Shown here in pieces: positions 1 to 64,000 of a stretch of 64,000 nucleotides of DNA (the stretch's first letter is position 1; each line of letters begins with the position of its first letter). Both the position numbers and the translations under genes were made by a program. Below the pieces are notes generated by a model that saw only the letters and a list, made by a program, of their open reading frames with translations, was not told the origin of the DNA and did no database searches. The stretch is from an uncultured Spirochaetota bacterium (lineage in GTDB: Bacteria > Spirochaetota > Brevinematia > Brevinematales > JAOACQ01), in assembly GCA_963835575.1 (NCBI GenBank), contig CAWIGG010000002.1:1344001-1408000 (forward strand). The letters run 5' to 3'.

Positions 1-42
1 CGAAAATACTCAAAATCAAAACACCCTTAACAAAGTTATTAT

Positions 43-1711
43 CCGATATTTCCCAAATGACTTACAGTATTCTCCCTTTTGAGAGATTTTCTTATTATAA
101 AACCGCAAAATAACCTTGTCAATGGCAATTTCAGGTTTTCTTTTTCATGAAATTCCTTCATAGTTTTTATAATATCAGATTTCGGGCAATTTTCTGATAA
201 CCTTTTTACAAAAACCCGACAGTAATCCCTTGTATAAATTATCTTTTTTCTGTTTTTAATCTTGTTATTCGCCAACTCCAAAAAGGAGCCGTAGTCTGCC
301 AATTCTTCCAAGAATAGCGGCGAACATCTCTTGCGAAACCGCAACTTCGGCCATCTGAAAGACTATATATCGGGCATGTCGTACGATTTTAGCGCCGATT
401 TTGATCAGTTTCTCCCTGAGAGTTGTCATTGTCCAATGTCGCATTGACCTGGGTAATGCTGACTTTCGAAAGAAGTTCCCAAGATTGTAAGCAAGAACAA
501 ATAACTGGAGCCGGACATGATTATCGATAAAGTCATGGCACGATAAACGTGTCCACTTTACCGCATTCTTGCCCTCCTTGATCCATTGTTCCGCTGTTCC
601 TCTCATATTGTAAAAACGGACAACTTTCCTCTTTTTGGATCGAAGATTTGTTACAATAAATCCAACACGGGGGAATAGTTCCCCCTGGTGCCATTCAACT
701 TTTGCTATTACCCGGCGATTCCGATTCCATACTGCAGCCTTGTACTGGAATTCATGATACCAGACAACTGGTGCATGTGATGGCCGTCCTACCGGCCTTG
801 TCATGAGATGATCGATTTCACGATGCAGGACGTCATTGGCTGGCAAGCGGATCGCATACCTGAAGTGTTCTGATTCCAGGTACTCATAAATCTCCGGCTT
901 GGCAAAGCCGGCATCACCCCTGAAGTAATGTGGAAACTTTCAATTACGATAACGGGAAACTATTGGTTCCAGTACTGTTTTCCAGTCCTTAGCGCTGTGT
1001 ACATTACCTTCCCTCAGCAGTGCAAACTCGACATCTCCAAACTGGTTGAAACAAAAAAGAGGATGATAACAAGTACATCCAAAATGTCCGTTATATGCTG
1101 TCCCATCCTGTCTGCCATAGGTTTCGCTTACAGAACTATCCATATCAAGAACAAGATATCTCATGGGAACCTGTTTTCTTAGCCTGTCAATCCATTGTCC
1201 TGAAAGATTCATAAGGGCTTTGCTGTTATCCGGAAGGGTTAGAACTTCAGTTTCAAACCTTCCCATCTGGCTTGTTGACGCTGCCGTATGTGTAAGCGCT
1301 CTTCCCCCGACAACCTGTCTCATAGCAGGATCAACGGAAAGCCGCTCTGCATCATTTGTGTCCTCATACCCCGCAAGCCTGCTGAATACTGATTGCCGTA
1401 ATTCAGCTGCCATAGTATGCTGTTTATTCTTCCCGATTCTGATATCTTTCAAACTGCTTGTTGCGATATCAGTCAATCCTAAAGCGTCATCAAGTTCACG
1501 GTAGGCAAGAAGGCCGACATCGGAAGTTATGGATGCACCATGAAATTCCAGCCTTAAACTTCTATCAAAATCAACCCTTAATGCCTGATATTGGCTTTCA
1601 CCCATTGAATTCCCCACTTTTTAAAGTTTTCAAGTAGCCTAATTCCTAACCTGACAAATGATTATGACATGATTCCTTTAAGAAAACAATATTTCATCTG
1701 GGAAATGTGGG
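43..1711 (-). mobile_element. IS1380-family insertion sequence (~1.67 kb)
   Basis: Imperfect terminal IRs ccgatatttcccaaatga (43-60) and tcatctgggaaatgtggg (1694-1711), 15/18 complementary, enclosing the transposase. No clear TSD. Confidence 0.8.
265..1617 (-). pseudogene. IS1380-family DDE transposase interrupted by one in-frame TGA (940-942)
   Basis: Motifs [19 protein letters not shown]...YHPL, LREGN, FRGDAGF and FYNMRGTAEQWIKEGK. ORFs 940-1617 and 265-846 are in the same frame (YRN*KFPHYFRGDAGFAKPEIYEYLE). Confidence 0.88.
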
Positions 1712-1829
1712 CTAAGAGCTAAAGGCTGACAGCTAGTGTAGTGTCTTACATATAATAGTACAATATAACATATTGCAATATAAAGAATAACGATTCTATT
1801 GATTGTACTCTCAAATCAGAGACACTACG

Positions 1830-2297
1830 CTAGTTTTCCCATCCGAAGGCAAAAGCTTCTGAAATGAGCATATTGAGGACATTATCACGGCCCTTCATAC
1901 TGTTTAAAAGCTTTAATTGAATATTCTCCTGAGCGATCTTATTTATGGCATAAACCGCTTTGGCGTATTTTTCGGCATGCCGGGATGAAGTGACCAGCAC
2001 CGCGATAAAATGGGTGTTTTTATTGTCAATCGGAACAGGCTCTTTCGGAATGCAGATGCCGATGACCAGTTCCTTTATATTTTCAACCCGGAAAGACATC
2101 AGAAAAACGCCGTCCTCAAGAAAAGCGCTCTGGTAAAGTTTATTTTCAGACATTTCTATAATGTCATTAAAATTCAAAATCTCTTTTTTATATCCGGCGG
2201 GCAATTTATCTAAAATCAATTCCACCGCTTCTTCTTTTTTATCCAGCTGACAATCTTTAATAATGATCATGTGCTTCATTAAATCCTGCGCTTTCAC
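1830..2297 (-). CDS. PTS EIIA (fructose/Ntr-type)-like protein, phospho-His apparently absent
   Basis: KKEEAVELILDKL...EDGVFLMSFR...IGICIPKEPV...HFIAVLVT follows the EIIA layout. The usual GVAIPH His is missing. Confidence 0.6.
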   Translation of the reverse strand: MKAQDLMKHMIIIKDCQLDKKEEAVELILDKLPAGYKKEILNFNDIIEMSENKLYQSAFLEDGVFLMSFRVENIKELVIGICIPKEPVPIDNKNTHFIAVLVTSSRHAEKYAKAVYAINKIAQENIQLKLLNSMKGRDNVLNMLISEAFAFGWEN

Positions 2298-2405
2298 TGA
2301 AATCCTCCCTTATTGGTTTATTTCAACCAGATACTTACTATTATCTTATGAAATAAAAAATATGGGTATACTTTACATCAAAATAATATTTCTTACAAAT
2401 TTGCG

Positions 2406-2439
2406 GGCAGTTCAAAAAAACAAGGATTTTGGAACAGCC
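2406..2439. repeat. Palindromic REP-like hairpin, GGCAGTTCCA...TGGAACTGCC family, copy 1
   Basis: ggcagttcaaaa...ttttggaacagcc. Confidence 0.55.
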
Positions 2440-2551
2440 TTAAAATGTATTGTAAATTTAAATAAATTGATTTATAATTTTAGGGTAGCTCTAAAAACCA
2501 ACAAAATATTAGAGAATTAAGAACATCTTATTCTCTAAGTACAATATTTTA

Positions 2552-2625
2552 GGCGTTTCCATCCCTCACCAGTTTGTAAGCTTCTTTGGTTTAGCTCGAC
2601 AAACTGGTGAGGGATTGGAACCGCC
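2552..2625. repeat. Same hairpin family, copy 2, carrying a nested perfect 16-bp inverted repeat (2562-2614)
   Basis: ggcgtttcca[tccctcaccagtttgt-21nt-acaaactggtgaggga]ttggaaccgcc. Confidence 0.75.
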
Positions 2626-2658
2626 CTTTATTAATAAATCGACTTCGGGCTGGAAAAT

Positions 2659-3078
2659 ATGAAATCATATAAAAAAGAATTGACTTTTAATACCCATGAT
2701 CGGACGGCCTTTATTAATATTACCGGCGATGTGGAAAAGGCCTTGAAAGAAAGCGGCGTCAGGGAAGGGCTTTGCCTGGTTAACGCCATGCATATCACGG
2801 CCAGCGTTTTCATCAATGATGATGAAAGCGGGCTTCATCAGGATTATGCCGCCTGGCTGGAACAGCTCGCACCGCATGAGCCTCTCGGCCGCTATAGACA
2901 CAACAGGACCGGCGAAGATAACGGCGATGCCCATTTAAAAAGGCAGGTGATGGGCAGGGAAGTTGTCATCGCTATTACGGAAGGAAGGCTTGATTTCGGG
3001 CCATGGGAACAGATCTTTTACGGCGAGTTCGACGGAAGGAGAAGAAAAAGGGTTTTAATAAAGATAATCGGGGATTAA
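2659..3078 (+). CDS. yjbQ: YjbQ/UPF0047 family protein (secondary thiamine-phosphate synthase-like)
   Basis: [47 protein letters not shown]. Confidence 0.9.
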
Positions 3079-3083
3079 TAAAA

Positions 3084-3141
3084 GGCAGTTCCAAAACTTG
3101 TGGTGAGTTTATCGAACCAACCTAAAGTTTTTGGAACTGCC
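3084..3141. repeat. Same hairpin family, copy 3, with an internal cttgtggtgagtttatcgaacc segment
   Basis: ggcagttccaaaact...agtttttggaactgcc. Confidence 0.65.
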
Positions 3142-3161
3142 CTAAAATAACAGGATTGTTA

Positions 3162-3737
3162 ATGAAAGATGATTTCTATCAGAATCTTTCTGACGATGAG
3201 CTTTTTCAGCTTTTAAAAAATGACAAAATCGCCGAGAATGAATTTTACAAAAGATATAAAGTAAAAGTTAAAAACATATTACGTAGATATAAAATTCCGT
3301 CTCTTGAAAGAGAGGACCTTATTCAGGAAGGTATGATAGGTCTTTTCCAGGCCATAGAAAACTATGATAAAGACAGAGGCGTTAAATTCTCAACATACGC
3401 GAATGTCTGCATTAAAAACAGAATATTGAACGCCCTGAATTTATACTGGCAGCAGAGAAAGAATATTGATAAGGACCAGGATATTGAAGAGATCATATCG
3501 GTCAATAATCCCGAGAATGACACTCTGAATACGGAATATTCCGAGATGATGAAAAAGGGCGTCCGGCATCTGTCGGAATTGGAACAGGAAATACTGGAAA
3601 TGTATCTCGATCATCAGAGTTATAAAACAATCGCATCAGAGCTTGAAATTTCGCCTAAAAAAGTAGATAATATTCTTGTAAAGATAAAAGTAAAACTGGG
3701 GGATTATATAAGACAGATAACAATGGATGCAAAATAA
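3162..3737 (+). CDS. Alternative sigma-70 family factor (SigH/ComX-like)
   Basis: Region 2 EDLIQEGMIGLFQAIENYDKDRGVKFSTYA; region 4 SYKTIASELEISPKKVDN. Confidence 0.85.
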   Translation: MKDDFYQNLSDDELFQLLKNDKIAENEFYKRYKVKVKNILRRYKIPSLEREDLIQEGMIGLFQAIENYDKDRGVKFSTYANVCIKNRILNALNLYWQQRKNIDKDQDIEEIISVNNPENDTLNTEYSEMMKKGVRHLSELEQEILEMYLDHQSYKTIASELEISPKKVDNILVKIKVKLGDYIRQITMDAK

Positions 3738-3760
3738 AAAGTGTTAATGGAGTGTAAAAG

Positions 3761-4063
3761 ATGAAATTAAGTATCCGTTCTTTTGGAGGGGCTTGCGCCG
3801 TAATGGCGGGCTTTGTCACACTGATAATAGGATTATGGTACAGCCTTACAGGTTACGGAAGCCAGATTATGGAAATTCTTTCGGCTTTTTATGCCAATAT
3901 CATTCATTTTTCCTTTAATCCGCTCTCTTCAATCTGGAAAAATCTGGGTTCCAATATCCTCTCTGTTCTGCTTCTCTTCATTTTTTCTATGATAGACGGC
4001 TTTATACTGGGTGCCGTATTCAGCTTTGTTTACAATTTATTCATAGCCAGAGAGAAGCAGTAG
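3761..4063 (+). CDS. Small membrane protein, two hydrophobic segments
   Basis: Hydrophobic stretches; RBS ggag; first gene of the Mla-like cluster. Confidence 0.65.
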   Translation: MKLSIRSFGGACAVMAGFVTLIIGLWYSLTGYGSQIMEILSAFYANIIHFSFNPLSSIWKNLGSNILSVLLLFIFSMIDGFILGAVFSFVYNLFIAREKQ

Positions 4064-4073
4064 GACCGAGGCA

Positions 4074-4865
4074 ATGGACAGGGTATCCGGATTTTTTGCC
4101 GGTATATTGAACTCCTTTAAACAAAAGTTTAAATACTACGGCGGCCTTGCCGCTCTTATCTTTTATTCTACCAGCAATTATTTTCTCGATAAGAGAGGAA
4201 GGGCCAGGATCAACAGGATCATTATCCTTCAGATCTATTTTACCGGCAATCAGGCTTTGAAAATCATCAGCCTTGTCGCTTTATCGCTGGGCATTGTCAC
4301 GGTCATTCAGTCGTATTATATATTGAGCAACTATGGGGTTTTGAAGCAGGTCGGGGATATCCTCAATATCGTCATCATCAGGGAGCTGGGACCGATATTT
4401 ACGGCTTTTATCATCCTCAGCCGGTCCGCTACGGCCATCGCGGCCGAGATCGGCACCATGATGGTCAATGATGAGATCAACGCCCTGGAAATGCTGGGGA
4501 TCAACGCGCTGAAATTCATCGTATTCCCAAGGATTGCGGGAATGGTTATCGCCAGCGTTCTATTGACAATTTACTTTAACGCCATCAGCCTGATCGGGGG
4601 ATTTATAGTCGGCAATATCATCGGCGGTATTTCTTTTGATACATTCCTCAATTTTGTGATTAATTCGATCACGCTGCTGGATCTTTTAACCAGCATAATC
4701 AAAAGCGCCATATTCGGGTTGTTTATATCCTCCATCGCCATATATCATGGATTTCAGGCTTTTACATCGACTCAGATACCGCAGGTAACGACAAGGTCCG
4801 TTGTGAGCTCTATTTTCGCCCTGTTTTTTATAGATATTCTCATGACGCTTGTTTTTTATTTATAG
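4074..4865 (+). CDS. mlaE: MlaE-family ABC permease
   Basis: IIRELGPIFTA, SATAIAAEIGTM..NDEINALEMLG, VFPRI. Confidence 0.9.
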   Translation: MDRVSGFFAGILNSFKQKFKYYGGLAALIFYSTSNYFLDKRGRARINRIIILQIYFTGNQALKIISLVALSLGIVTVIQSYYILSNYGVLKQVGDILNIVIIRELGPIFTAFIILSRSATAIAAEIGTMMVNDEINALEMLGINALKFIVFPRIAGMVIASVLLTIYFNAISLIGGFIVGNIIGGISFDTFLNFVINSITLLDLLTSIIKSAIFGLFISSIAIYHGFQAFTSTQIPQVTTRSVVSSIFALFFIDILMTLVFYL

Positions 4866-4872
4866 GGGATTT

Positions 4873-5598
4873 ATGGGTAGTATATATATTAAGGATGTCA
4901 CGCTTCAATTTGATAAAACAGTTGTAATCAATAGTTTAACCGAAAGGATATCCGACGGGGAAGTCTGTGCCGTACTGGGCCTCTCCGGGAGCGGAAAAAC
5001 ATCGCTTTTAAAGATCGCCACCGGCCTCACGCTGGTTAATTCGGGGGAAGTGGAAGTGAACGGGAAGAATATTTATAAATATTCACAGCGTCAGATGCTG
5101 GAATATCACAAGAATTGCGGTTTTGTATTTCAGAATTCGGCGCTGATCAGCAATATGAGCATATACGAGAATTTATCGCTTTACTATAACTATCATACCA
5201 ATATGAGTGAAAAGGAAATTTATGAAAAGATTAAAAAATACCTTGATTATGTCGGATTTAAGGATGACCTTTCCCAGAGGCCGGGCATCCTGAGCACCGG
5301 CGAAAAAATGCTGGTAAATATCGTCCGCGCGGTATCTCATTAGCCCGAGTTTTTGTTCTGGGACAGCCCGCTATCGAACCTCGATTTATATTATCAGAAA
5401 AAAGTTAAAAATATAATTTCTGATTTCAGGAAAGAAAAAAAGACCATGATTATAGTGACCGGTGATTTTGATTTTGCTTCGTCGGTTGCCGATAAAATAG
5501 GCATCCTCCATAAAGGCCGGATTATAGAAAGCGGTACTCCTGAAGAGATCAGGAACTCAAAAGATGATGCGGTAAAAGAATTTTTATTAAAAGAATAG
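4873..5598 (+). pseudogene. mlaF: MlaF-like ABC ATPase with an in-frame TAG (5341-5343) and degenerate motifs
   Basis: Walker A GLSGSGKT and GFVFQNSAL. AVSH*PEFLFWDSP reads in one frame; Walker B DEP is DSP and the H-loop is VTGD. Confidence 0.75.
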
Positions 5599-5607
5599 GA
5601 GGGGATT

Positions 5608-6456
5608 ATGCCCTTCACATTTAAAAGCGCCCAGAAAGCGGTAGCGGCTTTTCTTCTCATCGGGGTATTTTTATTCATAGCCGTTCTTATACTGATTGGA
5701 AAAGGAAGCGATCTATTTACAATTAAGGATTATTATATAACCGAGTTTGATGAAGGCTACGGCCTCGCCAGCGGCAGCGCCATACGGTATAAAAGCATTG
5801 TCATAGGAAAAGTGAGAGACTTAAAGCTCACATCCGAGGATGTGATCCGGGTAACGGTCTGGTTCAATTCCGAATACCGTTATCTCATCAAGCAGGACAG
5901 TGTTTTGAAGGTGCAGTCATCGATCATCGGAACTTCCTACCTGATACTTGTGCCGTCCATCGATCCCAAATCAATGCCGCTTCTGCCGGGCTCGCTCATT
6001 CTCTCTTCAGATATGCCGGAAGGCCGCCGCCTGATGGAAAAACTTGCCGGATTGACCCCTGTCAAGAAGGACGATTTGAACGCCATGGCCCAGAAAATAC
6101 TGGGTAATATTGACAGGCTGGAACCGGTTATTAACAGCTCCATGTACAATCTTAAATCCATAACGGCCGAAGTACGCGATATACTTTCGAATATCAATTC
6201 GGAAGACACATCGATCGGGGCGATATTAAAAGACAAAAAGGGATTATACAACAAAATCGACAGCATGATGGCCTCTCTGGATTCCGTATTAAAAAGCGTA
6301 AAAACCGCGACAGACAGGCCGGAAGACCTGAGGAGCATTGTTATTCTGCTAAGGGAAAATCTTGTCGAGCTCAAGAGCACATTGAGCGGGGTTAAAAACC
6401 TTGTAGGCGGCAGCAAGGAGCTTGAAACAACCATTAAGGCGGGGGAACGTTTCTGA
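5608..6456 (+). CDS. mlaD: MlaD/MCE-family protein
   Basis: N-terminal TM helix, GLASGSAIRYKSIVIGKV MCE motif, helical tail. Confidence 0.88.
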   Translation: MPFTFKSAQKAVAAFLLIGVFLFIAVLILIGKGSDLFTIKDYYITEFDEGYGLASGSAIRYKSIVIGKVRDLKLTSEDVIRVTVWFNSEYRYLIKQDSVLKVQSSIIGTSYLILVPSIDPKSMPLLPGSLILSSDMPEGRRLMEKLAGLTPVKKDDLNAMAQKILGNIDRLEPVINSSMYNLKSITAEVRDILSNINSEDTSIGAILKDKKGLYNKIDSMMASLDSVLKSVKTATDRPEDLRSIVILLRENLVELKSTLSGVKNLVGGSKELETTIKAGERF

Positions 6457-7316
6457 TGAAATTTATTATATTTTTGATCCTGACAATAGTGATACTTTTT
6501 TCATGCGCTCAGCAGGTAAAGAATCCGTCCATACGCGAAACGGTCAAAAAGAGTATCTCAGAGAGCATATCTCTCGGCGTGAAAGAATATAAATCAGGCA
6601 ATCTGCAGTCCGCCAAAGGCTTTTTTCTCGAAGCTCTGAAAGAGGCGTACAGCATCGACAATACGGAAGAAATCATCAATATAGAACAGAATCTGGCGAT
6701 AACTACTTTACGCTCGACCAATCTCTCAGAGGCATCCAATTATATCTTTTCAGCAAAATTCATTGCTGAAAAAGAGAATATTACTCTTTATAATTACATT
6801 ATTTACCTTACGATTGGGAAATACTATGACAGGACCGCAGATACGCCGGATGATTTTGAAACAGCCATCAGCTGGTACCAGAAAGCGGCCACGGCCGCGA
6901 AAGATGACGAAGACAGGGCAAGCGCCTACAATAACATCGGCGTCACTAAAAGAAAGCAGAAAAAACTTGATGAGGCCGTCCGCTGGCTGGATCAGGCCAG
7001 GCGGATCAATGAGGGCGAAAAGAACTATGCCGCATTGGGAGATAATTACTATTATCTCGGCCAGACATATGAAGATCAAGGTCTGTTGAGTGAGTCGCTT
7101 AAAAACTATTTATCCGCCTTGAATTATGATAAAATAGCCGAAAAAAGCGTCTCCATCCTGGATGATTTAAAAAGAATCGCGCAAATTTATTCACGAATGA
7201 GCAAATTTGATGAAGCGCTTTATTATTATAAAAAAGCGCTGAATACGGCCCAGAGCATTGACAGAACACAGGATATCCAGTCATTGCAGAATACAATCAA
7301 TTCAATGCAGAAATGA
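6456..7316 (+). CDS. Tetratricopeptide-repeat lipoprotein
   Basis: Signal ending ILFSC; TPR units (ASAYNNIGV, ALYYYKKAL). Confidence 0.8.
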   Translation: MKFIIFLILTIVILFSCAQQVKNPSIRETVKKSISESISLGVKEYKSGNLQSAKGFFLEALKEAYSIDNTEEIINIEQNLAITTLRSTNLSEASNYIFSAKFIAEKENITLYNYIIYLTIGKYYDRTADTPDDFETAISWYQKAATAAKDDEDRASAYNNIGVTKRKQKKLDEAVRWLDQARRINEGEKNYAALGDNYYYLGQTYEDQGLLSESLKNYLSALNYDKIAEKSVSILDDLKRIAQIYSRMSKFDEALYYYKKALNTAQSIDRTQDIQSLQNTINSMQK

Positions 7317-7741
7317 AAACGGACAGGATTATGGAAAAATCAACGGGCAGTGTAAATAAAGACATAAAACCGTCTATTACTCTTTTCAATACCGATCCCG
7401 CTGTATTATTAAAAGAAATGGTCATAAAGCCAGTTCTGGCCTCGGGACCGGGCGGCCAGCATATCAACAAGACCTCATCCGCCATTCAGGTATTCCATCC
7501 GCAATCCGGGATCCGCTTCCGCGTGCAGGACTCCCGCAGCCAGTTCATGAACAGGGAGACCGCGGTTGAACGGCTGAGTATGAAGCTTAAAAAACTTAAT
7601 GAAAAAAACAAACGTAAAATTGAAGAAGAGAAGAGGAAAAACAAGGTCGGTAAAAAACCCCGCCGCGTCAAGGAAAGGATCCTGAGGGAAAAACATAAAA
7701 AATCAGAAAAGAAAAAAGAAAGGAAATTTTCTGATGAATAA
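7313..7741 (+). CDS. arfB: ArfB/YaeJ-like peptidyl-tRNA hydrolase (RF-1 GGQ domain)
   Basis: SGPGGQHINKTSSA, SRSQFMNRETA, highly basic C-terminal tail. Confidence 0.75.
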   Translation: MKTDRIMEKSTGSVNKDIKPSITLFNTDPAVLLKEMVIKPVLASGPGGQHINKTSSAIQVFHPQSGIRFRVQDSRSQFMNRETAVERLSMKLKKLNEKNKRKIEEEKRKNKVGKKPRRVKERILREKHKKSEKKKERKFSDE

Positions 7742-7800
7742 TAATTAAATATTTATATACAGTTAATTTAGGTAAAAAAATTAAATACAAGGTTTCTTTC

Positions 7801-7864
7801 TCACGCAAAGGCGCAAAACTCACAAAGAATTTTTCACCTTTGCGGACTTTGCGCCTTTGCGTGA
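7801..7864. repeat. Inverted repeat between convergent genes
   Basis: tcacgcaaaggcgcaaa (7801-7817) / tttgcgcctttgcgtga (7848-7864). Confidence 0.75.
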
Positions 7865-7867
7865 AAT

Positions 7868-8302
7868 TTACCTTACCGGCCTGTCATGCCTGATTTCCAG
7901 CCAGTCTTCAGGCCTGCCGAGCGGTTTAAATCCGACTTTCTTATAAACTTCATGCGCGTCCTTTGTGATGAGCATCCATTGGTAAACATCGCTCAATTCT
8001 TTATGATTTAATATATATTTCATCATACTCTGCCCTATTCCTTTCTTTCTGTGTTTTTCATCGACATAGACATCCAGAATATATGCGAACCTCGTTTTAT
8101 CCGATATGACCCGCGCGTAGGCGATCTGGGTTCCTTCGGGAAGAAACGCGCCCAGGACAAGGGCCGAGTTTTTTGCCCCTTTTTCCACTTCTTCCCGGCT
8201 TATGCCCTTGCACCAGTAAGCCTGAGATAACATTGCAGCCGCTTCGCTGAAATTCATGCTTTCAAAGCCGTCTTTGATGATAAATTTAAATAATTTTTGC
8301 AT
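7868..8302 (-). CDS. GNAT family N-acetyltransferase
   Basis: AYARVISD..FAYILDVYV..HRKKGIG; TKDAHEVYKKVGF. Confidence 0.88.
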   Translation of the reverse strand: MQKLFKFIIKDGFESMNFSEAAAMLSQAYWCKGISREEVEKGAKNSALVLGAFLPEGTQIAYARVISDKTRFAYILDVYVDEKHRKKGIGQSMMKYILNHKELSDVYQWMLITKDAHEVYKKVGFKPLGRPEDWLEIRHDRPVR

Positions 8303-8327
8303 TTTAACCGCCTTAAATTTAATAACA

Positions 8328-8471
8328 GTCATTGCGAGTCAAAGACCCGAAGTTTGCCGATATACCATGATACGAAGCAATCTGTCTATACATTAAGGTT
8401 CATAAATTATTAAAGAGATTGCCTCAGATTAAAGCCACCGTCAAAGCAGACATTCCTTTCCTCACAATGAC
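8328..8471. repeat. Degenerate palindromic element (GTCATTGCGAG..GAAGCAATCT..AGATTGC..CTC(G/A)CAATGAC type)
   Basis: gtcattgcgag / ctcacaatgac outer arms and gcaatct / agattgc inner arms. Confidence 0.65.
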
Positions 8472-8491
8472 GCTTCCTATGGCCGATCCCC

Positions 8492-10108
8492 TCAGAACAG
8501 CCCGCTGATATTCCCTTTATCATCCACGTCAATATTCAAAGCTGACGGCGCTTTCGGCAGGCCGGGCATCGTCATGATCTTGCCTGTATAAATAACGACA
8601 AATCCGGCCCCGGATGAGATCTTCGCGTTGCTGACCGTGATCCTGAAGCCCTTCGGCCTTCCGGCGAGCTTCGGGTTGTCGGAAAGGGACGACTGAGTTT
8701 TGGCCATACAGACGGGAAGGCCGCCGTAGCCCAGATTTTCTATCTGTTCAATCCGGGTTAACGCTTCCGCGGAAAAATCCACTCCGTCCGCGCCGTATAT
8801 CTCCCGCGCTATCGTTTCAACTTTTTCTTTAACCGGCACATTCAGTTCATAAAGCGGGCGGAATTTTTTCGTCCCTTGTTTCAGATTGCAGATCTTTTCC
8901 GCCAGTTCCAGGCCGCCCTCTCCGCCGCTTTCCCTGAAATCCGTAATGACAGCTTCCACTCCGGCGGAGAGGCATTTATCCCTTAATTCCAGAAGGTCTT
9001 TCTCTTTATCATCCAGGAAGCGGTTGACGGAAATAATAACAGGGACATTGAATTTCCGGATATTTTCCGCGTGCTTTAATATATTTTCAATGCCATGCAC
9101 AGCATAAGCCCTCAGTGTAACGACAAGCACAGCGGCCCTGGGTTTGAGGCCTCCGAGCCGGCATTTGATGTCGAAAAATTTTTCGGCGCCGAGGTCCGCG
9201 CCGAAGCCTGCTTCAGTCACAGTGTATTCGGAAAACTTCATGGCCATTTTTGTCGCTATCATTGTATTACAGCCATGGGCGATGTTCGCGAAAGGCCCGC
9301 CGTGGACAAACACCGGCGTGCCCTCTATTGTCTGGACAAGATTGGGATTGACGGCATGCTTCAGTAGCGCCGCCATGGCGCCCTGGATCTTCAAGTCCTT
9401 CGCGTAGATGGGCTTTTTGAGATAATCGTAGCCGATCATGATATTCCCTATCTTTTCCTTTAAATCCATCAGGTCTCTGGAAAGGCAGAGAATGGCCATG
9501 ATCTCCGAGGCCGCTGTGATCTCGAACCCGTCCTCCCGCATCACGCCGTTAATGCCGCGGTCTTCCAGACCGATTATCATGCTCCGCAGGGAGCGGTCGT
9601 TCATATCGATCGTCCTTTTCCAGACCACCTGCCGCGGATTGATCTCCGGCTCGTTTTTCTGGTGAAGATGGTTGTCGACGACGGAGGAAAGCAGGTTATG
9701 CGCGGTTGTCACGGCATGAATATCGCCTGTAAAATGGAGGTTGATGTCCTCCATCGGCAGGACCTGCGAATATCCTCCGCCTGCCGCTCCGCCCTTGACG
9801 CCCATACATGGGCCGAGAGACGGTTCGCGTATGGCGATCATCGTCCTTTTGCCGAGCTTTGCGAGCGCCTGGCCGAGCCCGATCGTGTTCGTCGTCTTAC
9901 CCTCGCCCAGCGATGTCGGGGTCATGGCCGTCACTAGAATGAGGCCGGCGTCGGGAGTGTCCGCATAGCGCTCCATAATGCCCAGAGGGACTTTCGCGAT
10001 GTACCTGCCGTAGGGTATGAGATCATTTTCCGTGAGGCCGATCGAGGCGGCTATATCGCCGATCGGCTTCATAACGCTTTTCTGCGCTATTTCTATATCT
10101 GAAAGCAT
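8492..10108 (-). CDS. fhs: Formate--tetrahydrofolate ligase
   Basis: GEGKTT, GVKGGAAGGGYSQVLPMEDINLHFTGD, HGGPFANIAHG, TEAGFGADLGAEKF, MTMPGLP. Confidence 0.97.
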   Translation of the reverse strand: MLSDIEIAQKSVMKPIGDIAASIGLTENDLIPYGRYIAKVPLGIMERYADTPDAGLILVTAMTPTSLGEGKTTNTIGLGQALAKLGKRTMIAIREPSLGPCMGVKGGAAGGGYSQVLPMEDINLHFTGDIHAVTTAHNLLSSVVDNHLHQKNEPEINPRQVVWKRTIDMNDRSLRSMIIGLEDRGINGVMREDGFEITAASEIMAILCLSRDLMDLKEKIGNIMIGYDYLKKPIYAKDLKIQGAMAALLKHAVNPNLVQTIEGTPVFVHGGPFANIAHGCNTMIATKMAMKFSEYTVTEAGFGADLGAEKFFDIKCRLGGLKPRAAVLVVTLRAYAVHGIENILKHAENIRKFNVPVIISVNRFLDDKEKDLLELRDKCLSAGVEAVITDFRESGGEGGLELAEKICNLKQGTKKFRPLYELNVPVKEKVETIAREIYGADGVDFSAEALTRIEQIENLGYGGLPVCMAKTQSSLSDNPKLAGRPKGFRITVSNAKISSGAGFVVIYTGKIMTMPGLPKAPSALNIDVDDKGNISGLF

Positions 10109-10127
10109 CCATAAACTCCTTATTAAA

Positions 10128-11299
10128 TTACAGTATTACCGGAACGCCGAAGCTTCCCAGTAAACCGGCCAGGTTGTCCTCACTGATGACATGCTGGTTC
10201 ATATAATCCAGGACCGTTTTCATATCGAACTCCAGGGAAAAACCGGGCACCTGCTTGTAATTCTCGTCCGAATCATCAACAATGGTAATATTTTCACCGT
10301 CAACCGATTCGGAACGCATAATATCAGTCAGAATCTTATCCTTATTGATACCGTCGATTGCGGCTTTGAAATCCACAGGGCTCATTTCGCCGATAACGCT
10401 TTTCGAATCGCTGTCCGTCTGGATCTGAAAGCCGTAGCTGTAATCGAGCCCCAGCTTCGATTTCAGATAATCCGTAAAACATGAAAAAGCGCTAGAGACA
10501 ATCGCGATTTTATAACCCATCACCTTGAGGGTCTGGAGCAGCTCCAGAGTGGCGGGCATGGGTTTCACGGATTGTATGACTGTATTCAAAACATCAAACG
10601 GAAGATTATCAAGGCGCTTGAGGGCTTCTTTTATAAAAGAAGCGCTGCCGCCCGAAGCCATGGCTTTTATAACTGAAGGCTTGATATCCGCCTGCTTGAG
10701 TAATTCCTGAATGACAGCGGGCTCGATAAAACTTTTATTGATATGAAAGAGGATGACCCTCTTTTTTTATTGAAAACGTCTTCCGTCTGGAACATGGTAT
10801 TGATATTCAGGCTGTTCATTGTCTTCTTCAGCTCGGTCTTTAAATTCTGAACCGGAAGGGTACAGCGGCTGATGTCGGCCAGGAGCTCCATCAGGAACAT
10901 CCCGGCACGGGCGATGTTCTGTGAAAACTCAATATTGATATTGTATTTTGAAAGGCTTTCCGAAATTGCGGCGATGATCCCCGGCTTATCGCTTCCGATC
11001 AGGACAAGGAGCATATTCTTCTTGTCGGAGCTCCTCGGAACGGGATAATATTTGTCCAGGATAAGGTTCAGGTTCGTGTCCAGCGAAAGCTTTTCCACAA
11101 GCTTTTTAAGTCCCTCCAGGCCGATGCCGGAATTGGAAAAATCCGTCACCAAGAATATGGTAAAGAGGCCGTGCATAACGTCCTGGCGCATATCGACGAT
11201 ATTGCCGTTAATTTTCGAGATTTCCTTCGTTATCCTGCCGACCAGGCCGACGGAATCACTGCCTGTGCCGTAGATGATATAAAGACTATGCTCCAGCAT
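10128..11299 (-). CDS. ACT-ACT-SerB-like (HAD) protein, frameshifted at an A7 run near 10762-10768; HAD nucleophile absent
   Basis: Two ACT domains (GSDSVGLV, GSDKPGII). One extra A gives NKKKRVILFHINKSFIE..., which joins 10128-10661 (LKVMGYKIAIVSSAF). Confidence 0.75.
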
Positions 11300-11831
11300 A
11301 AGGGCCTCCTGTTATTAAAAAAGCTATGCTGTTATTTTAACATTTTTAGATAAAATATTCTAATTTAAAGACTGCCGGGATATTTGCCGCAGAGGAGCTT
11401 AGGACGCGGAGTAAGGAATGGAGGTATTAACACATCTTCTATTATTTTATTGAATCTCATGTTTGGGAGTTTTTATTGTAAAATCTGATTTTATCATAGA
11501 CGGATTGGGTGAATGGATTCGGCAGAGCCTGCCCTGAGCTTGCAACGAAGGGCTCACCACAAGTTTTTAAGGATTTAGTTTTAAGCTTTGCGGCTTTTTA
11601 ATTCAAATCAGGGCTTTTGATATCTGAGATAGTTATAATAAATAACTGAGGGAGCTGAGATAATGGAAGGGTTGGGAATGCGGCTATGCCCGACGGATAA
11701 AATATTATTTTAGATGAGTTTATCCATTACCTTCCGACAACATGACAAATCTCTCACTTCCCTTTAAAATTATATCCTGTTAATCCTGCTGATCCTGATC
11801 TATTGGGGCAGTATAATAAAGGAAGGAACAA

Positions 11832-12566
11832 ATGTTCGACATGCTTTTCTTCATCATCACAACTTCGCTCTTTGACAGCGTTTCCACTACCCAGCAGATC
11901 ATCATATTCGCGCTCCTCCTGGCCACAAACCGTCCGGCGGCAAACGCTTTCAGCTTCCTGGCCGGTCTGTCCCTTTCCTATCTTGCACTCGGCATCATTG
12001 GACTTCTGGAAATCGGCAAACTGAACGCTCTGCTGGGCAATTTCATCAATATGCCTTCCATGATTTCTGATACCTCTTATTATAAAATACAGCTGATCAC
12101 AGGGGTCCTATTCCTGATCTGGGGAATTGTTTACGCCGTCAGGAAGAAGTATTCCAAAAAACCGCCGTCGGAAAACTCTCTGATCGCCCGTCTCAAGCGC
12201 ATCAATCCAGTTATCTGTCTCTTGATAGGCGTTTTTATCACCGTTTCCTGTTTTCCCGTTTCCCTGCCCTATATCGGCGCCATTGAAAAGCTGGACCATT
12301 CGTCGCTCGCGTTTCATTCCAGGATCCTCATGATCGTTTTATACAATATCGTTTACGCCCTGCCGATGCTCATTGTCTATCCGCTTTATCTATACCTCCG
12401 GTCTCACGTGGAAGACTGGGAGCATAAGCTTCACTTTCATATCAACCGCTGGAACGTCGTACTGACCTTCCTGCTCCTCGCCGGTATGGGACTTTTATTC
12501 ATCATCGATTCGGCCTTTTACTATTCAACAGCGCATCCTTTATTGAAAACCAAATTTCTCTGGTAA
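11832..12566 (+). CDS. GAP/Sap (LysE-superfamily-like) membrane protein
   Basis: About six TM segments; FDSVS, NAFSFLAG, SLPYIGAI, LYNIVYALP. Confidence 0.65.
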   Translation: MFDMLFFIITTSLFDSVSTTQQIIIFALLLATNRPAANAFSFLAGLSLSYLALGIIGLLEIGKLNALLGNFINMPSMISDTSYYKIQLITGVLFLIWGIVYAVRKKYSKKPPSENSLIARLKRINPVICLLIGVFITVSCFPVSLPYIGAIEKLDHSSLAFHSRILMIVLYNIVYALPMLIVYPLYLYLRSHVEDWEHKLHFHINRWNVVLTFLLLAGMGLLFIIDSAFYYSTAHPLLKTKFLW

Positions 12567-12650
12567 TACTGATAAACCGGTATCAGCATGGACGCGAAGC
12601 ATTGCGTCTCTGATTATATTGAGGAATCTCTATTTTATTATATTTTATTT

Positions 12651-12679
12651 TTTTACTTTCCGTCCGCCGGCGGACATGC
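12651..12679 (+). repeat. Direct repeat, left of the TA module
   Basis: ttttactttccgtccgccggcggacatgc; 28/29 identical to 13454-13482. Confidence 0.85.
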
Positions 12680-12720
12680 TATGTTGAGGAACAGTGCAAC
12701 TGAGTTGTATTCTTTTCCCC

Positions 12721-12757
12721 TTGACTTATACAAACTTTGTATTTACAATTATACAAT
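12721..12757 (+). promoter_or_regulatory. Sigma70 promoter with overlapping operator for the TA operon
   Basis: ttgact(12721)-17nt-tacaat(12744). Inverted ttgtat...atacaa overlaps the -10 box; RBS ggagg follows. Confidence 0.6.
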
Positions 12758-12772
12758 AAATCGGAGGATTTT

Positions 12773-13024
12773 ATGAGCGTCAATACAGTAAACATTTCCT
12801 TTAATAAGGAAATGCTAAATAAAATCGATAAAATCGCTAAGGAAGAGGATCGTACCCGATCGGATTTACTGCGTGAAGCTGCAAGGATGTATATTGAAAG
12901 AAAAAAAAGATGGGAACAGATCTTTTCTTACGGTGACAATCAAAAGAAAACCGTGAATATTCCCGAGCCAGAACTTCAAAATGAAATACACCAATACAGA
13001 AATCAGAAAAGGACTGAAAATTGA
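12773..13024 (+). CDS. CopG/RHH antitoxin
   Basis: TVNISF..MLNKIDKIAKEEDRTRSDLLREAARMYI; overlaps the start of the PIN gene. Confidence 0.88.
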   Translation: MSVNTVNISFNKEMLNKIDKIAKEEDRTRSDLLREAARMYIERKKRWEQIFSYGDNQKKTVNIPEPELQNEIHQYRNQKRTEN

Positions 13025-13419
13025 TTAAAGCTGTTCTGGACTCAAACGTCATTATTTTCGGTATTGTGTTCGGCGGAAAACCGAGGAAATTGCTCCAATT
13101 GATTATTGAAGGCAGGGTATATTTACACATTTCAAAGGAAATAATCGATGAAATCCTGGAAATACTGGAAATCAAATTTAATTTTTCAAAAAAGACGCTA
13201 CTGGCAATTGAAAACGAATTAAGCTCGACAGCTAATGTGGTAGAACCGGAAATAAAAATAGATTTAATTAAAGAAGACACTGATGATAATAAAATACTTG
13301 AATGCGCCGCCGCCGCGGATTGCGATTATATCATTTCCGGGGACCATCATCTCCTATCCCTTGAAAAATATCAAGCAATAGAAATTATGTCCGTTTCTGA
13401 TTTTTTGGAGCTTCTGTAA
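13021..13419 (+). CDS. PIN-domain (VapC-like) toxin
   Basis: VLDSNV, EI, DTDDNKILECA, IISGDHHLL. Confidence 0.9.
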   Translation: MIKAVLDSNVIIFGIVFGGKPRKLLQLIIEGRVYLHISKEIIDEILEILEIKFNFSKKTLLAIENELSSTANVVEPEIKIDLIKEDTDDNKILECAAAADCDYIISGDHHLLSLEKYQAIEIMSVSDFLELL

Positions 13420-13453
13420 TTCATCGTCCAATTATTCTTTTTTTTATTTATTA

Positions 13454-13482
13454 TTTTACTTTCCGTCCGCCTGCGGACATGC
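13454..13482 (+). repeat. Direct repeat, right of the TA module
   Basis: ttttactttccgtccgcctgcggacatgc, followed by the hairpin acagccgaaggctgt. Confidence 0.85.
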
Positions 13483-13550
13483 CAGTCGTACGGAACAGCC
13501 GAAGGCTGTGCCGCCCTCCACTGCCATACCTGCAAAGGCGATAAAAAACA

Positions 13551-14336
13551 TTAATCCACAATCTTCTTCTTAAGCCGGCTGATCCCCAGATAGCCGAAGA
13601 TGAGAATAAAAGCGATGATGTACAGAATATCGAAAAGGAGAGAGATTTCATAACGATTGAAGCAGAGGGCGCGCGCGAGGCGGACGGTGTGCGTCAGGGG
13701 AACTATCTCCGCGATGATGCGGAAGGGCCCCGGAAGGCTTGAGATGGAAAAGACGATGCCTGAAAAAAAGAACATCGGCGAGAGAAAGCCAGTAAAAAAG
13801 AAATTGAACTGGTCTATACCGCTCACAAGAGAAGTGATGAACATCGCTATGGACGCGAACATCAGGCCGGTTAATAATCCGATAAAAGGGGTCAAAAAGC
13901 TGGTAAGGGAAGGGACAAACCCGAATAATTTAATGATGATCAACACCGCCAATGAGAAAAAGAAACCCTTGACGCCGGCCCAGAGTATCTCGCCCAGAAA
14001 GATATTCTCCGCCGTCAGCGGCGCGGCGATCATCCCGTCATAAATTTTGTCGAACTCAAGGCGGATATACGTGCCGTAGGAGCATTCAAAGGCCGAAGTG
14101 AACATCGCCGTTGAGACAAGAAGGCCTGTCGCCAGAAACTGCACATAAGGCACACCGTCCATGGTGCCGATGGAAACACCAAGCCCTATGCCGATTCCGG
14201 CCAGGAATATGAACGGGTCCAGAAAAGGCGGAAAGGCGTTGGTTATGAAATTCTTCGTATAGACGCGCATATGCCGGTACCAGACGCTGTATATCCTGTG
14301 AAAAAAAGAAGGGACGCACGGCTTATTGTTCCTCAT
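13551..14336 (-). CDS. ABC-2 permease (NodJ-like)
   Basis: YVQFLATGL, FECSYGTY, PMFFFSG..F..SSLP, PLTHTV. Confidence 0.88.
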   Translation of the reverse strand: MRNNKPCVPSFFHRIYSVWYRHMRVYTKNFITNAFPPFLDPFIFLAGIGIGLGVSIGTMDGVPYVQFLATGLLVSTAMFTSAFECSYGTYIRLEFDKIYDGMIAAPLTAENIFLGEILWAGVKGFFFSLAVLIIIKLFGFVPSLTSFLTPFIGLLTGLMFASIAMFITSLVSGIDQFNFFFTGFLSPMFFFSGIVFSISSLPGPFRIIAEIVPLTHTVRLARALCFNRYEISLLFDILYIIAFILIFGYLGISRLKKKIVD

Positions 14337-15255
14337 TGAGGCTCCTCCCTGTCGTTTTAAGGAAGAGGTCTTCCAGGTTCGACTGCCGGATGTAAAAATC
14401 GCCCGCTCCCATGCATTCAGCCAGTTCTTCAAGATACCTCAGATCATTCGAATAGTAAACGATCATCTCCTCCGATTCCTCTTTCCGGCCTTTATCCGCG
14501 TTTATTTTTTTCTCAAGGCATTTCGCGTTCTCTTTATTAATGATCTGGAGAGCGTATTTTTCAATATGTTTCGCGATAAGCCCATGGGGATTGCCTTCCA
14601 TCACTTTGACGCCTTTGTCCATGATAATGACATTATCGCAGATCTCAAACGCCTCATCCATGTAATGGGTGGTCAGGAGAATAGTGACGCCCTCTTTTTT
14701 CAGCTTCCTGATCTTGTCCCAGATCAGGTGCCGGACCTGCGGGTCAAGGCCGGTCGTTGGTTCATCCAGAATGAGCAGGCTCGGATCATTAAGCAGGGCG
14801 CGCGCTATGATCAGGCGGCGCTTCATTCCGCCGGAAAGCTCGCGGACCTTCGCTTTCTTTTTGTCTGAAAGTTCCATAAAATCGAGCAGCTCACCTATCC
14901 TCTTCTTTGCCTCCGCGTCGGGAATTCCGTAAAAGCGTGAGTAAAGATAAAGGTTTAAAAATACATTGACTTCCTCGTCAAGATTGTCTTCCTGCGGGAC
15001 AACGCCGGAGAGCGATTTGATCTCGAGCTGATTTTCGGCCGGGTCAAACCCGAGAACATTGATTTTGCTGTGCACTAAATCGTCCCTGACGGCTTTTCCA
15101 TACAGCATCTTCATCATGGTCGTTTTGCCCGCGCCGTTCGGGCCCAGGAAACCGAAGCACGTCGCTTCCTCAACCTCGAAAGAGAGATTTTTGACAGCCC
15201 TGATGTCTTTATAGCTTTTGCTGACATTATTTACGGTGATAACGGTTCGACTCAT
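14323..15255 (-). CDS. ABC ATPase (NodI-like)
   Basis: GPNGAGKTT, LSGGMKRR, LILDEPTTGLDPQ, TTHYMDEA. Confidence 0.92.
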   Translation of the reverse strand: MSRTVITVNNVSKSYKDIRAVKNLSFEVEEATCFGFLGPNGAGKTTMMKMLYGKAVRDDLVHSKINVLGFDPAENQLEIKSLSGVVPQEDNLDEEVNVFLNLYLYSRFYGIPDAEAKKRIGELLDFMELSDKKKAKVRELSGGMKRRLIIARALLNDPSLLILDEPTTGLDPQVRHLIWDKIRKLKKEGVTILLTTHYMDEAFEICDNVIIMDKGVKVMEGNPHGLIAKHIEKYALQIINKENAKCLEKKINADKGRKEESEEMIVYYSNDLRYLEELAECMGAGDFYIRQSNLEDLFLKTTGRSLNEEQ

Positions 15256-15411
15256 TTTCCTTCCTTATTAATAATTGTCTTAACCTAATGATTATAACAA
15301 CCGGCCTTGATTTTGTAAAATTCAATTTATTTTTTTATTAAACAATCTTTTCATTTACAACCAAGAACACTAAAGGGATCGGAGGCCGCAGAAAACCAGG
15401 AGAAATATTCG

Positions 15412-15617
15412 ACCACAGATTTCACAGATTACGAAAGTGTCTAATTGGATGGACTCCACCCTTTATACAAAAGAACTCAATTAAGAATCCTTTTCAATCA
15501 TATTAAAGCTCATAGGCCAAACACAATTTAAATCGGGATTTCACTGATTATCCATACAGATATATTCCTTAAACCTAACTCCCAAATTCCATCTGTGCAA
15601 TCAGTGAAATCTGTGGT
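15412..15617. repeat. Long-spaced inverted repeat, nested among other degenerate arms
   Basis: accacagatttcac (15412-15425) / gtgaaatctgtggt (15604-15617). Confidence 0.65.
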
Positions 15618-15732
15618 TCCCTCCGGTGTTCAGTGGTTAACCCCCGTTAGTGGTCTGCAACTTGTACTAGACCCAGGTCCCGGATTAAATCGGGGAGATC
15701 CGGGTTGCTCTTTGTTTCTTTGTGGTCAGAAA

Positions 15733-17034
15733 TCAAGAAATCCCGATATCCGTCGGCGCCCTTCCCAGGCTTTTCAGCAGAGTCAATGTTTCCTCAATCT
15801 GTTTATTTAAATCCTCGTTCATATGCGCGCGGTACGGATAAATGGAGTATGCCTTTTTATATTGAGAAGGCGTCAGGTTGAGCATCACGGAGTTAGCGCC
15901 CGCCATCAGGCCTCTGCTCCGGGCCTCCTTACTGAGTGTTTCGAAGCCTGTCGTGACCAGTATCTTAGCGTTTTCCGGATCGGCGATCCTTGCCAGCGCG
16001 ATTGTTTTTAATATCAATTCAACGGGAGGTTTCTTCTGCCTTTCGAGGATCGTCCCCGGCGAAGGCAGGAACGGACCGAAGCTGTACATTTCCGTATGCA
16101 GTTCCCTGGCCAGGAGGATATCGTTCACAATGTCTTCCTCCGTCTGTCCCGGCAGGCCGATGAGCGAACCTGTGATGATGAGATAGCCTATTTTATAAGC
16201 TTCCCTCAAATGTTCCAGCCTTGTCCCGAGCGAATAGCCCGGATGAAGCTTTTTATAAATTTCCGGTTTCGATGTCTCGAACCGGAGGAGGAGTCCCCTC
16301 GCGCCGGCCTCATAAAGCTTTTTCAGTCCTTCGACGCCGGTCTCGCCGAAACTGATGAATATCAGCACAGGGTCCCTTTCTTTTATTTTCCGGATGATGA
16401 GAGCCAGTGCGTCAGAAGAATAACCGCAATTCTCGCCGCTCTGGAGGACAAGGGCTTTAAAGCCGTATGTCTGAATGGCTTCATGAGCGCTTTCCAGGAT
16501 CTCATTTTCCGTCATCCTGTACCGTTTGACGTTTTTAACTCCAATGGAAATACCGCAGTAGGCGCAGTTCCTGGAACATTGATTGGAAAACTCGATAATG
16601 CCATGGACACAGCATGAATTTTTATGGTACTTTTGTCTCAGCTGATTGGCGGTATGATAGAGTTCTTCCAGAGCACCGGGTTTCTTCATTTTCATCAGGA
16701 CCGTCATTTCCTGCCAAGTCAGTTCTTCACGGCGGAGCGCTTTTTCGAGCAGGTTTCCGGCATTTGAATCTATTGATTTGCCTTTACGATTAATACTCAG
16801 AAGCTCCTCGTCTTTTTTCTGGAGCTCAAAGAACAGTTCCCTCCAGGTTTTGAGTATCTCCTTCGCTTCCTTCGGCGCTATTTTTTCAATAACAAACCCG
16901 CCCTGAGCGTAGATATAATCGCCCGGAGTGAGGTCATGAAACTCGTTCAGCGCTTTCTTCTCCTCGCCGAAATAATCGACATACGCCCATTTTCCATCAA
17001 CAGACTTGACTTTACCCGGTATGGCATAACACAT
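15733..17034 (-). CDS. Fusion of a HypC/HupF-like domain and a HydE-like (BioB family) radical SAM enzyme
   Basis: N-terminus MCYAIPGKV..VDYFG..PGDYIYAQGGFVIEKI..EA (HypC-like). HGIIEFSNQCSRNCAYCG, VLQSGE, RFETS, GLPGQT and AGANSVMLNLTP..Y..YSIYP are HydE-like. RBS gaggtg precedes the ATG at 17034. Confidence 0.85.
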   Translation of the reverse strand: MCYAIPGKVKSVDGKWAYVDYFGEEKKALNEFHDLTPGDYIYAQGGFVIEKIAPKEAKEILKTWRELFFELQKKDEELLSINRKGKSIDSNAGNLLEKALRREELTWQEMTVLMKMKKPGALEELYHTANQLRQKYHKNSCCVHGIIEFSNQCSRNCAYCGISIGVKNVKRYRMTENEILESAHEAIQTYGFKALVLQSGENCGYSSDALALIIRKIKERDPVLIFISFGETGVEGLKKLYEAGARGLLLRFETSKPEIYKKLHPGYSLGTRLEHLREAYKIGYLIITGSLIGLPGQTEEDIVNDILLARELHTEMYSFGPFLPSPGTILERQKKPPVELILKTIALARIADPENAKILVTTGFETLSKEARSRGLMAGANSVMLNLTPSQYKKAYSIYPYRAHMNEDLNKQIEETLTLLKSLGRAPTDIGIS

Positions 17035-17202
17035 GGCAATTGTCACCTCTTAACTGATAATTATACTGCATTTTAAACCAAGCGTCAAATTACATATCAT
17101 AGCTGTCCTTCTAATAATTTTCACAGGAAGGCCTCGCGGATAATTAATAAAAATATTTTATTAACTTAAATAGGGAATCTGTGTAAATCCGTTGAATCTG
17201 CG

Positions 17203-18598
17203 GAGTTATAATAGAAAGTTGTGTATAGGAATAAATATTATAAAAAAGATGGCGTACCCTCTATAATTTATTTACGACAATAAACAAAAGGAGGAATACG
17301 CCATATGCCGAAGCACAACGAAGATTTTAAGCTCTTAGAGGCTTTTAATCAAGATGAAACAGTAGAATTTTTATGTCTTGAAGAATTGGCAAGGATCGGG
17401 GCCAGGGAAATAATCAAGAAGGCTCTGGAAGATGAAATTAATGGGTTTCTTCAGGAGAGAGAGCATTTAACTATCGAAGACGGGAGAAAGGCAATAGTAA
17501 GAAATGGGTATCATAAAGCCCGTCAGATTCTCATTGGTGGAGGGGCTATTGATGTATGTATTCCGAGAACAAGGAACCGACTCGGAGGCGACAATTTTCA
17601 AAGCCTAATAGTACCGCCGTATATGAGAAAAAGCCTGAGAATTGAGGAAGCCATTCCATTGTTGTATCTCTATGGAGTCTCAGAGATGGATATGGAGAAT
17701 GCCTTGAGAGGATTGCTTGGTGAAGAAGCGAAAGGATTATCAGCCTCAAGTATAAGCAGAATGAAACAAGGATGGGGTAAAGAATATGATGAGTGGCGGA
17801 CATCCGATTTAAGCGATAAAAAGTATTGCTATATATGGGTTGACGGCATTTACTTCAATGTACAGGGCAGCGAAGACCGTTTATGCACTCTTGTAATGAT
17901 CGGAGCCAATGAGAATGGTGAAAAGGAGATTATTCTTGTTGAAGAAGGTTACAGAGAGAATTCCGAGACTTGGTTAGGGATATTAAGAAACCTAAAAGAA
18001 AAAGGTTTGAAAGGTCCTATTCTTTTTATCGGAGACGGAAGCCTTGGATTCTGGAAAGCAGCCAAAGAAGTATATCCTGAATCCAGATGGCAGAGATGCT
18101 GGGTTCATAAGATAAAGAACATTCTAAACAAGCTGCCCAAAGTATTACAGTCAAAGGCAAAAGAGATGCTTCATGAGATATGCAATGCTCCTGATAAGGA
18201 TAATGCTATCAAAGCTTTTGAATTATTCCAGGCGGTTTTTAATCCTAAATATCCAGCAGCTGTCGAATGTTTAGAAAAAGATTGGGAGCTTATGATCGAA
18301 TTTTATAACTGTCCGGCGGAACATTGGGTACATATCCGTACGACAAACGTAATAGAATCTACCTTCTCTACAGTTCGATTAAGAACTAAAAAGATGAGAG
18401 GCTGCGGAACCAGGGAAACGATTCTAATAATGGTCTATAAATTACTGGATAAGGCATCCAGGCGATGGAGAAAATTAAGAGGTTATGAAAAGATTTGCCT
18501 TGTATTGGAAGGCGCTGTTTTTGAGAACGGAGAGCTTGTAAAAAAGGCAGCATAAAAAAATGAGAGGGTATGTCATACACAACATTTGACAAAAACTC
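17203..18598 (+). mobile_element. IS256-family insertion sequence (1396 bp) with a 9-bp TSD
   Basis: IRs gagttataatagaaagttgtgtat / atacacaacatttgacaaaaactc; TSD gaatctgcg at 17194-17202 and 18599-18607. Confidence 0.92.
17305..18555 (+). CDS. IS256-family (Mutator) transposase
   Basis: VRNGYH, YIWVDG, IGDGSLGFW, QRCWVHK, HIRTTNVIES; intact 416 aa. Confidence 0.95.
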   Translation: MPKHNEDFKLLEAFNQDETVEFLCLEELARIGAREIIKKALEDEINGFLQEREHLTIEDGRKAIVRNGYHKARQILIGGGAIDVCIPRTRNRLGGDNFQSLIVPPYMRKSLRIEEAIPLLYLYGVSEMDMENALRGLLGEEAKGLSASSISRMKQGWGKEYDEWRTSDLSDKKYCYIWVDGIYFNVQGSEDRLCTLVMIGANENGEKEIILVEEGYRENSETWLGILRNLKEKGLKGPILFIGDGSLGFWKAAKEVYPESRWQRCWVHKIKNILNKLPKVLQSKAKEMLHEICNAPDKDNAIKAFELFQAVFNPKYPAAVECLEKDWELMIEFYNCPAEHWVHIRTTNVIESTFSTVRLRTKKMRGCGTRETILIMVYKLLDKASRRWRKLRGYEKICLVLEGAVFENGELVKKAA

Positions 18599-18740
18599 GA
18601 ATCTGCGAAAATCTGTGTTAAATTGGGGTTTAATAATAAGGGGCCTTTGAGCTTATGAATTTCATATATTACAGCATTTTTTGGAAAAACCGCCGGAATA
18701 AAGTTATAATATCTCCTTATTAGAATTAAAGAGGACATCT

Positions 18741-21700
18741 ATGCACAGCCTCGGCATCGATATCGGTTCGACAAGCCTGAAGCTTGTCCTTCTTGAGGGC
18801 GACAGCATTATATGGAGTTTTACGGCCCCGCATGAAGGCAATTATCAAACCGCGCTCAAGAACGCTCTCCGGAGCCGCAGTTTCCCGCAGGATTTAAAAT
18901 CTATCGCGACCGGCACAGAAGGCAGGCTCTCGCTAAATGTCAATAATGTCATCGAATCGGTCTGCATTGAAGAGGCTTTACGCCATTCAGGCTTATCAGC
19001 CGACGCGGTGATATCACTGGGCGGAGAGGACCTGATCGTCTATACCGTAGATAAGAACAATAAGATCATTACCAGCATCTCCGGCAATAAATGCGCCTCC
19101 GGCACCGGCGAGTTTTTTAAACAGCAGCTCGGCAGGATGAATTTGAGTCTTGAGGATATCCCCGGCATCCCGGATGATTCGAAGGTATGCCAGCTTTCAT
19201 CCCGCTGTTCGGTTTTTATGAAAAGCGACTGCACCCATAAACTCAATAAAAATGAAGCGACGAAAGAGGATATCGTCGTGTCGCTTTCCGATGTAATGGC
19301 GACAAAGGTGATCGACTTTCTCAAAAGGGCCCGAGTATCAAGCGGCCGGGTCCTCTTAACGGGCGGTGTTACACACAACAAATTCATCATCAGGTTTATA
19401 AAAAAGCGTTTCCCGACCATAGATTTTATAGTGCCGGAAACAGCCCCTTATTTTGAAGCCTATGGGGCCGCCATCCTTGCCAGAAAAGCCGGAAGCATCA
19501 TGCCTCCCGCCGGCAGGCTGATCAAACAGAACCGGATTTATTATGAAAGATACCCCGGCCTCTTAACCTCACACGGGAAGGTCACTTTCATTCCTTCCAG
19601 AAAAGGGAAAGTTAAAGACGGCCATGAATACATCCTGGGCGTCGACGGCGGGTCCACTACTACTAAAATCTGCCTGATCGATATTGAGACAAATGAGATA
19701 ACCGCCTCGCATTATGACAGGACGCACGGCGATCCCGTCGCCGCGCTCAAAAAATGCCTGTCTGAGGTAAATAAACAGATAAAAGCGGATATCGGCGATA
19801 AAAAGATCAAAATCTCTCTGGCTTCGGCGACCGGTTCATCCAGGGAAATACTGGGCGTATTTCTGGAAACTCCCGCCGTCTATAACGAAATCATCGCGCA
19901 CGCGGCCGGCACGACTTATTATAATCAGGAGATCGATACTATTTTCGAGATCGGCGGCCAGGACGCCAAATACACCCTTTTAAAGAACAAGGTGCCCATC
20001 GATTACGCGATGAATGAGGCATGCTCGGCCGGCACAGGGTCTTTCCTGGAGGAATCCGCCTCCGGCGACCTGAATATCAAAGAGGCGCGGGATATCGGCG
20101 GCATAGCCGTAAAAGCGGAGGCCCCGCTGAAATTCGGCGAGCACTGCTCGGCTTTTATCAACTCCGACATCCGTAAAGCGATACAGCAGGGCGCAACTAA
20201 GGAAGACATCACCGCGGGTATTGTTTTTTCCATCGTATCCAATTACCTGAACCGCGTCGTGGGCAACAGGACCATCGGCAGTAAAATTTCCCTGCAGGGA
20301 GGCGTCGCCAGGAACCAGGCCGTACCGCTGGCTTTCGCGATGCTTCTCAATAAGGATATTCTTGTGCCGCCGGACCCTGAGCTGATGGGGTGCTTTGGGG
20401 TCGGCATTCTGGCAAAGCAGAAATACAATGACGGCATCCTGGAGAAAACTTCTTTCGATATAGATAAAATAATCAATACCGAAATCATTTATGAAAGGGA
20501 ATTCAAGTGCGGCGCCTGCGATAATTACTGCCCGATCAAAGTGCTGAAGGTCAACGAACATAAATATATGTTCGGAGGCAGATGCAATAAATACACCAAT
20601 CTCAGGAAAAACGCCCCAGTCAATGAAAGCACGGCGAAAGATTATATCGCGATGCGGTCGGAGCTTTTATTCTTTGAATGCGCCCCGAAGCATGAAGAAT
20701 TGAATAAAAAACGCGGTTTTACCATCGGCATCCCGAAGGTCTTTTCAGTCCATACTCTTTATCCGCTCTACGCATGGTTTTTCATGAACTCGGCATTGAA
20801 ACGGTCCTTTCTAAAAACATCTCTCATGAAGGCACTTCCCGGATTGAAAGCGCGTACTGCTACCCCGCGGAGATCGCCCATGGCGCGTTTCAGGACATGA
20901 TCGACCAGGGAACGGATTATATATTCCTTCCTCATTTTAAATTCATGCCCAGTTATGAAAAGACTGTCCATGCGAACTTCTGCCCGATCACACAGGCGCT
21001 GCCCTATTATCTTAAAAAAGCCTTTTCAGAAATACCCTCTGGAAAAATACTCTCCCCTGTTATTTCATTCAATAAAGGTCTTGAAAGCGGTGAGGATTCT
21101 TTTATCGAATTGGCCGGAAATCTCGGTATCGGCATTTCCGAAGCAGTTAAAGCATTTCAGAAAGCCGTTAAAAAACAGAAGAAGTTTTTAGAAAAAGCGT
21201 CGGCCCTCGGCCTGGAAGCGCTGGAAGAATCGAGAAAATCGGATAAGCCTGTAATAGCCGTCCTCGGCAGGCCTTATAACGCCTTCACCCCCGAAGCCAA
21301 CATGAGCATACCGAGGAAATTCACCAGCCGCGGCTTTACGGTTGTCCCTTTTGACATACTCCCTTTCCATGACGAGGAAATTTACGATAATATGTACTGG
21401 TATTACGGCCAGCAGAACATCAAGTCCGGCCGGTTTATAAAAAAAGAACCCAATATCTATCTGACATATATCACCAATTTTTCATGCGCTCCCGATTCAT
21501 TCCTTCTGCATTATATAAAGTGGACCATGGGCGTAAAGCCATTTCTGGTGCTTGAGCTTGACTCCCACACGGCCGACGCCGGGGTAGATACGCGGGTGGA
21601 AGCCTTTCTGGATATCATAGACGGCTACAAATCAAAGTTGAAGTATTTAAAGGATGAAAAATACGATAACGGGCTCAGATTTATAAACAATGGAAAAGAT

Positions 21701-23017
21701 GAGTTTCATATAAAAAATATCCTAACCGGCGAAAAAATTAAAATAAGGAATAATCCCGGAACAAAGCTTCTTCTTCCGAACATGGGCAGGCTTTCCGCCG
21801 AGTTCATCGCGGCCGCCAGCAGAGGAAGCGGCTATAACGCCGAAGCGCTGCCCGTGGCCGACATTCATACGCTTCAACTGGCAAGAAACCTTGCCTCCGG
21901 CAAGGAATGCGTGCCTTCCCTCCTCGTGCTGGGAAGCGTACTGCAGTTTATAAATTCCCCCGGATACAAAAAAGACGAAATATACCTGGTGTTCATTCCG
22001 ATCACAACAGGCCCATGCCGCACAGGGCAGTATTATATATTCTATGAAAACCTTTTCAGGGACCTCAGAATAGACAATGTCGTATTCCTGACCTTAAGTT
22101 CAGATAATTCATACAATGAGCTCGGCCCGAATTTTTCAAGAAACGGTTGGTGGTCAATGATCGTTGCCGATTATATGAAGGATATAGAGATAACCCTCAG
22201 GACTTGCGCCCGGGACCCTGTTGATGCCATGAGAAAATATGACGAACTCTGGCGCTCCATGGTTTCAATAGCTGAAAAAGATATGTCCAAGATTATCCCC
22301 ACGCTTAAGAAAACAGCGATGGAACTGCAAAAAATCCCTCTTAAAAAGAAGCCGGAAGAATGCCCGAAGGTCCTGATAGTCGGCGAAATATATGTCAGGC
22401 GTGATGATTTTGCCGTTGATGAACTGATCCGGCTTTTCAGTAAAAAAGGCATTATCGGTAAAATATCCGGAATTACGGAATGGATTTATTACTGTGATTA
22501 TGTCAGGGAATATCAAATAAAAAAAGAGCTGAAAAAAGAAAAATTCATCCGGAAAATATTTTCAAAACCATTGAGGAACTTGGTTTTTTACAAAATCGAA
22601 CAGCTTTATAAGCATTTTGTTGATTATAAAATCAGAAAAGCCCTGGATGAAAGCAGGCTCCTGCCGCATTATCCCCGCAGCATGTATAAGATCATGAATA
22701 ACGCCAATAATATCTTTGTCGCGGGCGAGCTTAATTCAGAAATTTCAGTATCAAGCGGCGCCGCCGTTACGGCCATGCTGGAAGACTATTCCGGGATCGT
22801 TAATACCTATCCCTTCGCCTGCCTGATTGGAAGGGTCATAGAAGGTCTCATCACGCCCTATTTCAGGGAAAAAAGAATGCCTGTCCTTTCAGTGGAAATT
22901 GACGGCAACCTTTTACCCCCGACAATTATCAATAAACTCGATATCTTCATGCTGAACGTCCTCCGCTACCGCTCAAACCCCGATGCAGAAGACCTGATAG
23001 AGAAAGAGGAAGAATAA
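18741..23017 (+). CDS. 2-hydroxyacyl-CoA dehydratase activase-like multidomain protein (two BcrAD_BadFG domains plus DUF2229), frameshifted at T5 20778-20782
   Basis: GIDIGSTS, KCASGTG, GVDGGSTTTK, EIGGQDAK, NEACSAGTG and NFSCAPDS. One extra T gives YAWFFHELGIE and joins both ORFs. Confidence 0.88.
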
Positions 23018-23030
23018 CACTTCAAAAATA

Positions 23031-23150
23031 GCCACAGAATGACGCAGAAAAACACTGAATATTTATAAAATCACTTATTAGCTTAGATAATTCCTCATAA
23101 CATTTATTATTGAAGTCCTATTTCAGTGTTAATCCGTGAAATTCTGTGGC
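23031..23150. repeat. Long-spaced inverted repeat between convergent genes
   Basis: gccacagaat..aacactgaa / ttcagtgtt..attctgtggc. Confidence 0.7.
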
Positions 23151-23215
23151 CAAATTATTTTTTCATTTTATGATATGAGCAAGCAATTACTTATCCATAG
23201 AAATTAATGATTGAA

Positions 23216-24760
23216 TTAGAAAGGAAAATCCTTTGAAGAATCCTTTTTATTTTCCAAAAGCTTTGTTTCCTTCTTTTTTTCAGCGATTTTATGGACAGGA
23301 TTTCCGTCGACATAAATCGCTTTATTCGGGCGGGCCGGGCAGACAAATTCGCAGGCGCCGCATCCGATGCAAATCTTGGTATCCGTTTCAGGGGCATGAA
23401 GGTCCTTTTTGTAAGGTACCAGGTAAACGGCACTGGTCGGGCAGTATTCCGCGCAGATCCCGCAATGCTTGTCATCGGCGTAAACAATGCAGATTTTTTT
23501 GTTTAAATTGACCGTGCCGAGCTGGGTCAGCTTTTTTTCAGCAAGAGGAAGCTCCTTCAGCGCGCCTGTGGGACAAACGCCGGTACAGACAGCGCATTCG
23601 TAATTGCAGAAGCTCGAGTCGTAATCCATCATGGGCTGGAAAATGCCGGAAAGACCGTACTGCATCAGCGCCGGTTTGATCACATGGGTCGGGCAGGCCG
23701 TCACGCAGACATGGCATGCCGAGCAGTTTTCGGTAAAATGAGAGATACTTCCGCCGCCGGGAGGTATTACAGGATATTTCCTTTTTACAGGCAATAAGGG
23801 TGTTATAGACTCCGCTATGGATCTGTTAAAAATAAATGGCAATAAGAGAAAAACGGCCGAGCCTTTGAGCATTGTTGATAAGGCTTCTCTTCTGACGGTG
23901 TCAACAGCTTTTTCTTTTTTTAAAGATTCATGAAATTGAAAACGGATGGCTTGTTTAGGACATGCGTCCAGGCAGTTATAGCAGTGGACACAGCGGCTGA
24001 AATCAAGCGCCCTGTTTTTGACGTCGATACATTCGGCCGGGCATACTTTTTCACAGAGTAAACACCCCGTGCATTCTTTTTCTACAAACCGGAGCTTCCA
24101 GATTGAAAAACGTGAAAAGAGGGAGAGCAGTGCGCCTGCCGGGCAGAACATATTGCAGTAAAACCTTCCCCTGAAAGCGGACAAAAAGAAAAGAAAAATG
24201 ATGCATACCCCTGTCAGGATTAAAATGCTTCCTTCAATCCTATGAAGAGGATAATTTGACGAAATATAGATATGAAACTGGAGCAGTATTTTAGAACTCA
24301 TATTGAAAATGAATACCGCCATTGGTTTGATAAGATTAGCGGCAATCCGGCCGAAAAAGCTGAAAGGTTCAAGAAAGTTAAGAAAAATAAGACTGCCGGA
24401 AACATAAAGAACTGCTGTGACCGTAAGTACAGTATATCTGATGATATTCCGGGCTTTATGAAAAGAGAAGAATCTCTTTTTAAAGACCCTATTCCTGGCA
24501 GAGATAAATAGATCCTGAAGCGTGCCGAGCGGACAGAGCGACGAGCAGTAGAACCGGCCGAATAGAACCGTTAATACAAGGATCAGACCCAGACCGGCTA
24601 AGGCGGTCATACCGCCGCCGATTATTTTTAAAATGGATGGAATAAACTGCAGGCCTGCCAATAAACCTATTGACCAGGTAATGCCGTTCAACAGGCCTAA
24701 AAACAGCAATGTATATAAGATTAGAAATATCAAAGATATCAACAGTCTAATTTTTTTCAA
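23216..24760 (-). CDS. Membrane polyferredoxin (NapH/YccM-like plus NapF/MauM-like 4Fe-4S domains)
   Basis: GRFYCSSLCPLG, GRFYCNMFCPAG, many CxxCxxCxxxCP motifs. Confidence 0.88.
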   Translation of the reverse strand: MKKIRLLISLIFLILYTLLFLGLLNGITWSIGLLAGLQFIPSILKIIGGGMTALAGLGLILVLTVLFGRFYCSSLCPLGTLQDLFISARNRVFKKRFFSFHKARNIIRYTVLTVTAVLYVSGSLIFLNFLEPFSFFGRIAANLIKPMAVFIFNMSSKILLQFHIYISSNYPLHRIEGSILILTGVCIIFLFFLSAFRGRFYCNMFCPAGALLSLFSRFSIWKLRFVEKECTGCLLCEKVCPAECIDVKNRALDFSRCVHCYNCLDACPKQAIRFQFHESLKKEKAVDTVRREALSTMLKGSAVFLLLPFIFNRSIAESITPLLPVKRKYPVIPPGGGSISHFTENCSACHVCVTACPTHVIKPALMQYGLSGIFQPMMDYDSSFCNYECAVCTGVCPTGALKELPLAEKKLTQLGTVNLNKKICIVYADDKHCGICAEYCPTSAVYLVPYKKDLHAPETDTKICIGCGACEFVCPARPNKAIYVDGNPVHKIAEKKKETKLLENKKDSSKDFPF

Positions 24761-24771
24761 ATAAAAAACCT

Positions 24772-25695
24772 TCAGAGTGAAATCTTCTGGATCTTCAACT
24801 GGGCCAGGTCGCTGTTTCCGAGCAGCTTCTTTTCCGCCGCCCTTTTAATATAACCGATATTCATAGGATTTGTACCGAATATCTTTGCGGCCGCGACATC
24901 CGCCGCCAGCATATCCGTGGAAACCAGCAGATTCTTAAAAAGCTTGACATCCCCCTTTGAAAATCCCCGCGGCCCGTTTGTCGCAAGAACAGCATAAGCG
25001 TCCACCACCGTCAGATCCGGCTTGCGGATGAGCGGGCAATCGGCTATGCACTGTTCCAGATCGCTCCTGTGCCAGAATCTCCTGTCCCATACCACGCCCA
25101 TATAGTTTTTCATTCCGATTGTCAGCTGTGTCGAACCATGGCTTTTCAGCACCGGAACATTAATGAATACATTGGCGTCCATAAAGGTCTCATGAAAATC
25201 AGCGCTCTGCAGAAGAGATGCCCCGGGAATTTTTGCTGTTTTATAATAGCTGGGGCTGTTTGCCACCATCACGCCCCCGGCGTTTTTTACGGCGTCTTCG
25301 ATGCCGCTTAATTTATAGCATGACTGCCAGGAATCGCAGGAATTATCAAAAACATAAACTTTCTTAGCTCCGGCATCCAGGCAATGCTTGATGACCTGAG
25401 CGACCAGTTTCGGATTGGTATTGGCCGCGCGTTCTGGTGAAACGGCCCAGCCGATATTCGGCTTAACAAGAACAGTCTGTCCGGCCTTGACGAAATTCTT
25501 CATGCCGCCCATTTCTTTCATCGCCGCGTCGAACATGACTTCCGGTTCACCGCCTTTTACTGCCACCATATCATAAGCGCTCTTCAGGGAATCGGCTTCC
25601 AGCCCGAAGACCGGATTAAAGTCCTTTAAAAGAAAGGCGGCGCCTGCCGCAAGACCGTATTTTACTGTGTTTTTTAAAAATTCCCTTCTATCCAT
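24772..25695 (-). CDS. DUF362-domain protein with Tat signal
   Basis: MDRREFLK; VLVKPNIGW, INVPVLKSH..LTIGMKN. Confidence 0.88.
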   Translation of the reverse strand: MDRREFLKNTVKYGLAAGAAFLLKDFNPVFGLEADSLKSAYDMVAVKGGEPEVMFDAAMKEMGGMKNFVKAGQTVLVKPNIGWAVSPERAANTNPKLVAQVIKHCLDAGAKKVYVFDNSCDSWQSCYKLSGIEDAVKNAGGVMVANSPSYYKTAKIPGASLLQSADFHETFMDANVFINVPVLKSHGSTQLTIGMKNYMGVVWDRRFWHRSDLEQCIADCPLIRKPDLTVVDAYAVLATNGPRGFSKGDVKLFKNLLVSTDMLAADVAAAKIFGTNPMNIGYIKRAAEKKLLGNSDLAQLKIQKISL

Positions 25696-26066
25696 AAAAC
25701 ACCTCTGCTCTTATTAATCAAATTATCCCGATTGCAATATGAAATTTTATCATTATTTTTTTAATTTGTAAATCATCCTTTTGTATTATTTTACATATAA
25801 GGTTATGCAATGCTTTTAGAAGCTGAAACATTTATCACAACAGATATCTCTCCTGTAAAAAGTAATTATTTTTTATCGATGTGGTGATAAAATAATCTTT
25901 CCGTTTAAGGATTTTATGCTTATACTGTTATATAATTTTATATTATATTCATGCCTGAATTGAATGGTTTTTTCTTTATTTATCTGCAGTATATACTTAG
26001 GGGCATTTTTCTAATAAAACCGCTCTATTCCGGTCATATTTTATTAATGAAGATTTCAAAATAGTA

Positions 26067-26095
26067 TTGACTATTTTTTAAATTAGAGGTAGAAT
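26067..26095 (+). promoter_or_regulatory. Putative sigma70 promoter of the sugar ABC operon
   Basis: ttgact-17nt-tagaat. Confidence 0.5.
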
Positions 26096-26204
26096 TGAAA
26101 TCATTTTAAATTATCTGTCATGGACTTTAATCTTTTTATAAACAGGCTTAACTGGGCGTTACAATATCTATGTCATTATAAATATTTTATAAGGAGGAAC
26201 AGCC

Positions 26205-27473
26205 ATGAAAAGTAAAATTTGGCGTATTGTTGCTTTACTTATTTGCGCATCTTTAGTCACGACTGTCATGATTTCTTGTGCGAAGAACAAGAAAACCGAA
26301 AAGAAGCTGGAAATCTTCAGCTGGTGGACAGCAGGCGGAGAGGCTGACGGTTTGAATGAGATGTTCAAGATTTACAAGGCTAAAAATCCTGACATCGAAA
26401 TCGTTAATGCAACTGTCGCCGGCGGAGCCGGGATGAACGCGAAAGCCGTACTCGCGACCAGAATGCAGGGCGGAGACCCGCCGGATTCATTCCAGGTCCA
26501 TGCAGGTCATGAACTGATCGATTCATGGGTAGCGGCTGGAAAAATGGAACCCATTACTTTCATATTCAGCAGTAATAATTTCCTCAGCGCTTATCCTAAA
26601 GGCGTCATTGACATTATTTCCTTCAATGGAGAGATTTACAGCGTGCCGGTGAATATTCACAGGGCCAATGTATTATGGTACAACAAAAAAGTATTCAAAG
26701 ACAACAAGCTGAACGTCCCCAACTCGCTGGAAGACTTTTTTGCCGCCGCTGAAAAGCTGAAAAAGAAAGGAATTACCCCGCTGGCATTGGGCGATAACGG
26801 CATCTGGTCAGCCACACAATTGTTTGAGACTGTTTTACTGGCAAAACTTGGAGCGGACGGCTACAAGGGTTTATGGACCGGTAAAACGGCATGGGATTCA
26901 GCCGGTGTTAAAGACGCAATCGCGGCTTTCATTAAAATGCTCGGCTATGTCAACGCAGACCATGCCGCTCTGAGCTGGGACGCAGCCGCGCAGTATGTGT
27001 CCGACGGAAAAGCCGCTATGACCGTTATGGGAGACTGGGCTGAAGGCTACTTTAAATCCAAAGGCCTCAACCCTGATGTGGACTTCGGCTGGGCTCCTTC
27101 TCCCGGCACAAAAGGATCCTATGATATGCTGTCCGATTCTTTCGGCCTTCCCAAGGGCGCTCCCCACAGGGATAACGCCATTAAATGGCTGACAGTCTGC
27201 GCTTCCAAAGATGGTCAGGACGCATTCAATCCCAAGAAAGGGTCCATCCCCAGCAGAATGGATGGAGATAAGAGCCTTTATGACAAATATCTCCAGTCTT
27301 CAATGGCCGATTTCGCAAATAACAATATCGTACCGAGTTGTGCTCATGGCGCTGCCGCAGCTGAAAGCTGGGTAACGATGATAAACGATGTGATGACTCT
27401 GCTCGTTACAGAAAAGAATGTTGATAAGGCTGTTGAAGGTTTTGTCAACGCGGCCAAGAAATCTCTAAAGTAA
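26205..27473 (+). CDS. Sugar (glucose/mannose-type) ABC substrate-binding lipoprotein
   Basis: Lipobox MISC; EIFSWWTAGGEA, PVNIHRAN, MGDWA, FNPKKGSIP, PSCAHG. Confidence 0.92.
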   Translation: MKSKIWRIVALLICASLVTTVMISCAKNKKTEKKLEIFSWWTAGGEADGLNEMFKIYKAKNPDIEIVNATVAGGAGMNAKAVLATRMQGGDPPDSFQVHAGHELIDSWVAAGKMEPITFIFSSNNFLSAYPKGVIDIISFNGEIYSVPVNIHRANVLWYNKKVFKDNKLNVPNSLEDFFAAAEKLKKKGITPLALGDNGIWSATQLFETVLLAKLGADGYKGLWTGKTAWDSAGVKDAIAAFIKMLGYVNADHAALSWDAAAQYVSDGKAAMTVMGDWAEGYFKSKGLNPDVDFGWAPSPGTKGSYDMLSDSFGLPKGAPHRDNAIKWLTVCASKDGQDAFNPKKGSIPSRMDGDKSLYDKYLQSSMADFANNNIVPSCAHGAAAAESWVTMINDVMTLLVTEKNVDKAVEGFVNAAKKSLK

Positions 27474-27485
27474 GTCAGTATAGAC

Positions 27486-27523
27486 AAACAGCGGACATTT
27501 ATGCGATGTCCGCTGTTTTTTTT
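27486..27523 (+). terminator. Intra-operon hairpin with U-tract
   Basis: aaacagcggacat...atgtccgctgttt followed by a T run. Confidence 0.7.
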
Positions 27524-27555
27524 AAAATCAAAATATTATATACAGGCAGCTGATT

Positions 27556-28455
27556 ATGTTCCGTTCAAAAAAAGAATTCTATACCGCTTTTTTTACCCTT
27601 CTTCCTTCCGTGGTTACGCTTCTTGTCTTTGTTTACGGGTTTATTCTATGGACGATACGGGTTTCTTTTTCAAAATGGGTGGGTGTTGAACCAAATTTTA
27701 CATTTAACGGTTTATCCAATTACATTGATATTTTTTCAAGCCGCAGGTTCCAGATCGACCTCTGGAACACCTTCTATTTTACCCTCTTTTTTCTGCTTGT
27801 CTGCGTTTTCGCAGGATTGATGCTGGCTATTTTCTTAGACAGGAAATTAAAGGGCGAGAGTATCTTCAGGAATATTTTCCTCTTTCCGATGGCTTTATCT
27901 TTTGTAGTGACAGGCATAGTCTGGAAATGGATTTTCACACCCTCCACAGGTATAAATTTACTGTTAACTAACATAGGTCTTTCAAAACTGACCTGGGGAT
28001 GGTTTACTCAGCCTTTTCAATTTCTCCACTTTCATGTAGCCCTTATCCCGGTGATCATAGCCGCTTCATGGCAATTAACCGGATATACAATGGCCATGTA
28101 TCTTGCCGGCCTGACGGGAATCCCGCTTGAACTTAAGGAAGCGGCGCGTATAGATGGAGCGTCGGAGTTTAAGATGTACCGTTATGTCATTATTCCCATG
28201 CTCCGCCCGATCACTCTGAGCGTATTGATCGTTCTGGGCCATATTTCACTCAAAATATTCGACCTTGTTTACACAATGACCGGTTCCGGTCCCGCTTTTG
28301 CCACGGATGTGCCGGGTATCAATATGTTTGAAATAACCTTCAGGGGAAACCGCTACGGAGAAGGCGCGGCAATCGCCGTCATTATGTTTATTATGGTCGC
28401 GGTAATAATAGTTCCCTATCTCTATAACAGCCTGAAAAAGGAGAAAAGTAAATGA
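27556..28455 (+). CDS. Sugar ABC permease
   Basis: EAARIDGASE motif; FDLVYTMTG.GP. Confidence 0.92.
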   Translation: MFRSKKEFYTAFFTLLPSVVTLLVFVYGFILWTIRVSFSKWVGVEPNFTFNGLSNYIDIFSSRRFQIDLWNTFYFTLFFLLVCVFAGLMLAIFLDRKLKGESIFRNIFLFPMALSFVVTGIVWKWIFTPSTGINLLLTNIGLSKLTWGWFTQPFQFLHFHVALIPVIIAASWQLTGYTMAMYLAGLTGIPLELKEAARIDGASEFKMYRYVIIPMLRPITLSVLIVLGHISLKIFDLVYTMTGSGPAFATDVPGINMFEITFRGNRYGEGAAIAVIMFIMVAVIIVPYLYNSLKKEKSK

Positions 28456-29294
28456 AACCGAAAGGCTATGAGGCTAAAAAGATTATCTCCCGGGCTATTC
28501 TTTATATGATTTTGACATTAGCGGCTCTTTATTTTCTGCTCCCGATTTATGTGCTTCTGGTTACAGGTTTGAAAAGTTTTAAGGAAGTCAATCTCATGAC
28601 GATGTGGTCTCTTCCAAAGGAAATTACCATAGATTCATTCGTCAAAGCCCTGGAAAAACTGGCCCCCAACCTGATGAACAGCTTCTACCTGACAATACCG
28701 GCAACAATTATCTCGGCATTCATCGGCTCCGTTAACGGCTATATACTTTCAAAGTGGAAGTTCAGGGGCGCGGATATCATTTTCCCTTTTATCCTCTTTG
28801 GAATGTTCATACCTTACCAGAGCATCCTGATCCCGCTGGTCCAGTTCCTCAGAATGATCCATCTTTACGGGACGATCCCTGGTCTTATCCTGACCCATGT
28901 CATCTACGGCATACCGATTACCACGCTGATTTTCAGGAATTATTTCGCCGAGGTCCCGAATGAACTGATTGAAGCGAGCATGATTGACGGCTGCGGTATG
29001 TACGGGGTCTTTTTTAAGATCCTGCTGCCGATTTCCGCGCCCGGTTTCGTTGTCGTCATCATCTGGCAGTTTACAAACATATGGAACGAGTTTCTATTCG
29101 CAGTCACCATCACTCCCAACCAGAGCCTTCAGCCTATTACTGTGGCCCTGCAGAACCTGGCCGGAAGCCAGATCGTGGAATGGAACGTTCAGATGGCCGG
29201 GGCTTTGATAGCAGCTCTTCCCACATTGATCATTTATATCGTCCTGGGCAAGTTTTTCATTAGAGGGCTCCTGGCGGGCTCGGTCAAAGCTTAA
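28452..29294 (+). CDS. Sugar ABC permease
   Basis: ELIEASMIDG, FTNIWNEFLF, FIRGLLAGSVK. Confidence 0.92.
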   Translation: MKPKGYEAKKIISRAILYMILTLAALYFLLPIYVLLVTGLKSFKEVNLMTMWSLPKEITIDSFVKALEKLAPNLMNSFYLTIPATIISAFIGSVNGYILSKWKFRGADIIFPFILFGMFIPYQSILIPLVQFLRMIHLYGTIPGLILTHVIYGIPITTLIFRNYFAEVPNELIEASMIDGCGMYGVFFKILLPISAPGFVVVIIWQFTNIWNEFLFAVTITPNQSLQPITVALQNLAGSQIVEWNVQMAGALIAALPTLIIYIVLGKFFIRGLLAGSVKA

Positions 29295-29510
29295 TACTTC
29301 TTTTTTTGACAATTATTGAAACGAAGAGTAAAGTATAACCGATATGGAATTTAATAATATTATCAGTTGATTATAAAAAATCCTTTCGTTTTTTTACGGA
29401 TTTTTGTTCTTTTTCCAAGAAAAAAAGTTTCGTTTTTTTAGTAATTTAAGGTGTCTATATATTATGAATAAAAAGAAGGGGGCTTTTTAGTTCATGATAA
29501 GGAACTGAAC

Positions 29511-32500
29511 ATGAAAGATTTTAATTTGATCAAGGATGATTTTTACAAAAACAATTTGTTTAAAAATATTTCCAAACAGAAGGAAATACCGGTCCTCATC
29601 CTTTTTAAACACAAACAGTACAATGCAAGGATGCTCTTTGATTATAAAAAGGGAAACAATCCTTATTTAAACAGCAATAGTGAAATAATCCCGTTTTCAA
29701 ACGGTGAAAAAATACAAATATCGTTTTTTTATAAAGACATCTTTTTTACTTTTGAGACAGCTATTATTGATTCATCCGAAAGCACTTATCATATTCAGAT
29801 GCCTTCCATGATCCATACTTCATCTAAAAGAATGATCAGCCGCTATACATTCGATGAAACTGTAAATAATTCTGTTTCTTTTCCAAACCGTCCTGAATTA
29901 TTCAAGTTAATTGATATCAGTACCGGCGGTATTTCCTTTATTTCAGAGGAAAAATTTCTCCATAAAAATGAAATCGTCAGAAACATATTGATCAAAATAA
30001 ATGATGACCTTGAGGTTTATACTGACGCGGCCGTGGTACACATTAAAACGATTAAAAGCGAATTAATTTACGGATTGACTTTTCATCAGATGGATTGGCC
30101 GGCCTACAGGAAAATCTTTGCCTTTATTTTCAATAAAAAATATCCTAATTTAAAGCTTTTAAGCGAGTTTTCAAATGATGAGGTAATTCATCTCTATGAA
30201 GAATCCCGCCATATCAGCCTGAAATCGAAGGATGAAGCCGATCAATCCTTTTTTAATATAGTCCGGAACCTTGCCAAAATAAAAAACAATCCCATGCTCG
30301 CGTTCAACCTGGTGTATCAAAAAAGCGGTAAACTGCTCACGATCGGCTCCTCTATCAGAATCTATAACCGGAGTTTTTTAGGCCAGCCGCTCCTCACCGC
30401 TCCGGGCGTTACTCTCAATCCCAGGGCAAAAACCGATGTCTATATCGGATTGGCGGACTTCATACTGAGCCATCCCTATTTTAGATATTATATTACCTAT
30501 ATAATCAGGGATTATGAATGGCATCACGATATTTTTAAAAACATGAACGGATTGATCCATAACCGCGGCAAATTCATTTTTGATGAATTACAGCTATTTG
30601 AATGCGATATGGATAAGATGGAATTACCGGACCAATCCGCGGATTTTGAAGCCGAAGTTCTGGACAATCCGGAAGAATTTATCCGTTATTGCGAAGAGAA
30701 AATGCCGGTCCTGGAAGTTCAAAGTTATAACTATGATATTGATAATTTTGATCTTGAAGCGACAAGCCAGATATACCAGATCCTGGATTTTTATCTGACA
30801 AGAAGATTATGGAGGATCAAAAAAAATAACCGAACGACAGCTTTTGCCGTGGCTGAATCATTTCAGAATGATATTACAATCAATAATATAATGGATTCCT
30901 GCAAATTATATTTTATAGAAGGCATCGAGGACATTCAAGAGGTATTAAAAACCGTACTGCCGGTTGTTTCACAGTTCTACAGTCATTATCAAAAAAGAAT
31001 TTTTAATATCATGTTTAAAATACAAAAGAAAGTAATACAGCCGGTTGAACTGCCCGGATTATATAATAAAGGTCCTCTCAGCAGAGTGTTAATGAACAGG
31101 GATGGTCTCTCTCTCTATAAAAACCTGATGAAGGCTAATTTTGAGTATTACACAAAGTATTACCCTCTCAGCCATCCCCAGAAAGGGATCTGGTATATCG
31201 AAAAAATGTATCCGAATACCAGTATCGGGAATATTGCCGGGACAATAAGATTCAAAAGTAATTTTGATTTCAGCATAATAGAAAAAGCTCTTAATATTGC
31301 GATTGAAAAAAACGATGCTTTACGTCTCAGAATAACAGGAGAAGAAGGAGAACCAAAGCAGTATATAGCGGATTATCAATATAAAAGCTTTACCGTTCAT
31401 GATTTCTGTGATAAAGATAAGAGCGAACTTTATCAATGGGAAGATGAAATGACTAAAATCCCATTTGATTTAATCAATTCGGATTTATTTTATTTCGCAC
31501 TGATTAAAATCAGTCAGACCGAGGTTGGTATTTATGCAAAATTTCATCATTTAATCGCCGATGCATGGACAATTATGCTCCTGGCGGAACAGGTTTTCGG
31601 TTATTGTACCAGATTATTAAATAAAGAAGAGATATCACAGGATAATATGCCTTCTTATATTGATTATATTTTAAAAGAGGAAGAATATAAATATTCAAAA
31701 GTATTTGAGGACGATAAAAAATTCTGGAATGAGAAATTCGCATCAATTCCGGAAGGCATGCACTTTAAACCGAGAAGTACATATTTTACAAGCACAGAGG
31801 CTGTGCGAAAAACATTTATTATTCCAAGTAATTTAGCTAATAATATCTATCATTACTGCAAAAAAACCAATATCTCTGTTCAAACTCTTTTTTTGTCCAT
31901 TCTCATAGTATATATAAGCCGCGTGACTATGAAAAACGACATTTCAATCGGCACTCCTGTATTAAACCGTTCCAGCGCAAAGGACAAAGAGACCGCCGGC
32001 ATGTTCATCAGCCCCATTCCTGTCAGATTGGAAATAAAAAGTGAAATGGATTTTACCTCATTCGCTCAGTATGTACTAAAAGAATGGTATTTATATCTCA
32101 AACATCAAAAATATCCGTATGAGCTGCTTTTAAAGGAATTCCGCGACAGACACAAATTGGCTGAAAATCTGTATGATGTCACTATGTCCTATCAAAACGC
32201 AAAATTTACCGTCGGCAAATATGTGGAGGAATATACGGCACGCTGGCATCCCTATCATCACCAGCCTGAATTATTGAATATACATATTAACGACCGTGAG
32301 GATAACAATCAATTCATTATTAATATTGATTATCTTAAAGAACTCTTCACACCTTCTGAAATAGAAGAATTGTATCAACATATGTTAAATCTTATGAATG
32401 ACGCTATTGAAAACCCCGATAAAAAAACCTGCGATCTGGAGATGCTCTCTGAATCCGAAAAAAAACAGCTTTTATTTGATTTTAATAATACTGAGGCATA

Positions 32501-35500
32501 TTATCCAAAACGTAAAACAATACACCAGTTATTTGAGGAATGCGCCGATAAAAACCCGGATCATACCGCTGTGGTTTTTGAAAACCAGGAATTGACATAC
32601 CGTGAGCTGGACAACAGGGCAAATCAACTGGCGCAATATCTATTGACTGAGAATAATATTCAGCCGGAAATGCCTGTAGGGATTTTAACAGATAATTCCT
32701 TATTCCAGGTCATAGCCATCCTGGGAATATTGAAAACCGGAGGCGCTTATATTCCAATTTTTCCAGATAATCCGGAAGAACGGATAAAAATGATTGTCAA
32801 TGATTCCTCCATCAGTATTCTGGTTTCCACAAAAGCATTTATCGGAATTTTAAACTCTCTGCAGGAGGATTGCCCCTCTTTTAAAGCCTATTTATGTCTG
32901 GATGATGAAAATGATAATACTGATATACTGTCAATAAAGAAAAAATCAGTAAATAATGATAAGAAAATAAAAATTCGGCATGGACTTAAAGAGTTAAACC
33001 GGTTTAATTTTGACAGGCCTTCGGTAAAACTAAACCTTAATAATTTGGCATATATAATTTATACATCAGGCACAACCGGCAATCCGAAAGGCGTCATGAT
33101 TGAGCACAAAAGCATTTCCAGAACCATCCAGTGGAGAAGTCGGGAATACAAGCTGGGCCAGAAAGACGTTATCCTCCAGCTTTTTTCCTATTCGTTTGAC
33201 GGTTTTTTAACCAGCTTTTTTACTCCCATTATATCCGGTTCAAAAGTATTTCTTTTAAATAATTCCGAAGTCAAGGACCCCTTATGCATAAAAGAATATA
33301 TTGCCGCAAAAAAAATCACGCATTTTATCATAATACCAACTTTATTCTCGGCTCTTTTGGATTTATTGACCCGTGAAGAAACACAATATTTAAAAATTGT
33401 CACCCTCGCCGGTGAAAAAACAAATCCTTCCTTAATTAACAAATTTAAAGAAAAAAAATTCCATTTTGAATTAGTAAATGAATACGGCCCCACAGAAAAC
33501 TCAGTCGTTTCAACCATCTTAAGAAATATGCAAAGTGCGGACAATATAACAATAGGGAAACCCGTTGCAGATACTAATATTTATATTTTAAACCGTTATA
33601 ATCAATTACAGCCTATAGGATTGGCCGGAGAGTTGTGCCTGTCGGGAAAGCGCCTTGCCAGGGATTATTTAAACCGTCCAGAATTGTCAGCCGATAAATT
33701 TATTCCCAATCCGTACAGGAAGAATGAAAGACTGTATAAAACCGGAGACCAGGTACAATGGCGCAGCGATGGAAATATCGAGTATCTGGGAAGGATTGAT
33801 AACCAGGTGAAATTAAGGGGTTTCAGGATAGAATTGGAGGAAATAGAAAACCAATTGTTAAAGAATGAAAATGTTAATGAGACGGCTGTTATTGCTGTTG
33901 AAAATAATGCCGGAGAAACGTCTCTCATCGCCTATTATGTTTCAAAAAATAATATATCCGCTTCAGAATTAAGAGAATATCTATCCCTTAAACTACCCTA
34001 TTATATGATCCCGGCGAAATTTATTATGGTTGATAATATCCCGAGAACATCCAGCGGTAAAATTGATAATAAAGTACTGGAAATCTCTACGGAAACTCCA
34101 TTAAAAGAAACAAATTATGCCGCACCTGAAAATGAAACAGAAAAAATATTGGTAAAAATCTGGGAAGAAGCTCTGGGTATCGAGAAAATCGGGATAAATG
34201 ACGATTTTTTTGAATTGGGCGGCGATTCCATCAAAGCAATTCAAATCAGTTCCCGCCTTCAGGAATACGGCTTTAAATTAAGAATAAACGAAATGTTCCA
34301 GCATACTACAATTGCGGGGCTCCGGGATGAAATAAACAAATCCCAAGTAAATAAGATTGACGATAATATAATTACCGGAATTGTTGAACTGACTCCAATA
34401 CAGAAATGGTTTTTCCAGAATAAATTCAAAAATAATCATTTTAATCAATCAGTAATGATATTTAACAAAGATGGATTTCTTGATGCGCTCTTAAGAAAAC
34501 TATTCAGTAAAATGACCGAACATCATGATGCCTTACGAATGACCTATAATTACACAAAAGATACAGTCATTCAGCAGAATAGAGGCCTTGAAGAAGCAGA
34601 GTTTTTCACATTAAAACAATTTGATTTAAGAAAAGAACTTGATTTTTCAAAAAAGATCGCAGATGAAGCAAATATTATACAAACCAGTATAGACTTGACG
34701 CATGGACCTTTATTAATGGCCGGATTATTTAAAACGGTATCCGGCGATTATTTGCTTATAGTTATCCATCACCTGGTAGTTGATGGAGTTTCCTGGCGGA
34801 TATTATTGGAAGATTTCATGCGCGGTTATTCACAAGCTCTCAAAAATGAAGATATCCGATTCCAAAATAAAACAACTTCCTTTAAAGAATGGGCCGGCAG
34901 GTTAAAGGAATATTCGGAAGGGTATGAGATACTCAACGAATTAACTTACTGGAAGCAGATTGAAGAGGTTCAAGTAAGACCTCTTCCGGTAGATCATGCC
35001 GCATCGCAAAACAAATATAAGGATTCTCATTCAATAAATTTAACTTTGTCCGAAACAGAAACGAATCTACTTCTCACAAAGGTCAATAAAGCCTATCAAA
35101 CGGAAATAAACGATATATTGCTGACGGCATTAGGTTTGGCCGTAAAAGAATGGACAGGTGAAAATCTCTGCCTGTTTAATCTGGAGGGACATGGCCGTGA
35201 AGAAATATTAAAAAACCTGGATGTTACAAGAACTGTGGGCTGGTTTACTTCGATTTACCCTGTTTTGCTGAAAATGAACCTGCATGGATTATCTAAACAA
35301 ATAAAATCAGTAAAGGAAAACCTGAGGAATATTCCTAATAAAGGGATCGGTTATGGAATACTGAAGTATCTCACACCGGCAGAAAAAAAGGAAAGACTGG
35401 AATTTACAGTTATTCCTGAAATCGGCTTTCTTTTTTTAGGGGAACTCGGACAGGAAAGTTATATGAAAAATATTTATGATGTATCTCTTGTTCCCGCCAA

Positions 35501-36881
35501 GCAATCCATCAGTCCGGATTTTGACAGGCAGTCAAAATTGGAGATCGACAGTATGATTATTTCAAAGAAATTAGTATTTAACTTTAATTACAATAAAAAA
35601 GAATACGATCAAACGACTATTCAAAAATTAGTTGTTAGTTATAAAATGAATTTATTAAAAATAATCAAGCATTGTGTTTCAAAAGAGAGCCGGTTAAAAT
35701 CAATAGAAAGAGTTGATAGTCAATTAAAAATAGAGTATGTTTCAGACAAACTGTATTTCAAGAATGTTATGATAACAGGCTCGACCGGCTTACTGGGCGC
35801 TCATTTATTAAATGAATTAGTAAACACAACCGAAGCCGATATCTATTGTCTGGTACGGGGGGAAAATTTAAAAGATGCCGAAAACAGACTGGTTAAGACA
35901 TTAAAATTTTATTTTAATGATGAATTGGACAAATTATTTAATAATAGAATATTTGTATTAAATGGGGATATTACTCTGGATCGTCTGGGTTTATCTGAGG
36001 CTGATTATAATCAAATCGGCGGAAAAATAGATATTGTTTTTCATACTGCGGCCTTAGTCAAGCATTATGGACAATACACGGAATTTGTGAAGGTGAATGT
36101 ATCTGGAACAGAAAATATAGTCCGGTTTTCAAACAATTTCCATAAGAGAATAATTTATATTTCTACAACCAGGGTTTCGGGAACCTTATTAAAGCAGAAA
36201 ACCGATAACCTTCATTTTACAGAAAACGATTTCGACATCGGTCAGAATTATCAAGAAAGTGTTTATGTGAAAAGCAAATTTGAAGCGGAAAAAATAGTTG
36301 CGGATGCTGTACATACCGGCCTGCAGGCTGTTGTTATGAGAGTCGGAAATCTTACAGGCAGATTTTCGGACGGACTATTTCAACAGAATATAAAAGATAA
36401 TATGAATTATAATGTCATAAAATCCATATTGATACTGGGAGCTATCCCTGAAGAATTATCCGGAATTGACATGGAATTCACCCCAGTTGATTTATGCAGC
36501 AAAGCTATATTGAAAATATCAACAATAAAAGAATCTTATGGGAAAAAATACCATATATTCAACCATCATTACATCACAACCATTAATTTCCTGAATATGA
36601 TAAAAGAATTGAATTATAAAGTGAAAATATTAAAAAAAAGTGGCTTTCAAAATTATATCCGCGACCTTTCTCAAACCGGTGATAAAAAGGAAGAAGTCAA
36701 TTACCTGAAAAATGTTTTTGAATATGAAAAATTACTTGACGACCATTATAAAGTGCAAATTGAATCCGGAATCACACAGGAATTCCTGAAAAGAACCGGT
36801 TTTGAATGGCCTGAAGTTAACAGGGATTATATTTTAAAAATCATTCAATATATGCAGAAGACCGGTTTTTTAAAACCATGA
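29511..36881 (+). CDS. Single-module NRPS: PilZ / GNAT-like / starter-C / A / T / E / thioester reductase
   Basis: PilZ: KRMISR and DISTGG. C: YPLSHPQ..HHLIADAW. A: YTSGTTGNPKG, NEYGPTE, YKTGD, QVKLRGFRIE. T: FFELGGDSI. E: PIQKWF, HHLVVDGVSW, EGHGRE, RTVGWFT, PNKGIGYG. R: ITGSTGLLG, YVKSK. Confidence 0.92.
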   Translation: MKDFNLIKDDFYKNNLFKNISKQKEIPVLILFKHKQYNARMLFDYKKGNNPYLNSNSEIIPFSNGEKIQISFFYKDIFFTFETAIIDSSESTYHIQMPSMIHTSSKRMISRYTFDETVNNSVSFPNRPELFKLIDISTGGISFISEEKFLHKNEIVRNILIKINDDLEVYTDAAVVHIKTIKSELIYGLTFHQMDWPAYRKIFAFIFNKKYPNLKLLSEFSNDEVIHLYEESRHISLKSKDEADQSFFNIVRNLAKIKNNPMLAFNLVYQKSGKLLTIGSSIRIYNRSFLGQPLLTAPGVTLNPRAKTDVYIGLADFILSHPYFRYYITYIIRDYEWHHDIFKNMNGLIHNRGKFIFDELQLFECDMDKMELPDQSADFEAEVLDNPEEFIRYCEEKMPVLEVQSYNYDIDNFDLEATSQIYQILDFYLTRRLWRIKKNNRTTAFAVAESFQNDITINNIMDSCKLYFIEGIEDIQEVLKTVLPVVSQFYSHYQKRIFNIMFKIQKKVIQPVELPGLYNKGPLSRVLMNRDGLSLYKNLMKANFEYYTKYYPLSHPQKGIWYIEKMYPNTSIGNIAGTIRFKSNFDFSIIEKALNIAIEKNDALRLRITGEEGEPKQYIADYQYKSFTVHDFCDKDKSELYQWEDEMTKIPFDLINSDLFYFALIKISQTEVGIYAKFHHLIADAWTIMLLAEQVFGYCTRLLNKEEISQDNMPSYIDYILKEEEYKYSKVFEDDKKFWNEKFASIPEGMHFKPRSTYFTSTEAVRKTFIIPSNLANNIYHYCKKTNISVQTLFLSILIVYISRVTMKNDISIGTPVLNRSSAKDKETAGMFISPIPVRLEIKSEMDFTSFAQYVLKEWYLYLKHQKYPYELLLKEFRDRHKLAENLYDVTMSYQNAKFTVGKYVEEYTARWHPYHHQPELLNIHINDREDNNQFIINIDYLKELFTPSEIEELYQHMLNLMNDAIENPDKKTCDLEMLSESEKKQLLFDFNNTEAYYPKRKTIHQLFEECADKNPDHTAVVFENQELTYRELDNRANQLAQYLLTENNIQPEMPVGILTDNSLFQVIAILGILKTGGAYIPIFPDNPEERIKMIVNDSSISILVSTKAFIGILNSLQEDCPSFKAYLCLDDENDNTDILSIKKKSVNNDKKIKIRHGLKELNRFNFDRPSVKLNLNNLAYIIYTSGTTGNPKGVMIEHKSISRTIQWRSREYKLGQKDVILQLFSYSFDGFLTSFFTPIISGSKVFLLNNSEVKDPLCIKEYIAAKKITHFIIIPTLFSALLDLLTREETQYLKIVTLAGEKTNPSLINKFKEKKFHFELVNEYGPTENSVVSTILRNMQSADNITIGKPVADTNIYILNRYNQLQPIGLAGELCLSGKRLARDYLNRPELSADKFIPNPYRKNERLYKTGDQVQWRSDGNIEYLGRIDNQVKLRGFRIELEEIENQLLKNENVNETAVIAVENNAGETSLIAYYVSKNNISASELREYLSLKLPYYMIPAKFIMVDNIPRTSSGKIDNKVLEISTETPLKETNYAAPENETEKILVKIWEEALGIEKIGINDDFFELGGDSIKAIQISSRLQEYGFKLRINEMFQHTTIAGLRDEINKSQVNKIDDNIITGIVELTPIQKWFFQNKFKNNHFNQSVMIFNKDGFLDALLRKLFSKMTEHHDALRMTYNYTKDTVIQQNRGLEEAEFFTLKQFDLRKELDFSKKIADEANIIQTSIDLTHGPLLMAGLFKTVSGDYLLIVIHHLVVDGVSWRILLEDFMRGYSQALKNEDIRFQNKTTSFKEWAGRLKEYSEGYEILNELTYWKQIEEVQVRPLPVDHAASQNKYKDSHSINLTLSETETNLLLTKVNKAYQTEINDILLTALGLAVKEWTGENLCLFNLEGHGREEILKNLDVTRTVGWFTSIYPVLLKMNLHGLSKQIKSVKENLRNIPNKGIGYGILKYLTPAEKKERLEFTVIPEIGFLFLGELGQESYMKNIYDVSLVPAKQSISPDFDRQSKLEIDSMIISKKLVFNFNYNKKEYDQTTIQKLVVSYKMNLLKIIKHCVSKESRLKSIERVDSQLKIEYVSDKLYFKNVMITGSTGLLGAHLLNELVNTTEADIYCLVRGENLKDAENRLVKTLKFYFNDELDKLFNNRIFVLNGDITLDRLGLSEADYNQIGGKIDIVFHTAALVKHYGQYTEFVKVNVSGTENIVRFSNNFHKRIIYISTTRVSGTLLKQKTDNLHFTENDFDIGQNYQESVYVKSKFEAEKIVADAVHTGLQAVVMRVGNLTGRFSDGLFQQNIKDNMNYNVIKSILILGAIPEELSGIDMEFTPVDLCSKAILKISTIKESYGKKYHIFNHHYITTINFLNMIKELNYKVKILKKSGFQNYIRDLSQTGDKKEEVNYLKNVFEYEKLLDDHYKVQIESGITQEFLKRTGFEWPEVNRDYILKIIQYMQKTGFLKP

Positions 36882-36885
36882 GTTT

Positions 36886-38544
36886 TTAGATATGAATTTG
36901 TTTTACAAACTCTTCTGACGGTATTTTTTTCTCAAAACCAAATCCTGCCGAAATTTCGCTCAAAAGAGAAGCCGCTTCCTGAGCCGAGCCTTTTTTTAAA
37001 AGATTGAGAGTAAGTTTATGCCTTAAACGGAAAATTGCTTTAAGTTTGGAATCTCCCAGACTGATATTGAAATAAGCATTTTCATTTGAATAAGCATAGG
37101 GAATCTCGGTGACCATTTCAAAAAGCTTATAGCAATATTCCAGGGCCTTTTTGGAATTCATTGAATAGTGAGACCAATTTTCCATAATACCCTCGATTTT
37201 CCATTTCAATCGGTATTCGGGTAATGAAAGTTCGCTGACAGGTGAAATAATTAATGGGAAAAGAATATAATTTGTCATCCTGGTTTCTAGGCTGTTCAGA
37301 AATAATGCCGTATTTTTAATTGTAGCCTCATTCTCACCCGGAAATCCGACAATCAATGATAGAAATACGGCAATATTGGCTTTATCCAGAAGCTCAATCC
37401 CCGTTTTTGCGGCTGAAAGGTCCAGTTTTTTATTCATTCTCTCAAGCTGGGATTGGTCTCCGGATTCAAGCCCTATCCATGAAGTCATTAAACCGGATTC
37501 TTTTATCAGATCAATGTTATCACTGTTAATTGATGCCGCCCGCATAAATCCCGACCACATAATGGAGCATTTCAAGTCGATAAAAGCCCCGCAAAGCTCT
37601 TTAGTTCGCTGTTGATTGTATAAACAATTGTCGTCTGTCAGATATAATATATTGGGTTTATTATTTAAATTATTCCTGTTTTTTATCAGTTCAATTTCCT
37701 TTTTTATGCTTTCAACCGACCTTAAAAACAGCTTCGGATACAGGAACCAGAAGTCGCAGAACTTGCATCTATATGGACAACCGATGGAAGTGCGGATGGG
37801 AACTTTGAGCGGAAGATTTTCAACCAGGTCCCACCGTGTAATATCCTCATTATAGTCTACAGTTTCGTTTTCATGCTTTGTAAAAAAAAATATTCCGCTT
37901 TTATCCGGAATTGCAATATTAGGTATATCTGCATACTTCGCTTTTTTTCCTTTATTAAATTCATCCAGCAGGGGAAACAAACTGGAACTGCCATGAGGAG
38001 AAACAATGAGAATATCTGCGGGAATTTCATTTTTGTCGCATGGAAAAAGGACATAATTTTTGTTTTCATCAGACCAATTATTTATTTCGTCAGAGGACTG
38101 AAATTCCCCGTATATGCAGTAGCTTTTCCATAAAAATATACCGCCGATTATTATAAACACATCCGGAAGAGTTTTTCTAACATCTTTGACTAATTCAGAA
38201 AGCGTATCTTTTCTTCTTAATCATGGTCGTTGAAATGCAGCTACAGCCGCCCCTTTTTTTTGCAGTTGTTCCAGAGATTCTTTTTCAGTGTCAGACAATA
38301 GCATAGTGTCATATCCGTGTGAATGAAGGAGCCCTTCCAGATAATAGCCGGCAGAAGGGACTGTTTCCTGAAGGGTGATAAGTCTCTGAGCAGGTATTTT
38401 ATATAAGTCATATGAGTTTTTGCATAGATTAAAAAGAAGCCGGATGCTCAGTTCATCCTGATTGATCTTCGGATTAAATTCCAGATTTATATTATTCATT
38501 TTCGGATCAGAAACAGGAGCGATAATACCTATGATATTCGGCAT
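36886..38544 (-). CDS. Radical SAM protein with a B12-binding-like N-terminus; disrupted near 38220-38262 (probable sequence error)
   Basis: TSIGCPYRCKFC, TDDN, IGLESG, IVGFPGE. The N-terminal ORF has SAGYYLEGLLHSHGYD, and CISTTMI lies in an alternate frame at the break. Confidence 0.78.
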
Positions 38545-38838
38545 AATGATATTTTTCCTAATCTATATTAAAAACCATATAAGGCTAAGATCACTTTTTT
38601 AAAAATAATTAATCTTTACTATTGACATTATATTAAAAATTTATTTTTTTAGCAAAAATACCATACGTTTTTTAAACAAATTTAAAATAATTATTAAAAT
38701 CTCTAAAACCCTTGTGTTTTTTCTTGAAATGATTATAATCAATAATGGCTTTAATAAAAGATCATACCATTATTAATTTTTTTATTAGTTAATAATATTT
38801 TCCGATAAATACACTCAAATTTAAATATACAGGTATTT

Positions 38839-41800
38839 ATGGAGAAAGTATTAAATTATACTCTTATCAAACAAATCGGCGAAACCAGTAAATCAACAAT
38901 TTATAAAGCAAAAAAAGATAGTGAAGACAAAACCGTTATCATCAAATCCTTGAATATCAGTTATCCTTCAGCTTCTGAAATAGCCCGGTTCAAGCAGGAA
39001 TTCGAACTGGTCAGGAAACTGGATATTGACGGAATAATTAAAGTCATTGATATACTGGAGTTAAATGATAAATACTACATCATACAGGAAGATACAAACT
39101 ACACTACTTTGAAAGCACTCATTAAAAATAATAAACTCGGCATACGGCAATTCCTTGAAATAGCCGTTCCACTTTCCGATATTCTGGGCAGCATTCATAA
39201 AAACAACATTATTCACAGGAATATAAAACCGCAAAATATCCTGATTGATGAAAAGAAAAAAAAAGTAAAGATAACAAACTTTAATATTGGAAATTTGCTG
39301 ACCCATGAAAACGAGGAGATATATAATCCCTTTGTCATTGAAGAAACGCTGCCTTATATTTCTCCGGAGCAGACCGGCAGAATGAACCGGACTGTTGATT
39401 ACAGAACGGATCTCTATTCTCTCGGCGTTACTTTTTATGAAATGTTGACCGGCAAAACTCCTTTTAAATCATCTGATCCTATGGAGATCATTCATTCGCA
39501 TATCGCGAAAGCTCCTCCAAACCCGGCAAACATCGATCCTGCCATACCTGGGGTTATTTCGGAAATGGTCATTAAATTATTATCAAAGGGCGCGGAAGAA
39601 AGATATCAGAACAGCTTCGGCCTCCATGCGGATTTGCAGGATTGTTTGCATCAGCTTGATAATAAGGGTCAAATCGAGACATTTGAACTGGCAAAAAAGG
39701 ATGTTTCCATAAAATTTAATATACCTCAGGGAATATTCGGAAGAGAGAAAGAGCTTTCAATTCTTATGGACGCATTTAAACGCATCAGCTCCGGAAAAAG
39801 CGAAATCATGCTGGTTTACGGCCAGCCGGGCATTGGGAAATCCCTCCTTATTAACGAAATTCACAAACCCATTGTGGAAAAAAGAGGCTACTTTATTTCG
39901 GGAAAATACGATCAATTCCGGAGGGATGTGCCCTACAGCACTCTTATCCAGGCATTTCAAAGCCTTGTCAGGCAAATAATCTCGGAATCCAGAGAAAAAA
40001 TCAATATATGGAAAGAAATGTTATTAAAAGAACTGGGAAATAACGGCAGGATCATAACAGATGTGATACCGGAGGTCCAGCTTATCATCGGAGAGCAGAA
40101 GGAAATCCCGGTCCTGACGCCGGAGCAATCACAGAAACGGTTTAATATCGTATTCAAAAATTTTATCCGTGTTTTCGCAACAAAAGAACATCCCCTTGTC
40201 CTGTTTTTTGACGACATTCAGTGGGCGGATTACGCGAGTTTATTGTTTATTAAATCGATTATAACAGATCCGGATATTAATTATCTATTATTGATCGGAT
40301 CATACCGGGATACTGATGTCAGTTCTTCCCACCCGTTGATGCTGATCATTGATCAAATTAAAAAGGAAGGTGCAGTTGTTAATAGTTTATCGGTTCCGCC
40401 GTTGGATATTCAATATGTGACTCAATTGATCATGAATTTTATGCGGATCAATGAGAATTTAACCCGCAAACTTTCCGAGCTCATTTATAAAAAAACAAAC
40501 GGCAATCCTTTCTTTGTCAATCAGTTTTTAAAAACCCTTTATGATGAAAATTTAATTGAACTGGATTCTCTTAAAGGGTGGATATGGGACTTGGAAAAAA
40601 TCAACAGGCTGCAGGTAACGGATAATGTTGTGGAGATGATGGCCGGAAAAATTAATAAACTTCCAAAACCAACTCAGGAGATAATAAAAATATGCTCCTG
40701 CATCGGCAACCGCTTCGAACTGGAAACCCTGTCTTCAATATTTGGGAAATCAATAGAAGAAACGCTTCATGACCTTTCTATAGCTATTGAAGAAGGTCTG
40801 GTCTATCTTTACGGCAATTTGTACCGTTTTTATCATGACAGGATTCAGGAAGGCGCTTATTCATTAATTTCTGAAAAGGAAAAAGCGGAACTGCATTACA
40901 GAATAGGAAAATTAACGCTGAAACATACTAAAAAGGAGGACCTCAAGGATAAAATCCTTTACATAGTCGATCAGCTCAACGCGGGGATTAGCTTAATCGC
41001 CTCGGAAGAAGGAAAGTTTGAGACGGCCCAATTGAATTTACAGGCCGGCGTTAAGGCCAAATCAGCGGCGGCTTATGAATCCGCACTCAATTACCTGAGA
41101 ACCGGCATTAAACTGATGGGAGAAGACGGTTGGAAAAAACAATATGATCTGATCCTATCGCTTTATCTTGAAGCAGTGGAATCAGCCTATCTGAGTACTT
41201 ACTATGAGGAAATGGAACGCCTGTCTGAAAAAGCCCTGAAGCATACCCGTTCGCGGCTGGATGAGATCAGAATTTATACAACTCAGATCAATACTCTATT
41301 AGCACAGAACAGATTGGTCGATGCCATTATGACAGGCCTGAAAGTATTGCGGCTGTTAGGCGTCAGATTTCCAATAAAGCCGAATATATTGAATATTTTA
41401 TCCGGTTTTATCAGGACAAAAATCCTTTTAGCCGGTAAAAAGATAGAAAGTTTACAGGATCTTCCTATGATGATGGATAATAATATTTTATCTATCATGC
41501 GGATTTTGTCCTCGGTATCCTCAGCCGCTTATTTTTCCTTACCGAATTTTCTTTCCTTAATTATTTTTAAATCGATCTTTTTCTCAATTAAATATGGAAA
41601 TTCTTTTATATCTCCGTTCGTTTACGCTGGTTATGGTCTGGCACTCTGCAGTCTGGGTGATATTGATCATGGTTATCAATTTGGAAAATTGGCGTTAAAC
41701 CTGACGGAAAAGATACAACAAAAGGAATATAAATCGAAAACCATCTTCACTGTCAATACTTTTATTAATCACTGGAAAGAACATATCCGGAAAACCATGG

Positions 41801-43995
41801 AACCGTTATTATCAGCCTACCAAATCGGCCTTGAAACAGGGGATGTTGAGTTCGCGGCGCATTCAATAGGAAATTATTGTTCACATGCTTTTTTTATTGG
41901 ACAAAATCTGGAATTGTTTTATCAGCAATCGATTAAGTATGGTAATATTGTGGAAAAGTTAAAACAGGAGGTTCTGCTGATATGGATGAAAATGCTTCAG
42001 CAGACTTTATTGAACTTAATGGTACATTCTCAGGACCCATGTCAATTAAAGGGCGAATGTTTTGATGAGGACAAAGTTTTACCAGTCCTCTTGAAAGCAG
42101 AAGATAGAAACATTATTTTTTCTTTATATCAAAATAAAATGATTTTGTGCTATTTTTTTCAAAATGATCAGGAGGCATTAAAATACGCCGTCGAAGCTCA
42201 AAAATATATCGATGCGATGGCAGGGCAGGTAAATCCTTTTTATTTCTATGATTCTTTAATAAGAATTAGTAATCTTGAAAAAGTTAAAAGAAATAAGCGG
42301 AAGCAGTTTTTAAAGAAAATTAAAAAGAATCAAAAAATTTTAAAAAAATGGTCTGATCATGCCCCAATGAATTTCCTGCACAAATATTACCTGGTGGAAG
42401 CGGAATTAGCGGGTTTGAAAGGGAATGACCTGAAGGCTATGGATTATTACGACAGGGCGGTCCAGGGGGCCAAACAAAATGAGTATATTAATGATGAAGC
42501 CGTCGCCAATGAACTGGCGGCCCGGTTCTATTTGAAAATAAAGAAAGAGAATATCGCCAGGCTCTATATGACAGAAGCTTACAATAACTATTACCGGTGG
42601 GGAGCTTATGCTAAATCCAAGGAACTGGAAAACAAATATCCCAATCTGATTGCCTCATTCCGGAGAGGAAAAAGAACCAGAAAAACCGATCTGGATTTAA
42701 GCATCAATGAAGCTGTACTGGAAACCCTCGACTTATCAACCATTATTAAAGCCTCAAAGGCTCTATCCAGTGAAATTGAACTGGGGCCTCTGCTCGAAAA
42801 AATCATGATGATATCCATCGAAAACGCCGGCGCTCAAAAAGGCGTCCTTATTCTCTGTAATGAAAATGATAATAAGTTTTATATCGAGGCGGAAGGTGAA
42901 ATTGATAAAAAAATTGAACCTTTTAAATCTCTCCCGGTGGAAGAAAGTAATCATTTACCTGTCTCAGTTATCAATTTTGTCGCTAAAACAATTGAAAATG
43001 TCGTTCTTGAAGATGCCTGCCGGAAAGGCCCGTTTCTGCAGGACCCTTATATTTCAAATAACCAGATTAAATCCATTCTCTGCGCGCCAATCATTGATAA
43101 AGGCAGCATAATCGGCATCATTTATCTTGAAAATAATCTGCTGAATAATGCCTTCACGCCGGAAAGGCTCGAACTCCTCCGCATTCTCTCATCTCAGGCG
43201 GCCATTTCCATTAATAATACGAGGCTGGTGGAAAGGGAAAGACAAAACGCCGCTCTGCAGAAAGAGATAGAAATGGCGCAGAAAATACAGAATTCTCTTT
43301 TACCGGCCAATATTCCGGATATAAAAAATGTTGAAATCGCTTTTAAATATGTTCCCATGACGGGTATCGGAGGCGATTTTATCAGCGTTTTCTATGATGA
43401 AAAAGGCCAGAAACTCGGGCTTTTTATCTGCGACGTTTCCGGTCATGGGGTTCCCGCCGCCCTCACGGCTTCCATGATCAGCATGGCGCTTGATTTTTTC
43501 TGGAAAAAGCAAATCGACCATCCTTCTAAAGTTTTAATGGAAATGAAAAATAACCTCAAGGAAAAAATGGGAGGTAATTTTTTTACCGCCAGCATCTGCG
43601 TTTTAAATCTGGCTGACGGAGAGCTGATCAACGCTTCCGCGGGGCATCCTCCTGTTTTTATTATCAGGAACAATAAAAATATAGAATCGGTCCAATCAAA
43701 AGGCGGCCTCATCAGCGATTTCATAGATTTAAATGTCCAGGAAACAAAAGTTAAATTGAAAAAGGGCGATATGATAATCCTTTATACCGACGGCATTACC
43801 GAAGCGGAAAATCCCGATAAAGTTCAGCTGGGAACCGATGATGAGAAATTCAAAGACTGGGTGAAAAATATCGCTGTAAAATCTTCTTCCATCTCCCAGT
43901 TCTGTCAGGACATCTTTGATAATGTTATCACATTTACGCAAAAAGAAACACTGCATGATGATTTCACCCTGCTTGCCGTAAAATATAACCGGTAA
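38839..43995 (+). CDS. Multidomain sensor: Ser/Thr kinase-like / AAA ATPase / TPR-like / GAF / PP2C (SpoIIE) phosphatase
   Basis: YISPEQTGRMNR, GQPGIGKS, FFDDIQWAD, GNPFF, GAF KSILCAPI..YLENN, GGDF, CDVSGHG, YTDGITEA, HDDFT. Confidence 0.92.
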   Translation: MEKVLNYTLIKQIGETSKSTIYKAKKDSEDKTVIIKSLNISYPSASEIARFKQEFELVRKLDIDGIIKVIDILELNDKYYIIQEDTNYTTLKALIKNNKLGIRQFLEIAVPLSDILGSIHKNNIIHRNIKPQNILIDEKKKKVKITNFNIGNLLTHENEEIYNPFVIEETLPYISPEQTGRMNRTVDYRTDLYSLGVTFYEMLTGKTPFKSSDPMEIIHSHIAKAPPNPANIDPAIPGVISEMVIKLLSKGAEERYQNSFGLHADLQDCLHQLDNKGQIETFELAKKDVSIKFNIPQGIFGREKELSILMDAFKRISSGKSEIMLVYGQPGIGKSLLINEIHKPIVEKRGYFISGKYDQFRRDVPYSTLIQAFQSLVRQIISESREKINIWKEMLLKELGNNGRIITDVIPEVQLIIGEQKEIPVLTPEQSQKRFNIVFKNFIRVFATKEHPLVLFFDDIQWADYASLLFIKSIITDPDINYLLLIGSYRDTDVSSSHPLMLIIDQIKKEGAVVNSLSVPPLDIQYVTQLIMNFMRINENLTRKLSELIYKKTNGNPFFVNQFLKTLYDENLIELDSLKGWIWDLEKINRLQVTDNVVEMMAGKINKLPKPTQEIIKICSCIGNRFELETLSSIFGKSIEETLHDLSIAIEEGLVYLYGNLYRFYHDRIQEGAYSLISEKEKAELHYRIGKLTLKHTKKEDLKDKILYIVDQLNAGISLIASEEGKFETAQLNLQAGVKAKSAAAYESALNYLRTGIKLMGEDGWKKQYDLILSLYLEAVESAYLSTYYEEMERLSEKALKHTRSRLDEIRIYTTQINTLLAQNRLVDAIMTGLKVLRLLGVRFPIKPNILNILSGFIRTKILLAGKKIESLQDLPMMMDNNILSIMRILSSVSSAAYFSLPNFLSLIIFKSIFFSIKYGNSFISPFVYAGYGLALCSLGDIDHGYQFGKLALNLTEKIQQKEYKSKTIFTVNTFINHWKEHIRKTMEPLLSAYQIGLETGDVEFAAHSIGNYCSHAFFIGQNLELFYQQSIKYGNIVEKLKQEVLLIWMKMLQQTLLNLMVHSQDPCQLKGECFDEDKVLPVLLKAEDRNIIFSLYQNKMILCYFFQNDQEALKYAVEAQKYIDAMAGQVNPFYFYDSLIRISNLEKVKRNKRKQFLKKIKKNQKILKKWSDHAPMNFLHKYYLVEAELAGLKGNDLKAMDYYDRAVQGAKQNEYINDEAVANELAARFYLKIKKENIARLYMTEAYNNYYRWGAYAKSKELENKYPNLIASFRRGKRTRKTDLDLSINEAVLETLDLSTIIKASKALSSEIELGPLLEKIMMISIENAGAQKGVLILCNENDNKFYIEAEGEIDKKIEPFKSLPVEESNHLPVSVINFVAKTIENVVLEDACRKGPFLQDPYISNNQIKSILCAPIIDKGSIIGIIYLENNLLNNAFTPERLELLRILSSQAAISINNTRLVERERQNAALQKEIEMAQKIQNSLLPANIPDIKNVEIAFKYVPMTGIGGDFISVFYDEKGQKLGLFICDVSGHGVPAALTASMISMALDFFWKKQIDHPSKVLMEMKNNLKEKMGGNFFTASICVLNLADGELINASAGHPPVFIIRNNKNIESVQSKGGLISDFIDLNVQETKVKLKKGDMIILYTDGITEAENPDKVQLGTDDEKFKDWVKNIAVKSSSISQFCQDIFDNVITFTQKETLHDDFTLLAVKYNR

Positions 43996-44037
43996 TTATT
44001 TAATTGAGTAGGAGGCGGGTTTACACCCGCCGACCTC

Positions 44038-44436
44038 TCACACCACCGTACGTACGGTTCCGTATACGGCGGTTCCAAAATATAATTTCTGATAAATACA
44101 AATCTTGTTCAGCATCGATACGAGTCCCATACTGTCGAATAATTTCTTAGGAAAGGCGATGTTCATATGTTTGTTGATGAAGCCTTTTAGCTGTTTTACA
44201 GTGACTCCGTCAACTCCCGCCGCCCCCTTATTGCTTACCACCCTGTGATAAGCTTCCAGCATGTTCTCGCGTTTGACCAGACGCTCTATTAAATTTGTTT
44301 CATCCGGTGTACTCCTTCTTTGACTCTCTGCACGGATACACGCGCTTTGGCTATTCTTCGGAATTCCGTCCCTATCCTTTGTCAAAGCCGGAAAGTTTCC
44401 TTCCGCTTCTGCGTAAGTTACCGTGTCAGGATTCAT
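44038..44436 (-). pseudogene. Remnant of a group II intron RT/maturase
   Basis: RT0-like RENMLEAYHRVVSNKGAAGVDG is fused directly to the C-terminal-like NIAFPKKLFDSMGLVSML; no YADD motif. Confidence 0.85.
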
Positions 44437-44765
44437 AGCGGTACTCCTATAGTTTGGTTCTGCCCTTCGCCTCCGGTCAAGAGGTTACTATGGCTTCTGC
44501 TGACTTCTGAAAACCCCTCTTATCACCTTTCGATGACAATAGCCAATATGTGGCAGGCTGTCAGACCTCCCCGGTAATGCGCTCGTTCCTTCACACTTAT
44601 GTCTGCCGCATCTACGTCATTGCTTTCTGTGTAAGTATCGGGCTTTAACGATAATTGCCGTCTCACCCAGCAGTGCCGCCTCTATGCGGTTTCTGTTCGT
44701 CAGACCAGTGCTTTGCCTGCAGCTTCCTTCAGATTCCGCCTCACGGCGGACACCCTTGCCGTCTG

Positions 44766-44817
44766 TCCCTCACCAGTTTGTCCGGCTGCCCGGAGAAGTT
44801 CACAAACTGGTGAGGGA
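44766..44817. repeat. 16-bp-arm palindromic element inside intron domain I
   Basis: tccctcaccagtttgt-20nt-acaaactggtgaggga; arms identical to 2562-2614. Confidence 0.85.
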
Positions 44818-44879
44818 TTCCCCTTACCGGGTGCATACGGGACTTTCACCCGCAAGAACGTGCGCCCTGCCGGGCGCAC

Positions 44880-44929
44880 AATAAGGACCGGGTTGTCAGA
44901 AATGACAGCCCGGTCCTTATTGTTTTTTT
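44880..44929. terminator. Rho-independent terminator between convergent genes; intron target site
   Basis: aataaggaccgggttgtca-gaaa-tgacagcccggtccttatt followed by gttttttt. Confidence 0.85.
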
Positions 44930-44935
44930 ATTGTG

Positions 44936-47149
44936 TTACTGGCTTAACCATCCAAAATAATATTTGTTTTCATACCCCAGAGTTTTAAACATTCCGCCAA
45001 TGACAACAGAACTGCCGTTGACTGCCACTGCATAAACCGAACTGCCCGCATTCGGGTCCCAGCTCGTGGCCGCCGCTGATGAAATATCTATGGCGGCTAT
45101 GCAGTTCCTTAACTGCGGAGTCCCGCTGCCGATATTGGTGAAATCCCCGCACACATAAAGTGTGCTTCCGCTGAGAGCCATGGACCTCACAGTGCTGCCT
45201 GCGTTGGGATTCCAAGTGGCCGGGACCGTTGATGTTGTGTACAGCGCGGCAAGCCTGTTTCTGGTTGAACCGCCGATCGTTGTAAATTGGCCGCCGATAT
45301 AGAGTATATCACCGCTTATAACGATAGAATAAACAATATCACTTGCTCCCGGGTTCCATGGCAAAATGGCCCCGGTGCTTCTGCTCAACACAGCGATTCT
45401 ATTCCTGGAAGTGCTGTTTATATATGTAAAATCGCCGCCGATGTAAACATTCGTTCCATTATACAGCGCTATTGCCCTGACAGTATTACTGACTGCCGGC
45501 GCCCATGCCGTCGGCACACCGCTGTTCAAATCGATCTGAGCAATACGGCATTTTTGAAAACCTCCCAGGCTGGTAAAAGAACCGCCCGCATAAACAAGAT
45601 TATTTGCTTCATCCACAGTTATAGTATTAACTGTATTATTCGCATTCGTCGCCCAGCCTGTATCGGGACTTCCAGTGGAAGCGTCCAGTTTTGCGATCCT
45701 GCTGATAGAAACGCCGCCTATTGTTATAAAATCACCTCCTACATAAACAGATGTTCCGCAGGAATAAATAGCATAAACATTACTATTGGCGCTGGCATTG
45801 GGATTCCAGGACAGTAAATTTCCGGAAGAATCAAAAGCGGCTAAACTATTTCTTTGATCAAAGCTTACGCTGTAAAATGTACCGCCCGCATACACCTTAC
45901 TTCCATTAAGAGCAAGGGCATAGACTGTGGAAATGGCGCTCGGATCCCAGGTATTCAAACTTCCCGTTGATGCGTCCACAGAGGCGATATAATCCCTTTC
46001 ATTTCCCCCGACGGCTGTAAAATTCCCTCCGATATACGCAGTGCCGCCGTTAATAAGTATACTTCTTATGAGGCCGTTAGCAGCCGGGTCCCATGCTGTC
46101 AACAATCCCGTTGTTGAGTCAAAAGCGGCCCCGTAACCCCTGGCCTGGTTGCTTACAGTAGTAAATGCGCCGCCTAAATAAACAATATTCCCGCTGACCG
46201 CTATGCTGCAAACATTAGAGTTGGCATTGAGTTTCCATGCGTTGAGAGTCCCGTCGGTATCAAAAGCCGCAAAATTAGTTCTCGCTATGCCGCCTATTGT
46301 ATTAAAAGTTCCTCCTACATATATTGCGCTCCCGCTGACAGCAATAGAATAAACAGAACCGCCGGCATTTGTATTCCAGGTTGTGACAAAGCTATCATTA
46401 GTATCAATCTCAGCTATATAATTCCTCGTCTGCCCGCCAACTGTTGTAAAAGTGCCGCCGGCGTAAATCGTGCTTCCGTTCAATGCGAGCGTATTCACGA
46501 TATTATTAGCATTTGGATCCCATGCTTTTACGCTGCCGGAAGCCGAATCCAGTGCGGCAAGCCTGTTTCTGGTTGTGCCGTTGATATTGGTAAAGCTTCC
46601 GCCTGCATACAGCGTATTCCCGCTCAGAACAAGAGTTTGAACTACTCCCACACCACGTGTATTCGCTATAAAAGCTGAATCAACATGTCCTGAGGAAAGG
46701 ATGTGCGCCATATTGGTCAGAAAATAATCGCTGGAGCCGTCTTTGATATAAGTAAAGTTTCCTCCAATAAACCATCCGCCGGCGCCGTCTGAAATAACAG
46801 CGCAATTTGTACCGTTCACTTTAAGATAAACAATAGTCGGCAAACCGGAAGTTGCGTCAATTTCTGAAAAGCTTCCGGTATAAGGCCCGACGCGGGTAAA
46901 AGCGCCGCCGATATACGTGTTGCCGTTTGCGGCGGTCGTTACAGCATATATATTGCTATTTGCCACATATTCCGCTCCTGAAAGTGATGAGACTATGCTG
47001 GATACACTTGAACTCCCGCCGCCGCCTGTGCTGGAAGTCCCCCCGCCGCCGCCGCCGCCCCCGCCCCCGGGCGCAGTAGAACATGAGTAAATTATGGAAA
47101 TGACCGCTATCATTCCCGCAAGCAATACTGAATTACAGATCCTATTCAT
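44936..47149 (-). CDS. Surface lipoprotein with a Gly/Ser linker and about 12 beta-propeller-like repeats
   Basis: RBS ggagga; signal ...SIIYSC; poly-Gly; repeated W(N/D)PNAN..V.....G..VY.GG.FT.IGG..RN..AA.D. Confidence 0.85.
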   Translation of the reverse strand: MNRICNSVLLAGMIAVISIIYSCSTAPGGGGGGGGGGTSSTGGGGSSSVSSIVSSLSGAEYVANSNIYAVTTAANGNTYIGGAFTRVGPYTGSFSEIDATSGLPTIVYLKVNGTNCAVISDGAGGWFIGGNFTYIKDGSSDYFLTNMAHILSSGHVDSAFIANTRGVGVVQTLVLSGNTLYAGGSFTNINGTTRNRLAALDSASGSVKAWDPNANNIVNTLALNGSTIYAGGTFTTVGGQTRNYIAEIDTNDSFVTTWNTNAGGSVYSIAVSGSAIYVGGTFNTIGGIARTNFAAFDTDGTLNAWKLNANSNVCSIAVSGNIVYLGGAFTTVSNQARGYGAAFDSTTGLLTAWDPAANGLIRSILINGGTAYIGGNFTAVGGNERDYIASVDASTGSLNTWDPSAISTVYALALNGSKVYAGGTFYSVSFDQRNSLAAFDSSGNLLSWNPNASANSNVYAIYSCGTSVYVGGDFITIGGVSISRIAKLDASTGSPDTGWATNANNTVNTITVDEANNLVYAGGSFTSLGGFQKCRIAQIDLNSGVPTAWAPAVSNTVRAIALYNGTNVYIGGDFTYINSTSRNRIAVLSRSTGAILPWNPGASDIVYSIVISGDILYIGGQFTTIGGSTRNRLAALYTTSTVPATWNPNAGSTVRSMALSGSTLYVCGDFTNIGSGTPQLRNCIAAIDISSAAATSWDPNAGSSVYAVAVNGSSVVIGGMFKTLGYENKYYFGWLSQ

Positions 47150-47839
47150 ATATCCTCCAAATAAAATTATTTTTGACAAATACACTTTTACATATACTAC
47201 GATTTAGTGGCCTCAATTTTGATAAAATCTTAAAATATTTTTTCTTTTATAATAACAATTGAAACCTGAATTTTATTATAAATTTTATAAAAACTTTGAC
47301 TTAACAGCCTGAACTATTTATAATTAGCTCAATTTAATTTTACAGTTATTATAAATAAACAATGAATTATCTCACTTCTCAATTTTTTTTAATGCATAAA
47401 TTTTTGATTTTCTTTTCTATAAAGATAACCGGGAGGAAATATATGAAGCGGACTCGCAGTCATTGCCGATGCGATTGTTGCCTGCCTGATCGGATTCGGG
47501 ATCATTTCTAAAATTTTGCAGGAAAGCTCGAAACCGAAGGTTATTGTTTACAGCGTCGGAGCGTTAAGTTTAAAAAAAGAAAACTGCTTAATTGCAATTC
47601 TATAATATTAGAATTGAAGTATTTATTCTTTGGCGATAATATTCTTTAAATTACTTCGTCAATATTATTGAAATATAAATACGAATATGACATTATCAGC
47701 TTACCAGGGCAAAGAATACGGCTTAAAAGAGAGGTCAATAATCCAAGCCTGTTTAACAAAGCAAACACAGCGGCTGCAGGATTTTGCACAATGGCAAAAA
47801 TCCTAAAAATAATCATTTATAAAATTTCTGGAGGAACAC

Positions 47840-48241
47840 ATGCCTATTGAGCTTTCGACAATCCGCCTGGATAAATGGCTTAAAATAGCCAGGCTTTATA
47901 AAAAGAGGTCCGACGCGACAGAGGCCGTTGACGGCGGGAGCGTGAAAGTGAACGGCGAAAGGGTAAAGCCGGCAAAGCTGGTCAAAGCAGGCGATGTCCT
48001 GACTGTCAGAGTCGATACAAAATATAGAACTATCACAATAAAAAAGATTACCGATAAACCGATGAAAGCCTCACTGGCAAAAGAGCTTTATGAGGAAGAA
48101 AAGCCGCAGGGAGTCACACCCGAAATGGAGGAGATGATCCGTCTGCTTGAAAAGCAGGAAAGAAAAAACAGAAAAGACCAGAAAGGCAAACCGGATAAAA
48201 AGGACAGAAGGGCACTGAGAAAGTTCAAGTATGGAGAATAG
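47840..48241 (+). CDS. hslR: S4-domain heat shock protein Hsp15
   Basis: IRLDKWLKIARLYKKRS.A..AV.GG.VKVNG..VKPAK; GKPDKKDRR. Confidence 0.88.
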   Translation: MPIELSTIRLDKWLKIARLYKKRSDATEAVDGGSVKVNGERVKPAKLVKAGDVLTVRVDTKYRTITIKKITDKPMKASLAKELYEEEKPQGVTPEMEEMIRLLEKQERKNRKDQKGKPDKKDRRALRKFKYGE

Positions 48242-48245
48242 TAAT

Positions 48246-48422
48246 CCGCTAATTCACGCGAATGAACGCGAATTGTATTTTTTATTTTGCTTAAGTAAGG
48301 CTTTTTTAGAAGACTCGGCAATACAAAAAAATATAAGTTATAGAATTATTTGTAATATATTTGAATTATTAAATAAAGCTAATTAATTAATTTCCTTGGC
48401 GTGTATTCGCGTGGATTCGCGG
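48246..48422. repeat. Long-spaced inverted repeat
   Basis: ccgctaattcacgcgaat / attcgcgtggattcgcgg. Confidence 0.6.
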
Positions 48423-48488
48423 AAGACCTAATTGCTTCTTATCTGTTTCTAATTTGAATAACAGTGACCGGCAATAAAGGATAAAGAA

Positions 48489-50042
48489 ATGCAAATACTA
48501 CAGGACAGGATAAAATTATTTTTGAGATCATCGCTTTTTATTGTTTTGATTTTTGCCCTGGTAAAACTCGTCCTTCATCTGGCGACGGCCGTCAATTACG
48601 GTTATTTTGTCGACGAGCTTTATACCATCGCCTGCGGAGAACATCTATCTTTCGGCTATGTGGACATCCCGCCGATGGCGCCGTTTTTATCGAAAATCAG
48701 CGGCCTTATGTTCGGATATTCCCTGTTCAGCATTCATATTTTTCCCGCTCTATCAGGGGCCCTGCTGATCGTTTTTACGGGATTGTTCGTGATGGAACTG
48801 GGAGGGAGCCGGTTTGCCGTGCTGCTGGCATGCCTGGCCGTTTTAACGGCCCCGGTCTGGCTTACTATGAATTCCATGCTTGCCTATGATAATTTCGACC
48901 AGCTTTTCACAATGATCTTCTTTTATCTCTTGTTAAAGCTGATCAAATCGGACAGGCCGAAAATGTTCCTCATCCTGGGAATCATCGGAGGGGTCTGTTT
49001 ATTGACAAAACTCACCCTGGCCTTTGCCGGCATAGCCCTGGCAATAGCGCTGCTTCTGACAAAAAGCAGGAAATACTATGCTTCGCCCTGGCTATGGCTC
49101 GCGCCGCTCATATCCCTTGTTATTTTTTCACCTTATCTCTTCTGGCAGTATTCCCACCAATGGCCTCTTATTGAATACCTGAACAATTATTCGCAGTACG
49201 GCACCTACCATGCCAAACCGTTGGAATATCTGGGCATGATCACGCTGATGATCAATCCCCTGACCCTCCCTCTCTGGCTTCTGGGCCTTTATTATTATTT
49301 CTTCGATGAAGAAGGTAAAAAATATTCCGAATTCGGCATTATACCGTTGTTTATGTTTATTATCCTTTTCATTATCCTGAAAGCGAAGGCCTACATGATA
49401 GTCGCGGTATTTATCCCCCTGATAGCGGGCGGATGCGCACTATTGGGAAAATGGATTCCGGACAGGAAATGGCTGTGGTTAAAAACCCTTGTCGTCTGTG
49501 TCTTTGTTTTTGTAGGCATAAAACTTCTTCCTCTTTTCATTCCGCTTTTTTCACCGGAAAAGCTGGTTCATTATTACAAGATTTTTAATAAATATACGGG
49601 CCAGGTCAAAACTGAAAACTCCGAGATTTCTGTTTTGCCGCAGACAATGGCCGACCGCTTCGGCTGGGATGAACTGGTCAGAGACATCGCGGAAGTATAC
49701 CATTCCCTTCCCGCGGAAGACCAGAAGAAATGCACGATTTTCGGAGGCAGCTATGGGGCCGCCGGAGCCGTTGACCTCATGGGCGGACAGTACGGCCTAC
49801 CGAAGGCCGTCAGCGGTCACTTGAGTTATTATATATGGGGGCCGGGCGATAATACCGGCGAGATTTTGATCACAGCCGGCGTAAAAAGCGTACAGCTCAG
49901 AAGTTTCTACGAGGAAATTACCCTGGCGAAAGAGTTTTATAATCCCTACACAATGCCCCGCAATAATGTCCCGATTTATATCTGCAGGAAGCCGAATATG
50001 AATATTCAGGAAGCCTGGAAATATATAAAAAATTATCAATGA
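48489..50042 (+). CDS. GT-C membrane glycosyltransferase (PMT_2/ArnT-like)
   Basis: YFVDELY, GYVDIPP, multiple TM segments, YGAAGA, SGHLSYYIWGP. Confidence 0.85.
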   Translation: MQILQDRIKLFLRSSLFIVLIFALVKLVLHLATAVNYGYFVDELYTIACGEHLSFGYVDIPPMAPFLSKISGLMFGYSLFSIHIFPALSGALLIVFTGLFVMELGGSRFAVLLACLAVLTAPVWLTMNSMLAYDNFDQLFTMIFFYLLLKLIKSDRPKMFLILGIIGGVCLLTKLTLAFAGIALAIALLLTKSRKYYASPWLWLAPLISLVIFSPYLFWQYSHQWPLIEYLNNYSQYGTYHAKPLEYLGMITLMINPLTLPLWLLGLYYYFFDEEGKKYSEFGIIPLFMFIILFIILKAKAYMIVAVFIPLIAGGCALLGKWIPDRKWLWLKTLVVCVFVFVGIKLLPLFIPLFSPEKLVHYYKIFNKYTGQVKTENSEISVLPQTMADRFGWDELVRDIAEVYHSLPAEDQKKCTIFGGSYGAAGAVDLMGGQYGLPKAVSGHLSYYIWGPGDNTGEILITAGVKSVQLRSFYEEITLAKEFYNPYTMPRNNVPIYICRKPNMNIQEAWKYIKNYQ

Positions 50043-50105
50043 ACTGCAGAAATCGGCGATATTTCCGCTTAAGTAATTTCCAATAATTGAAAAAGGAGAT
50101 GACTT

Positions 50106-50684
50106 TTGCGCAGTCCTATTTTATTTTTCAGTTTACTTTTTTTCGTAATTATAGTTTCATGTTCCGCAAATAAAATATCCGATGATGAAAGAAAGCAGTT
50201 ATTCACTATCGATAATATTATTAAAAACACTTCTTTCACATTCAAAAACATTCAGAAATGCGAAAATATTTCAAAAACAGAGTTCCTGTATTACATAAAT
50301 CAGATTTCTTATGACTTTGATTCATTTAAGGACAGTCATAATTCAAAATATCTCGTAATTACTTCAACACTTCAGTCCTTCCCATCCGAGTTTTCGGCTA
50401 AGAATAACATATTGACTCAAAACCTGGCATTCAAAATCGGATTCAGCCTGGCCGGTCAAAAAGTCGGATTAAAAGCCGATAATAAACTATTCACGCTCGG
50501 CGACGACAACTATCACTCATTTATTACTAGTAAGGAAAATAAAATCGGCAATTACATCATCACAAGAGCCGGTAGAAAAGTCCTGCAGATCATTATCATC
50601 GGCATTTATTTTGATGATAAAAATACGCTTGAGGATTGCGTCAGGGAAACTATAATCAACATAAAAAATGCAAATAAAAAATAA
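50106..50684 (+). CDS. Hypothetical lipoprotein
   Basis: RBS aggag; signal ending IIVSC. Confidence 0.65.
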   Translation: MRSPILFFSLLFFVIIVSCSANKISDDERKQLFTIDNIIKNTSFTFKNIQKCENISKTEFLYYINQISYDFDSFKDSHNSKYLVITSTLQSFPSEFSAKNNILTQNLAFKIGFSLAGQKVGLKADNKLFTLGDDNYHSFITSKENKIGNYIITRAGRKVLQIIIIGIYFDDKNTLEDCVRETIINIKNANKK

Positions 50685-50695
50685 AGGAGTTCTTT

Positions 50696-51178
50696 ATGGC
50701 GAAAAAAATGAGCTGGGAAGGCATCGGGCCTAAATTGGCGCTGTCTATGCTGCCCTATCTGGCTTTAGTAATCACAATTATGGTCATTTATCCGGATTTT
50801 CTGAAGATCAATTTCATACCGCAAACATATGCGAATTTGATCAGTATAATCTGGGGCGCGATAGGGATTATATTCTATATCATAACGTCCGTCACATTCT
50901 TCAGAGTGTTCTATAAGAATAAACTGATCACCACCGGCCCTTTTGCCCTTTCAAGAAACCCTATTTACGCAAGCTTCATCATTTTCTTTATTCCCGCGCT
51001 GGCTGTATATTTCCGTTCCTGGCTTCTGCTGTCAGCGGCTGTGGCCCTCTATCTCAACTTCAAGATCCTGATCAAAGAGGAAAACACCATTCTGGAGTCA
51101 ATTTTCGGGAAGGAATACCTTGATTACAAAAAGAGAGTTAATGAACTTTTACCTCTGCCTAAATTGAGGAAATCATAA
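50696..51178 (+). CDS. Isoprenylcysteine carboxyl methyltransferase/PEMT-family membrane protein
   Basis: LITTGPFALSRNPIYA, EE..L...FG.EY.DYKKRV. Confidence 0.85.
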   Translation: MAKKMSWEGIGPKLALSMLPYLALVITIMVIYPDFLKINFIPQTYANLISIIWGAIGIIFYIITSVTFFRVFYKNKLITTGPFALSRNPIYASFIIFFIPALAVYFRSWLLLSAAVALYLNFKILIKEENTILESIFGKEYLDYKKRVNELLPLPKLRKS

Positions 51179-51213
51179 ATTATTAAAATTGATAATTATA
51201 TTATGAGAATCTC

Positions 51214-52047
51214 ATGACTTTCATCACATACTATTTCAGCGGTACTGGAAATACCCGATGGGCTGTCGAGAAATTCACAAGCCTGGCCGAAGCGGCTGGT
51301 CATAAAGCGGAAATGATATCCATTGAGGAAAATTCTAAAAACAATGTCCATTCCATTATTAAAAGAATGAATGCCGCCGACTATATAGGAATAGCCTACC
51401 CGGTCTACGGGGCCGATATGCCGGCTGTTATGAAGCGTTTCCTGGCCGGCATTGCCGAAGTCATAAAACACATTGATGAAATAAAAGGCAAGCCCGTATA
51501 TGTCATTACAACAGCCGGGTTTATCAACGGTTTCGGTCCTATTGAGGCTTCGAAAGCGCTGAAACGTCTTGGATTGGAACTTAAAGGCCATATCTTTCTC
51601 CGCATAGCGAATAATTCCTCAACTCCATTATTAAAAACAAATCCCGTTTCAGAAAATGAGATGGAACGCCGGAAATCAAATGCTGTTTCAGAGCTCCAAA
51701 AATTATTAAACAGGCTCGCTGACGGAAAAAAATATATTAGAGGCATCGGGCCGTATTTAATACCCGGAATTATTATCCGGAAAACTACGGCTAAAAGTAA
51801 GGATAATTTTTATAAAAGACAGAAGGTTGATTTATCGCTCTGCAGCCTCTGCATGATCTGTCTAAATAATTGTCCCACCGGCTGTATTGAATACAACGGG
51901 AAAGATTTTATTTTCAAGCCGGACTGTACATCATGCTTCCGCTGTTATAATTTCTGTCCAAAAGCCGCCATTCTGTATAACGGACGGTATGCAGACCCGT
52001 CAATTTATGCCCGTTATTTAGGGCCGGAAAAAGGGTATAATATTTAA
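51214..52047 (+). CDS. EFR1-type flavodoxin-ferredoxin fusion
   Basis: YYFSGTGNT, AYPVYG, CSLCMICLNNCP, CTSCFRCYNFCP. Confidence 0.88.
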   Translation: MTFITYYFSGTGNTRWAVEKFTSLAEAAGHKAEMISIEENSKNNVHSIIKRMNAADYIGIAYPVYGADMPAVMKRFLAGIAEVIKHIDEIKGKPVYVITTAGFINGFGPIEASKALKRLGLELKGHIFLRIANNSSTPLLKTNPVSENEMERRKSNAVSELQKLLNRLADGKKYIRGIGPYLIPGIIIRKTTAKSKDNFYKRQKVDLSLCSLCMICLNNCPTGCIEYNGKDFIFKPDCTSCFRCYNFCPKAAILYNGRYADPSIYARYLGPEKGYNI

Positions 52048-52096
52048 TCACCATCTGTCTTAATAGCAGAATCCAGGAATTATAATAAAATTTTAT

Positions 52097-52125
52097 TTGA
52101 CACAAAATAGAAAACCTACTATAAT
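52097..52125 (+). promoter_or_regulatory. Consensus sigma70 promoter of fur
   Basis: TTGACA(52097)-17nt-TATAAT(52120). Confidence 0.85.
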
Positions 52126-52129
52126 AAAT

Positions 52130-52148
52130 GATAATGATAATCATTTGC
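52130..52148. promoter_or_regulatory. Fur box upstream of fur
   Basis: gataatgataatcatttgc, 17/19 match to GATAATGATAATCATTATC. Confidence 0.8.
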
Positions 52149-52171
52149 ATTTATTAAGAAAAGGACCATTT

Positions 52172-52600
52172 ATGGAAGCTCAGGACGTATTTGAAAAACA
52201 TTTGAAAGAAAAAGGAATCCGGCAGAGCGGACAGCGGCAGAAAATACTGGGTGTTTTTTTAGCCGCTGAGAAACATGTCACTATGGCCGATTTATATGAA
52301 CTGGTGAGAAAGCAGAATCCCGGCATAGGATACGCTACGGTTTATCGGGCTATGAAAGTCATCTGCGGCAGCGGATTAGCGCGGGAGGTGGATTTCGGAG
52401 ACGGCATCATGCGCTTTGAGCACAACTACGGACATGAGCACCATGACCATTTGTTATGTGTGAAATGCGGAAAAGTGATTGAGGCATTGTGCCCTGAATT
52501 AGAGCAGCTCCAGGATAAGATGGCGAAGGAATATGGCTTAACGCCGGTCAGCCACTGCCTGCAGATTTTCGGTATTTGTAAAGACTGTGCTGAGAAATAA
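52172..52600 (+). CDS. fur: Ferric uptake regulator
   Basis: QRQKIL, IGYATVYR, HEHHDHLLCVKCG, FGICKDC. Confidence 0.93.
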   Translation: MEAQDVFEKHLKEKGIRQSGQRQKILGVFLAAEKHVTMADLYELVRKQNPGIGYATVYRAMKVICGSGLAREVDFGDGIMRFEHNYGHEHHDHLLCVKCGKVIEALCPELEQLQDKMAKEYGLTPVSHCLQIFGICKDCAEK

Positions 52601-52932
52601 TATGGATTAATAAAAATGAAATAAGTTGCGGATAAGAAATATTATCACAGGAAGGCACAAAGCGATGCCAAGAATCATTGTCCTGAAGGAGGGTGAAAGA
52701 AAGCGAAGCGCATCGAAGGAACGGGAAAGACGTTTTATTTTGGGGCTGTGTCCATTATATTTTATACATTTTTCTTGATGTTGCCTTGAAGCTTAATTGG
52801 TGAACCCGTTCGATAGACTTATGCACTGCCTATCAAACCATAGCGCCTCGCATCGAGGCTTCTTGTGAAGCAAATGAAAGTTGTGAAACTGTATGAATGG
52901 TCTGAATAGAGACAGCAATTTTAAAATATAAG

Positions 52933-52952
52933 TGATAATGATTATCATTATT
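52933..52952. promoter_or_regulatory. Fur box upstream of the 53-58 kb operon
   Basis: TGATAATgATTATCA is a perfect 7-1-7 palindrome just upstream of RBS aggagg. Confidence 0.85.
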
Positions 52953-52970
52953 ATTAAAAGGAGGTTTAAA

Positions 52971-53975
52971 ATGAAATTTTTGGTAATAGGCGCTGGTGTA
53001 ATCGGGACAACTTATTCATGGTTTTTATCTCAATCAAACAATGATATGACTCACTACGTTAGAAAAGAAAAATTAAATGATTACAAAACAAATGGTATTA
53101 AAATGAATTGCTGGGACCAGAGACATTTTTTCAAGAGAATCATCAATACGGTTTATAAACCAAAGTTTGTGAATAGTTTTAAATCTTCCGATAACTACGA
53201 TTATATTATTACTTCCCTTAAAAGCGGGCAAATTGAACCGATGCTCGAAACGCTCAGGGATCATGCTGGAAATTCAACAATTCTCATTTTACAGAATTTA
53301 TCATTTATCGAGTTGGATCTGATAAAGAAATATTTAAAACCATCCCAATATCTTCTGGGTTTTCCTCCTATAGGCGGCGGGAGAAGGAATAATATAATTG
53401 AATCCGTTATATTGGGCTTGCCGACAATATTAGGCGAAGCTGATGGAACAATTACCGGCAGAACGGAGGAAGTAAAAAAAATACTGGAATCGGCGAATTT
53501 AAAAGCCGGAATATCAAAAGAAATGATCCCCTTTTTAAAAACGCATTTTCTGACTATAGCCGCTTTATTAGCGCCTTATTTTATGGCAGGATCCTATGAT
53601 GAAACAATCAAGCTGTTTTATATTAAAAAATCCATTCTGGCAATGCGGGAAGTTTTTGAAATATGCAGAAAGGAAGGAATAGAAACCAGAAAAATGAATG
53701 AAACAAAATTGTTCTACTATCCGATATGGCTTTTGGCCCCTATTTTTCATTTTACTTTCAAAAATAAAACCATTAGAAGGATTTGTGAAGGGGATCTTAT
53801 TCAGGGCGGCGATTGGGTGCTTATTATGTATTATAATATTTTTGAGGAAGGGAAAAAACTGAATATTGAATTTCCGGTTTTTGAAAGTTTCAAACCTTAT
53901 GTCGATCGGTTCTTCAACGATAAAACGCGCTTATCGCCGGAGAGGCCTGAAAATGCCGGTTATGCTTCCCGTTAG
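52971..53975 (+). CDS. Ketopantoate reductase (ApbA/PanE)-like oxidoreductase
   Basis: MKFLVIGAGVIG, YDYIITSLK, ILQN, GFPPIGG, LKTH. Confidence 0.8.
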   Translation: MKFLVIGAGVIGTTYSWFLSQSNNDMTHYVRKEKLNDYKTNGIKMNCWDQRHFFKRIINTVYKPKFVNSFKSSDNYDYIITSLKSGQIEPMLETLRDHAGNSTILILQNLSFIELDLIKKYLKPSQYLLGFPPIGGGRRNNIIESVILGLPTILGEADGTITGRTEEVKKILESANLKAGISKEMIPFLKTHFLTIAALLAPYFMAGSYDETIKLFYIKKSILAMREVFEICRKEGIETRKMNETKLFYYPIWLLAPIFHFTFKNKTIRRICEGDLIQGGDWVLIMYYNIFEEGKKLNIEFPVFESFKPYVDRFFNDKTRLSPERPENAGYASR

Positions 53976-54008
53976 TTTTGAATATGTTATAAAGGAGCCT
54001 AAACAGAT

Positions 54009-54716
54009 ATGAATGCTAATTATTATTTCAAACACAAAAAAAAACTGATTAAAGATTTTAAAGGATTGATAAAGAAAAATAAGATCGTCCTTGAAAGATT
54101 TTATAATGATAAAACCGTTGAAGACATTATAAATAAAACAGTTAAAAACTATTCGGGATTAATTCCGGAAATACCTTATGTCGGGGGTAAAGAAAATCAT
54201 TTAACGGAAATGCTGATCAGTTCCGTACAGGCTCTTTCCATGATTATCACATTGAAAGACCTCGGTGAAAGCAAGGGAAAAATCGGTGAAATAATTTATA
54301 GAATAGCGGAAAATCGAATCCGTTCGGTCAACCCGGTTTTACTGTTTTTCATCCGTATCATGTTTTTTTCAAAGACCCGGCTGAAAAAAATGAAAAATGC
54401 GTCTTTAAAATCGCAGGATAAGAAATACTCTGAAAATTGGGTTTACAAGACAACTATAGGCAAGGATACAGACTTTACTTTCACAAACACCTATTCGGAA
54501 TGCGGTATCTATAAATTTTACAAAAAAATGGGGTATGAAGAATATGTGCCGTATTTATGTTTAACGGATTACGCGTTATTTAAAGGTTTAAAAGTCAGAT
54601 TAGAGCGGAGCAAAACTATCGGCAATGGGGATGAAATTTGTAATTTTAAATTTATCAGGAACGGAAAACCTGTAGAAGGCTGGCCGCCGGAAAAGTTAAA
54701 AGAATTTAAGGCATAA
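54009..54716 (+). CDS. L-2-amino-thiazoline-4-carboxylate hydrolase-like family protein
   Basis: IPYVGG..N, YSECGIYKF, YLCLTDY, LERSKTIGNGDEICNF. Confidence 0.75.
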   Translation: MNANYYFKHKKKLIKDFKGLIKKNKIVLERFYNDKTVEDIINKTVKNYSGLIPEIPYVGGKENHLTEMLISSVQALSMIITLKDLGESKGKIGEIIYRIAENRIRSVNPVLLFFIRIMFFSKTRLKKMKNASLKSQDKKYSENWVYKTTIGKDTDFTFTNTYSECGIYKFYKKMGYEEYVPYLCLTDYALFKGLKVRLERSKTIGNGDEICNFKFIRNGKPVEGWPPEKLKEFKA

Positions 54717-54735
54717 AACAGGAGACCGGAAAAAT

Positions 54736-55569
54736 ATGGATAAAAAACAAAAAAAGGAAATTATCAATCAAGTAAATGTTGACCTGGAATGGCTGGAAAG
54801 CAGGTATAAAGTTATTGATTTACCGGATTGGGAAAAAGCTCATATTTTAGACCTTGGCCCGAAAGGAAAAGACGTCCTGATATTCGCGCCGGTAGTACCG
54901 CCGTTTGAAGTAATCCATGTGCCAAACATCAAATATTTTCAGGATAAGTTCCGCGTAGTAGTTTATAGAAGGAAAGAGTCAAATAACGGTCCGATAACCC
55001 CGGTTGAACGGGCTGAAGAAATAGTGGTTCTTATGAATCACCTTAATATTAAAGAAGCACATTTTTGCGGTCTAAACGAAGGCGCTATAGCTGTTTTCAA
55101 TCTGTCAAAGCTTGACCGGTCAAAGGTTAAATCAATTGTTTGTACCAGCATAGGAATAGATAATTTATTCTCAAAATTCCAGCTTAAATTAGGCAAATAT
55201 TTTCCAATAGACCCCGGCGGCTGGGCCATAGGTCAAATAATAAAAACATTTATATCGAGCGCCGTTGATTCTTTCCTGGTGGCTTATTTATGGTCATTAG
55301 CGGTAAATGCGAAAAATATTATGCAAAACGGTGTTATTCCGCTTTATGAAAATTATAATCCGCATATCGAGTCACTAAAAATGCCGGTATTAAATATACA
55401 ATCATCGCCGATTGTTAAATATAAATCCGCAAAAGCCTTTATTGATAGCTTAGCAAAAGGAGAATTAAGATATATACCTGGGAATTCACATTTATGTATG
55501 TATATTTATCCGGATATATTTAATTTATTTATGGATAATTTTTACAAAAGTCATCAGTTTTATAAATGA
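54736..55569 (+). CDS. Alpha/beta-hydrolase-fold protein with the nucleophile replaced by Asn
   Basis: FRVVVY, AHFCGLNEGA, MPVLNI, IPGNSHL..PDIFN. Confidence 0.65.
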   Translation: MDKKQKKEIINQVNVDLEWLESRYKVIDLPDWEKAHILDLGPKGKDVLIFAPVVPPFEVIHVPNIKYFQDKFRVVVYRRKESNNGPITPVERAEEIVVLMNHLNIKEAHFCGLNEGAIAVFNLSKLDRSKVKSIVCTSIGIDNLFSKFQLKLGKYFPIDPGGWAIGQIIKTFISSAVDSFLVAYLWSLAVNAKNIMQNGVIPLYENYNPHIESLKMPVLNIQSSPIVKYKSAKAFIDSLAKGELRYIPGNSHLCMYIYPDIFNLFMDNFYKSHQFYK

Positions 55570-55588
55570 ATTTTAAAGGAAAACTTTT

Positions 55589-56521
55589 ATGAATAACAAC
55601 ACGAAAATATTAATCTATGGCGCGGGCGCGATCGGAAGTATATTCGCGGGAATGATGGCAAAAGCGGGTTATGATATAACGGTTTTAGACCGCGGAAAAC
55701 GTTATGACGAGCTTCGGCAAAAAGGATTGATTTTAAGCAGCTGGTTATCAAATAAAAAACTGCAGTTCAGGGTTAAAACTATTGACATTCTGAGCGCGGA
55801 CGATACTTATGATTACATTATCGCAGCGGTTCAGAACACGCAGATTGATTCAATATTGCCCATTTTATCAAAAAACAAGTCGCAAAATATAGTTTTTGTT
55901 GTCAACAATCCATCTGGCTATAAAAAATGGATTAACGCCGTAGGGTATGAAAAAATTATTATCGGTTTTCCATCCGCGGCCGGCGAAAAAAAAGACGGCA
56001 TTGTTCATTATTTTCTCGGGAAAGATCCATCAAAATTATTCCAGGCGACAACTTTTGGGGAATTGAATGGAAAAAAAACAGAAAGATTGTTAAAACTGGT
56101 TAAAATATTTAAAAATTCGGGTTTTTCTCCATGCATAAACAACAACATGGAAGCATGGCAAAAAACGCATGCCGCTGTTATCTTACCGATAGGCAAAGCC
56201 CTTTACAGGTTTGATTCAAATAATTATAAACTTTCAGAATCATACGGCGCTGTAAAGAAAATGGTATTGGCTACAAGAGAATGTTTTAAAGTTTTAAATA
56301 AAATGAATACCAGGATCACTCCCCGCAAATTAAATTTTTATTACTTCCCATTGTTCTTGATTGTCCCGGTGTATATGCTGGTAATGAATTCGAAAATAGC
56401 TGAATTTGCAATGGCAAAACCTGTTTTAACCGCTAAAGATGGAATGGCGGCGTTGGAAAAACAGTTCCGGTTGATGATAAAAGATTCGGGTTTGATGACG
56501 CCTAATTTTGATTCTTTGTAA
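55589..56521 (+). CDS. Second ketopantoate reductase-like oxidoreductase
   Basis: ILIYGAGAIG, YDYII.AV, VNN, GFPSAAG, WQKTHAA. Confidence 0.85.
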   Translation: MNNNTKILIYGAGAIGSIFAGMMAKAGYDITVLDRGKRYDELRQKGLILSSWLSNKKLQFRVKTIDILSADDTYDYIIAAVQNTQIDSILPILSKNKSQNIVFVVNNPSGYKKWINAVGYEKIIIGFPSAAGEKKDGIVHYFLGKDPSKLFQATTFGELNGKKTERLLKLVKIFKNSGFSPCINNNMEAWQKTHAAVILPIGKALYRFDSNNYKLSESYGAVKKMVLATRECFKVLNKMNTRITPRKLNFYYFPLFLIVPVYMLVMNSKIAEFAMAKPVLTAKDGMAALEKQFRLMIKDSGLMTPNFDSL

Positions 56522-56673
56522 TAATAATGGGTAAAGGAAATTATTTATAAAAAAGATCGGCTATAAATATCTTGAATACATAAAGAAGAGTGAGAAGATT
56601 TATTTAACTTGAATAAGCATCACGCATATATAGAACCGCAGAACTTAGCCGGGTTTTAAAAGGAGGTTTTCAA

Positions 56674-57153
56674 ATGAAAAGAATGAGCAGATGGGGCATT
56701 GGTCCAATGTTTGCCGCTTTATCAATTCTGTATGGATTGGTATCAATCGTAATAAGTCTATATTATCATCCATTATTTAAGATAGGGTTCATTCAAGGCC
56801 AAACATTGCTGATTGCCGGCATAGTTCTTATAGTCATCGGCATTCCATTTTTTATTATTTCTGTAATAGCGTTAACGAAAGCGTACAATTCTGACAAACT
56901 GATTACAGGAAGCGTTTATAGATGCTGCCGTCATCCCTTATACGCGTCCTGGATAGTATTTATTGTACCGGGTGCTGCTTTAATTTTTAATAGCTGGATT
57001 TGTTTAACTACGCCCATATTTATGTACTTCCTAGCACGTATTTTAGTTAAAAAAGAGGAAATATATTTGGAAAACAGGTTTGGAGCAGAATATTTAAAAT
57101 ATAAAAACAAGGTCCCTTGTATATTGCCTTATGGTTTATTTTTAAAAAAGTAA
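56674..57153 (+). CDS. ICMT/PEMT-family membrane methyltransferase, paralog of 50696-51178
   Basis: GIGP, LITGSVYRCCRHPLYA, EE.YLENRFG.EY. Confidence 0.85.
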   Translation: MKRMSRWGIGPMFAALSILYGLVSIVISLYYHPLFKIGFIQGQTLLIAGIVLIVIGIPFFIISVIALTKAYNSDKLITGSVYRCCRHPLYASWIVFIVPGAALIFNSWICLTTPIFMYFLARILVKKEEIYLENRFGAEYLKYKNKVPCILPYGLFLKK

Positions 57154-57245
57154 AAATGATATACAAAATTGCCAAGCTATGCGATCCGGCAGCAGCAAAC
57201 AAACGCCGCTGTTCCAGGTTAAAATAAAACGAGAGGCATAATACT

Positions 57246-58049
57246 ATGAATAACAATGTTGATTTTCTGATTTGTCCAAAAACAAAAAAGCGGTTAAAAG
57301 CGGACCCGCACAATCAAACAATGGCAACCGAAGACAATAGGATCATGTATCCAATTGTAGATGGAATTATTGATCTTTGCCATGAGAATAATAAACAGGT
57401 GTCGAAATCTTACGACTCTTTATCGCCATTCTATGATAAAATTCTTACCAGTGCGAATTTACTAACTCGAATTTATAATAAGCTGGTATGGGGATTATAC
57501 GACTCTGATTATGTGCCGGAATTATTGTCTTTTTTCCCGGATATTTCCAATAAGATAATCCTTGATGTTCCGGTGGGAACCGGCGTTTTTACTGTGGATT
57601 TATATAAAAAATTTGAAAAAACGTCGCGAATAATTGTTATCGATTATTCAATGGGGATGCTGAAAAAAGCTAAAGAAAGATATACCGCGAACGGAATCAA
57701 TAACATCACCTATATTCGCAGCGATATTAACAATTTACCTTTTTCGGATAATGCTGTGGATTTATTACTGACTATGAACGGGTATCATGCGTTTCCCGAT
57801 AAGGATAAAGCATTCAGTGAAATCATAAGAGTGATTAAACCAAAAGGATTATTATTGGGATGTTTCTATATAAAAGGCGAAAGGAAATTTACTGATTTCA
57901 TCATTAATTCTATAGTTCGAAAACATGGTTCTTTTTCCCCTCCGTTCTATAGCTTTGAAGAAGTAAAAGACATATGGGGTATACGTATAGATTTTAAACA
58001 TTATGACAACAAGAAATCAATAGTTTATTTCTCTGGAATAAAGAGATAA
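57246..58049 (+). CDS. Class I SAM-dependent methyltransferase with a Trm112-like N-terminus
   Basis: LICPKTK..YPIVDGI; ILDVPVGTG, DYSMGML, LPFSD, RVIKPKG. Confidence 0.88.
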   Translation: MNNNVDFLICPKTKKRLKADPHNQTMATEDNRIMYPIVDGIIDLCHENNKQVSKSYDSLSPFYDKILTSANLLTRIYNKLVWGLYDSDYVPELLSFFPDISNKIILDVPVGTGVFTVDLYKKFEKTSRIIVIDYSMGMLKKAKERYTANGINNITYIRSDINNLPFSDNAVDLLLTMNGYHAFPDKDKAFSEIIRVIKPKGLLLGCFYIKGERKFTDFIINSIVRKHGSFSPPFYSFEEVKDIWGIRIDFKHYDNKKSIVYFSGIKR

Positions 58050-58242
58050 AACCGGACGAACGGGTATCGGCTTGAAATAGAAAAATATCTTAGGAAGAAT
58101 TATGAATATCCTGTTATTGAATTGTATAATTTACAATGTGATTGCCTCGGCCGCGGTGTTATTTCTCGCGTTACCCCACCCCCACCGCTATATGATGCAG
58201 TATTTCCAAAATATTTTTTAAGATATTGAGAGATATTGAGCC

Positions 58243-58303
58243 TAAAACAGGAGGCCGTGTAAATATTAATAAAAAACAAAAAAAGAAAATTATCAATCAA
58301 GTA
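58243..58303 (+). repeat. Degenerate duplicate of 54714-54774 (RBS and 5' end of the hydrolase-like gene)
   Basis: taaaacaggag...taaaaaacaaaaaaag.aaattatcaatcaagta is shared; the ATG is mutated to ATT. Confidence 0.8.
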
Positions 58304-58322
58304 CAGGGACGCCTCCGTCAAT

Positions 58323-58700
58323 ATGCTTAATAAAGCGCACGAAAAAGCGGCTGAAACGGAGAAAAACATTGTATTCAAAGAAGGGAATATTCTCAATATT
58401 GAGGAAAAGCCTCGGTCTTTTGATTATGCCTTCGTTTCATTCGCCTTGCATCTCTTCCCTGAAGATAAAATCAAAACCATATTAAAAAAGCTCTATGAAA
58501 CCGCTTCTAAAAAGGTCATCATCATCGATCATACTCTTAAATGGCATCCGTTTATGGCTTTTATGGAATGGATCGAGGGAAGTTATTATGACCGGTTCAT
58601 CCGGCTTGATTTCAGGAAAATCGCAGATGAAGCCGGCTTCAAAAACTTTGAGCTGGTTACAGATAAGAAATATTCCTTATTGATATTATCCAGGGTATAA
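58323..58700 (+). pseudogene. 5'-truncated class I methyltransferase
   Basis: (DASVN)MLNKA..EGNI...SFD...SFALH..IIDH; motif I is absent. Confidence 0.7.
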
Positions 58701-58733
58701 ATCCTGTTTTTTATCATCAGTTCAATTTTATCT

Positions 58734-59306
58734 TTATTCTGATAATTTTATTAATTCCCGATGCCTGAAGCAACCCCTGATATGGTCATTCACGACACCG
58801 ATGGCCTGAAGATGAGCGTAGATCGTTGTCGATCCGACAAACTTGAATCCCCTTTTCTTGAGATCAATCGACACCCTGTCCGATAGTTCTGTCGTTACCG
58901 GAAGCTGATCCAGCCTTTCCCAGCCGTTACGGACTGTCTTATTTCCCGTGAAAGACCAGATATAGGCATCAAAGCTTTTAAATTCCATCTGTATTTTAAT
59001 GAACAGCCGCGCGTTATGGACCGCGGCCTCTATTTTTCTTCTGTTTCTGATAATGGAAGGATTATTGAGTAATTCCATTATTTTTTTATCAGTATAATTT
59101 ACAATTTTCTGCGGTTCGAAATTATCAAAGGCCTGCCTGAAAGCCTCCCTCTTTCTCAAAATGGTCATCCAGCTCAATCCGGCCTGCATTGTTTCCAGCA
59201 GCAGGAATTCAAAATGCTTTCTTTCATCATGAACAGGCGTACCCCATTCCTCATCATGGTATTTTAATAGCAGCGGGTCTTTGGAGCCCCATGGACATCT
59301 TATCAT
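58734..59306 (-). CDS. tag: DNA-3-methyladenine glycosylase I
   Basis: RCPW, YHDEEWG, LETMQAGLSW, IIRNRRKI, GFKFVG, VNDH...C. Confidence 0.96.
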   Translation of the reverse strand: MIRCPWGSKDPLLLKYHDEEWGTPVHDERKHFEFLLLETMQAGLSWMTILRKREAFRQAFDNFEPQKIVNYTDKKIMELLNNPSIIRNRRKIEAAVHNARLFIKIQMEFKSFDAYIWSFTGNKTVRNGWERLDQLPVTTELSDRVSIDLKKRGFKFVGSTTIYAHLQAIGVVNDHIRGCFRHRELIKLSE

Positions 59307-59396
59307 AACCGTTTCCTTATCTAATGATATTACTATATTAAGCCGCCGTCCTGTAAAATGTCCTCAAGACGGCTGCCGATGTCATTATTATGACAA

Positions 59397-59747
59397 TTAC
59401 GATTGGTCTTTATCTTTACCACTGAAAAGGGCCAGAATAATGAATATCCATCCGGTTGTTGAAAAAATGACCTGAATGAAAAAGATCACCAAAGTAATTA
59501 TCCGCACCAGATGGCTTTCAAGATGATACCTGCTGAATGCCAGGACTGGGAATAAAACATTCAGGAATGTGAACAGTAAATTGTTAAAAAATAAAATACA
59601 TATGCCGATTAACGCCAGAATTGAATTTTTAGACCGTTTTTTAAAAAAGTATGCTGATATAGCAATACCCATTATCCAGACAATATATAAAGGGGTCTGA
59701 GCCAGATAGGTCATCATTACTGCTTTCAATAATTCGAAATCAATCAT
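59397..59747 (-). CDS. Hypothetical membrane protein (three TM segments)
   Basis: Hydrophobic segments; RBS agga. Confidence 0.6.
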   Translation of the reverse strand: MIDFELLKAVMMTYLAQTPLYIVWIMGIAISAYFFKKRSKNSILALIGICILFFNNLLFTFLNVLFPVLAFSRYHLESHLVRIITLVIFFIQVIFSTTGWIFIILALFSGKDKDQS

Positions 59748-60210
59748 TTAAGAATCCTTTAATGACATTGAATTCATACAGGGCTTTTTTGGAACTGCTT
59801 TATATCATAGATGATACCGGGGTTTTTGTCAAAACGAAGGAAATTCTGCAAAGGCTAAAAACCATAAATATTTTATTGAAATTGTTATAAAAGTATTCAG
59901 ATGAACGCAAAATAATCCATTCCTTTTATTGCGCTTTTTTTAATTCTGGAATAGAATTTCCTCAGTTGGGGATTCGTTTTTTCATTCAATTATATTATTG
60001 ACGGCACGCTATTACCGCTTTTACAAATACCGTTTCAGAAAGGAGTTTTACTCCCATTTAAAATAAAATTATAAACAGGGTTAATTACATCTTTATAAGA
60101 TATTTATTTACAGGGGCTTTAGTTAGAGGGGTTAAATGCTCTTGATTTTTAATTGTTTATATATCAGACTATGCTATAACTAAAGAGCTATTAGTATATT
60201 GGAGATAGTT

Positions 60211-63200
60211 ATGGGCTCAGTCAGAAAAAGAGATCCTTTACGCCCCACAATCGGACTCATGATTGACGATCTGGACGGTGATTATCAGCTGACAATCTGG
60301 GCGGGCGTTGAGGAAGCCGCAAAAGAAGCCGATGTCAATGTCATCTGCTTTTTAGGCGGCGAGGTTGAATCCACTTATGAAACCCGCCATTTGTATAATT
60401 CCATATATAATCTTATTTCCCCTGAAAGCCTTGACGGGCTTATTGTCGTCTCGACCGTACTGGCCACCTATATCGGTAATGAAAGGCTGAGGGAATACTG
60501 TAAAAGGTTTGAACCCCTCCCGATGGTAAGCCTGGGCTTCCGCCTGAAAGGCATGAATTCCATCATTGTCGATAATCAATTCGGGCTTAAAGCGATTATG
60601 AACCATCTTATCGAGGACCATGGCTACCGCAAGTTTTTATTCCTCGCCGGCACGGCGAATAACGCGGACGCCGCCGAGCGGAAAAGGATTTTCATCGACT
60701 CACTCAAGGCGCACCATATTCCGGTTAATAAGGATTTGATAAAGCAGGGCGAATTTCGCCCGGGCCCCGCTTATAAGATCATCAACGAGCTTCTTGATCA
60801 GAAATACGAATTTGAGGCCATAGTAGCGGCAAATGATGAAATGGCGCATGGGGCCATGAAAGCCCTTCTGGACAGGAACATTATACTTCCCGAGCATGCG
60901 GCCATAACCGGATTTGATGATATCAAAAGCTCGCGTTTTATGGTCCTGCCTCTGACGACGGTCCGTCAGCCGACATTTGAAATGTCGAAAAAAGCGATGG
61001 AATTGCTGTTAAAAAAAATAAGGAAAGAAAAGATCCCTGAACTGGAGATGTTTAAAACCGAGGTTGTGATCCGTCGTTCATGCGGCTGTTTTTCCAATGA
61101 GGCAATCCAGGCGGGAATTACCGAAGAAAAATCCACGGAAAATATAACTAAAAAAGATTTTACTAAAATAAAGGAAACAATTTTAAAAGAAATTCTCACT
61201 AACGGTTCACAGAATCTCCTGAAAACAAAAAGATTATGGTTTGAAACCATACTCGACTCGTTTTATAAGGAAATCAGCGGCAGCCGGCAGAACAATAATT
61301 TTCTTCCCCTGCTGGATAAAATCCTCAGACAGTCTTCACTTGCGGGCATAGATGATTCTATCTGGGAAAATTTTATATCTGTTTTGAGAAAAACTGTTGT
61401 TCCTCATTATGCCGGACAATACTCTGTCCTTATCAAAGCTGAAAATTTATTTCACCAGGCCAGAGTCATGATAAAAGATATGGCGAAGCGTGTTCAATCC
61501 AATATCAGGTTCAGCCTGGCGGAAAAAACAAGGACCCTGCAGTTCGTCATTGATACATTCATCGGCTCTTTTGATATTCAGACGCTTCTTAATAATCTGG
61601 CGGCAGAGCTTCCCAGGATCGGCGTTAAAAGCTGTTCCCTTTCCATGCACACATCCGAAAGCAAGATGTTCCAGGAAGCCCGGCTTATTATGGCTTATAA
61701 TGAAAAAGAAAGGCTTGAAATTGGTGAAGACGGGTATATTTACCCGGCCAGGCATATATTCCCCCGCAATAAAATCAAACCTAAAAAACGTTACAATATC
61801 ATCCTTGAGCCTCTTATTTTCAGAAATGAACAGCTTGGGTTTATCTCCATGGAGATGAACCCTCTGGAAGGTATTCAGAGCCTTGCTTTGAGCGAACAGA
61901 TCCGAAGCGCGTTAAAAGCCTCTAAAATGATGCAGGAAATGAAAGCAAAAGATAAAGAGCTTTCCGAACTGGACAGGCTTAAGAATGATTTCATAGCCAA
62001 TATCACTCATGATTTCCGGTCGCATATCACGATTGTCCTCAATTCGGCCGAGCTAGGAATGCGGTATGACAGCCCGGACAATTTCACCGAAATCATCCAG
62101 CGTTATAATACCATTTATAACGCGTCGCTGAAACTCAAGATGACGATTGACAGGCTTCTCGATCTGGCGAAAATGGACGCGCATGGGATTAAATTAAAAA
62201 TACAAAAGCTGGATGTTAAATCTTATTTAAAAAATATAGTCCATTTCTATCAATCGGCCTGCGTTTCTTCTCAGATAAAAATACAGTGCCGGCTTCCCGC
62301 CAATGATATTGATAATTTTTATACAGATCTCGATAAACTGGAAGAAATCATGCATAATCTGATTTCCAATGCTTTGAAATTTGTTGATCCGAATAAGGGC
62401 ATCATAACCATTTCACTCATAGATAACGGATCATCGATTGAAATAATCGTATCGGATAACGGGATCGGCATACCCAGGGACAAACTCAGCGTCATATTCG
62501 GAAGATTCGAACAGCTTGAAGACGGCAGGAACAGTAAATATAAAGGCACCGGCATCGGCCTTGCTTTTGCCAAGGAGTTGACAGGATATCTCAGGGGTTC
62601 CATCCGGGCGGAGTCGAACGGGCCCGGCAAAGGCGCCAGTTTCATTCTGGAACTGAAAAAAGACAAAAATATTTACAGCGACCTGGAAATCATAGAAGAC
62701 AATGAAATCCAAAATGCCGTTTCACTAAAACGGAACCAATTTCAAACAATCGTTGAATCCAATCTGAAAGATAACCTCCAGATAAAAGAAATCTCGACGC
62801 ATTTTACTAATCTGAACGGCGAAAATGAATTTAATCCACAAAAAGGAGTCATACTTATAGCCGACGATGATCCCGTCATCCTGGAGATTGTAAAGGAGTA
62901 CCTGAAAAAAGCCGGTTATGAAAATTTTATTACCGCGTCTAACGGAAAAGACGGCCTGGAAGCCATATACCAATATAAACCGGATTTAATCATCTGCGAT
63001 TATAATATGCCTAAAATGCATGGGGATGAAATGCAGGACATCATCATATCAAACCAGTTTTTAAAAAGAATACCGGTCCTGTTCCTGACAGCTATAAGCG
63101 ATAAATACCTGATGCTTGAACGCAAGAAAAAAGGCGCGCTCACGATCCTGAACAAACCGCTGGATGAATATGAACTGCTGGTTAATGTGGAAATCTATTT

Positions 63201-63831
63201 GAAGAAACATATGGAATATTTACAGCTCCTGAGCCAGGCGTCTTTAGATGAATTGACAGGACTGGCGAATAAACCTGCCATTTTTCAGTTTTTAACAGAC
63301 CAGCTGATGATCCGCGCCTATCACAGCCTTTCTTTGATTTTTGTGGATATTGACCGGTTCAAAATGTTTAATTCAACTTACGGCTATCCGGCGGGCGACA
63401 TATTCCTCTCTCATATAGGAAAATTAATCAAGGATTCAATCAGAAATTATGACAGGGCCGGGTTCTATGGAGGAGGGAAATTCTTGATAATACTGCCTGA
63501 AGCCGGCATCAATGAAGCCTGTTCAGTCGCTGAAAAACTTCAGTCGATGTTAAAAAGTTCCCCGGTCACGATTGGTAATAAAAAGAAAACTGTTACTGTC
63601 AGTTTTGGAATATCATCTTTAATGGACAACAGCAGGGCCATCTGCGAATCGCTGAAAATAGAAAATCTGAGGAATATATTCGAAGCGGAAGATATAAAAA
63701 GCGCCGATTGGGAATTTATCAATAAAATAAAGAAAGAAATAAGGGAATTACTCATAGATATGGCTGATAAAGCATTAATTGAGGCGAAAAAAAGCGGCAG
63801 GGACAAAATAGTTTCTTTTCACCAATTTTAA
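60211..63831 (+). CDS. LacI-type ligand-binding / histidine kinase / REC / degenerate GGDEF hybrid sensor
   Basis: VAANDEMA, GFDD, PLTTVRQP; ITHDFRS, NLISNALKF, DNGIGI, GTGIGL; ADDD..CDYNMP; DELTGL, DIDRFK, RNYD-RAGFY-GGGKF. Confidence 0.92.
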   Translation: MGSVRKRDPLRPTIGLMIDDLDGDYQLTIWAGVEEAAKEADVNVICFLGGEVESTYETRHLYNSIYNLISPESLDGLIVVSTVLATYIGNERLREYCKRFEPLPMVSLGFRLKGMNSIIVDNQFGLKAIMNHLIEDHGYRKFLFLAGTANNADAAERKRIFIDSLKAHHIPVNKDLIKQGEFRPGPAYKIINELLDQKYEFEAIVAANDEMAHGAMKALLDRNIILPEHAAITGFDDIKSSRFMVLPLTTVRQPTFEMSKKAMELLLKKIRKEKIPELEMFKTEVVIRRSCGCFSNEAIQAGITEEKSTENITKKDFTKIKETILKEILTNGSQNLLKTKRLWFETILDSFYKEISGSRQNNNFLPLLDKILRQSSLAGIDDSIWENFISVLRKTVVPHYAGQYSVLIKAENLFHQARVMIKDMAKRVQSNIRFSLAEKTRTLQFVIDTFIGSFDIQTLLNNLAAELPRIGVKSCSLSMHTSESKMFQEARLIMAYNEKERLEIGEDGYIYPARHIFPRNKIKPKKRYNIILEPLIFRNEQLGFISMEMNPLEGIQSLALSEQIRSALKASKMMQEMKAKDKELSELDRLKNDFIANITHDFRSHITIVLNSAELGMRYDSPDNFTEIIQRYNTIYNASLKLKMTIDRLLDLAKMDAHGIKLKIQKLDVKSYLKNIVHFYQSACVSSQIKIQCRLPANDIDNFYTDLDKLEEIMHNLISNALKFVDPNKGIITISLIDNGSSIEIIVSDNGIGIPRDKLSVIFGRFEQLEDGRNSKYKGTGIGLAFAKELTGYLRGSIRAESNGPGKGASFILELKKDKNIYSDLEIIEDNEIQNAVSLKRNQFQTIVESNLKDNLQIKEISTHFTNLNGENEFNPQKGVILIADDDPVILEIVKEYLKKAGYENFITASNGKDGLEAIYQYKPDLIICDYNMPKMHGDEMQDIIISNQFLKRIPVLFLTAISDKYLMLERKKKGALTILNKPLDEYELLVNVEIYLKKHMEYLQLLSQASLDELTGLANKPAIFQFLTDQLMIRAYHSLSLIFVDIDRFKMFNSTYGYPAGDIFLSHIGKLIKDSIRNYDRAGFYGGGKFLIILPEAGINEACSVAEKLQSMLKSSPVTIGNKKKTVTVSFGISSLMDNSRAICESLKIENLRNIFEAEDIKSADWEFINKIKKEIRELLIDMADKALIEAKKSGRDKIVSFHQF

Positions 63832-63894
63832 ATGGAATTATCAATCCCTCTGATCACCCGACGGCGGCAGGCGGAACAAATATTTGCCGGCTGA

Positions 63895-64000
63895 TTAAAT
63901 GTAATCATAAAGATATGACCATATCTCTTTTTTCGGATCTTCAAACTGGTTCCGGATCTTTGAAAAACTGACCGGGTTTACAATGGACATGGATTCTTTT
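63895..64000 (-). CDS. Possible 3' end of a gene running off the window
   Basis: Open frame ...KESMSIVNPVSFSKIRNQFEDPKKEIWSYLYDYI*; too short to identify. Confidence 0.3.
   Translation of the reverse strand, partial: KESMSIVNPVSFSKIRNQFEDPKKEIWSYLYDYI

What the first reader, a model, noticed from the sequence alone, without database searches (positions are those of the whole stretch)
29511..36881. PilZ-fused single-module NRPS: candidate c-di-GMP-gated N-acyl-D-tyrosinal/ol synthetase
Seen in the sequence: about 545 non-NRPS residues precede the C domain, and they carry both PilZ motifs, RxxxR (KRMISR, ~29829) and DxSxxG (DISTGG, ~29913). The C domain start (YPLSHPQKGIWYIEKMYPNTSIGNIAG) resembles surfactin SrfAA-type starter (lipo-initiation) C domains. 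A manual alignment to GrsA gives the A-domain code DGTITAEVVK, and a full E domain and an R domain follow. Established: PilZ binds c-di-GMP, DGTITAEVAK is the fengycin/plipastatin Tyr code, starter C domains acylate the first residue, and R domains release aldehydes or alcohols. Inference: a second messenger directly controls an enzyme that makes a lipo-amino aldehyde or alcohol (signal or protease-inhibitor-like). I know of no characterised NRPS with this layout.
Basis: partly seen in the sequence, partly recalled or inferred. Interest (0 to 1): 0.9.

Follow-up and report, generated by a model that had tools for sequence, protein, structure and literature searches.

The report
c-di-GMP-sensor-capped lipopeptide signal synthetase
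A spirochaete peptide-synthetase gene begins with a receptor domain for the bacterial messenger c-di-GMP and a likely inactive acyltransferase-fold domain; it is predicted to make a fatty-acyl D-tyrosine aldehyde or alcohol, and because its relatives usually sit beside a membrane sensor kinase and often a c-di-GMP-degrading regulator, the family likely forms an undescribed cell-to-cell signalling loop in which the messenger would control the signal-making enzyme directly.

Summary
The 2456-aa ORF and its parts are real. C groups with starter domains; code DGTITAEVVK matches a fengycin-type Tyr module at 9 of 10 positions; E and R are intact. The fusion is natural: 32 of the best 150 relatives carry the cap directly before a C domain. 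Fused caps keep the PilZ motifs (35 of 37) but mostly lose the GNAT motifs of free caps (5 of 39 vs 30 of 33); this protein has lost them. In 18 of 24 informative capped loci an intact membrane histidine kinase follows, in 9 a REC-DUF3369-HD-GYP phosphodiesterase lies alongside, and the same kinase family flanks NRPS genes in 19 of 37 further loci. Best reading: a c-di-GMP-gated synthetase of an acyl-amino aldehyde/alcohol signal within an NRPS-kinase-phosphodiesterase circuit. This copy is an orphan: no cognate kinase was found in its genome. Binding, gating, product and signalling are all untested. No paper found.

The parts
29511..36881 (+). Whole gene: PilZN-PilZ-tandem GNAT-C(starter)-A-T-E-R, 2456 aa; the only NRPS found in the genome
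   Evidence: (C, E and R each match only this place in G000)
29511..29810 (+). YcgR-N/PilZN-like beta-barrel (res. 1-100)
   Evidence: model pLDDT 93.8; YcgR-N 5y6h Z 11.6 on res. 1-106, MrkH 5ejl Z 13.8, rmsd 3.1 over 207 res.
29811..30146 (+). PilZ domain (res. 101-212) with R107xxxR111 (29829) and D135xSxxG140 (29913)
   Evidence: Pfam PF07238 above cut-off; family profile hits MrkH/YcgR, E 3e-13; motif conservation
30141..31145 (+). Tandem GNAT-fold domain (res. 211-545), likely catalytically degenerate in this protein
   Evidence: 9emd histidine acetyltransferase Z 15.0, rmsd 4.4 over 265 res., other tandem GNATs Z 11-13.5; Foldseek E 1e-11; free-cap motifs SGY, [HQ][HQ]L, GxNLxN read SRH, QPL, DITINN here
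31155..32474 (+). Starter-type condensation domain, HHLIADA at res. 679
   Evidence: second His and Asp invariant in 21 of 21 family C domains
32523..34070 (+). Adenylation domain, code DGTITAEVVK, predicted Tyr
   Evidence: 55-56% core identity to two Bacillus modules coded DGTITAEVAK, 29-38% to the other Bacillus modules; core motifs
34149..34322 (+). Carrier (T) domain, GGDSI
34392..35690 (+). Epimerisation domain
   Evidence: (35-42% to Bacillus E domains)
35757..36878 (+). Thioester reductase (R) domain, TGSTGLLG and YVKSK, directly after E
   Evidence: (TIGR01746 above cut-off); direct T-E-R in 11 other proteins
29306..29334 (+). Sigma70-like promoter candidate upstream (weak)
   Evidence: 10 of 12 matches; 2 sites found against 1.3 expected from shuffles

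Best explanation
This single-module NRPS carries an N-terminal YcgR-type PilZ receptor and a likely inactive tandem-GNAT spacer; it is predicted to make an N-acyl-D-tyrosinal or -tyrosinol, c-di-GMP likely binds the cap and would throttle synthesis, and in related cassettes the product likely acts as a signal sensed by the neighbouring membrane kinase. Steps: (1) A loads Tyr on T (inferred from the code); (2) the starter C adds an acyl group from acyl-CoA (inferred from C class; chain unknown); (3) E inverts the residue (motifs shown, activity inferred); (4) R releases aldehyde or alcohol with NAD(P)H (inferred); (5) c-di-GMP closes PilZN-PilZ and the pseudo-GNAT relays this to the C domain four residues past its last helix (inferred); (6) in the full cassette product -> kinase -> REC-DUF3369-HD-GYP -> lower c-di-GMP -> more product, an autoinduction loop (inferred). 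I take c-di-GMP to be inhibitory (about 65%), because uncapped and PilZ-deleted versions persist as intact genes beside the kinase. Odds by step: binding 0.85, effect on catalysis 0.6, Tyr 0.8, signal role in the family 0.55, lower for this orphan copy.
For: Fold and motifs of PilZN-PilZ. RxxxR plus [DN]xxxxG in 35 of 37 fused caps that have a PilZ domain, at about 28% mean identity. GNAT motifs in 30 of 33 free caps but 5 of 39 fused caps at equal overall divergence. Host uses c-di-GMP: 39 GGDEF and 14 PilZ matches; two ACPS-family PPTases. Intact membrane kinase directly downstream in 18 of 24 informative capped loci, REC-DUF3369-HD-GYP in 9 of 24; HD, GYP and the phospho-acceptor Asp invariant in the 8 of those proteins aligned. 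The same kinase family lies beside an NRPS in 19 of 37 loci chosen for lacking a known cap; one fully read example is C-A-T-R, kinase, phosphodiesterase in a row (L130). 22 different first-module codes in 39 capped enzymes, as expected for signal dialects.
Against: No binding or activity data. G000 has no match to the family kinase sensor; its seven HisKA_7TM proteins and one DUF3369-HD-GYP protein are unlinked. No kinase beside 3 of 24 capped loci (window, L094, L097), remnants only in 2, a different kinase in 1. 18 of the 37 cap-free kinase loci showed no NRPS (4 are too short to tell); the four genes-upstream checks made there (3 loci read) showed unrelated enzymes. Fused caps form essentially one cluster (3 changes against 24 shuffled), so motif loss and synteny are not independent events. 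PilZ is deleted in 5 capped loci (L106-L110). Free caps sit beside the same kinase and phosphodiesterase with no NRPS (L037, L079, L080, L083; G441 has no C-domain match), so the cap may act on the two-component system rather than on the synthetase.
Confidence: 0.5

Rival explanations
1. The cap binds c-di-GMP but acts as a docking or localisation device: it tethers the synthetase to the kinase, the phosphodiesterase or the membrane, and does not change catalysis.
For: Free caps occur with the same kinase and phosphodiesterase and no NRPS; YcgR-type proteins act through protein contacts (recalled).
Against: Eight cap positions are conserved in fused but not free caps, suggesting a new role tied to the NRPS; the window protein keeps perfect PilZ motifs although no cognate kinase was found.
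Confidence: 0.2
2. The GNAT is an active, c-di-GMP-controlled acyltransferase as proposed for PixB; it acylates the product or a protein, and the NRPS domains are not gated.
For: Tandem GNAT fold with best match to a small-molecule N-acetyltransferase; R283, Y285, Y330, W337, R431, E449, D462 are kept in this protein; PixB precedent (PMC8316039, passages).
Against: Three motif sets nearly fixed in free caps are lost here and in most fused caps; a starter C with intact His and Asp already supplies N-acylation. Which GNAT residues are catalytic is not known, so the loss is suggestive only.
Confidence: 0.12
3. The cap is a passenger: two neighbouring cassette genes fused once and the cap does nothing for the synthetase; the window copy is a recently acquired orphan.
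For: Single fusion cluster; uncapped enzymes of the same C clade are commoner (81 of 149 genomes have a starter-type match at E<=1e-55 against 23 with a cap); PilZ deleted in 5 loci; low GC3 (below 91% of long ORFs).
Against: PilZ motifs kept in 35 of 37 fused caps while neighbouring GNAT motifs decayed; the cap stayed through many swaps of A domains, module numbers and release domains.
Confidence: 0.1
4. The enzyme is gated as above but its product is a weapon or surface compound (peptide-aldehyde protease inhibitor or surfactant), and the kinase and phosphodiesterase only relay outside cues to it.
For: NRPS-made dipeptide aldehydes are reported as the active forms for ruminopeptin (PMC12327764, passages); orphan state here; 18 of 37 cap-free kinase loci lack a visible NRPS.
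Against: Persistent adjacency of one membrane sensor family to small NRPSs of varied specificity in two Bacillota groups and spirochaetes; no transporter or resistance gene recurring in the loci scanned.
Confidence: 0.15
5. Assembly chimera or chance in-frame join.
For: No read or contig bridged the cap-C junction.
Against: Same junction in 31 other proteins among the best 150 hits and in 26 other loci; gene lies inside a 2.05-Mb contig.
Confidence: 0.01

Closest known systems
YcgR / MrkH / PP4397 / MotI (PilZN-PilZ c-di-GMP receptors)
   Same: Two-barrel fold and both motifs; the model matches c-di-GMP-bound MrkH (TM 0.74-0.75, rmsd 3.3-3.8) better than apo MrkH (TM 0.39, rmsd 12-13), though predictors often return bound-like states.
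   Different: Those act on motors or DNA; here the unit is fused through a GNAT fold to an NRPS.
Myxococcus xanthus PixB (PilZ-PilZ-GNAT; PMC8316039, passages read)
   Same: c-di-GMP receptor fused to a GNAT fold.
   Different: PixB needs its acetyltransferase domain and has no NRPS; homology of PixB to this cap was not tested (only a 0.86 atlas lead to a 557-aa Myxococcota PilZ cluster).
Caulobacter HfsK (tandem GNAT c-di-GMP effector; PMC5362036, passages read)
   Same: Tandem GNAT under c-di-GMP control, reported as inactivated by the ligand.
   Different: Binds without a PilZ domain; acts on holdfast; no NRPS.
Clostridial reductase-terminated NRPSs: ruminopeptin (PMC12327764) and the C. 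saccharoperbutylacetonicum N-acyl dipeptidyl alcohol NRPS (PMC11063209); passages read
   Same: Small anaerobe NRPSs giving (acyl-)peptide aldehydes or alcohols.
   Different: Two residues rather than one; no sensor cap reported in the passages seen; here T-E-R adds a predicted D-residue.
Fengycin/plipastatin synthetases (names and residue order recalled; the records L113/L115 do not name these genes)
   Same: Starter C (35%) and an A-T-E module with code DGTITAEVAK (55-56% core identity).
   Different: Ten-module cyclic lipopeptide with TE release; no cap.
Xanthomonas RpfF-RpfC-RpfG quorum sensing (recalled; one listing seen) and RpfY-family regulators (10.1101/2021.11.05.467447, passages read)
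   Same: Signal synthase, membrane kinase and REC-HD-GYP phosphodiesterase as one circuit; partners here have the RpfY layout.
   Different: Synthase is an NRPS, not a crotonase-like enzyme; predicted feedback is by c-di-GMP on the synthase itself.

Membership tests
PilZ c-di-GMP receptors (YcgR type) | PilZ barrel above the Pfam cut-off with a PilZN barrel before it | tested here: met
PilZ c-di-GMP receptors (YcgR type) | RxxxR and (D/N)xSxxG motifs | tested here: met
   R107, R111, D135, S137, G140
PilZ c-di-GMP receptors (YcgR type) | Measured c-di-GMP binding | not testable with these tools
   needs ITC or DRaCALA
Tandem GNAT acyltransferases | Two GNAT folds in tandem | tested here: met
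Tandem GNAT acyltransferases | Intact acyl-CoA/acceptor site | tested here: inconclusive
   motifs fixed in free caps are lost here; no Pfam or NCBIfam GNAT hit; catalytic residues of the family unknown
PixB | Sequence homology to PixB and two PilZ domains plus a required acetyltransferase | not tested
   no PixB sequence was fetched
Starter (lipo-initiation) C domains | Closer to N-terminal acylating C domains than to internal C domains; active-site His and Asp | tested here: met
   35-37% vs 19-22%; HHLIADA; pairwise identity only, no reference tree
Starter (lipo-initiation) C domains | Acyl transfer from acyl-CoA | not testable with these tools
   needs assay
Tyr-activating A domains (fengycin type) | Code DGTITAEVAK | tested here: met
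   9 of 10 positions; that this module loads Tyr is recalled, and the code was found in 0 papers
Reductase-terminated NRPSs | C-terminal R domain with Rossmann and YxxxK motifs | tested here: met
Quorum-sensing synthase-kinase-HD-GYP circuits (Rpf-like) | Synthase linked to a membrane kinase and a REC-HD-GYP regulator, in the family | tested here: met
Quorum-sensing synthase-kinase-HD-GYP circuits (Rpf-like) | Same linkage at this locus | tested here: not met
   neighbours are an ABC transporter and a radical SAM gene; family sensor not found in G000, 94% complete
Quorum-sensing synthase-kinase-HD-GYP circuits (Rpf-like) | Product is exported and activates the kinase | not testable with these tools
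   needs genetics and ligand assays

The most novel reading that the evidence does not exclude
An undescribed quorum-sensing family of anaerobes (clostridia-like Bacillota and spirochaetes): small NRPSs make N-acyl amino or dipeptide aldehydes/alcohols in at least 22 specificity dialects, a new membrane sensor kinase reads them and drives an RpfY phosphodiesterase, and a YcgR-pseudo-GNAT cap lets c-di-GMP act directly on the assembly line, closing the loop; the free cap would be the ancestral c-di-GMP-controlled GNAT signal synthase that the NRPS replaced.
Probability: 0.35. Interest if true: 0.92.

Novelty: new variant of a known kind. Interest (0 to 1): 0.78.

Why it matters
Known control of natural-product assembly lines by c-di-GMP is, to my knowledge, through transcription; a receptor built into the enzyme would be direct allosteric control and is testable with one purified protein. 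The neighbourhood points to a signalling chemistry for cellulolytic and syntrophic anaerobes, names a candidate ligand class for an uncharacterised membrane sensor family and for RpfY regulators, and offers a portable c-di-GMP switch for NRPS engineering.

Tried and rejected
Cap alone against near-length proteins by word search: no hit; the profile search found them. Cap against PDB sequences: nothing; NCBIfam on cap halves: nothing. Complex prediction of cap with C domain: no answer, score 0.00, controls not run; neither for nor against. Sequencing runs: no RNA holder listed; one run held short identical pieces scattered over the gene, none bridging a junction. Literature: PilZ+nonribosomal peptide synthetase+c-di-GMP 8 papers, PilZ+NRPS 35, PilZ/GNAT/tandem/c-di-GMP/acyltransferase 16, six-term clostridial NRPS signalling search 0, DGTITAEV 0, for neighbours; judged from listings, none describes this fusion or cassette; subscription papers and supplements were not seen. 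FeeM/LuxI-type synthases and FemX were not among the rows shown in the fold searches, which does not exclude them. T-E-R as a local deletion artefact: rejected, 11 of the 120 listed hits span the same junction. Own earlier-findings look-ups by sequence and long word list: nothing. A full gene map of L116-L153 and a cap-kinase co-phylogeny were not obtained (script machine lost); only L121, L129, L130, L147 and L151 were listed gene by gene.

Full report
Observation. The ORF 29511-36881 encodes 2456 residues without a stop. Pfam gives PilZ (130-207, above cut-off), two condensation-family domains, A, T and a reductase; the second condensation-family domain is an epimerase. All core motifs of C, A, T, E and R are present. 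It is the only NRPS found in the 4.39-Mb genome. The host is a spirochaete by four FlaA matches and no Spo0A, with 39 GGDEF, 14 PilZ and 2 ACPS-family matches.

The cap. A model of residues 1-545 (105-sequence alignment, pLDDT 93.8) splits into a YcgR/MrkH-type PilZN-PilZ unit (1-213; MrkH Z 13.8, rmsd 3.1 over 207) and a tandem GNAT fold (211-535). Folded alone, the second part (pLDDT 93.6) matches a histidine acetyltransferase at Z 15.0 (rmsd 4.4 over 265, 8% identity) and other tandem GNATs at Z 11-13.5. No sequence library names it. A shared fold shows no function.

The family. A profile of four caps found 384 representatives at E<=0.001. Of the best 150, 32 have the cap directly before a C domain; 17 of these end in R, 3 in TE, 2 in E, and 10 are cut or unresolved; many others are free caps of about 535-550 aa, and distant hits are about 690-aa PilZ proteins. 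Only the window protein has cap-C-A-T-E-R, but direct T-E-R occurs in 11 of 120 listed hits to the junction, one an uncapped C-A-T-E-R (P0158). The cap was found in 3 of 41 relatives including G000, 6 of 58 genomes of one Bacillota class and 23 of 149 of a Clostridia order; in 401 genomes of the host phylum, strong matches to this cap type were confined to G000, G003 and G008. In the tree the window cap sits with Bacillota caps rather than with G008's, without starred support; with low GC3 this suggests, but does not show, transfer.

Selection on the cap. After dropping partial rows (84 kept) and clustering at 70% (72 rows: 39 fused, 33 free), RxxxR plus [DN]xxxxG is present in 35 of 37 fused caps with a PilZ domain and 33 of 33 free caps. 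GNAT motifs behave differently: [HQ][HQ]L at 292-294 together with N456 is present in 30 of 33 free and 5 of 39 fused caps, though mean identity within the GNAT halves is the same in both groups (29-33%). The window protein has lost these and the SGY motif at 232-234, while keeping R283, Y285, Y330, W337, R431, E449, D462. Reading: receptor kept, enzyme likely decayed. Caveats: fused caps cluster in the tree (3 changes against a shuffled mean of 24), so this may be one event; 'free' for database proteins rests on their length; catalytic residues are unknown. Five related loci (L106-L110) have lost the PilZ domain but keep the NRPS frame and the kinase.

The product. C1 is 35-37% identical to the N-terminal C domains of two Bacillus NRPSs and 19-22% to internal ones. 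The code DGTITAEVVK differs at one position from two Bacillus modules that are also the closest in the core (55-56% against 29-38%); these lie in a cluster I recognise from memory as fengycin/plipastatin, at the Tyr position before E. So N-acyl-D-Tyr aldehyde or alcohol is the prediction; chain length, D-selectivity of R and oxidation state are open. First-module codes across 39 capped enzymes fall into 22 kinds.

The neighbourhood. Of 27 capped loci mapped (window included), 3 end at the contig edge. Of 24, an intact membrane histidine kinase follows directly in 18 (15 of one uncharacterised sensor family, 3 HisKA_7TM), remnants in 2, another kinase in 1, none in 3 (window, L094, L097); 9 hold an intact REC-DUF3369-HD-GYP gene. 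Of 11 informative free-cap loci, 4 have kinase plus phosphodiesterase downstream, 1 a 7TM-HD-GYP fusion, 1 a phosphodiesterase upstream, 5 neither. The phosphodiesterases keep HD, GYP and the receiver Asp in 8 of 8 aligned; this layout is the RpfY family, two members of which have shown activity (10.1101/2021.11.05.467447, passages). The sensor family was found in 34 of 149, 16 of 58 and 3 of 41 genomes. Of 37 sensor loci fetched because no cap was known beside them (fragments of the hit lists left out), 19 have an NRPS next to the kinase: 17 by starter-C coordinates within about 4.5 kb, 2 by the A-domain motif; one of those two may be the tail of a capped gene. 4 are too short; 14 show none, and three of these read gene by gene had unrelated neighbours. 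L130 is C-A-T-R, kinase, phosphodiesterase, 39% identical to the window enzyme over C-A-T. Many of these genomes are kin, so the counts overstate independence. G000 itself lacks the family sensor; its HisKA_7TM and DUF3369-HD-GYP genes are unlinked.

Mechanism. Shown: anatomy, folds, motif retention and loss, synteny. Inferred: c-di-GMP binding, relay through the pseudo-GNAT to the C domain, the product, its sensing by the kinase, and feedback through the phosphodiesterase. I favour inhibition by c-di-GMP, since cap-less and PilZ-less genes persist. The window copy would then be an orphan that still ties synthesis to the host's large c-di-GMP network. Rivals are a docking role, an active GNAT, a passenger cap and a non-signal product.

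Comparison. PixB and HfsK are precedents for c-di-GMP control of GNAT folds (PMC8316039; PMC5362036; passages). Ruminopeptin and a clostridial N-acyl dipeptidyl alcohol are precedents for the chemistry (PMC12327764; PMC11063209; passages). Ten library searches (listings) showed no PilZ-capped NRPS and no such cassette; supplements and subscription papers were not seen. Earlier notes of this scan describe PilZ inserted inside A domains, a different layout, unchecked by me.

Verdict. Real, undescribed in what I could search, richer than first read; new variant of a known kind; interest 0.78.

Noticed in passing
L034:19201-20280 and alignment A6: About 360-aa multi-helix membrane sensor region of the partner kinases has no Pfam match and only hypothetical atlas neighbours; found in 34 of 149, 16 of 58 and 3 of 41 genomes. 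Candidate new sensor family.
   Followed up: partly
L130:6581-10936, L147:15581-19900: Uncapped single-module starter C-A-T-R enzymes of the same C clade (40-50% identity) are common in the Clostridia order searched, often beside the sensor kinase.
   Followed up: partly
L079:114-6186: Free cap followed by a ThiF-family gene, the sensor kinase and the phosphodiesterase in a genome with no C-domain match: ThiF may replace the NRPS as activating enzyme.
   Followed up: partly
L098:8976-9767, L099:9687-10475, L100:10030-10821: A weak Leu/Phe-tRNA-protein-transferase-like gene lies within one to three genes of free caps.
   Followed up: no
L111:10377-12467, L112:7476-9557: Distant 694-697-aa PilZ-GNAT proteins in other spirochaetes are followed by GAF hybrid kinases.
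   Followed up: no
L103:4779-14901 (P0036): Cap-C followed by about 600 residues with no Pfam match, then a T-C-T-C-A-T protein.
   Followed up: no
P0050, P0061, P0074, L035:5634-7991: Capped NRPSs with a methyltransferase inside the A domain.
   Followed up: no
L007-L010 (G008); L090-L092, L103, L105 (G487): G008 has at least three capped NRPS loci; G487 has several copies, most frameshifted, with kinase remnants.
   Followed up: partly
window 36886-38160 (-): Radical SAM gene converging on the NRPS with a 4-base gap; best but sub-threshold match to B12-dependent P-methyltransferases, starting at model position 168, so probably lacking the N-terminal part.
   Followed up: no
window 15733-17046 (-): HupF/HypC domain fused to a radical SAM-BATS protein.
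   Followed up: no
window 18741-23017 (+): CoA-activase-type gene in two overlapping ORFs (overlap 20774-20900), possibly frameshifted, downstream of a Mutator transposase at 17305-18555.
   Followed up: no
window 38839-43995 (+) and 60199-63831 (+): Ser/Thr kinase-AAA-GAF-SpoIIE protein; sugar-binding-histidine kinase-receiver-GGDEF hybrid 23 kb downstream of the NRPS.
   Followed up: no
window 44038-44436 (-): Weak match to a group II intron reverse transcriptase N-terminus, E 1e-5; likely a fragment.
   Followed up: no
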